Counted from the stretch's first letter, positions 1-33,939 are shown. The stretch is DNA of 33,939 nt from Eubacteriales bacterium (GCA_045591385.1 JAZNSU010000100.1:1-33939); one strand, 5' to 3'. Notes: generated by a model not told the origin, from the letters alone. Translations and numbers: made by a program.

Positions 1-16
1 CGCACTAAGTTTTGCG

Positions 17-48
17 AAAAAAATAAAGACACCCAAACGGGTGTCTTT
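17..48 (-). terminator. Rho-independent terminator downstream of tRNA-Ala
   Basis: Perfect 10-bp stem AAAGACACCC (25-34) / GGGTGTCTTT (39-48) with a 4-nt loop. On the minus strand the hairpin is followed by a T7 run (A17-A23 on plus). Confidence 0.75.
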
Positions 49-55
49 ATTTGTT

Positions 56-131
56 TGGTGGAGCATAGCGGACTCGAACCGCTGACATCCACACTGCCAG
101 TGTGGCACTCTACCAACTGAGCTAATGCCCC
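56..131 (-). tRNA. tRNA-Ala, anticodon GGC, CCA encoded
   Basis: The reverse complement, GGGGCATTAGCTCAGTTGGTAGAGTGCCACACTGGCAGTGTGGATGTCAGCGGTTCGAGTCCGCTATGCTCCACCA (76 nt), folds as a cloverleaf. Acceptor GGGGCAT/ATGCTCC contains the G3:U70 alanine identity pair. Anticodon stem CCACA/TGTGG, loop CTGGCAG (anticodon GGC), T-loop GGTTCGAGTCC. Confidence 0.95.
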
Positions 132-143
132 AAACGCTCAATT

Positions 144-172
144 AGTCTACCATAATTTTTTGTAATATGCAA
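144..172 (-). promoter_or_regulatory. Candidate sigma-A promoter for tRNA-Ala
   Basis: Minus strand reads TTGCAT (167-172), a 17-nt spacer, then TGgTAGACT (extended -10; -10 hexamer 144-149). It ends ~12 nt upstream of the mature tRNA 5' end. The hexamers are weak. Confidence 0.35.
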
Positions 173-189
173 GGGCTTTTTAAAAAAAA

Positions 190-1173
190 TTATATTTTTT
201 TCAAAAAGGCGTGAAAGGCTTTAGGAATGGCGTACTGCTCCTGTATCGTTTTGGCATCCGCCCACGTATACCGCTCGTCTTTTTCGCTCTCAATACGGTA
301 GCCGATCATATGCCATTCGACGTGACTGAAAATGTGCTTGGCTTTACCCAGATACTCGCCCTGTGCCGATTTGTGACCCAGTTCGTTGGGAAATTGCCAC
401 ATACCCGACAACAGTCCCTCTCCCCTACGCTCGATGGCGTACAATCCGTTATGGTGCAACAGATACACCGTGCGTTCCTCCACCCGCCGTTCCTTTTTCG
501 GGCTGCGGATGGGGTACTGCTCGGTCGACTGCTTCGCGTAGGCTTTGCAATACTCTCGTATGGGACAGGCTTCACAGCGGGGGCGGCCGTTGGGAATACA
601 GACCCGCTCGCCCAGTTCCATCAGCCCTTCGGTAAGCAGACGGGCATCCTCGCCTGTGGGATAACACGCTCGCAGGCGGGCGATGGCCGCTTTTTTGGTT
701 TTCTGCAATAAGATATCGGATTTATCGGCGTACAATCGGGATAGGACGCGCAGGACATTGCCGTCGACGGCGGGTTCGGGCAGACCGTAGGCAATGGAAG
801 CGATGGCGCCTGCGGTATAGTCGCCGATTCCTGCCAGTTTGCGCAGTTTTTCAGCATCGGCGGGCAGTTTCCCGCCGTGCTCGTTCATAACGGTCATAGC
901 CGCTTTTTTGAGGTTGCGGGCGCGGCTGTAATAGCCCAGCCCCTCCCACAGTTTGAGCAGGCGGTCTTCTTCTACCTCGGCTAAGGCCTTGATATCGGGC
1001 AGTTCTTTCATAAACCGCTCATAATAGGGGATGACCGCTTCGATGCGGGTTTGCTGGAGCATGATCTCGGAGATCCACACCCGATAGGCGTCTTGATTCT
1101 CCCGCCAAGGCATCGGTATACGATTCTCCTTATGCCACGCAATAAGAGGCGCAATCCATTTTTCTTCCCTCAT
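190..1173 (-). CDS. mutY: A/G-specific adenine DNA glycosylase MutY
   Basis: HhH-GPD region (ISEIMLQQTRIEAVIPYYERF, LAGIGDYTAGAIASIAYG, VDGNVLRVLSRL), Fe-S loop CIPNGRPRCEACPIREYC and a C-terminal NUDIX-like domain. Start set at ATG 1173-1171 (MREEKWIAPL), which overlaps the TGA of the upstream gene (TGATG), rather than at the ORF-track start 1239. Confidence 0.9.
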   Translation of the reverse strand: MREEKWIAPLIAWHKENRIPMPWRENQDAYRVWISEIMLQQTRIEAVIPYYERFMKELPDIKALAEVEEDRLLKLWEGLGYYSRARNLKKAAMTVMNEHGGKLPADAEKLRKLAGIGDYTAGAIASIAYGLPEPAVDGNVLRVLSRLYADKSDILLQKTKKAAIARLRACYPTGEDARLLTEGLMELGERVCIPNGRPRCEACPIREYCKAYAKQSTEQYPIRSPKKERRVEERTVYLLHHNGLYAIERRGEGLLSGMWQFPNELGHKSAQGEYLGKAKHIFSHVEWHMIGYRIESEKDERYTWADAKTIQEQYAIPKAFHAFLKKI

Positions 1174-1721
1174 CACCGTTTTTCCACCAAAAAGAAGAAG
1201 GGGGATGTGGGAGAATTGACCAGCCGTACCTGCGTGCAACTCATCTGTCGGCGGTCGTACTCGGATAATAATTGAGTGACCTCGATGCCCTCGGCGGTGC
1301 CTTCGGCGTGCCCCGGATAGACGGCAATCAGCAAACCGCCGCCCGCCTCCAACAACTCAATGGCGGCGCGGATGGCGGGGAGTGTCGTTTCCCGCATGGT
1401 GGTAATGCTACGGTCGCCGCCGGGGAGATAGCCGAGATTAAACAATCCTGCACATATCGGTTCTTTGACGTAAGTTTTGACGTTGCTATGGGAATCTTTT
1501 ATCAAGGTGACGTTGGTGCGGTCATGCTCAGCCAAGCGAGCGGCGGTACTGTCGAGCGCCGCTTGCTGAATGTCGAAGGCGTAGACCTTGCCGGCATCGC
1601 CCACCATTTGGGAAAGCCAGAGGGTGTCGTGACCGTTGCCCATGGTAAAATCGACGACGGTACCGCCCGCATGGATATGGGGGGTTATGAGATATTTTTG
1701 GGTATTGAGCAGGTCGATCAT
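1173..1721 (-). CDS. mnmM: SAM-dependent methyltransferase of the YtqB/MnmM family (tRNA mnm5s2U34 methyltransferase)
   Basis: Motifs VVDFTMGNGHDTLWL, VYAFDIQ and FNLGYLPGGDRSITT line up closely with B. subtilis YtqB. SD GGAGGA lies upstream of ATG 1721. Confidence 0.8.
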   Translation of the reverse strand: MIDLLNTQKYLITPHIHAGGTVVDFTMGNGHDTLWLSQMVGDAGKVYAFDIQQAALDSTAARLAEHDRTNVTLIKDSHSNVKTYVKEPICAGLFNLGYLPGGDRSITTMRETTLPAIRAAIELLEAGGGLLIAVYPGHAEGTAEGIEVTQLLSEYDRRQMSCTQVRLVNSPTSPFFFLVEKR

Positions 1722-1752
1722 GCGACTGTCCTCCGTTTGTATTTGGGGTATC

Positions 1753-2430
1753 TTATTCTTCTTTGTCCTCGTCGGGGGTTTTGCCGAACAGGCCGCAGAT
1801 CCAGTAATAGAGCGGGATGGTCAGGAATACCCACCAAGACGGGTGCCAGATATGGTGAAACAGACCGACGTACAGATAGAACATGGCAACCAATACGGGA
1901 TAGGCGAAGTTGGCGGGGTTTTTGCGGGCGATGGCGGACACGAGAGTATAATACATCGGAATGGTAAGCAGTACCAGCCAGCCGGCCGCCCAGCCGCCGC
2001 AGATCTGCATCAGCCCGAACACCAGATAGGCGGCGATGGCAAAGACGGGAAAGGGAAAGGCGTACCACCATGCGATAGGACCGTCCTTGCGGGAATCGTG
2101 ATAGACCGTGCCGTCGGCCTGCACATAGACGCCCTGTTTCCCGACATGGACATGGGTGCCATGCTTGGGATCGTCGACATAGATGCCGCCCTCAAAACGG
2201 ACGGTGCGCTCCTGCGACTGGGCTTGGGCACCGCCTTTGATCAATTCGTCCAAGGTGATGCCGTACAGGTCGGCAAGCGCAATCAGATTATCGGTGTCAG
2301 GCGAGGCCTCGCCGCGCTCCCATTTGGATACCGCCTGACGAGACACGCCCAGACGGTCAGCCAATTCTTCTTGTGAGTATCCGCTCTGTTTGCGGTAGTC
2401 ATACAGGCGTTGAGCCATTTCTTGTGTCAT
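1753..2430 (-). CDS. XRE-family helix-turn-helix regulator with C-terminal multi-TM domain
   Basis: N-terminal HTH_3 (YRKQSGYSQEELADRLGVSRQAVSKWERGEASPDTDNLIALADLYGITLDEL). The C-terminal half has about four hydrophobic helices. Start moved to ATG 2430 (MTQEMAQRLY), preceded by AAAGGAG. Confidence 0.8.
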   Translation of the reverse strand: MTQEMAQRLYDYRKQSGYSQEELADRLGVSRQAVSKWERGEASPDTDNLIALADLYGITLDELIKGGAQAQSQERTVRFEGGIYVDDPKHGTHVHVGKQGVYVQADGTVYHDSRKDGPIAWWYAFPFPVFAIAAYLVFGLMQICGGWAAGWLVLLTIPMYYTLVSAIARKNPANFAYPVLVAMFYLYVGLFHHIWHPSWWVFLTIPLYYWICGLFGKTPDEDKEE

Positions 2431-2520
2431 ATTCTTCACTCCTTTGCCATCAGCATAGCGCACTTTCCCCAAAAAAGCCACCGCTTTTGGGTTGCAATTC
2501 TCGCCGCAACCGTAGGTTGC

Positions 2521-2742
2521 TTACGATTTAAATCCGTTGTTGCTGTGCGGAGTTAATTTTTTCTTGTTGCCCTTTTCGTCGACGATATAGACCTGATCGA
2601 GGGTGTTCATCATGCCCTGACGAAACGCGGCGATATACTGGGCGCGCAGAGTGGCTTGCTCGGCTTTTTCGGCCTCGGTCAGCCCCTCGGCCTTCGATTT
2701 GCGGGACAGTTCATTGATGCGTTTGATTAAAGTATCGTCCAT
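2521..2742 (-). CDS. DUF896 (UPF0291, YnzC-like) small protein
   Basis: IKRINELSRKSKAEGLTEAEKAEQATLRAQYIAAFRQGMMNTL resembles B. subtilis YnzC. SD AAGGAG lies upstream. Confidence 0.8.
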   Translation of the reverse strand: MDDTLIKRINELSRKSKAEGLTEAEKAEQATLRAQYIAAFRQGMMNTLDQVYIVDEKGNKKKLTPHSNNGFKS

Positions 2743-2760
2743 AATGACTCCTTGGAATGA

Positions 2761-2783
2761 AAAACCACCCCTTGGGTGGTTTT
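2761..2783 (-). terminator. Rho-independent terminator after the phosphatase-like gene
   Basis: AAAACCACCC (2761-2770) / GGGTGGTTTT (2774-2783) hairpin sits 6 nt after the stop codon at 2789. On the minus strand the stem runs into a T5 run. Confidence 0.7.
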
Positions 2784-2788
2784 TCCTA

Positions 2789-3961
2789 TTATTCGGGTTG
2801 AGTTAAAAGGATTTCGCGGATGGCTTGCATATCCGCCGCAGAGACGCCGGCGTCTTTCAAATAGGTTTCGGCTTTTTCCTGCGGGGTTGAGCCGGCCAGT
2901 TTATTAAACTGTTCGACAAAGGCGTTCATATCGGTATTATGCAGACCGCCGTGGCAGAGGATCGACATACGGTAATCGCGCATCAGGTCTTCCTCACCAA
3001 CGCCGAGCAGGGCTTCTAAGATATAGCAGACGGTGCCCGTTTGATCCATGCCATAGGTATCGTGCAGATAGATCGGATAGGCGTTCTCGTCGGCCAACTT
3101 CTCAAAGACACGGGCAATGGCCGCCTTGCCGCTCTCCTTAAAGGCATTGCTGTACGAGGGGGCGTGGATGGCTACGCGTTTGGCCACGTCGCCCAGTGCG
3201 CCGGTGCCGGCGGGGACATCACGCAGATCCAGTTCGGTACGGACTTTTAGGATATGTAGCATATGGTCGATACCCGTTTGGGTGATCTTATATTCTTCTT
3301 TGACCGCGCCGTCCATTTCTCCGCCGCGATAGAGCAGACCCTGCCCGATCACCTGACCGTCAACCGTTTTCCAGCCGCCGATATCCCTTACATTGGGCAC
3401 GCCCTCGATCGAGAGGATACGGGGAGTGTCGGCCGTCTTAAAGGAGCCGTGGGTGCCGGTGACGACGCCGTTGGACAGTTCAATGGTAATACGGAAGAAG
3501 TACTTGGTATTCACCTTAAGCAGGGGCACTTCAGAGCTGCAGAGAGTGCCTTCCAAATTGAAGCGGCGGGGATTGGTAAACGCCTCATCCTCCGACACTT
3601 CCAGTTTGCCTGCCGTTACCTGCGTATTGGACGGCATACCCTTGATTTCATAAGAGATGGTGACGGGCAAACCGACATCCAGACGATCCACATTATACCG
3701 ATACTCGTTCTTGATCGACTGCAAGGTAACCGAGCCGTTTTTCTCAATATAATCAATTGCAGGCTGTAAAATCAGCGGCTGATCCTCAGTAAAGATGGAA
3801 TATTCGATACGCAGGGACGAATCCAGCGAATGAATATCGGCAATCGGTTCGCCCTCGCCTTGGTGGTAGGTGTCGACCAGCTTAGCCAGCCCAAACACAG
3901 CCACCATCGCCAGCACCATGGCAATGACTCGCAGATAGGTTTTCCGGTGAATCCTTTTCAT
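2789..3961 (-). CDS. Membrane-anchored, extracytoplasmic tyrosine-phosphatase-like (Y_phosphatase3-type) protein with substituted active site; probable pseudophosphatase
   Basis: N-terminal TM (YLRVIAMVLAMVAVFGLAKL), a ~150-aa beta-rich domain, then PTP-like hallmarks NVRDIGGW, LLYRGG and ELDLRD. The P-loop reads H300-D-T-Y-G-M-D-Q307-T-G where the family consensus is HCxxGxDRTG. Confidence 0.7.
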   Translation of the reverse strand: MKRIHRKTYLRVIAMVLAMVAVFGLAKLVDTYHQGEGEPIADIHSLDSSLRIEYSIFTEDQPLILQPAIDYIEKNGSVTLQSIKNEYRYNVDRLDVGLPVTISYEIKGMPSNTQVTAGKLEVSEDEAFTNPRRFNLEGTLCSSEVPLLKVNTKYFFRITIELSNGVVTGTHGSFKTADTPRILSIEGVPNVRDIGGWKTVDGQVIGQGLLYRGGEMDGAVKEEYKITQTGIDHMLHILKVRTELDLRDVPAGTGALGDVAKRVAIHAPSYSNAFKESGKAAIARVFEKLADENAYPIYLHDTYGMDQTGTVCYILEALLGVGEEDLMRDYRMSILCHGGLHNTDMNAFVEQFNKLAGSTPQEKAETYLKDAGVSAADMQAIREILLTQPE

Positions 3962-3994
3962 GAATTAAAACCCTTTCTTTACGGTTTCAATGAT

Positions 3995-4023
3995 AGTATA
4001 ACATAAATTTCGCACAATAGCAA
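3995..4023 (-). promoter_or_regulatory. Candidate sigma-A promoter for the phosphatase-like gene
   Basis: Minus strand reads TTGCTA (4018-4023), a 17-nt spacer, then TGtTATACT (extended -10; -10 hexamer 3995-4000), 34 nt upstream of ATG 3961. Confidence 0.45.
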
Positions 4024-5202
4024 TCACAAATCCAGACGGGAGAAGATAACCTTGATTTCTTGCATTTGGCTTTCGGGGATGGATTTGGTATGCGACAGTT
4101 CGGTAACGGCGCTGCTCAGTTTTCCGCCAAAGAGCATACGATACCAGCGACCGATCCAGCAGAACGGGAGCAGAATGGGGGCTTTTTTGAGCACGGGGTA
4201 CAGGCTTTTCATGCTGTCCAGCGGCAGGAACAGGCGACCGAGTGCATAGCCAAAAGTATTATTCGCCTTCGTTTTCTTAACGGCCATTTGGTTTTTGGCA
4301 CTGCCATAGACGCCGCCCGACAAAACATACTCAAGCACTGTATCCGAAAACCCGTCGGTTTGCCCTTCGGTAAAGCATTGCTCGGTAATACGGCTCATTT
4401 CCTGTGCAAACCGATAAATGCCCGCCTTTTTGAGCAGGGTTTCGGCTTGGGTATAGGACAGGCTCATATTATGATTCATAATCCAAAGATCCATCAGCGA
4501 GCGGATGCCGCATCCACCGCGGATAAAGTGATAGGCCATATGGGCAAACATATGAAAGACAAAAAATTCGTCGGTAAAGGCGTATTGATGTTTCTTCTCG
4601 GTGGGCTTGACATACTGCCAGACCTTTTTGAGAATGGCATCGAGATTTTTATGGTTTTCCTGAATATTGAAATGCAGTTCCAAATGGTAGCCGTTGGGGG
4701 CGAACAGCGACACATCGTGATAATGGCGTTCCCCACAGCGAAAACCGCTTTTCTCCAGTTGTTTGACGGCACGATCCAGATCTTCTTCATGAATCAGGAT
4801 ATCGATATCGCAACTGGTTCTCATGCTATCCACGGGATAGAAGTTACGAAGAATTGCGCCTTTGAGAGGAACATAGTCGATCCCCGCTTGCTCACATGCC
4901 GCATAGATCTGGGCTTGGGCGTATTTCATTTGCTCACTACGGCAGACCGATGCGTAGTGCTGTTGCTGCAAACGCTGGCGCAACCCCTCCTCCACCTCGA
5001 TCCGATTCTGATAGAGGGTCTCGGAGATGACATGCGACAGGTCGTGCTTTTTTGCCAGTCGATACAGGGGGTCGAGCGCCTCTTTGGTCAGGCACTGTAC
5101 CGTAGCGGGGGTTAATGGTTCTCCATTTAGTGCCGCGCGCAAAAGGGTGAGCAATATCGGTTGTATCTCTTTTCCATCCATGGTTCTACTTATTTTCTCC
5201 AC
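4024..5202 (-). CDS. Uncharacterised nucleotidyltransferase (NTP_transf_5 / PF14907-like)
   Basis: Pol-beta-type NTase signature LKGAILRNFYP...RTSCDIDILIHEEDLDRAVKQLEKSGF...YHLELH. The start overlaps the end of fnlC by 13 nt. Confidence 0.65.
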   Translation of the reverse strand: MEKISRTMDGKEIQPILLTLLRAALNGEPLTPATVQCLTKEALDPLYRLAKKHDLSHVISETLYQNRIEVEEGLRQRLQQQHYASVCRSEQMKYAQAQIYAACEQAGIDYVPLKGAILRNFYPVDSMRTSCDIDILIHEEDLDRAVKQLEKSGFRCGERHYHDVSLFAPNGYHLELHFNIQENHKNLDAILKKVWQYVKPTEKKHQYAFTDEFFVFHMFAHMAYHFIRGGCGIRSLMDLWIMNHNMSLSYTQAETLLKKAGIYRFAQEMSRITEQCFTEGQTDGFSDTVLEYVLSGGVYGSAKNQMAVKKTKANNTFGYALGRLFLPLDSMKSLYPVLKKAPILLPFCWIGRWYRMLFGGKLSSAVTELSHTKSIPESQMQEIKVIFSRLDL

Positions 5203-6356
5203 ACCATTTTATTGACCACGCCGGTATACGACTGGATAATTTTGACCACTTTGGTGCTCACATTTTCCTCGATATAATCAGGAACGGGGATGCCGAGATC
5301 GCCGTTTTTATTCATCTCCACCGCGGTATCTACCGATTGCAAAAGCCCGTTTTCGTCAATACCCGAAAGGATAAAGCAGGCCTTATCCAATGCCTCGGGT
5401 CTCTCGGTGGAGGTACGAATGCAGATGGCAGGGAACGGATGTCCCACGCTGGTGAAGAAACTGCTTTCCTCGGGCAACGTGCCGCTGTCGGAAACCACCG
5501 CAAAGGCATTCATCTGTAAACAATTATAATCATGGAAGCCCAGAGGCTCGTGGCGGATGACCCGCTTGTCCAGCACAAAGCCGCTCTTTTCCAAACGGTT
5601 GCGGCTTCGGGGATGGCAGGAGTACAAAATCGGCATATCATACTTCTCAGCCATTTTATTGATGGCACCGAATAAACTCTTAAAATTCTTCTCGGTGTCA
5701 ATATTCTCCTCACGATGAGCCGAGAGCAGAATGTATTTTCCCTTTTCCAGCCCCAACCGTGCGTGGATATCACTTGCCTCTATTTCCGCAAGGTTGTTAT
5801 GAAGTACCTCGGCCATTGGCGAACCTGTCACATAGGTGCGCTCCTTGGGAAGACCGCAATCAGCCAAATATCTTCTGGCGTGTTCCGAGTAGGCCATATT
5901 TACATCCGAAATAATATCAACAATTCGTCGGTTGGTTTCCTCGGGCAGACATTCATCCTTGCAACGGTTACCCGCTTCCATGTGGAAGATGGGAATATGC
6001 AAACGCTTTGCCCCAATGACAGACAGGCAGGAGTTGGTATCACCCAATACCAGCACCGCATCGGGCTTGATCTCGGACATCAGTTTATAAGATTTTGCGA
6101 TAATATTCCCGCAAGTTTCACCCAAATCCTCTCCGACCGCATCCAAATACACCTCAGGATCGGCCAGTTTGAGATCCTTAAAGAACACCCCGTTGAGGTT
6201 GTAATCATAGTTTTGCCCCGTATGAGCAAGAATCGTATCAAAATAGGTACGACACTTGTTAATCACCGCCGCAAGCCGAATGATCTCCGGGCGTGTGCCT
6301 ACGATAATCAACAATTTTAGTTTGCCGTTCTCTTGCCATTTTACCTTTTCAAACAT
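5190..6356 (-). CDS. fnlC: UDP-N-acetylglucosamine 2-epimerase (non-hydrolysing), FnlC/Cap5G type
   Basis: Near-colinear with S. aureus Cap5G (IVGTRPEIIRL, HTGQNYDY, GDTNSCLS, FHMEAGNRC, SAHREENID, VVKIIQSY). ATG overlaps the fnlB stop (TAATG). Confidence 0.9.
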   Translation of the reverse strand: MFEKVKWQENGKLKLLIIVGTRPEIIRLAAVINKCRTYFDTILAHTGQNYDYNLNGVFFKDLKLADPEVYLDAVGEDLGETCGNIIAKSYKLMSEIKPDAVLVLGDTNSCLSVIGAKRLHIPIFHMEAGNRCKDECLPEETNRRIVDIISDVNMAYSEHARRYLADCGLPKERTYVTGSPMAEVLHNNLAEIEASDIHARLGLEKGKYILLSAHREENIDTEKNFKSLFGAINKMAEKYDMPILYSCHPRSRNRLEKSGFVLDKRVIRHEPLGFHDYNCLQMNAFAVVSDSGTLPEESSFFTSVGHPFPAICIRTSTERPEALDKACFILSGIDENGLLQSVDTAVEMNKNGDLGIPVPDYIEENVSTKVVKIIQSYTGVVNKMVWRK

Positions 6357-7555
6357 TATTCTACCACCTCAAAAAATGTGTCGGGTTTATTCGGGTCGAA
6401 CTGTTCATTGGCCCACATTACTGTTACCAGATTTTCTGTATTGCTCAAATTGATAATATTGTGCGTGTAGCCGGGCAGCATATGTACCGCCTCAATCTTC
6501 TCGCCGCTGACCTCGAAGTTGAGCACTTCGTCGGTACCGATCTTGCGTTGCTGGATCAGCCCCTTGCCGCTGACGACAATGAAGAATTCCCATTTGGTAT
6601 TGTGCCAATGCTGGCCTTTTGTAATGCCGGGCTTAGAGATGTTCACGCTAATCTGTCCACACTTGTCTGTTTTCAAAAGTTCCGTAAATGAACCACGAGC
6701 ATCACAATTCATCTTCAGTGTAAAGGACGCCTTTCCTTTTGGCAGATAGGACAAATAGGTGCTGTATAATTTCTTGGCAAAACTGCCTGACGGAATTTCG
6801 GGCATCACAAGCGTTTGCGGCTGCTCGGCAAAGGTGTAGAGCCAATCTACAATCTCGCCAAGCGTAACCTTGTGAGTCGTCGGTGCCGCACAATATTTGC
6901 CGTCTTCGCAAAGAACCGTATCCACACCGGCAAAGGTGCATCGATGCTCCCTGCCCTCCAAGGCGACGATCATCTCGTCCACCAAATCGTCAATGTACAA
7001 CAATTCCAACTGTACGCTTCTATCGTTCACCTGTATCGGCAGGTCGTTAGCGATATTATGGCAGAAGGTGGCCACGGCCGAGTTATAATTAGGGCGACAC
7101 CATTTGCCGAACAAGTTAGGAAAACGGTAAACCAGTACCTTGGCGCCCGTTTGCTCACCATAGGCAAACAGCAGATCCTCCCCTGCCTTTTTACTGCGGC
7201 CGTACTCGCCGTCGTAGCGGCCGATGCAGGTGGCCTGAATGGAAGAGGACATCATGACGGGGCAAGCGTTATTATATTTTTTAAGGGTATCCAGCAGGGT
7301 GGAGGCAAAGCCGAAATTGCCCTGCATGAATTCTTCCGGTGATTGGGGACGGTTGACACCGGCAAGGTGAAACACGAAGTCTGCCTTAGCACAATATTCG
7401 TCGAGCCATTTAGGCGCCGTGTCCATGTCATATTCAAAAATCTCCCCTATCGCAAGGGCGGGGTGTGTTTTGTCCTTGCCGTCACGGATATTTTTCAGCG
7501 CTTCACAGAGGTTTTTTCCCACAAAACCTTTGGCTCCGGTTACCAGTATGTTCAT
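6356..7555 (-). CDS. fnlB: UDP-L-FucNAc pathway reductase/epimerase, FnlB/Cap5F type (SDR plus C-terminal cupin)
   Basis: MNILVTGAKGFVGKNL, NLFGKWCRPNYNSAVATFCHNIA, LYSTYLSYLP, VNISKPGITKGQHWHNTK and MWANEQFDPNKPDTFF match Cap5F. ATGA overlap with the fnlA stop. Confidence 0.9.
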   Translation of the reverse strand: MNILVTGAKGFVGKNLCEALKNIRDGKDKTHPALAIGEIFEYDMDTAPKWLDEYCAKADFVFHLAGVNRPQSPEEFMQGNFGFASTLLDTLKKYNNACPVMMSSSIQATCIGRYDGEYGRSKKAGEDLLFAYGEQTGAKVLVYRFPNLFGKWCRPNYNSAVATFCHNIANDLPIQVNDRSVQLELLYIDDLVDEMIVALEGREHRCTFAGVDTVLCEDGKYCAAPTTHKVTLGEIVDWLYTFAEQPQTLVMPEIPSGSFAKKLYSTYLSYLPKGKASFTLKMNCDARGSFTELLKTDKCGQISVNISKPGITKGQHWHNTKWEFFIVVSGKGLIQQRKIGTDEVLNFEVSGEKIEAVHMLPGYTHNIINLSNTENLVTVMWANEQFDPNKPDTFFEVVE

Positions 7556-8592
7556 TTCGCCAGTTCCTCTTGAATGTAAGCGAGTGACGCAATTTTTTCC
7601 TTCGTTTGTTCGACCGTGAGAAGTTGCGTGTTATTCGAATTGAACTCCGTAAGGGTGTTGCGCTCGGTATCGCCATCTTTGAAGTACTTATCGTAGTTGA
7701 GTCCACGCTTGTCCGCCGGCACACGATAGAAGTTACCCATATCAATGGCGTTAGCACACTCCTCATTGGTGAGCAAGGTTTCATACATCTTCTCGCCGTG
7801 ACGAATGCCAATTACCTTGATTTCTGCCGTCTTTTCCTTGTCAAATAACTCAATTATTGCTTTCGCTTGCGTTTCAATGGTGCACGCAGGAGCTTTTTGA
7901 ACAAGAATATCACCGCTCTCTCCGTGTTCAAAGGCAAACAATACAAGGTCAACCGCCTCGTCAAGGGACATGATAAATCTCGTCATGGTCGGATCGGTAA
8001 TGGTAATCGGTTTCCCTGCGCGGATCTGCTCAATCCACAGCGGAATAACCGAACCACGGGAACACATAACATTACCATATCGCGTACAGCAAATCTTTGT
8101 CTTAGCCGGATCAACGGTGCGGGACTTTGCCACGATCACCTTTTCCATCATTGCCTTAGAAGTTCCCATAGCATTGACAGGATACGCCGCCTTATCCGTA
8201 GAAAGGCATACCACATTCTTAACGCCGGCATCAATGGCCGCCGTTAAGACATTATCGGTACCTATCACATTGGTACGCACCGCCTCCATCGGGAAAAACT
8301 CGCAAGAAGGCACCTGCTTAAGGGCCGCGGCGTGGAATATGTAGTCCACACCTACCATAGCCGGACGGATAGAATCGATATTTCGAACATCGCCAATATA
8401 GAACTTGATTTTCTCTGCATATTCAGGATATTTCGCCTGATACTCATGGCGCATATCGTCCTGCTTTTTCTCATCGCGAGAGAAGATGCGGATCTCGCCG
8501 ATATCCGTCTTCAAAAAGCGATTGAGCACCGCGTTGCCAAAACTGCCGGTACCACCGGTAATGAGCAAAGTTTTTTTAGCAAATAGACTCAT
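7552..8592 (-). CDS. fnlA: UDP-GlcNAc 4,6-dehydratase/5-epimerase, FnlA/Cap5E type
   Basis: LLITGGTGSFGNAVLNRFL, IRIFSRDEKKQDDMR, HAAALKQVPSCEFFPMEAV, LSTDKAAYPVNAMGTSKAMMEK and TRYGNVMCSRGSVIPL match Cap5E. ATGA overlap with the wzx stop. Confidence 0.92.
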   Translation of the reverse strand: MSLFAKKTLLITGGTGSFGNAVLNRFLKTDIGEIRIFSRDEKKQDDMRHEYQAKYPEYAEKIKFYIGDVRNIDSIRPAMVGVDYIFHAAALKQVPSCEFFPMEAVRTNVIGTDNVLTAAIDAGVKNVVCLSTDKAAYPVNAMGTSKAMMEKVIVAKSRTVDPAKTKICCTRYGNVMCSRGSVIPLWIEQIRAGKPITITDPTMTRFIMSLDEAVDLVLFAFEHGESGDILVQKAPACTIETQAKAIIELFDKEKTAEIKVIGIRHGEKMYETLLTNEECANAIDMGNFYRVPADKRGLNYDKYFKDGDTERNTLTEFNSNNTQLLTVEQTKEKIASLAYIQEELAK

Positions 8593-9956
8593 AATAAACC
8601 TTCCTTTTTGATTGATAATTTACTTTTTAATTGTTTTATAAATGTTTGGTTGGAAAAATGTTGTGCTATACAAAGAAGCAACAAAGGTATTACCACCGCC
8701 AACATTACCGCAATCCATGACATTCCCAATTTTGAAAACGTCAAAATTAACGGTATTTTAACTATTGCAGCCAACCCGTAGAAGATCAACTGAGTTTTCA
8801 ACCTTCCTGCACCGTTGGCGACCGTAGTCAGCAAAATGCTGACTACATACGTTGCCGTATAAATTGCAAACACCAAAGCGTATATATAATTCACCTTTAT
8901 TGTGTTTTCCCTAAGCCACAGATTAAAACCCGTTTGTAATAGGGGTATAATCAAGAATATCAAGCAGGTTGCCGCGCAGCCGCATATCATAAGAAGTCGA
9001 TATATTTTTTTAAGGTTTATAATATCCTTTTTTACAATATACTGTGTTATCTTAGACCAAACCGGCGTAACTGCCAATATAAATACTGAAGATGCCATAT
9101 TAAACACTTTGTGGTAAATACTGTATTCAACCACCTCTGAGCTTCCAAAAAAGCTTGTTATCATTAATTCGTTAGTTGAAATAACAAACAATATCATCAA
9201 CTGAATTGCGAAAAATCCCAAACCAAGTGTCAGCAAATCCTTGACCTTTTCTTTTTTGAAGTTCGGTCTGTGAGGTCTTATCTTTTTCCCGATATTTGTG
9301 GAGAAAACTACAATTGTCGTCACCAAAAGCGGTAGAGTTATTGCAATCGCATGAACTATCGTCAAAATAAGAAATGCCTCGCTTTGATTAGCGTTGTTGT
9401 AAAACAGTATGAACAAAAGCATCGTAATTGAAGACACAAGGGTTGAAAAGCTTGTTACTGCCGCTTTTTGAAATGCAAAAAGCACCGCATTTATTGTTTT
9501 CAGCGAAAAACACCCTACTATGCCAATTGCCAAAATAGCAACCGCTTTTTTTAATTCATTTGGAGATATAAACTCAGATGAAACATCTAGCATTTTGTTT
9601 ATATCAACAAAAGTAATGCCAATCAAAGCAACGACAACTATTATACTGCCTATAATGCCTATTATAGTATAAGAAGTTTCAATATAGCTTCTGGTTTCAT
9701 CATATTGCTTTTGCTCAATTGATTTTACCAGCTTGTTCCTCAGACTATTTCCCATTCCAAAATCGAATATATATATCCAATTTACTATGGAAAGCAACGT
9801 ATACCATGCCCCTAAAACACTGTCATCTTGAAAGTATTTAAGGTATAAAGGCATCGAAAAGAAGGAAACACAGAGGGATATTGCCTTAATTATAAATATT
9901 CCTATTACGTTTTTTGAAACGTCGTTATTTTTCATCTTTTTTAAAAGCTGTCTCAC
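8589..9956 (-). CDS. wzx: Wzx-type oligosaccharide flippase (MOP superfamily)
   Basis: 455 aa with roughly 12-14 hydrophobic helices. The N-terminus (IIKAISLCVSFFSMPLYLKYF...LGAWYTLLSI...FDFGMGNSLRNKL) is typical of polysaccharide-biosynthesis flippases. Sits next to wzy in the locus. Confidence 0.8.
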   Translation of the reverse strand: MRQLLKKMKNNDVSKNVIGIFIIKAISLCVSFFSMPLYLKYFQDDSVLGAWYTLLSIVNWIYIFDFGMGNSLRNKLVKSIEQKQYDETRSYIETSYTIIGIIGSIIVVVALIGITFVDINKMLDVSSEFISPNELKKAVAILAIGIVGCFSLKTINAVLFAFQKAAVTSFSTLVSSITMLLFILFYNNANQSEAFLILTIVHAIAITLPLLVTTIVVFSTNIGKKIRPHRPNFKKEKVKDLLTLGLGFFAIQLMILFVISTNELMITSFFGSSEVVEYSIYHKVFNMASSVFILAVTPVWSKITQYIVKKDIINLKKIYRLLMICGCAATCLIFLIIPLLQTGFNLWLRENTIKVNYIYALVFAIYTATYVVSILLTTVANGAGRLKTQLIFYGLAAIVKIPLILTFSKLGMSWIAVMLAVVIPLLLLCIAQHFSNQTFIKQLKSKLSIKKEGLL

Positions 9957-11152
9957 ATCACGTCCTCTCCTTTATTTGGTTTCAATTCAGCAAATACGTT
10001 ATTACTGGATAACAATATGAACACAAGCACCCAATTCATCATATAGTCGTACTGACCTTCCTTATTTATGATGATAAAAAATATAATTGCAACAAGCAGT
10101 TTCTCAATAAAAGTCAGACCTCTCTGCCTAAAAATGCCATAAAATATCGCCAAAGTATATGTTATGCCAAGTATTCCAAAAGAACTTAACAGATAGAACG
10201 ATCCGGCTGTGTTCGAAACATTAATTGTATTGGCAATAACATATGATTGCCCAAACCCGAAAAATGGACTTTGCCAAAACAGCTCCATGTTCTGTTCAAT
10301 AGCGAGAAGTCTGCTTGAGGTCAAAAGGGCATCGGAGTTCAATTCAGCCAAAAACTCATTGCTAGATATCATATTTTCTATAAAGCCACTCATAAACAGT
10401 ACAGCAGCTATAATAACGAAGGTGATCGGAGCAACAAAAGCAAGCTTGCTTTTGGATCTTCTTGAAATATTAAAGCTCAACAGAGCCAAAGCAAGTAAAA
10501 ATAAAACATATCCCGCCGCAGAAACAGTGGTCAATATTGTTAGTATTATGATCATATTGCATAAAACTTTATGACGTATTCCCGAAATATAATTCAGCAA
10601 TACAAATGCCAAAATAAGCCAGGAAGCATATACACCGGGCTCCCAAAAGGGTCCGCAGTTTCTGATAGGCTCGTTGGTAATAAAATTATATATATATCCA
10701 ACACTAAATGTCACACCATTCGAGTTTGTCTCTTGGGGAAGCCACGTCATCGGCGAAATATAGTTGTTTATACAATGACATATCAGGGATGCAGCCGCGA
10801 CAAGCACTATAATTTTCACAAAAAAAGTAATAATTTCCGCGTTAGAGAATTTATGGGTTATGTAATATGCCCCTAAGCAACAAAGCAAGAGGTTAGCATT
10901 TTCAAAGAAACCTCCCATGCCTCTGAATAATATCGAAAACATAACAAGCATCATCCACACTAAAAGGTGTATGTCTTCTATTAACAGTTTTCTTGATAAG
11001 AGCTTTAAAAATGCAAAAAATATTAGTGGCACAACAAGCCAGCGCAACACCAAAAAACCACCCGATAGTGTAAAGAAAAGACTTCCGCTAAACAAATAGC
11101 AAAATATTGTCAAGCATACCGCCCATATATATTTTTTTTTCAATTTAATCAT
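9953..11152 (-). CDS. wzy: Wzy-type repeat-unit polymerase / O-antigen-ligase-like membrane protein
   Basis: 399 aa, highly hydrophobic with more than 10 TM segments and one larger loop. The position between wzx and the transferases is typical. Called mainly on context and topology. Confidence 0.65.
   Translation of the reverse strand: MIKLKKKYIWAVCLTIFCYLFSGSLFFTLSGGFLVLRWLVVPLIFFAFLKLLSRKLLIEDIHLLVWMMLVMFSILFRGMGGFFENANLLLCCLGAYYITHKFSNAEIITFFVKIIVLVAAASLICHCINNYISPMTWLPQETNSNGVTFSVGYIYNFITNEPIRNCGPFWEPGVYASWLILAFVLLNYISGIRHKVLCNMIIILTILTTVSAAGYVLFLLALALLSFNISRRSKSKLAFVAPITFVIIAAVLFMSGFIENMISSNEFLAELNSDALLTSSRLLAIEQNMELFWQSPFFGFGQSYVIANTINVSNTAGSFYLLSSFGILGITYTLAIFYGIFRQRGLTFIEKLLVAIIFFIIINKEGQYDYMMNWVLVFILLSSNNVFAELKPNKGEDVM
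11132..11140 (-). repeat. A9 homopolymer in codons 5-7 of wzy
   Basis: The gene reads ATG ATT AAA TTG AAA AAA AAA TAT (T9 on plus, 11132-11140). Confidence 0.9.
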
Positions 11153-11205
11153 CTGATCACCTTATTGAAAAAGCTAAGATATCTGTATATTCACAAGCTT
11201 TATTA

Positions 11206-11871
11206 TTAAGCTTCATTTAGTACCTTGCTCACATCAGAAAAATTTTCACCGTGAGATTTCAACCACTCTTCGTTCTTATTCCACCACTGTAAATCAAGTA
11301 ATTTCCTTATAGTATCATCATCGAACCTATTTCGAATTACTCGTGCAGGAACACCACCTACAATTGCATAAGGAGGCACATCTTTAGTAACAACCGCACC
11401 TGCCGCTATGACAGCTCCGTGACCTATGTGAACACCGCCAAGAATAACTGTATTTGAACCAATCCATACGTCATGACCTATATCAATCATAAAATTGTGG
11501 TTTTTATCTGTATAGGAATACTCATTAAACATAACTTCGGATGAAATCAAATTATACTTTTTAGAATAAAATGCAGGATGGGTACTGGCCCAGTCTAACG
11601 GATGTACCCCCAAAGCGCAGCTCACCTTATCACCTATAGAACAAAATCGTCCAACATTTGCATATGATAACTGTGAGTCAGCCCCCACATAACTATATCT
11701 ACCTATATGGCAATGTCTAACTTGACTCAATGGTCCAATTGAGTTGTTTCCGGATTCTTCAAACTGTGTATCTATTACAATAGCTTTTCTTCCAATTGAT
11801 ATATGCTTTTTTTTGATGTCCGTGTTTAATATATATTTTCTTTTAACATGGCTAATAATTCTTCTTATCAT
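11206..11871 (-). CDS. Hexapeptide-repeat acetyltransferase, xenobiotic (Vat/CatB)-like
   Basis: Left-handed beta-helix repeats ([74 protein letters not shown]) plus the XAT-type segment [17 protein letters not shown] overlap with the upstream gene. Confidence 0.8.
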
Positions 11872-12875
11872 TGCTGTCCCCGTTTTTTGAATATATCACG
11901 TAAATGTTCACCTTTTTTTAAACCAAGTAATTTTCTTATTGCTTTTAAGATGGATATTTTTAAGCGTATATTAAGCGGAACAAGTAAGATATTTGAAACT
12001 ATTCGCTCATATTTTTTGTCCACTCGAACAATTTGGGGATGGTTCAACGGAAAATTAAGCAAATATGAATCCATACCGCACAATCTTTGTGTCATCACGC
12101 TCGAAAAAGAGGCGCCGCCGTGTATAGATTCGGAATCGACTCCTATATTTTTAATCTGGTTATTACACGGAGATATACCCAGAAGATCATACTTCCTTAT
12201 AGTATATGCCATTTGATAATCCCATGAAATAAAGCGCTTCTCCTCGGCTTTTCTTTCCCTCTCCATGCAGAAATTATTGAAGTCCTGTTTTGCCAAAGCC
12301 TTGTTGCGATAAGCCTTACGCAATGATTTTCTGTCCGTTTCAGGATTGAAGGTTTCGAGCTGTCCATCGTAGTATTTCAAAAATTTATGTGACCAAGAAG
12401 CCCATCCACATGGCAACAAGTTTTGAGTGAACATATAGCTATAGGATGTATTATACTTGCCTAGATAGTTGGTTCCACATATCCACAGAACCTTTTCATT
12501 GTCCTTATATTTTTCAAGCAACTCTCGGCAATAGTCGAAGAATGTAAGCTCAGGCATATTATCGTCTTCTAAGAATATTGCGCTCTCTTCCTGAGCCAGC
12601 ACCCACTTGGCTCCCTCTCCGATATTCTGATATACGCCTCTATTGGATTGTGCATAGTTTTTTACAACTTCGCAGTCCCAATCTATTGCCTGTTCAACAG
12701 CGTCCCTGGTTCTTTTTACTGCCACTGCTTCTTGTTCATTTCTAGCTCCGTCAGCTATGAGATACAATTTGGCTGGACGAACTTCTCCGATACGTTTTAC
12801 TATTTCAACTGTCTTGTGTTCTCTTTTAAACATAAACAGCGCAACTGGTATATCAAACTGATTAACCCCTGGCAT
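11868..12875 (-). CDS. Putative GT-A-fold glycosyltransferase (HlpA/GNT-I-like)
   Basis: Rossmann-like N-terminus [23 protein letters not shown]...[11 protein letters not shown] and an acidic motif FLEDDNMP. Start placed at ATG 12875 (MPGVNQF), preceded by AGGAGA. The ORF-track start 12893 has no SD. Confidence 0.55.
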
Positions 12876-12885
12876 ATCTATTCTC

Positions 12886-14001
12886 CTATACATTTTGCTT
12901 TAACCAATTCTTAAATTCACTATCCAAGCGCTTTATAAGCTCGTTATATTCAATATTGCTCGCTTTAGCTGATTTTTCAATAGCATGTGCTATTGAACTC
13001 GGTTCGTTTTCATCATAATACGTCCAACCCTTTGCTATCTCGGCTTTTTCAAAATTCTCCGACCGTCCGATGACAACCTTCAACCCGTGGCAAACATAGG
13101 TGGTCAGTTTTGACGGAAAAACACAATTTGAAAAAGGAAGCCTAATAATATAGGTAGACAGACCTATTTCACAAGAAAACAAGAGGTCAGAAAGTTCTTT
13201 GCCGTCAAGTTTTCCGTGATAGGCAATTTGGCAACCGCCAAGGCGATTATTTTCTTCAATCATGTCCTTAAGTTTGGCAATTGATTGCTCAGTGCCAAAA
13301 CCGGCAATATGCATTTCATAGGTGGATGGCAGATAGCGAGCCGCCTCCACCGCCGTATATGCTCCGATCTTTGATTGTTCTATTGTGCCGGCATATACCA
13401 CCCGCACCTTATCGTGAGGAACGATATCTGGTTTTTCTTGTGCAATATATGCACCATAGCAGACCGTATAGTTTTGAGATATCCCTAAAAAATCGGGCAG
13501 AACGTTATTAACAAAAATGTGTTTCGGGAACTTCTTTATATCCTCGATTTCTTTATGAACGTTGGGATTGTCAAACGATGCGCCATATCCATACAACTCT
13601 TCGACCTCTAAAATCCAGTTGATGTTTTTCTTTTTAAGATGCTTCGTAAGTCGTCGTGTAAGATTTACTGAATGGTAAACTACAACCGTATCGTTGTCCT
13701 TCACCCGAGTTTTGATATATCTAGTGATTTCTCTATTGAATTGTAACTTATCAATCACTTTTTCAAACAAACCACCAAACGATGTTACTCTGTACGTAAG
13801 ATTATAGCCTTCATCAGTAACTAGGCTTTTAGCGGGAAGTCTTCCTTTGCTCTTTTTTCTGCAAACCGAAAAGACAGACAGATCTTCTCCTGTACTTTTT
13901 AGTGAAGCCGCTACGTACTGCATCTTTTTTAGTCCCGGCACGTTGTATGAATAGTCGTTTTCATTATATTTATCTACATAGTATCCTATATAATGTATCA
14001 T
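12886..14001 (-). CDS. Putative GT-B-fold glycosyltransferase
   Basis: 371 aa. The C-terminal half (VVYAGTIEQSKIG...MHIAGFGTEQSIAKLKDMI...YHGKLDGKELSDLL...PSKLTTYVCHGLKVV) has the GT1/GT4-like layout. The N-terminal half is divergent. Confidence 0.5.
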   Translation of the reverse strand: MIHYIGYYVDKYNENDYSYNVPGLKKMQYVAASLKSTGEDLSVFSVCRKKSKGRLPAKSLVTDEGYNLTYRVTSFGGLFEKVIDKLQFNREITRYIKTRVKDNDTVVVYHSVNLTRRLTKHLKKKNINWILEVEELYGYGASFDNPNVHKEIEDIKKFPKHIFVNNVLPDFLGISQNYTVCYGAYIAQEKPDIVPHDKVRVVYAGTIEQSKIGAYTAVEAARYLPSTYEMHIAGFGTEQSIAKLKDMIEENNRLGGCQIAYHGKLDGKELSDLLFSCEIGLSTYIIRLPFSNCVFPSKLTTYVCHGLKVVIGRSENFEKAEIAKGWTYYDENEPSSIAHAIEKSAKASNIEYNELIKRLDSEFKNWLKQNV

Positions 14002-14002
14002 T

Positions 14003-15190
14003 TCATCTTCCTCTTTGATTTAAGGATCCTGCTAAATGAAGTTTCTGAAGCAGTGCCCATAACCTATATTTATAAGCGTTCTTAGGCAATATGCCGTTCT
14101 TACCCGCGGTTTTGAAGCCCTTTGAGAATACCTCTGCATAGACAGTACTTCTATGGGGATTTCTTTCGGGTGGGGAGATAAAGTTTACGTTTTGATAGGT
14201 CGCATCCTTTATATCAACTTCAGCTATTTCAACGTTATCAACAATGCCCTGAAGCAAAGCTTTCCCTCTTTCGCTATTGACAAATATCAAAGAAGTTCCG
14301 TCGGCGCAAAACAGCTCGGGGCGAACCTTATCGACTCCCCAAAAATCCGCGAGTGTTATATCGCCCTCCCGCTCGATAGTAGTATACGGACACGCATAAC
14401 AGGATTCTCTCTGAGTCATATTTCTCAAGAATCCCGAAAAATACTCAGAAAGGTGACGGTCAAGATAATAGGTGTTTTCCTTGCCCTTTTTTTCAATTTT
14501 ATAGCGCTGTGTGATAGACCAACCATTTTTTTCTTTATCTCTGAAAGCTATCTCGGTTAATCTTCCGCCGTGCTTTTTCTCAAGATATTTGATATATTCA
14601 TCAAACAGCTTTTGGCTTGGAACGCCGTGGCAGAGCACATCGAGTGTATAAAGATTTGGCGTTTTATACAGTCTTTTTATTGCCGAAACCTGACATGGTG
14701 TACCCGAAAAAAGCAGTTTTCTCCCGGAGGAAAGAGCTTGCTCTATTTGAGGATAACAGCGTGCAAGGTCGCTCTGGACGTATTTTGACCCCTGAAGCAG
14801 AGGTATATCCTCAACCGAGTCGATAACGGTATGAAACACCTGGTGGTCGGCATCTATGGTAACTCCACAGACTGCTCCGCCCTGTGAGATAAAGAGATTT
14901 GCTATCTCAGAGAACAAACCGCCTGAAGAGCTATTCATAATATATCCTTTATTTTTAGTGTGAGCACCGTAAGCTTTTGGATAGGCTTCGGTTCGTACTA
15001 TCTCTCTGTCTTCAAAAGGGCAGACTGTGGCACATCTGTTGCAGTTTATGCAGGCAGACATATCTACTGTCGGGTAGGCAAAGCCTTCTTCGTCGGCCGT
15101 CAACCTTATGCAGTTTTTGGGGCAAGCGTGTGCACACGCTCCGCATCCGCAGCATTTTGATGTGTTATTAGTTTCTAAATACACATTCAT
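14003..15190 (-). CDS. Fe-S flavoprotein, coenzyme F420 hydrogenase/dehydrogenase beta-subunit (FrhB)-like
   Basis: Two ferredoxin-type Cys clusters (CCGCGACAHACP, CINCNRCATVCP) followed by an FrhB-type domain (SSSGGLFSEIA, FSGTPCQVSAIK, LDVLCHGVPS). SD GGAGG upstream. Confidence 0.75.
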   Translation of the reverse strand: MNVYLETNNTSKCCGCGACAHACPKNCIRLTADEEGFAYPTVDMSACINCNRCATVCPFEDREIVRTEAYPKAYGAHTKNKGYIMNSSSGGLFSEIANLFISQGGAVCGVTIDADHQVFHTVIDSVEDIPLLQGSKYVQSDLARCYPQIEQALSSGRKLLFSGTPCQVSAIKRLYKTPNLYTLDVLCHGVPSQKLFDEYIKYLEKKHGGRLTEIAFRDKEKNGWSITQRYKIEKKGKENTYYLDRHLSEYFSGFLRNMTQRESCYACPYTTIEREGDITLADFWGVDKVRPELFCADGTSLIFVNSERGKALLQGIVDNVEIAEVDIKDATYQNVNFISPPERNPHRSTVYAEVFSKGFKTAGKNGILPKNAYKYRLWALLQKLHLAGSLNQRGR

Positions 15191-15191
15191 C

Positions 15192-16343
15192 CTACGACCT
15201 CCTATCCAACGCGTTTTCCATGTATGACATCGACTTGTCGCGGCAGGAATACAGCCTTTCCTCTGCGTTAGCCGTATTCACGGGGACGATACTCTCCCTT
15301 GGGGAAGAACACATACACTCATGCAGTTGTGTGGTTTCGAGCAGGGTGTCGATACGTGAGGTTTGCTTCACCGCATCAGAGTGGTTCCTGCCAAAGACCT
15401 TCAGCGGTCGTCCAAACAGGACAGAGAATACGCTTCCGTGGAACGAATTGGTGAAAACACATTCCGCTTCATCTATGTATCGCAAGAACTCCCATGGACC
15501 CGCATGAACAAGCTGTGCACCGTTTGAAATCAGCTGTGTATTGCCGCTTGACAGCACCAACATTTTTAAATTATTTTCTCGGGAATACTTCGCTATTTGT
15601 TCAACTATGTCCGCTTCGGGTTCGTCGAAAAAATAGCACAGCGCGTATTTGCCATTTTCGTTATACGGTGTGTGCTCCTTATAAAGTGTTCTCCATTCGT
15701 CACCCGACAACAGCATGGTCGGGTCAAGAACAACGGGCGCATCTATACCAATCAACCCCTTTACAATCTCTGCGCCCTGATTCTCTCTGACGGAAATATC
15801 ATCAAACCCAAGAAGCATTTTCTTGACAAACGCCTTGTTGTAATCGGGAACAGCCGAAACTCCGAAAGACGGAGCATATGCGATTCGCTTTTTTCGAGGA
15901 GCAAAGTTCAGATATTTATATCCCGACAGATGCACAGACAGTGGCGACCATATCTGATCACTTCCGCAGATAACTGCTCCTAAACTCTCAGTACGGGCAG
16001 CTTTTGCAAGCGAGATTCTATCTATATTTGTGTTCGGCAGTTGCTCGGACAGGAACTCGTTAAACAGATTTGCGGTTTCGCTCGAAATACAGCTTTCGCT
16101 TCTATGCTTCAAACTGCGTATTTCCTTGTGCGTTTTCCTTGCGGTACTATACAACACGCACTTTACAACCGTGACAAAACCAACGTGCAGTTTATGCGCG
16201 ATTTTACAGACAGGATTTTTTTCTTTTACATTCAAAAAAACAACGTCGTGTCCAAGCCTATTGCATATCGTTTTCAAGGAATATGCTTGTAATGCAGAAC
16301 CATAATTTTTTATATTAAAGTATGTAACTACACCTATCTTCAT
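15192..16343 (-). CDS. Polysaccharide pyruvyl transferase family protein
   Basis: N-terminus MKIGVVTYFNIKNYGSALQAYSL and the central segment ICGSDQIWSP are characteristic of PS_pyruv_trans (CsaB/WcaK/EpsO type). ATGA overlap with the upstream P-loop gene. Confidence 0.8.
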   Translation of the reverse strand: MKIGVVTYFNIKNYGSALQAYSLKTICNRLGHDVVFLNVKEKNPVCKIAHKLHVGFVTVVKCVLYSTARKTHKEIRSLKHRSESCISSETANLFNEFLSEQLPNTNIDRISLAKAARTESLGAVICGSDQIWSPLSVHLSGYKYLNFAPRKKRIAYAPSFGVSAVPDYNKAFVKKMLLGFDDISVRENQGAEIVKGLIGIDAPVVLDPTMLLSGDEWRTLYKEHTPYNENGKYALCYFFDEPEADIVEQIAKYSRENNLKMLVLSSGNTQLISNGAQLVHAGPWEFLRYIDEAECVFTNSFHGSVFSVLFGRPLKVFGRNHSDAVKQTSRIDTLLETTQLHECMCSSPRESIVPVNTANAEERLYSCRDKSMSYMENALDRRS

Positions 16344-17002
16344 ATGTTTCCCTTTTCCTTTAACGCATCAAAAACCTTTTTTGCCGCCTCTATACTCTGA
16401 CAGTCTTCGTTGTTTGATACGGGTATTAAATACTGCTTTCCATACTTGGATTGCCAACAATCACGCAAAATTTCCGCAGTATTTATCGAATCGCCAATGG
16501 CGGCGGAGGTGTCGTCACTATTTAAGTAAAACGGTTTGTCCTCGCGCAGCTCCATGCGCTTAGTAAGCACCGATTTGGCTATTGAAACAAACACCAAAAT
16601 TCTATCTGTTTGCTTCGGCAATATCTCATCAAACAGACTTCTAATTGTTTCTTCATCAGCTTTTCTGTTGTCAAACAAAGAACCGATACACTGGCACAAG
16701 CCCTGTTCAAAAATCAAAACATCGCCATTTGCTGACGTGCCAAGTATATCCAAATAGTTTACCCAGCATCTCTTGCTGCCGAGCTTTTTAAAGAGGCGAT
16801 AGCTTGTGCGTGGATGAAGGACGCACATTTTTATGGTTTTTAGGATTTTAGATATAATTCTCTTGTAGCTATTCTTCAAATGAGAAAGCTCATATTGTTC
16901 TTCACACACGCTTTTCCCGAATTCTTTTATCAACAATGCAAGTTCGTGTGAAATCTGTGACTTTCCCGAACAAGGCGCACCTAAAAACTCAATAATTACC
17001 AT
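16340..17002 (-). CDS. Orphan P-loop NTPase (kinase-like), function unknown
   Basis: Walker A FLGAPCSGKSQIS at residues 6-18, a Walker-B-like DVLIFEQG and a possible lid LTKRMELRED. I recognise no other family signature. Confidence 0.55.
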   Translation of the reverse strand: MVIIEFLGAPCSGKSQISHELALLIKEFGKSVCEEQYELSHLKNSYKRIISKILKTIKMCVLHPRTSYRLFKKLGSKRCWVNYLDILGTSANGDVLIFEQGLCQCIGSLFDNRKADEETIRSLFDEILPKQTDRILVFVSIAKSVLTKRMELREDKPFYLNSDDTSAAIGDSINTAEILRDCWQSKYGKQYLIPVSNNEDCQSIEAAKKVFDALKEKGNI

Positions 17003-17003
17003 T

Positions 17004-17506
17004 TTAATCTAACCCCTTAATTATCTTTGCCGGTACGCCGGCCACTACACAGTTGTCTGGCACATCGTGCGTAACAACCGCATTTGCCCCAACAATCACG
17101 TTATTGCCAATCATAACGCCGGCGATTATTGTTGATTTGGCCCCCAGAGTACAGTTGTCCCCAATTACAGCAGAAATAAATTTTCCATCTACATTTTCTG
17201 TTGTGATTGTAACCTGATGATAAATTTTGCAATTTTTCCCCACATGAGCATATTTGAATATGATAATACCATTTAAGCCGTGTGGGAGATGCGGAGCTGT
17301 TTCAAATGTTGCTCCGGAACATAAATCCGTACCCATAGACGCATTGTTAAAAGCATCCGACCTCTTTATTTTATAGAGATACAAAAGCTTTAAAGGGGTT
17401 ACCCCCCCCGCACAACATAAGAACGCATTTCCCAATATTTTCGTTCATTGTAGTGGTGAAGCTGTGAATTGAGCCACAAAGCAAACTTTCCTACGTTTAA
17501 TTTCAT
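17004..17506 (-). pseudogene. WcaB/CysE-like hexapeptide O-acetyltransferase interrupted by a G8 tract (frameshifted; candidate phase-OFF allele)
   Basis: ATG 17506-17504 (ATGA overlap with the upstream GT4 stop) opens [35 protein letters not shown], then TAA at 17401-17399. The body, [25 protein letters not shown]...HQVTI...[14 protein letters not shown], continues in another frame directly after the tract. G9 or G6 would give one 167- or 166-aa protein. Confidence 0.75.
17402..17409 (-). repeat. Poly-G (G8) homopolymeric tract inside the acetyltransferase gene
   Basis: Plus strand reads ggggtta-CCCCCCCC-gcacaac. It is the only G/C run of 8 or more nt I found in the AT-rich cassette. Confidence 0.95.
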
Positions 17507-18711
17507 GTTTTCCCACCCACAATCTCTTTATAAAGCTCACAATATTTTTCATATTGATTATGCTTATCGAAATTCTCGGAAACAAATCTTATGCAATTAT
17601 CCGAGAAAGCTGTTTTCTTTTGCTGCCTTATTTTTTTAATTCCTTCGTAGAGATAATCCACACCGTGCTCGCAAACAAAACCACAGCCGTCGCAGATCAA
17701 CTCCGGCAAGGCTGTCTTATTATAGACGACCGCAGGGGTGCCGCAAGCCATCGCTTCAACTACGGTCAGTCCCATCGTTTCTTCCACAGAGGCACTCACA
17801 TAGACATCCGCCATATTGTAATAATCACACAGCTCGCCAGCATTTGCAGTCCTTTTAATGCCGACTATGTTTTCGGGGAGCGTTTCAATCTGCTTGTCGG
17901 TGAGTCCGATAAGGACAATTATCTCATCATCATCTAGTTTATGCGACAACTTTACAAAATCATCCAGTCCCTTTTTGGAATTCCATCCCATAGAAACGCC
18001 CAGAATGACGAATTTATCCTTCATCCGCATTGGCCTTTCAATCTGCTTTTGCTTGAACGTGCTAAGGTCGATTCCATTGTATATTGGAGTAATGTTTTTA
18101 TCAGCAAAATATGATTGTTCTGCTTTCGACTTTACCCAATTAGACACGGTGACGATGTAAAGATTATCCCACCCTTGAAATACTTTTCGCTTTTTCTTAT
18201 GCAAGGATTTCGAACGGTCAAAGAATTTACTGTATGGGAAAAGACTTTTCTGAGGACATTTCCCGCATTGCGTTTTCCATTTATCGCATCCTACAGACTC
18301 AAAATGAGTACAATGACCTGTAACAGCCCAAAAGTCATGCATTGTCCATACTACAGAAATACCACTTTTCTTCAGAAACAGTAAAAGCTTTTCTACATTC
18401 AGATAATAACTGTAAATATTATGCAGATGCACAACATCCGGTTGAGTTTTCTTTATAAACCAAATGGCTTTTGCGGTTGCGATAGGCGAGTGAAATCCGG
18501 AATTACCACACAAAATACCGAGGATTTGATGCAACTTTACGCCAATGGTCGATGAACAAAAATAGACGTTATCCGCTTTTGTCTTTTCTTTGTATCCGGA
18601 GGAAATGATGTAATTTTCAATGTTATTCTCTTGCATCACCTCTGAGAGTTGAGTCACAATTTTACCTGTGCTGCCACTGCTTGACACCCCATTTATTTGA
18701 ACAACTCTCAT
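17503..18711 (-). CDS. Glycosyltransferase family 4 (GT-B)
   Basis: MRVVQINGVSSSGSTGKIV at the N-terminus. The C-terminal portion ADVYVSASVEETMGLTVVEAMACGTPAVV is the GT4 E-x7-E region. SD GGAGTGG upstream. Confidence 0.85.
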   Translation of the reverse strand: MRVVQINGVSSSGSTGKIVTQLSEVMQENNIENYIISSGYKEKTKADNVYFCSSTIGVKLHQILGILCGNSGFHSPIATAKAIWFIKKTQPDVVHLHNIYSYYLNVEKLLLFLKKSGISVVWTMHDFWAVTGHCTHFESVGCDKWKTQCGKCPQKSLFPYSKFFDRSKSLHKKKRKVFQGWDNLYIVTVSNWVKSKAEQSYFADKNITPIYNGIDLSTFKQKQIERPMRMKDKFVILGVSMGWNSKKGLDDFVKLSHKLDDDEIIVLIGLTDKQIETLPENIVGIKRTANAGELCDYYNMADVYVSASVEETMGLTVVEAMACGTPAVVYNKTALPELICDGCGFVCEHGVDYLYEGIKKIRQQKKTAFSDNCIRFVSENFDKHNQYEKYCELYKEIVGGKT

Positions 18712-18729
18712 TCTTTACACCACTCCAAC

Positions 18730-19695
18730 TCATTTTACTTTGATTTTTCTATAAATACTTCTAATCAAATTTCTTCCCTTGCCTATAGCAGAAAAATAAA
18801 TCTTATACCATGATGAAACAATCGCATATTTTACGGGCGATGTCAGCTCTTTAGCGTATGCAAAGGCATATGCGGAAGCATCAGGCATCAACCGTTTTCT
18901 CAAATACCCGCCAAGCCGCAAAAAATACTTGCCTTGCTTATATTCCGGATTTGCATACATTTGGTCAGCAATCCATTTGTGCAGATCATTTCCCTCAATA
19001 TCAAAGGTCGTTACTTTTGTTTTACCTACCTGTCTTTTATGTACACGTCCTCTTATTAAGCAACGATCCAAATAATAGAAATCATAACCGGCAAACAACA
19101 ATCTATACCAATATTCCGCATCTGAAACTGTTCGGATCTTTTCATTGAATCCGCCTATATCATCAAACGCTTTTCTTGGCAGCAAGAAAGAACAACCAGC
19201 TAAGCGATAGTTGTATACGTTGTTCAAAATCATCTCTATCAGCGGTTCTTTTTCTTTGACGTCACTGTAATTGTATTTGAGTATCGTCTTTCCATGAATA
19301 TCAATGGACTCTGCTGCGCATCTTACCACTACTCTATCCAAATTGAGATCGGGATTTTTTTCAAGCAGTTTTCCTACGTAATTCACTTCTTCTTCAACTT
19401 TGGTAGGATAATAGAGGTCATCGTGTGAAAGCCAAGACAACCATTCACCGCTCATATTTTCTATGCAAAGATTGAGTGCCGAGGAAACTCCGCCGTTTTG
19501 CTTTGGAAAATATTTGATTTTATCACCATAAGATAGAGCGATTTTTTCCGTTTCGCCATTATCAGTGGACCCATCATTGACTACAATGATCTCTGTGTTT
19601 TTGTATGTCTGCTCAAGTGCGGAAGCAATGCTTTCGTGAAGATAATTTGCTCCGTTGTATACGGGAATTACGATCGTTACTAAAGGATTATACAC
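18730..19695 (-). CDS. Glycosyltransferase family 2 (GT-A)
   Basis: VTIVIPVYNGANYLHESIASALEQTYKNTEIIVVNDGSTD plus WLSHDDL (DxD-like). GTG start with SD GAGGTGG, overlapping the upstream gene end by 8 nt. Confidence 0.88.
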   Translation of the reverse strand: MYNPLVTIVIPVYNGANYLHESIASALEQTYKNTEIIVVNDGSTDNGETEKIALSYGDKIKYFPKQNGGVSSALNLCIENMSGEWLSWLSHDDLYYPTKVEEEVNYVGKLLEKNPDLNLDRVVVRCAAESIDIHGKTILKYNYSDVKEKEPLIEMILNNVYNYRLAGCSFLLPRKAFDDIGGFNEKIRTVSDAEYWYRLLFAGYDFYYLDRCLIRGRVHKRQVGKTKVTTFDIEGNDLHKWIADQMYANPEYKQGKYFLRLGGYLRKRLMPDASAYAFAYAKELTSPVKYAIVSSWYKIYFSAIGKGRNLIRSIYRKIKVK

Positions 19696-20824
19696 TTTCT
19701 TCCACCTCTTCTCTAATGTATTGTTTGTATATCTGTTCCATCTGTTTTAAGGAGTTTTCTATGCTGAACTTTTCAGCGGTTATTTTTGCTTGCTTAGACA
19801 TTTCTTGATATTGTACTTTGTCGTAATACAAACATTCAATTTTCGCACAAAACTCAGAGATGTCATTAACATCTATAAGGTAACCGTTCTGCTCATTTTT
19901 GACCATTTCCTTGTGCCCTCTGACAACAGAAACAACCGCTGGCAATCCGGACGCCATACCTTCAACTATGTTAATACCAAAGCCCTCTTCAATACTCGCC
20001 GAAATCAAAATATCACTCATTCGTAAAACATCTGGCATATTTGTGCAGAAGCCAAGAAAATCTATATGTTCAGCTACATCGGATTGTTCGGCATACTTTT
20101 TTGTTTCTTCTGCCAAGGCGCCCTTGCCTGCAAACAAAATCTTTACATCAGGGCAATTTTTCACTAGCTCTTTTGTGGCTTCAACAAAAAAACGATGATT
20201 CTTTCTGGGAATAAACTCAGCCACATAGGTCAGAAGGAACTTACCTTCATATCCATTTGATTTTTTCAAGGCTTCTTTATCCTGTGCGGGAGAAAACCTA
20301 TTGATATCAACACCTATTCCGCTTATTTTCGCAATCTTTGTTTTTGGGGATCCAAATTTTTCTTTTGCGTTATTAAAATCCTCCTCGTTGATGGTAATAA
20401 TACAATCAGCGCATGGCGCAAGAAGCTTTTCCATCGTGTAATATAAGAGCCAATTTATTTTTGGCGCACCTTTATAAAAATGAAATCCGTGTGCAGTGTA
20501 TAAAACCTTTGCCCCCTGTTTTCTGATCTTACGAGAGGCGAGCCTACCAATTACACCTCCCATCGGTGTGTGGCAATGCACCATATCGTATTGTTCGGCA
20601 TTTATTATTTTCTTTGCTGTTTTATATGCCGCAAAATTTTTCAATGAAAACGGGGAACGTTCAATCTTAACGTCGTAATATTTATCAAAACCATCCACCT
20701 TTTGCCCGTCGTTATTTGCCATAACATGGACTTCATACCCCATCTCTTTGAACCATTTTATGTATGGCAAATGAAACGCATATATGTGAGACAAAACATT
20801 ACTCACAAATAAAACTTTCTTCAT
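19688..20824 (-). CDS. Glycosyltransferase family 4 (GT-B)
   Basis: MKKVLFVSNVLSHIYAFHLPYIKWF at the N-terminus. C-terminal SDILISASIEEGFGINIVEGMASGLPAVVS (E-x7-E). Start moved to ATG 20824, behind GGGGGAAG. Confidence 0.85.
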   Translation of the reverse strand: MKKVLFVSNVLSHIYAFHLPYIKWFKEMGYEVHVMANNDGQKVDGFDKYYDVKIERSPFSLKNFAAYKTAKKIINAEQYDMVHCHTPMGGVIGRLASRKIRKQGAKVLYTAHGFHFYKGAPKINWLLYYTMEKLLAPCADCIITINEEDFNNAKEKFGSPKTKIAKISGIGVDINRFSPAQDKEALKKSNGYEGKFLLTYVAEFIPRKNHRFFVEATKELVKNCPDVKILFAGKGALAEETKKYAEQSDVAEHIDFLGFCTNMPDVLRMSDILISASIEEGFGINIVEGMASGLPAVVSVVRGHKEMVKNEQNGYLIDVNDISEFCAKIECLYYDKVQYQEMSKQAKITAEKFSIENSLKQMEQIYKQYIREEVEESV

Positions 20825-20860
20825 TCGTGTTCTTCCCCCAAACTGCAAATCCACAACCTA

Positions 20861-21493
20861 TTATTTGTGACTATATAATCCGTCTGCATTCGTAAAATAG
20901 ATGGATCGAATGCCCAGCATTTCAGGCGCAACAAAGTCCTTTTTTATGTTGTCTCCAACATAACACATTTCCTCAAATTCCACACCAAGTGCATCTGCCA
21001 TTTTTATGAACGCCATTTTATTTGGCTTGCGAAATTCAACACCGCCAAGCTCATCCGTAATGATAATGTAGTCAACAAGCTTGTCTAACCCAAGCGCATG
21101 GATTTTTGCCCTTTGTCCTTCCGGCCTGCCGTCAGTAATAATTCCCAGCTTATATCCTTTTGACCGAAGTTGGTCCAACAATTCTTTTGCACCTTCATAA
21201 AAATGAATAGTCGGCTGATGGAATCGATACACGGAAAGACATTTTTGCTTTATTTCATCCGTATAAATGCCTTCTGTTATTAACACATCGTCTATGGCTG
21301 ACTTCTTTTGTTCAAACGCAGCCCACAATTTTTCATCTATTTGTTCCACCTGAGGCAGAATATCGGCAATCGCTCGATAGCCACTTCTCACATATTCCTT
21401 TTCACCATACAGCGTATCATCCAAATCAAATATAATTGCTCGTAATCCTTGAATATATTTTATGACTTCGGTTATGGACGTAATCGTTATCAC
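20861..21493 (-). CDS. HAD-superfamily hydrolase (phosphatase-like)
   Basis: Motif I IIFDLDDTLY, motif II GIITDG and motif IV CYVGDNIKKDF. GTG start directly abutting the ATP-grasp stop, with SD GAGGGAAA. Confidence 0.8.
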   Translation of the reverse strand: MITITSITEVIKYIQGLRAIIFDLDDTLYGEKEYVRSGYRAIADILPQVEQIDEKLWAAFEQKKSAIDDVLITEGIYTDEIKQKCLSVYRFHQPTIHFYEGAKELLDQLRSKGYKLGIITDGRPEGQRAKIHALGLDKLVDYIIITDELGGVEFRKPNKMAFIKMADALGVEFEEMCYVGDNIKKDFVAPEMLGIRSIYFTNADGLYSHK

Positions 21494-22474
21494 TCATTTT
21501 CCCTCATTTATACAAATGCTTTGGTCAAATCGGCTATAAATTGCACCATCCTTTGCTGCCTTTTCCTGATATGTTAATTTTTCTCCATTCAACATTCTTA
21601 ATACAGCCTTGGCGCTATCTGCACCCGCCTTAATGCTCAAAGGTGCGCCCCCGCCAAATCGAGGGTTGATCTCTATATAGAAATTCCCCCCTGTTTTTTC
21701 GTCTTGGATCATCTGCACGGTAATTTGACCGCAAGGCTTATAATCAGCAATTAACTTCATCATTTCTGCAACTATTGTTTCGTCCTGTGTGATCTTCGTT
21801 TTTAGAACTTCGCCGGCACGAACCGCCAGACGCTCTCTTGGTGTAATATATACAGGATTTCCTTCGTAATCACAGAAAATATCAATGGTGTATTCTCTGC
21901 CGCTAATAAATTTCTGTATGATATAATCCTTAACCTTTTGGGTGTACAAATCTAAATCTTCATGATTTTCTATCTTATAGGTATTGATGCTCGAACTACC
22001 ATCCTTAGGTTTAATGAACGCAGGAAAAAGTGCCGAGTCTTCCGACAACATTTGTTTGTATTTTTCTACACTGTTGGTAGAAAAGGGGGATTTCAATCCA
22101 AGAGAAATAAAGTAATTCGCAGTATAGTTCTTATCCCTACACAACTTCACTTTATCCGCTGCAGAGATCAATACTTTTGTTCCTACCGCTTCAAATTGTT
22201 GTTTGTTTTCCGCAAGAAGCATTAAATCTGTATCAATAGTCGGAATTAGACAATCCACCTTCTCATTTTTACAAATAGATAACAGCTGAGGGATATAATT
22301 GCAATCCTTGATTCTGGAAATAATTTTTGCTTCATCACAAAAATACAACGCCGGAGCATCAGATGCAATGTCTGCACCAACTATTGTCAACTCAATTTGC
22401 AATTCACTGGCCGCTTTTCTAAAGGCTTGGATAAGCTCTACACGCCGACCAATACTGGTGAATAGTATCTTCAT
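21494..22474 (-). CDS. ATP-grasp domain ligase
   Basis: N-terminal pre-ATP-grasp region MKILFTSIGRRVELIQAFRKA...LIPTIDTDL, a central FIKPKDGSSS...IIQKFISGREYTIDIF and a C-terminal YIEINPRFGGG (Mg-ATP site). Confidence 0.8.
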   Translation of the reverse strand: MKILFTSIGRRVELIQAFRKAASELQIELTIVGADIASDAPALYFCDEAKIISRIKDCNYIPQLLSICKNEKVDCLIPTIDTDLMLLAENKQQFEAVGTKVLISAADKVKLCRDKNYTANYFISLGLKSPFSTNSVEKYKQMLSEDSALFPAFIKPKDGSSSINTYKIENHEDLDLYTQKVKDYIIQKFISGREYTIDIFCDYEGNPVYITPRERLAVRAGEVLKTKITQDETIVAEMMKLIADYKPCGQITVQMIQDEKTGGNFYIEINPRFGGGAPLSIKAGADSAKAVLRMLNGEKLTYQEKAAKDGAIYSRFDQSICINEGK

Positions 22475-22490
22475 TCAAATTATCTCCCAA

Positions 22491-23135
22491 TCATTTAAGA
22501 ACAACTTGCTTCTGTTCAGTACCCATAAATTCTTCCATTGTAGCCGATGTTTCAGAACTAATTCCATCTCTTTTTAACACTTTCCCGACGGTTTGAAACA
22601 TGATTTTCCAATCCCCTAGAAAAGTAATATTATCAACATATTGAACATCATAATCAAATTTTTGTTCCCAGCTAATAGCATTACGTCCGTTTACTTGGGC
22701 ATATCCGGTAAATCCGGGACGAACTTCATGTCTGCGAGCCTGATGTGCATTGTATCGTGACAAATAACGGGGAAGTAATGGCCGTGGTCCCACCCATGAT
22801 TGCTCCAGCCGCAGTATGTTTATAATGGCAGGCAATTCATCTAGAGATAAGCTACGAAGTGTCTTGCCAAACTTTCCAAGCCTCTCTTCGTCCGAAAGCA
22901 AATTTCCCTCGTTGTCCCTTGCATCGCTCATTGTTCTAAATTTATATAACTTAAATATCTTGCCGTTTAACCCCGGTCTTTCCTGCTTAAATATTACAGG
23001 GGATCCAAGTTTCACTTTTACCAATATTGCAACAACCAGCAAGACAGGGCTTAACATAACAATCGCAAGCAAAGCTAGTATAAAATCTTGAGGTGCTTTT
23101 ATAAACCGCTCATAAAATCCTTTTTTATGTATCAT
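22491..23135 (-). CDS. Small monotopic undecaprenyl-phosphate sugar-phosphate transferase (PglC/EpsL/WcfS type), initiating enzyme
   Basis: One N-terminal re-entrant helix ([20 protein letters not shown]), then [43 protein letters not shown] and [13 protein letters not shown]. Confidence 0.88.
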
Positions 23136-23291
23136 ACCTAGGCCTCACAAAATGTTATTTCACAATTTAACCCGCCATAGATTGCGATCCGTTTTCAGGA
23201 CAATAATACAGTCCTTTATCATCACATTTGTACTAAGTACCTTCTGGATTAATCTTAATTATCCGTGCAATATTTACAGATTTTCTATGTT

Positions 23292-23330
23292 AATGATGGA
23301 TAGCCGAGCGCATTCATCATTGCTCGGCTA
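23292..23330 (-). other. Interlocked complementary segments (hairpin with pseudoknot-like or alternative pairing) in the non-coding spacer
   Basis: Perfect 9-bp stem TAGCCGAGC (23301-23309) / GCTCGGCTA (23322-23330). A 7-nt segment in its loop (CATCATT, 23315-23321) is perfectly complementary to AATGATG (23292-23298) just outside the stem. No U-tract on either strand. Confidence 0.4.
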
Positions 23331-23446
23331 AGTCATCTCCGGATTGTGTTTTGTATGTTTATTAGTATTAAGTCAAATAAGTAATCAGATGCCACTATTC
23401 ACTTGTTTTTGGCTGTCTTACCCTTTTTCAACTCCATACAACACCA

Positions 23447-23475
23447 ATAATTAAAGTTGACTTAGACCATGACAA
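23447..23475 (-). promoter_or_regulatory. Candidate internal sigma-A promoter ahead of the AT-rich cassette
   Basis: Minus strand reads TTGTCA (23470-23475), a 17-nt spacer, then AATTAT (23447-23452). Only a moderate match. Confidence 0.3.
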
Positions 23476-23628
23476 CCCTTTTTGTCAGGGCAGAACCGAA
23501 TAAAAAAACATTCACGACAATATTGCCCGTATTTGACGAAAAACAAATACCGATAAAGTAATACGCTGCATCAACGACAGGCTTTCAAACACCTTATCCA
23601 TGCTATGTAAAATAAAACCTATATCGAT

Positions 23629-24813
23629 TTAATCAAAACAATGCCTTACGATTTCGATGATCTGATCCTGCTGCTCGGCGGTCATCTTGATATCGCTGGG
23701 CAGGCAGAGACCTCTCTCAAAAAGGTCGGCGCCGACATCGGTGCCCGCCGCGGTGACAAACGGGCAGTTTTGATAGAACGGCTGGAGGTGCATCGGTTTC
23801 CAGATGGGACGCCCCTCGGCGTTGCAGCGCTTGAGGGCTTCCAGTATCTCGGTCGGGCAGGACTTGCCTGCTTGTTTGGTGTAGGTGGCCTCCGAATCGG
23901 TGCGCTGTTGCGGGCACATGGCTTCCTTGTCGATCAACAAACAAGAGAGCCAGAAATTGGGTTCCATCTCGTCGGCGGGATAGGGGTTCATCATGATGGG
24001 AAGATCCTTAAAGCCCGCTTTGTACCGCTCATAGATGGCCTTTTTCTTGGTAATGTGCTCCTCTAAATGGGCGAACTGACCGCGGACGACGCCGGCGATC
24101 ACGTTGCTCATGCGGTAATTGTAGCCGATGCCGGTATGCTGATACCACGGGGCGTTTTCGCGGTTCTGGGTCGACCACTGGCGGGTTTGGTGCGCCGCGT
24201 CGCGATCGTTAGTCAGTAACATACCGCCGGAGGAACCGGTGATGATTTTGTTGCCGTTAAAGGAAATGACATTATAGGTACCAAAGGTACCGGTCTGCCG
24301 TCCCTTATAGGTGGCGCCGAAGGACTCGGCCGCATCCTCGATCAAAATGGCGCCGTGTTTTTTAACAATGGCGCAAATCTCATCAAATTTGGCGGGGGTG
24401 CCATACAGGTTAGCCACAATGACAACCTTGGTATCGGGATACTTCTCAAAGGCGCACGAAAGTGCCTTGGGATCCATGTTCCAAGTTTCGTGTTCCGAGT
24501 CGATAAAGATCGGGGTGGCATGCTCATAAACCACGGGGTTTACCGTGGCGGCAAAGGTGGTATCGGTACAAAAGACCGTATCTCCTGCCTTCACGCCGGC
24601 CAGCTTGACCGCCAGATGCAGGGCAGCCGTACCGCAAGACAGGGCAACGGCGTAGCCGCATCCCGTCTTCTCACAAACCAAGCGCTCGATCTCATTTATA
24701 TTTTCACCAATGGTACTCATCCAGTTGGTGTCATAGGCATGCTTAACATATTCCAGTTCCTCCCCGTGCATGGTGGGGGACGCTAACCAGACTTTATCTT
24801 TAAAAGGTTCCAC
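23629..24813 (-). CDS. DegT/DnrJ/EryC1-family PLP-dependent sugar aminotransferase (EpsN/PglE/WcfR-like)
   Basis: WLASPTMHGEELEYVKHAYDTNWMSTIGENINEIE resembles the EpsN N-terminus. Also ALSCGTAALHLA and SFNGNKIITGSSGGML (the PLP lysine region). GTG start 24813 with SD GAGGAAA. Confidence 0.88.
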   Translation of the reverse strand: MEPFKDKVWLASPTMHGEELEYVKHAYDTNWMSTIGENINEIERLVCEKTGCGYAVALSCGTAALHLAVKLAGVKAGDTVFCTDTTFAATVNPVVYEHATPIFIDSEHETWNMDPKALSCAFEKYPDTKVVIVANLYGTPAKFDEICAIVKKHGAILIEDAAESFGATYKGRQTGTFGTYNVISFNGNKIITGSSGGMLLTNDRDAAHQTRQWSTQNRENAPWYQHTGIGYNYRMSNVIAGVVRGQFAHLEEHITKKKAIYERYKAGFKDLPIMMNPYPADEMEPNFWLSCLLIDKEAMCPQQRTDSEATYTKQAGKSCPTEILEALKRCNAEGRPIWKPMHLQPFYQNCPFVTAAGTDVGADLFERGLCLPSDIKMTAEQQDQIIEIVRHCFD

Positions 24814-24909
24814 AATTATTTCCTCAAATCTACTTATACTTTTCCTCTGTCTGGGTATATGCGATGCTATGAGATTGTAAAGGGTAAACCAAACGATTTA
24901 TACCGAAGT

Positions 24910-24939
24910 GTGCCCGTAGTCGCGAGAGACTACGGGCAC
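24910..24939 (-). terminator. GC-rich hairpin after the LCP gene (attenuator or mRNA-stabiliser candidate; no U-tract)
   Basis: Perfect 12-bp stem GTGCCCGTAGTC / GACTACGGGCAC with a 6-nt loop, 55 nt downstream of the LCP stop. The minus strand continues ACTTCGGTATAAA, which is not U-rich. Confidence 0.4.
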
Positions 24940-24993
24940 CCATGTATTCTTTCCTTGCATTGTGCATGGGTCGATGCCCAAGGACAGGCCATA

Positions 24994-25995
24994 TCACTCG
25001 TCCTTTGGTTTACCTAATGCCTCAATGACTTGCTGTTTGAGAGATTGTTCATCCGGATAAAACTCCATGAAATTTTTTCCAATCTCCGATTTTCCTTCGA
25101 TGGTGCGGATCCCGTCCCAACGGTAGCCGGCCATTTTGTCCATCAGATTTTGCAACTGGTTGACCGAACGGTCGGTCACCATATATTGGGCCAGTTCGGT
25201 GGCCGTATTCAGGGAGAAAGACTCGTCCTGCTCCATATAACGGCGGGTCTGCTTAATGAGCGCCTCGATATACTGGCGCTGGCGTTCCATACGGCTCACA
25301 TTTGTGCCGTCGCCCACGCCCTGACGGGAGCGGACATAGGTGAGCGCCTGCTCGCCTTTGAGGGTAACCGTTTGCCCCTGGATCAGCGTATCATCAATGC
25401 CTGTAAAGTCGTCGAGCACCGTGACTTCCACACCGCCGACCATGTCGTTAAACAAGGCTACGGCATCCATCGTAAGAGAAATATAATGGTCAACCTTGAC
25501 ACCGTACAGCAACTCGGAAACGGCGTCGGCCGTATTGTTGCAACTGATCTCCTTCCCGTTGCCGTAAGCATGGGCCAAAGCCAGTTGCATGGTTTTGGTA
25601 TCGATCTTCTGGCCGGCCACACCCAAAACATGGACGGGAGTCATGGTGTCGCGGTTGAGATGGATGGCAGACCACCTCTCATTGGCGTCATCCAGCACCA
25701 ACAGCACCAAAAAGTCGGCCTGACGATCGTTGGTATAGGCGTTATCATCTGTGGGGGCTTCAAAACTGTCCAGACCCATAATCAAGATGGTGCGCAGTTC
25801 GTCGCGCAGGACATATTCGCCCCCATTATAATCAATGATGGTTTGTTGGCCGTGTTCGTCCTCTCCGGAGAACAGACCATGATGCCGCTCCCAGATGTTC
25901 ATGCCCAGCAGTAATGCAGACACGACAAACACAGCGGCAAGGAAAAGGGCCAGGTAGCGCAAAGGGTTCTTGCCGGACTCTTTTGCACCTCTCAT
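24994..25995 (-). CDS. LytR-CpsA-Psr (LCP) family glycopolymer-to-cell-wall ligase
   Basis: N-terminal TM (YLALFLAAVFVVSALLL), then ILIMGLDS, RQADFLVLLVLD, SAIHLNRDT and YVRSRQG motifs. Confidence 0.88.
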   Translation of the reverse strand: MRGAKESGKNPLRYLALFLAAVFVVSALLLGMNIWERHHGLFSGEDEHGQQTIIDYNGGEYVLRDELRTILIMGLDSFEAPTDDNAYTNDRQADFLVLLVLDDANERWSAIHLNRDTMTPVHVLGVAGQKIDTKTMQLALAHAYGNGKEISCNNTADAVSELLYGVKVDHYISLTMDAVALFNDMVGGVEVTVLDDFTGIDDTLIQGQTVTLKGEQALTYVRSRQGVGDGTNVSRMERQRQYIEALIKQTRRYMEQDESFSLNTATELAQYMVTDRSVNQLQNLMDKMAGYRWDGIRTIEGKSEIGKNFMEFYPDEQSLKQQVIEALGKPKDE

Positions 25996-26007
25996 AGAGA
26001 TTACCCC

Positions 26008-26676
26008 TTAGTTGGATTTCTTCTTCATCACCACGACAACAGCAACCAGAGCCACAGCCGATACGGCCATCAAAGAAATGTAGAGGGCGAGGTTGGCATT
26101 GTCACCGGTCGAGGCGTTCTTCTCTGCGGTAGCATCAACAACGATAGCGAAGGGAGAAAGCTCTTCAACCGAGAAGGAAATGGTGTCGGTGCCTGTAACC
26201 TTAGCGCTGGAAACTACGACCCAGCCGGCATCGGTCTTGTGCAGCAGGGCTACGAAGTTCTTCAGATCGGCGGTCAGATGGATGGTAATGGTACCGTGAC
26301 CATCGTTATGAGAGGCACAATCTTCCTCACTGATGTCGAACAGCTGGCTGACGGCCAGATTTTCGGCTTCGATCTTCTTGTCCTCGGCAACCTTGGTCAG
26401 GTCGGGAACCAGTTTGGTCAGATCGGCGTTCGCCTTAACGTCTTCGTAAGCCTTCTCCATCTCCTGCTTGGCTGCTTCAGTCAGACCGGCACGATCTTCG
26501 TACGGAGTGATCTCCAGATCGTAATCGCAGTTCGAATTGTCGACTTCGGTTTCGAAATCCTTAATTTCGGGAGCCTCGTTGAGCACGGGGCTCTTAACGA
26601 AGCCGGTGGCCATGACCGAAACGCTCAGCGCAACGACCAGGATCAGGGACAGGATGCATGCAAGTACTTTTTTCAT
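26008..26676 (-). CDS. Small secreted/surface protein with sorting-signal-like C-terminus, function unknown
   Basis: Signal peptide MKKVLACILSLILVVALSVSVMATG and an acidic central part. The C-terminus reads SPFAIVVDATAEKNASTGDNANLALYISLMAVSAVALVAVVVVMKKKSN: an xxxTG-like motif, a hydrophobic helix and a basic tail. Confidence 0.6.
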   Translation of the reverse strand: MKKVLACILSLILVVALSVSVMATGFVKSPVLNEAPEIKDFETEVDNSNCDYDLEITPYEDRAGLTEAAKQEMEKAYEDVKANADLTKLVPDLTKVAEDKKIEAENLAVSQLFDISEEDCASHNDGHGTITIHLTADLKNFVALLHKTDAGWVVVSSAKVTGTDTISFSVEELSPFAIVVDATAEKNASTGDNANLALYISLMAVSAVALVAVVVVMKKKSN

Positions 26677-26714
26677 GATGGTAGGTCCTTTCTGAATAAA
26701 AAATATTTTTTATA

Positions 26715-27404
26715 TTAGGCAAACCAACTCTCGCAAAATGCGAGCCATTGATCTGCAAAATCCTCGCCCATTTTCTTGAGGATGACGGCCTGCGCCTCGC
26801 CGAGTCGGGGGGCCCGATCGGTCAGGTTATGGCTATCCGACCCGAGAAAGTGGATCGAGTGATTTTTCAAAAGTTTTAAAGCCTTACGCCGCGTATGGCA
26901 ATCGGCAAAAAAGGGAGCGTTGACCTGCATAAGAATACCCGCTTCCAGCAGTCGCACCCATGTGTCCTTGGGTTGGTCTTTCCCATATCGCTCGATATGC
27001 GCCAGCACCAGTTGCCCGCCGCAGGTATCGGCCAGTTCGACCACTTCCCGCAGGGTATACTCAGTCCAGCGCCCCAAGGGCATTTCCAGAAGCAAGAGCG
27101 AACTGCCTTGTATACGCAGATCCCGCAAACCTTCCAAACGGCGGATGCCGCTGTAGTAGCGCACCTCAGCGCCCAGTTGTATCTTGGGCAGATCATCCGT
27201 CAGATGCTCTTGCAGTTTGGCATAGGCTTCCTGCCGACGGGATAAAAACTGCGCAACCGATTCTTGAGAAGCATGGAAATGCGGGGTAGCCACCACCATA
27301 TCGACCTGCTGGGATTGCAGTTGCGCCAAAACGGACAGGCTTTCTTCTATCGTTTGGCACCCATCGTCCATAGCCGGCAGGACATGGCAGTGAAGGTCAA
27401 TCAT
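26715..27404 (-). CDS. cpsB: PHP-family protein-tyrosine phosphatase CpsB/Wzh/YwqE type
   Basis: MIDLHCHVLPAMDDG, VATPHF, LLLEMP, VLAHIERY and LGSDSHN metal-binding motifs. ATG 27404 overlaps the cpsD end by 8 nt (ATGATTGA). The ORF-track N-terminal extension was rejected. Confidence 0.9.
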   Translation of the reverse strand: MIDLHCHVLPAMDDGCQTIEESLSVLAQLQSQQVDMVVATPHFHASQESVAQFLSRRQEAYAKLQEHLTDDLPKIQLGAEVRYYSGIRRLEGLRDLRIQGSSLLLLEMPLGRWTEYTLREVVELADTCGGQLVLAHIERYGKDQPKDTWVRLLEAGILMQVNAPFFADCHTRRKALKLLKNHSIHFLGSDSHNLTDRAPRLGEAQAVILKKMGEDFADQWLAFCESWFA

Positions 27405-28158
27405 TTTTCTTCTTGCGGTGACCGTAGCCGTAGCCATAGCCGTATTCGTAACCATAGTCATGGTAGTCACCATAAGCATCACGGCCGGTCTTGGCATTGT
27501 TCATAACACAACCGAGCACCTTGACATTGGACAGACGCAACTGACGGTAGCACTGCTCCAGTTCCCGTTTCTCGGTCTGGTCTTCCTTCACGACGACAAT
27601 CATTCCGGTAATGAGTTTGGAGATGGCCAACGCGTCGGACACGAGGTTGACGGGCGGTAGGTCGACCACAATATAGTCGAACTTCTCAGCCAGCACATGA
27701 AGAAGATTTTCCATGCGGCGGGAGCCCAGCAACTCGGACGGATTGGGCGGCAGTTCGCCCGAGGGGACGATATACCAGTTATTTAACACGGTAGAACGGA
27801 ATATGCTCAGATCCAGCGATTCCTGCTCCATTAACAAATTGGAAAGACCCGGAGCGGCGGCCAGTTCCATTTTCTTGGCGATACTGGGCACACGCAGATC
27901 CCCGTCGATGAGCAGTACGCGCTTGCCGTTTTCTGCCAGTACGTAGGACAGATTGATGGCGGTGGTACTCTTGCCCTCGCCGCGGTTGGCGCTGGTCATG
28001 CCGATGATCGGGCACTTGACCTCGGCCGGAATGGTAAAGGAAAGATTGGTACGCAACAGTTTATACTGTTCTTTTGCGGTAAATTCCAGATTTTCATGCA
28101 AGGTACGGCGGACATCCGCGGCGAATGCAGCCTTCTTGCGCTTATTCTTTGTAGCCAT
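27397..28158 (-). CDS. cpsD: BY-kinase catalytic subunit CpsD/Wze
   Basis: Walker A SANRGEGKST, Walker A' LLIDGDLR and Walker B YIVVDLPP. Tyr-rich tail AYGDYHDYGYEYGYGYGYGH has 8 Tyr. Start taken as ATG 28158; GTG 28164 is possible. Confidence 0.9.
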   Translation of the reverse strand: MATKNKRKKAAFAADVRRTLHENLEFTAKEQYKLLRTNLSFTIPAEVKCPIIGMTSANRGEGKSTTAINLSYVLAENGKRVLLIDGDLRVPSIAKKMELAAAPGLSNLLMEQESLDLSIFRSTVLNNWYIVPSGELPPNPSELLGSRRMENLLHVLAEKFDYIVVDLPPVNLVSDALAISKLITGMIVVVKEDQTEKRELEQCYRQLRLSNVKVLGCVMNNAKTGRDAYGDYHDYGYEYGYGYGYGHRKKKND

Positions 28159-28176
28159 ATTCACTCACCCGCCTTA

Positions 28177-28920
28177 TCAACCCTTAGATTTATACCGATA
28201 CCCATAATGGCTCCCGTTGCCCATGGCCGGAATCTTGGCCAAGATGGGATAGGGGTAGGTATTGATCAGATATTCTTCGTCGTGGATCCGATCATCCAGA
28301 ATGGCGATCAGCGCCAGAACCATGACCGAAGCGAGCAATCCCAGCAGGAAGCCGATGGCCGTATAGTTGGTAATACTGGGGGATACTTTTCTCAGACTGA
28401 CGACCGCCGAGTCGACCACTTCCATACTGCTGCCCTCGATAATCTCGGAAATGCGGCGGGGCAGTACGTCGGCAATGGCGTTGGCGATCTTCTCCGCCTC
28501 ATACGGATCGGGAGCGGTGACCTTGACGCGCATGATCTCGGTTTCGTCCACAGCGCCCGCCTCGATCATCGAGGAGAGAGCCCCTGCCGAGTAATCGACG
28601 CCCGCTTTATCAGCAACCGCTTCGAGGGTGGTACGGTTGTTGAGTAAGACGGTATAGGTTTTCACCAAATTCTGCGCCGCCACGATCTGCGACGAGGAGA
28701 TGCTGAAACTGGCACCGCCGACCGACACGCCGTTGTTGACATAGAGCATGACCGATGAGGAATACATCGGCGTTACGGCAAACGAGGCGTAACTAAAGCC
28801 GATAACGGCGCCCATCAGCGCGACCAGAACGATGGCCCATGAGCGGCGGAGCAGGACTTTTACGATGTGCATTAAGTCCACGGTATACACGTCTTTGGTT
28901 TTATTGACTGTACTTTCCAT
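28177..28920 (-). CDS. cpsC: Wzz/CpsC-type chain-length/BY-kinase transmembrane modulator
   Basis: DLMHIVKVLLRRSWAIVLVALMGAVIGFSYASF (TM1), the Wzz-type segment PMYSSSVMLYVN and a second TM (IGFLLGLLASVMVLALIAIL). SD GGGAG upstream of ATG 28920. Confidence 0.88.
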   Translation of the reverse strand: MESTVNKTKDVYTVDLMHIVKVLLRRSWAIVLVALMGAVIGFSYASFAVTPMYSSSVMLYVNNGVSVGGASFSISSSQIVAAQNLVKTYTVLLNNRTTLEAVADKAGVDYSAGALSSMIEAGAVDETEIMRVKVTAPDPYEAEKIANAIADVLPRRISEIIEGSSMEVVDSAVVSLRKVSPSITNYTAIGFLLGLLASVMVLALIAILDDRIHDEEYLINTYPYPILAKIPAMGNGSHYGYRYKSKG

Positions 28921-28990
28921 ATATGGAATCTCCCTTAATTTCGGGTTAAAATATTTGGTTTTGCATGGACTTTCCCCATACTACAGACTC

Positions 28991-29019
28991 ATTATAACAC
29001 TTCTCATTGACAAAATCAA
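28991..29019 (-). promoter_or_regulatory. Candidate sigma-A promoter of the polysaccharide locus
   Basis: Minus strand reads TTGATT (29014-29019), a 17-nt spacer, then TGtTATAAT (perfect -10 at 28991-28996 with an extended TG), ~70 nt upstream of the cpsC ATG. Confidence 0.55.
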
Positions 29020-29083
29020 CATAAAATTGTTTATATGAAAATAATTTTTGATGGCTTGTTTGGGGATATTTTATAGTAAATGA

Positions 29084-29112
29084 TTGACAATATAGGGAGA
29101 AAAAACTATAAT
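29084..29112 (+). promoter_or_regulatory. Consensus sigma-A promoter of the atp operon
   Basis: TTGACA (29084-29089), exactly 17 nt, then TATAAT (29107-29112). The atpI ATG at 29143 is preceded by GGAG. Confidence 0.75.
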
Positions 29113-29142
29113 TAAGGTAATATTTTACTTGGAGTTTTCATT

Positions 29143-29524
29143 ATGAAAAAGGTGGATCCTGCCATAATTAAAGAAACCAAATATCTGGCGGTTTGGGTGG
29201 GGGTGCTCAGCGTGCTGATGCATGCCGTTTTCCTCATTCTGCGTCGCTGGGACTATACGGTACTGCTGGGCAATCTGCTGGGCGGTATTGCAGCGCTGGG
29301 CAACTTCTTCTTAATGGGGCTGTCGGTACAAAAGGCGCTGGGCAAGGACGAAAAGGGTGCGAAAAGCGCCATGAAAGTATCCCAAGCCTACCGCACGTTG
29401 TTGGTGCTGGTGCTGGTAATTCTGGGTGTGGTCTTGCCTTGGTTTGATACCGTAGCGGTGATTCTTCCCATCTTCTTCCCCCGTATCGGCATTGCTTTTC
29501 GGCCGTTGTTTGATAAGCGTGGAG

Positions 29525-29544
<20 letters not shown>
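29143..29544 (+). CDS. atpI: ATP synthase protein I (AtpI-like small membrane protein)
   Basis: 133 aa with four hydrophobic helices, and the first gene of the atp operon. Called mostly on position and topology. Confidence 0.7.
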
Positions 29545-30722
<1,178 letters not shown>

Positions 30723-30737
30723 TAGGGAGAAAATGGC

Positions 30738-31244
30738 ATGCAGAATTTAGATGTCATATCTGTCAACCTATGGCAGATCTTGATCTCTTTGGCCAACCTG
30801 CTTATTATGTTCCTCATCATTAAGAAGTTCCTCTATAAACCGGTCAAGGCGACCCTTACCAAGCGGCAGAGCGAACTGGATGCCCGCTATCAGGCGGCCG
30901 AAACGGCCGAACAGGATGCCCTGCGGCATCAGGCCGATTGGGAAGCCAAAATGGCGGGCGCCAAGGCCGAGGCCGACCGTATTGTCGACCAAGCGACCGA
31001 GCAGGCCAAGTTCCGCTCGGATGCGATGGTAGAAGAAGCCCGTCAAAAAGCCGAGGCGATGGTACAGATGGCGCAAACACAGGCGCAGTTGGAGCGCCGC
31101 AAGGCCGAGGACGGCATCAAGCGAGAGATTGTAGAGGTATCGGGTCTGCTTACCGAGAAGATGCTCGAGCGTGAGATCAACGCCGAGGATCACCGCAACC
31201 TGATTGATTCCTTTATTGATCAGATAGGTGACTTCGATGAGTGA
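30738..31244 (+). CDS. atpF: F0 subunit b
   Basis: One N-terminal TM (LWQILISLANLLIMFLIIKKFL) followed by a long charged Ala/Glu/Lys/Arg-rich helix. Operon position supports the call. Confidence 0.88.
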   Translation: MQNLDVISVNLWQILISLANLLIMFLIIKKFLYKPVKATLTKRQSELDARYQAAETAEQDALRHQADWEAKMAGAKAEADRIVDQATEQAKFRSDAMVEEARQKAEAMVQMAQTQAQLERRKAEDGIKREIVEVSGLLTEKMLEREINAEDHRNLIDSFIDQIGDFDE

Positions 31245-31767
31245 GGTTGCCAAAGAATACGGGGCGGCACTATACATGGTAGCCGCCGAGAGTGAGCAGA
31301 CGGATGCGTTTGCCAAGGCTCTGTCTGTAATCGGGAAGGTCTTTGCGGAGAATCCCGATTACCCCACCCTGCTCGCCTCGCCCAACATCCCGATGCACGA
31401 GAGGCTCGGGCAGATCGAGCAGGCGTTCGGCGGAGCGGCAGAGAAAGAGGTCGTATCCTTTTTGCAACTGCTTTGCCAAAAGGGGCATATTCATGATTTT
31501 GAGGCGGCGGCCGAGGAATATCGGGCGCTGTGGCAGGCGGCAACGCGGGTGTGCGATGCCGTAATCACAAGTGCGGTACCGCTGAATGAAACCCAACAAC
31601 AAAAACTTCTTGAAAAACTGGAGCAGACATCCAAGCGGACGGTACATGCGGTCTATCGGGTGGATCCCTCGGTTATGGGCGGGGTGATCGTGGAGATGGA
31701 CGGCAAGGTGCTGGACGGCAGTTTGCGCCAGCGTTTGCGTGAGATAAAGGATGTGATGCACAGATGA
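31237..31767 (+). CDS. atpH: F1 subunit delta (OSCP)
   Basis: [13 protein letters not shown] at the N-terminus and [26 protein letters not shown] at the C-terminus. ATG 31237, behind AGGTGA, is preferred over GTG 31228. Confidence 0.88.
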
Positions 31768-33254
31768 GCAGACCGGAAGAGATCAGCAATATTATAAAAG
31801 AACAAATTAAAAACTACCGCTCCCGTATGGAAATGAAGCAGACCGGTACGGTCATTCTGGTGGGCGACGGCATTGCGCGCGTTTACGGCTTGCAGGACTG
31901 CATGGCCAGCGAACTGTTAGAGTTTGAGGACGGCAGTTTCGGCATGGCGCAGAACTTAGAGACCGACAGCGTTTCGGTCGCACTCCTGTCCGACACCAAC
32001 GCCATTCGTGAGGGCTCCACGGTCAAGCGCACGGGTAAGGTCCTGTCTGTTCCCGTGGGCGAGGCGATGCTGGGGCGTGTGGTCAATGCTTTGGGTGAGC
32101 CGATCGACGGTAAGGGACCGATCGCGACCGATCAGACCCGCCCGATCGAGTCGGAAGCGCCCGGTATCATTGAGCGCAAGAGCGTTTCGGTGCCCTTGCA
32201 GACGGGCATTAAGGCCATCGACAGCATGATCCCCATCGGGCGGGGTCAGCGAGAACTCATTATCGGCGACCGTCAGACGGGCAAGACCGAGATTGCGCTG
32301 GATACCATTATCAATCAGAAAAATTCGAATGTCATTTGCATCTATGTGGCCATCGGGCAGAAGAACAGTTCGGTGGTGCAGTTGGCCAATGAACTAACAC
32401 GGGCAGGGGCGATGGGTTACACCATTATCGTATCGGCTTCGGCTTCCGAGTCGGCGCCCTTGCAGTATGTCGCGCCCTATGCGGGCTGTGCGATGGCCGA
32501 GTATTTCCGCGAACAGGGCAAGGATGTTTTGATCGTTTACGATGACCTGTCCAAGCACGCGGTGGCCTATCGCGCCCTCTCCCTGCTCATTCGCCGACCT
32601 CCCGGACGTGAGGCCTATCCGGGTGACGTTTTCTATCTCCATTCCCGCTTGCTTGAGCGGGCGGCTTGCGTAGCGCCCGAATACGGCGGGGGCTCGATCA
32701 CCGCCCTGCCTATCATTGAAACGCAGGCGGGCGACGTATCGGCCTATATTCCGACCAATGTCATTTCCATTACCGACGGGCAGATCTTCTTAGAGACGGA
32801 ACTGTTCCATGCGGGTGTCATGCCGGCCATTAACCCCGGTATTTCGGTTAGCCGTGTGGGCGGTTCGGCGCAGATCAAGGGCATGAAGAAGGTGGCGGGA
32901 GAACTCAAACTCCTCTACTCGCAATACCGCGAACTGCAGGCCTTTGCCCAGTTTGGCAGCGATCTGGATGCCGACACCAAGGCGCGTTTAGCCTTGGGTG
33001 AGCGCATCGTTGAGGTGCTCAAGCAGGGGCGCAACACCCCCATTCGTGTGGGCTGTCAGGTAGCCATCGTGTACGCCGTCATTCACGGGTATCTCAACGA
33101 TATTGCGGTATCGGACGTGAAGACCTATGAAAAGGATCTATATGAACTGCTGGAGAATCGGTACGCCGATTTCCTGACCCGTGTCGAGGCGGGATACTGG
33201 GAGGACGAGGATATCGCCCGCCTGACCGATGCCCTGTCCCGCATGGCGAGGTAA
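31764..33254 (+). CDS. atpA: F1 subunit alpha
   Basis: Walker A GDRQTGKT, plus [51 protein letters not shown] and [13 protein letters not shown] overlap with the atpH stop. Confidence 0.97.
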
Positions 33255-33258
33255 GAGC

Positions 33259-33939
33259 ATGGCCGATATCAAACAGTTACGCACCCGCATCAAGAGTGTC
33301 GACTCGACCCTGCATCTGACCAAGGCGATGGGGCTGGTGGCTTCCTCCAAGATCCGTCGGGCGACCGACAGTATGATCAAGGGCAAGCAGTACGCCCACG
33401 CCTTATCGGACACGGTAGCGATCCTCGGCGGGTACGAGGAGTGCCGCAAGAGCCCGTATATGCAACAGCGACAGGGCGAGCGGATGCGTTTGGTGGTCGT
33501 GGCGGGCGACCGTGGTTTGGCGGGCGGCTACAACGCCAACATTTTCCGCCTGATGCGCGAGTATCCGCAGGCCGAGGTCATTCCCGTGGGCAAGCGTGCC
33601 TGTGACCGCTACAAGGGATCTCTTGCCTATGCCGAGAAATTCTCTTATGAGCAGGCGCGGGAGATTGCCGAGGAAGCTTGTCGGGGCTTTTGCGCGGGCG
33701 AGTTTGACCGGTTTGGCGTGGTGTGCAGTGAGTATCATTCGCTCATGTCGCAGGAGGCAAGGGTGGTATGGTTGTTGCCCCTTGCGCGGACTGAAGCCAA
33801 GGCATCCAATGCCATATTTGAGCCCGATGAAGTGACCGTCCTCAACGCCATGATTCCCGAATATGTGGCGGGGATGCTTCTTTCCTGTGTTAAGGAGAGT
33901 TTTGCTTGCGAGGTGGCGGCACGGCGGGTGGCGATGGAC
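33259..33939 (+). CDS. atpG: F1 subunit gamma (3' end outside the window)
   Basis: MADIKQLRTRIKSVDSTLHLTKAMGLVASSKIRRA and VVVAGDRGLAGGYNANIF. The frame stays open to the last base of the window. Confidence 0.9.
   Translation, partial: MADIKQLRTRIKSVDSTLHLTKAMGLVASSKIRRATDSMIKGKQYAHALSDTVAILGGYEECRKSPYMQQRQGERMRLVVVAGDRGLAGGYNANIFRLMREYPQAEVIPVGKRACDRYKGSLAYAEKFSYEQAREIAEEACRGFCAGEFDRFGVVCSEYHSLMSQEARVVWLLPLARTEAKASNAIFEPDEVTVLNAMIPEYVAGMLLSCVKESFACEVAARRVAMD

What the first reader, a model, noticed from the sequence alone, without database searches (positions are those of the whole stretch)
17399..17506. G8 homopolymer splits a capsule O-acetyltransferase: candidate slipped-strand phase-variation switch
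Seen in sequence: on the minus strand, an ATG at 17506-17504 overlaps the TGA of the upstream GT4 gene (ATGA). It opens 35 codons ([35 protein letters not shown]) that run into a run of eight G (C8 on plus, 17402-17409) and stop at TAA 17401-17399. The hexapeptide acetyltransferase body ([25 protein letters not shown]...HQVTI...[12 protein letters not shown] 17004-17435) resumes in another frame immediately after the tract. That ORF has only a TTG start with no SD, and a TGA lies four codons upstream. One extra G (G9) or two fewer (G6) fuses both parts into one 167- or 166-aa protein. The N-terminal YW-x-x-R-x-x-VV segment and the IKR-x-DA-x-NAS-x-GT segment look like the two halves of the WcaB/CysE-like capsule O-acetyltransferase N-region as I remember it. 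An 8-nt G run is very unexpected in this AT-rich cassette. Established knowledge: poly-G/C tracts in capsule and LOS modification genes are the classical phase-variation mechanism in Campylobacter jejuni, Neisseria and Haemophilus. Inference: O-acetylation of this polysaccharide switches ON/OFF stochastically, and the sequenced allele is OFF. To my knowledge this mechanism has not been described for clostridial-type capsule loci. A homopolymer sequencing error is the competing explanation.
Basis: partly seen in the sequence, partly recalled or inferred. Interest (0 to 1): 0.8.

Follow-up and report, generated by a model that had tools for sequence, protein, structure and literature searches.

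The report
Poly-G switch in capsule acetyltransferase gene
A run of eight G's breaks a sugar-acetylating enzyme gene in the capsule locus of an uncultured gut Clostridia bacterium, and near-identical copies from other samples carry 7, 9 or 11 G's, so the run is a real mutation-prone on/off site of a kind well known in pathogens.

Summary
On the minus strand an ATG at 17506 opens 35 codons that run into G8 (17409-17402) and stop at TAA. The hexapeptide-acetyltransferase body continues in another frame to 17004, and G9 or G6 restores a 167- or 166-aa protein.

The 35-codon piece is the true family N-terminus: Y24 and W25 are invariant in 58 homologues. The tract encodes a variable loop between two N-terminal helices.

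Related alleles vary in tract length. L093 (G9, intact) and L094 (G7, broken) are 99.9% identical over 5.8 kb, and the tract is their only indel. The window's closest relative, L096 (98.8%), has G7. Another allele has G11. Interrupted tracts are mostly in frame. All tract-broken alleles keep otherwise clean reading frames with dN/dS of 0.02-0.24. A8 and A9 runs in neighbouring genes do not vary between assemblies.

Best reading: a hypermutable slipped-strand site toggles a serine-acetyltransferase-like polysaccharide O-acetyltransferase, and the window allele is OFF. The gene is also knocked out by other, irreversible lesions in relatives, so selection for loss of acetylation is part of the picture.

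Reversible switching within a population was not tested, because no reads were available. The mechanism is classical (oatC, neuO, wciZ). This is a new member of a known kind, in a little-studied gut commensal lineage.

The parts
17402..17409 (-). G8 homopolymer (C8 on the plus strand). Candidate slipped-strand site, in the OFF length in this allele.
   Evidence: Relatives carry G7, G9, G11 or interrupted versions at the same place.
17399..17506 (-). 5' fragment of the acetyltransferase gene: 35 codons plus TAA. It encodes helices 1-2 of the N-terminal helical region.
   Evidence: The N-terminus is conserved in 58 homologues. The model has helices at 7-16 and 21-32.
17004..17402 (-). Body of the acetyltransferase in the -1 frame ([25 protein letters not shown]...[10 protein letters not shown], then the stop). 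It holds helix 3 and the left-handed beta-helix with the conserved His76.
   Evidence: Pfam Hexapep 44 bits, cut-off 27. NCBIfam EpsC, cysE and WcaB all match below their cut-offs. Best fold match is CysE, TM-score 0.65.
17004..17506 (-). The whole gene as one unit. One extra G gives a 167-aa protein identical in layout to the intact homologues.
17503..18711 (-). Upstream GT4 glycosyltransferase. Its TGA overlaps the acetyltransferase ATG (ATGA), so the two are probably translationally coupled.
   Evidence: The Pfam annotation comes from the syntenic genes.
16340..17002 (-). Downstream 220-aa P-loop protein (GAPCSGKS) with no Pfam family. It follows the acetyltransferase in every syntenic locus, and its ATG lies one base after the acetyltransferase stop.
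8589..23135 (-). Low-GC (38-40%) variable cassette of a Gram-positive Wzx/Wzy capsule or EPS locus. In transcription order: initiating transferase, ATP-grasp, HAD, GT4, GT2, GT4, acetyltransferase, P-loop protein, pyruvyl transferase, FrhB-like protein, two unknowns, second acetyltransferase, Wzy, Wzx.
23629..28920 (-). Conserved head of the locus: Wzz-like protein, CpsD-like ATPase, CpsB phosphatase, LytR/CpsA and a DegT aminotransferase.

Best explanation
The gene at 17004-17506 (minus strand) encodes a roughly 167-aa serine-acetyltransferase-like hexapeptide-repeat O-acetyltransferase. It sits in the variable cassette of a Wzx/Wzy capsule or exopolysaccharide locus of an uncultured gut Clostridia (Oscillospiraceae-like) bacterium.

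Codons 33-35 (Arg-Gly-Gly) lie in a length-tolerant loop between two N-terminal helices. In this lineage they are written as an uninterrupted poly-G run.

Slipped-strand mispairing during replication changes the run length. G9 (or G6 or G12) is ON. G7, G8, G10 and G11 are OFF. The window allele is G8, so translation stops at the TAA right after the run, and the catalytic beta-helix (His76) is not made.

Cells in this state should make the polysaccharide without that O-acetyl decoration. A one-base gain would restore it.

Shown here: the frameshift, the authenticity of the N-terminus, tract-length polymorphism among near-identical alleles, and purifying selection on the rest of the gene.

Inferred: the slippage mechanism, its reversibility and rate, the O-acetyl phenotype, and the selective agents (phage, IgA).
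For: 1. Intact homologues read through the tract. P0001, P0133, P0131 and others are 167 aa at 89-96% identity.

2. DNA-level tract table:
- window: C+G8, OFF
- L096: C+G7, OFF. It is 98.8% identical to the window over 1066 nt, and the tract is the only indel.
- L095: CGGGGGAGGG, ON
- L093: C+G9, ON
- L094: C+G7, OFF. It is 99.897% identical to L093 over 5818 nt, with 4 mismatches, and the tract is the only gap.
- L001: CGT+G7, ON
- L097: CGT+G11, OFF, seen on 3 contigs
- L002: G5 to G6, OFF
- L098: the run is deleted, OFF
- L003, L083 and L084: interrupted tracts, in frame

3. All three allele groups that carry a pure run of G7 or longer show length polymorphism.

4. The differences are 2-4 nt and come from different samples and assemblers. 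This is not the pattern of single-base homopolymer miscalls.

5. Controls. The A9 run in wzy has the same length in the window and L002. The A8 run in the second acetyltransferase has the same length in the window, L002 and L003. The acetyltransferase is the only visibly split gene in the tiled ORF list of the window.

6. dN/dS is 0.02-0.24 for all pairs, including OFF-versus-OFF pairs. No second stop occurs in either half of any tract-OFF allele. The frameshifts are therefore young or reversible.

7. The tract lies 97 nt into the ORF, in a loop between helices 21-32 and 38-53. In homologues this segment varies in length and sequence.
Against: - No read-level data were available. Within-population heterogeneity and reversibility are therefore untested.
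- The link between a long pure run and being out of frame is only modest. Fisher p = 0.037 when protein-inferred alleles are included, and p = 0.57 with DNA-verified alleles alone.
- Many relatives carry interrupted tracts, so a long run is not conserved across the allele family.
- The same gene is also inactivated by lesions that cannot revert by slippage: a 135-nt in-frame deletion, a 5-nt loss of the whole run, A5 to A4, G5 to G4, and a break after KIY. This fits selection for loss as well as it fits a dedicated switch.
- The sequencing platform of the window is unknown.
- The acceptor sugar and the O-acetyl phenotype are unknown.
Confidence: 0.62

Rival explanations
1. Adaptive or neutral pseudogenisation, not a switch. 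O-acetylation is dispensable or counter-selected in the gut, so the gene is repeatedly and essentially irreversibly lost. The G-rich stretch is simply the most mutable target in the gene.
For: - Relatives carry non-tract lesions: a 135-nt in-frame deletion on 10 contigs (P0026), A5 to A4 (P0126, P0128), G5 to G4 (P0134), a break after KIY (P0027) and lost stops (L002, P0127).
- L098 has lost the whole run through a 5-nt deletion, which slippage cannot reverse.
- Roughly half of the roughly 24 alleles seen are null.
- The precedent is pneumococcal wcjE and wciG, which are inactivated by diverse mutations (PMC4432689, PMC6018339).
Against: - OFF alleles have no secondary stops, and dN/dS is 0.02-0.24 even between two OFF alleles. 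No OFF allele has been dead for long.
- Closely related pairs differ only in tract length: G9 versus G7, and G8 versus G7. The run keeps changing.
- G9, an ON length with a pure hypermutable run, exists (L093).
- This rival is partly compatible with the best explanation rather than exclusive of it.
Confidence: 0.22
2. Homopolymer sequencing or assembly error in this contig. The real genome has G9 and an intact gene.
For: - The defect is a single-base difference in an 8-nt homopolymer, which is the classic error site.
- Reads and sequencing platform are unavailable.
- The window is a lone 33.9-kb contig of an uncultured organism.
Against: - It is the only visibly split gene in the window's tiled ORF list.
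- The A8, A9 and T-runs elsewhere leave their genes intact, and their lengths are identical to those in independent assemblies.
- The closest relative, L096, is also out of frame, with a different length (G7).
- Independent assemblies show differences of 2-4 nt (G9 versus G7, G7 versus G11). Consensus miscalls would not produce these.
Confidence: 0.12
3. Programmed recoding. The G8 allele is expressed as a full-length protein by -1 ribosomal frameshifting on G_GGG_GGG just before the TAA, or by transcriptional slippage that adds a G. On this reading the gene is not really OFF.
For: - The body lies in the -1 frame.
- A -1 slip of two tRNA-Gly on G_GGG_GGG would re-pair perfectly and give exactly the G9 protein (sequence logic).
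- A stop codon follows immediately and could pause the ribosome.
Against: - No stimulatory RNA structure lies downstream. The minimum free energy is -19.8 kcal/mol, z = -0.8, and 42 of 200 shuffles fold at least as well.
- The frameshift is not conserved. Relatives are in frame, or out of frame in the other direction. Programmed sites such as dnaX or prfB are conserved (own knowledge).
- G-only heptamers are poor shifters in bacteria (own knowledge).
- At most, a low level of leaky expression is plausible.
Confidence: 0.04

Closest known systems
Neisseria meningitidis oatC, the serogroup C capsule O-acetyltransferase with homopolymeric tracts
   Same: A capsule O-acetyltransferase gene inside the cps locus. 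Its ORF contains homopolymeric tracts, and changes in their length during replication switch acetylation ON and OFF (PMC2413038).
   Different: OatC is not a hexapeptide-repeat enzyme (own knowledge). It comes from a Gram-negative pathogen and acts on a polysialic acid capsule. Its switching is shown experimentally, whereas here it is only inferred from alleles in different samples.
Escherichia coli K1 NeuO
   Same: A hexapeptide-repeat capsule O-acetyltransferase that is phase-variable by slipped-strand mispairing of a repeat near the 5' end of the gene. O-acetylation changes phage susceptibility (PMC9659370).
   Different: The repeat is a heptanucleotide (poly-psi), not a homopolymer. The gene is carried on a prophage. 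The sequences are not close: PDB entries labelled polysialic acid O-acetyltransferase (2wlc, 3jqy) match only residues 112-164, at E about 1e-7.
Streptococcus pneumoniae wciZ (serotypes 15B/15C), and wcjE and wciG (11A/11E, 9V/9A, 35B/35D)
   Same: A Gram-positive Wzx/Wzy cps locus. wciZ switches reversibly by slipped-strand mispairing. wcjE and wciG are recurrently inactivated by diverse mutations (PMC4432689, PMC6018339). Both patterns are seen in this allele family.
   Different: The wciZ repeat is a TA dinucleotide, and these enzymes are membrane acyltransferase-3 proteins rather than soluble hexapeptide enzymes (own knowledge). The organism is a pathogen, not a gut commensal.
Campylobacter jejuni poly-G contingency genes in capsule and LOS loci
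   Same: Intragenic G/C runs of about 8-11 nt in surface-polysaccharide modification genes give ON/OFF phase variation (PMC8355987, PMC13317227).
   Different: Campylobacter has dozens of such tracts per genome and lacks mismatch repair (own knowledge). Here only one tract is seen in 34 kb, and the repair status of the host is unknown.
Serine O-acetyltransferase-like sugar acetyltransferases (EpsC, CysE, WcaB)
   Same: The left-handed beta-helix with a conserved His (PHG motif) and a C-terminal VPAK segment. The best structural match is CysE 6wye, TM-score 0.65.
   Different: Scores are far below the curated cut-offs: EpsC 86.9 against 150, cysE 65.6 against 210.65, WcaB 52.1 against 194.65. 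The N-terminal 50-60 residues match none of these models.

Membership tests
Hexapeptide-repeat (left-handed beta-helix) acyltransferase superfamily | Hexapeptide repeats that score above the Pfam gathering threshold | tested here: met
   PF00132 scores 44.0 bits against a cut-off of 27. PF14602 scores 40.6 against 27.
Hexapeptide-repeat (left-handed beta-helix) acyltransferase superfamily | Left-handed beta-helix fold with a serine-acetyltransferase-type catalytic His | tested here: met
   The AF2 model has short-strand coils from residue 57 to 150. Foldseek matches CysE 6wye with TM-score 0.65. H76, in PHGLNG, is invariant in 58 homologues. Its catalytic role is inferred by alignment to CysE.
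Serine O-acetyltransferase EpsC (NF041874), CysE (TIGR01172) and WcaB (TIGR04016) equivalogs | Whole-protein score above the curated NCBIfam cut-off | tested here: not met
   EpsC 86.9 against 150. cysE 65.6 against 210.65. WcaB 52.1 against 194.65. The matches cover only residues 52-164.
Simple-sequence-repeat contingency (phase-variable) locus | A repeat long enough to be hypermutable (a G/C run of about 7-8 or more), placed in the 5' part of an ORF so that length changes toggle the frame | tested here: met
   G8 lies at nt 98-105 of a 504-nt gene. G9, G6 and G12 are in frame, and G7, G8, G10 and G11 are not.
Simple-sequence-repeat contingency (phase-variable) locus | Repeat-length polymorphism among closely related strains, with the rest of the gene unchanged | tested here: met
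   L093 (G9) and L094 (G7) are 99.897% identical over 5818 nt, with no other indel and no other difference within the gene. The window (G8) and L096 (G7) are 98.8% identical. L001 has G7 and L097 has G11.
Simple-sequence-repeat contingency (phase-variable) locus | The ORF is otherwise intact and under purifying selection in OFF alleles | tested here: met
   dN/dS is 0.02-0.24 in all pairs, including OFF-versus-OFF pairs. There are no extra stops.
Simple-sequence-repeat contingency (phase-variable) locus | High-frequency, reversible ON/OFF switching within a clonal population | not testable with these tools
   No reads or cultures were available. Only consensus assemblies from different samples could be compared.
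Simple-sequence-repeat contingency (phase-variable) locus | A long uninterrupted tract is maintained across the lineage | tested here: inconclusive
   Pure runs of G7 or longer occur in three allele groups. Many alleles are interrupted (RGR, QEG, QKG, AGR, SGG).
Programmed -1 ribosomal frameshift site | A conserved slippery heptamer plus a downstream stimulatory structure | tested here: not met
   The downstream fold has z = -0.8. The frameshift is not conserved in relatives.

The most novel reading that the evidence does not exclude
Homopolymer-based contingency switching, so far a hallmark of mucosal pathogens, also operates in strictly anaerobic commensal gut Clostridia. There it would toggle capsule O-acetylation at the population level, plausibly under phage or IgA pressure. 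It can be read directly from public metagenomes as G7, G8, G9 and G11 allele series.
Probability: 0.5. Interest if true: 0.55.

Novelty: new member of a known kind. Interest (0 to 1): 0.45.

Why it matters
Phase variation in gut commensals has been charted mostly as DNA inversions, and as methyltransferase-driven epigenetic phase variation (PMC11892184, PMC11741434). My literature searches found no report of repeat-driven switching of capsule decoration in gut Clostridia.

If the tract really switches, uncultured Oscillospiraceae-like bacteria diversify their surface polysaccharide in the same way as meningococci, E. coli K1 and pneumococci. That bears on phage predation, IgA coating and strain persistence.

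There is also a practical point. Annotation pipelines split or discard such genes, as they did here with 35-aa and 110-aa calls. Capsule chemistry inferred from metagenome-assembled genomes can therefore be wrong in a state-dependent way.

Tried and rejected
- Exact-protein look-ups of the window's GT4 and P-loop proteins, meant to find same-strain contigs, returned nothing.
- The IMG/VR scan and the plasmid BLAST found no relatives. The locus is chromosomal, flanked by atpBEFHA and mutY.
- I tested whether WcaB, CysE or EpsC models cover the N-terminal piece. They do not. The N-terminus is validated only by closer homologues.
- I tested for a frameshift-stimulating RNA structure downstream of the run and found none.
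- I checked whether G8 is improbable by composition alone. It is not convincingly so.
- I checked whether other homopolymers in the cassette also vary: A9 in wzy and A8 in the second acetyltransferase. They do not.
- An internal restart seems unlikely to rescue function. The 110-aa MGTDL product has no Shine-Dalgarno sequence and lacks all three N-terminal helices and the invariant K48, D51 and A52 motif. This was not tested.
- Three literature searches for repeat-driven phase variation in gut Clostridia found nothing specific. This is absence in an open-access subset, not proof of novelty.

Full report
**1. The observation**

Reading the minus strand shows ...GGGAAAACATGAAATTAAAC.... The ATG at 17506-17504 overlaps the TGA of the upstream 402-aa GT4 gene. 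It opens [35 protein letters not shown], which ends in GTG CGG GGG GGG TAA.

The run is exactly eight G's (C8 on the plus strand, 17402-17409), and the stop is at 17401-17399. The hexapeptide-repeat body ([25 protein letters not shown]...[10 protein letters not shown]) continues in the -1 frame down to 17004. The mechanical ORF there (17004-17435) starts at TTG, with a TGA four codons upstream.

In-silico tract lengths G6, G9 and G12 give uninterrupted proteins of 166, 167 and 168 aa. G7, G8, G10 and G11 do not. Every factual element of the finding is correct.

The claim that G8 is 'very unexpected' is only weakly true:
- Shuffles of the whole window contain at least one such run in 41 of 100 trials, with a mean of 0.72.
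- A first-order Markov estimate for the 38-40% GC cassette gives about 0.14.

**2. What the gene is**

The repaired protein passes the Pfam Hexapep threshold (44 bits against 27). Its best NCBIfam matches are the serine-acetyltransferase-like sugar acetyltransferases, all far below their curated cut-offs:
- EpsC, 86.9 bits against a cut-off of 150
- cysE, 65.6 against 210.65
- WcaB, 52.1 against 194.65

All of these matches start only at residue 52-55. A profile of 58 homologues against the PDB likewise matches serine acetyltransferases from position 61-65 onward.

An AlphaFold model was built on that alignment. Its mean pLDDT is 71.6, rising to about 88-91 for residues 21-80. It has three N-terminal helices (7-16, 21-32, 38-53) followed by the beta-helix coils. 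The best structural superpositions are CysE enzymes, with TM-score 0.65 for 6wye.

The protein is therefore a member of the hexapeptide acyltransferase superfamily with a serine-acetyltransferase-like architecture. It is not an equivalog of EpsC, CysE or WcaB.

**3. The 35-codon piece belongs to the gene**

These include intact 167-aa proteins at about 89-96% identity that read straight through the junction, for example P0001 and P0133 with ...SYVVRGGVTPLK....

In the 58-sequence alignment, Y24 and W25 are invariant, and H18, Y19, R28 and V31 are at least 90% conserved. All of these lie inside the 35-codon fragment.

The tract codons (33-35) fall in the one segment of the N-terminal region that varies in both sequence and length among homologues. 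In the model, that segment is the loop between helix 2 and helix 3. Such a place can tolerate RGG, RGGG or RG, which is what a length-variable repeat requires.

It is not met.

**4. Genomic setting**

The window is a complete 33,939-nt NCBI contig. The annotators called the two pieces as separate 35-aa and 110-aa proteins.

The locus is a Gram-positive type Wzx/Wzy capsule or EPS locus on the minus strand. In transcription order it holds:
- Wzz-like protein, CpsD-like ATPase, CpsB phosphatase, LytR/CpsA and a DegT aminotransferase
- a Bac_transf initiating transferase, ATP-grasp, HAD, GT4, GT2, GT4
- the acetyltransferase, then a P-loop protein with no family
- a pyruvyl transferase, an FrhB-like Fe-S protein and two unknowns
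- a second hexapeptide acetyltransferase, Wzy, Wzx, and FnlA/CapE-like, CapF-like and 2-epimerase genes

It is chromosomal, flanked by atpBEFHA and mutY. The variable cassette (about 8.5-23.5 kb) is 38-40% GC, inside flanks of 52-55% GC.

The AtpA protein is 98% identical to proteins labelled 'MAG: Clostridia bacterium' and 88% identical to one labelled Oscillospiraceae. The best genome hit for the cassette is an Oscillospiraceae MAG, L003. 'Clostridial-type capsule locus' is therefore a fair description.

**5. The comparative test**

I fetched the DNA of every close allele I could reach and aligned the junction. The table shows the sequence between GTG/GTT and TAAC. Ten nucleotides is in frame.

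| Locus | Tract | State | Note |
|---|---|---|---|
| window | C+G8 | OFF | |
| L096 | C+G7 | OFF | |
| L095 | CGGGGGAGGG | ON | |
| L093 | C+G9 | ON | |
| L094 | C+G7 | OFF | |
| L001 | CGT+G7 | ON | |
| L097 | CGT+G11 | OFF | on three contigs |
| L002 | (T)CAGGA+G6 | OFF | its in-frame relatives have G5 (P0129) |
| L098 | CAGGA, no run | OFF | 5-nt deletion |
| L083 | CGTGAGGGGG | in frame | broken downstream |
| L084-L092 | CAGGGGGAGG | in frame | 135-nt in-frame deletion |
| L003 | AGCGGTGGGG | ON | |

The pairs are the key result.
- L094 and L093 come from different samples and assemblers. They are 99.897% identical over 5818 nt, with four mismatches. The G9/G7 difference is their only gap. 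Within the gene they have no other difference.
- L096 and the window are 98.8% identical over 1066 nt. Again the tract (G7 versus G8) is the only indel.

All three allele groups that carry a pure run of G7 or longer show length polymorphism that includes out-of-frame lengths. It is not met.

**6. Assembly artefact or real?**

I cannot see reads, so an error in this particular contig cannot be excluded. Several points argue against a generic artefact.
- The differences are 2-4 nt (G9 versus G7, G7 versus G11), not single miscalls.
- They recur across ENA and Logan assemblies of unrelated samples.
- The A9 run at codons 5-7 of wzy is identical in the window and L002. The A8 run in the second acetyltransferase is identical in the window, L002 and L003.
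- The acetyltransferase is the only visibly split gene in the window's tiled ORF list.

I put an error in the window itself at about 0.12.

**7. Switch or decay?**

I removed the tract codons and computed Nei-Gojobori dN/dS on 163 codons. The ratio is 0.02-0.24 for all pairs, including pairs in which both alleles are OFF: window-L097 0.096, L097-L002 0.053, window-L096 0.24 on 11 differences. No tract-OFF allele has a second stop in either half. The frameshifts are therefore young relative to allele divergence, or are repeatedly reversed. Both fit a hypermutable site.

The gene is also hit elsewhere in relatives:
- a 135-nt in-frame deletion that removes the catalytic region (P0026, 10 contigs)
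- A5 to A4 (P0126, P0128)
- G5 to G4 (P0134)
- a break after KIY (P0027)
- lost stop codons (L002, P0127)

L098 has deleted the run altogether. Roughly half of the roughly 24 alleles seen are null, and six of about ten independent lesions fall within the tract.

This looks like the union of two patterns known in pneumococci: reversible slipped-strand switching of wciZ (15B/15C), and recurrent irreversible loss of wcjE and wciG (PMC4432689, PMC6018339).

The statistical link between a pure run of G7 or longer and being out of frame is modest. Fisher p = 0.037 with protein-inferred alleles and p = 0.57 with DNA-verified alleles only.

**8. Recoding alternative**

The body lies in the -1 frame. 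A -1 slip on G_GGG_GGG before the TAA would yield exactly the G9 protein. However, the 92 nt downstream fold no better than shuffles (z = -0.8), and the frameshift is not conserved in relatives. Programmed recoding is therefore unlikely, although low-level leakiness remains possible.

**9. Mechanism proposed**

Slipped-strand mispairing in the poly-G run toggles translation of a serine-acetyltransferase-like O-acetyltransferase. That enzyme would decorate the repeat unit of this Wzx/Wzy polysaccharide.

In the window allele (G8), ribosomes coupled from the GT4 gene terminate after 35 codons. Helix 3 and the whole catalytic beta-helix (invariant K48, D51, A52, H76) are not made. The internal MGTDL start has no Shine-Dalgarno sequence. 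The downstream P-loop gene has its own AAGGGG sequence 8-13 nt before its ATG, so it need not be affected.

- Shown: the frameshift, the authenticity of both halves, tract-length polymorphism, and purifying selection.
- Inferred: slippage as the cause, reversibility, the O-acetyl phenotype, and the selective agents.

**10. Comparison with known systems, and novelty**

The mechanism is the classical contingency-locus design. Direct functional precedents are:
- meningococcal oatC, with homopolymeric tracts in a capsule O-acetyltransferase (PMC2413038)
- E. coli K1 neuO, a hexapeptide-repeat O-acetyltransferase with a 5' heptanucleotide repeat and a phage-resistance phenotype (PMC9659370)
- pneumococcal wciZ (PMC4432689)
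- Campylobacter poly-G capsule genes (PMC8355987)
- 5' homopolymers as general inactivation devices (PMC2831843)

This case is new in its host (an uncultured gut Clostridia commensal), in the enzyme subfamily, and in the fact that the allele series can be read from public metagenomes. My searches of the open-access library found no description of repeat-driven capsule phase variation in gut Clostridia. That is weak evidence of novelty.

Verdict: a real and well-supported candidate, and a new member of a known kind. Interest is moderate (0.45).

Noticed in passing
window 11132-11140 (T9 on the plus strand; minus-strand gene 9953-11152): The Wzy-like polymerase gene has an A9 run at codons 5-7 (MIKLKKKY). 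This is another 5' homopolymer that could in principle toggle the whole polymer. Its length is identical in L002.
   Followed up: partly
window 11807-11814 (T8 on the plus strand; minus-strand gene 11206-11871): The second hexapeptide acetyltransferase of the cassette has an A8 run about 60 nt into its ORF. The run is A8 in L002 and L003 as well, so no polymorphism was seen. I used it as a control for homopolymer assembly noise.
   Followed up: partly
window 16340-17002 (-): A 220-aa protein with a Walker A motif (GAPCSGKS) and no Pfam family. It lies directly downstream of the acetyltransferase in every syntenic locus. It may be a kinase- or sulfotransferase-like modifier of the same polysaccharide.
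   Followed up: no
window about 8500-23500, compared with the flanks: The variable cassette is 38-40% GC inside flanks of 52-55% GC. The flanking cps regulatory genes match L095 at only 85%, while part of the cassette matches it at 93%. This suggests cassette exchange by horizontal transfer.
   Followed up: partly
L002 1-4743: In this relative the cassette abuts a relaxase-like gene, NikA/MobC genes, a large serine recombinase and a truncated (94-aa) Bac_transf. The cassette appears to be cut or carried by a mobile element.
   Followed up: no
L084-L092 (gene at L084:6323-6691); P0126, P0128, P0134, P0027: Other independent lesions of the same acetyltransferase. A 135-nt in-frame deletion removes the catalytic region on 10 contigs of one study (SRR152831xx). 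There are also A5 to A4 and G5 to G4 frameshifts and a break after KIY.
   Followed up: partly
L002:10225-10238 and P0127: In one allele group the acetyltransferase stop codon is mutated (TAA to CAA). This extends the protein by 5 residues (QNADY or QNANY), so it overlaps the downstream gene's start.
   Followed up: no
window 14003-15190 and 15192-16343 (-): A pyruvyl transferase is paired with an FrhB/FdhB-like 4Fe-4S protein inside the cassette. The pairing recurs in all syntenic loci, and its role is unclear.
   Followed up: no
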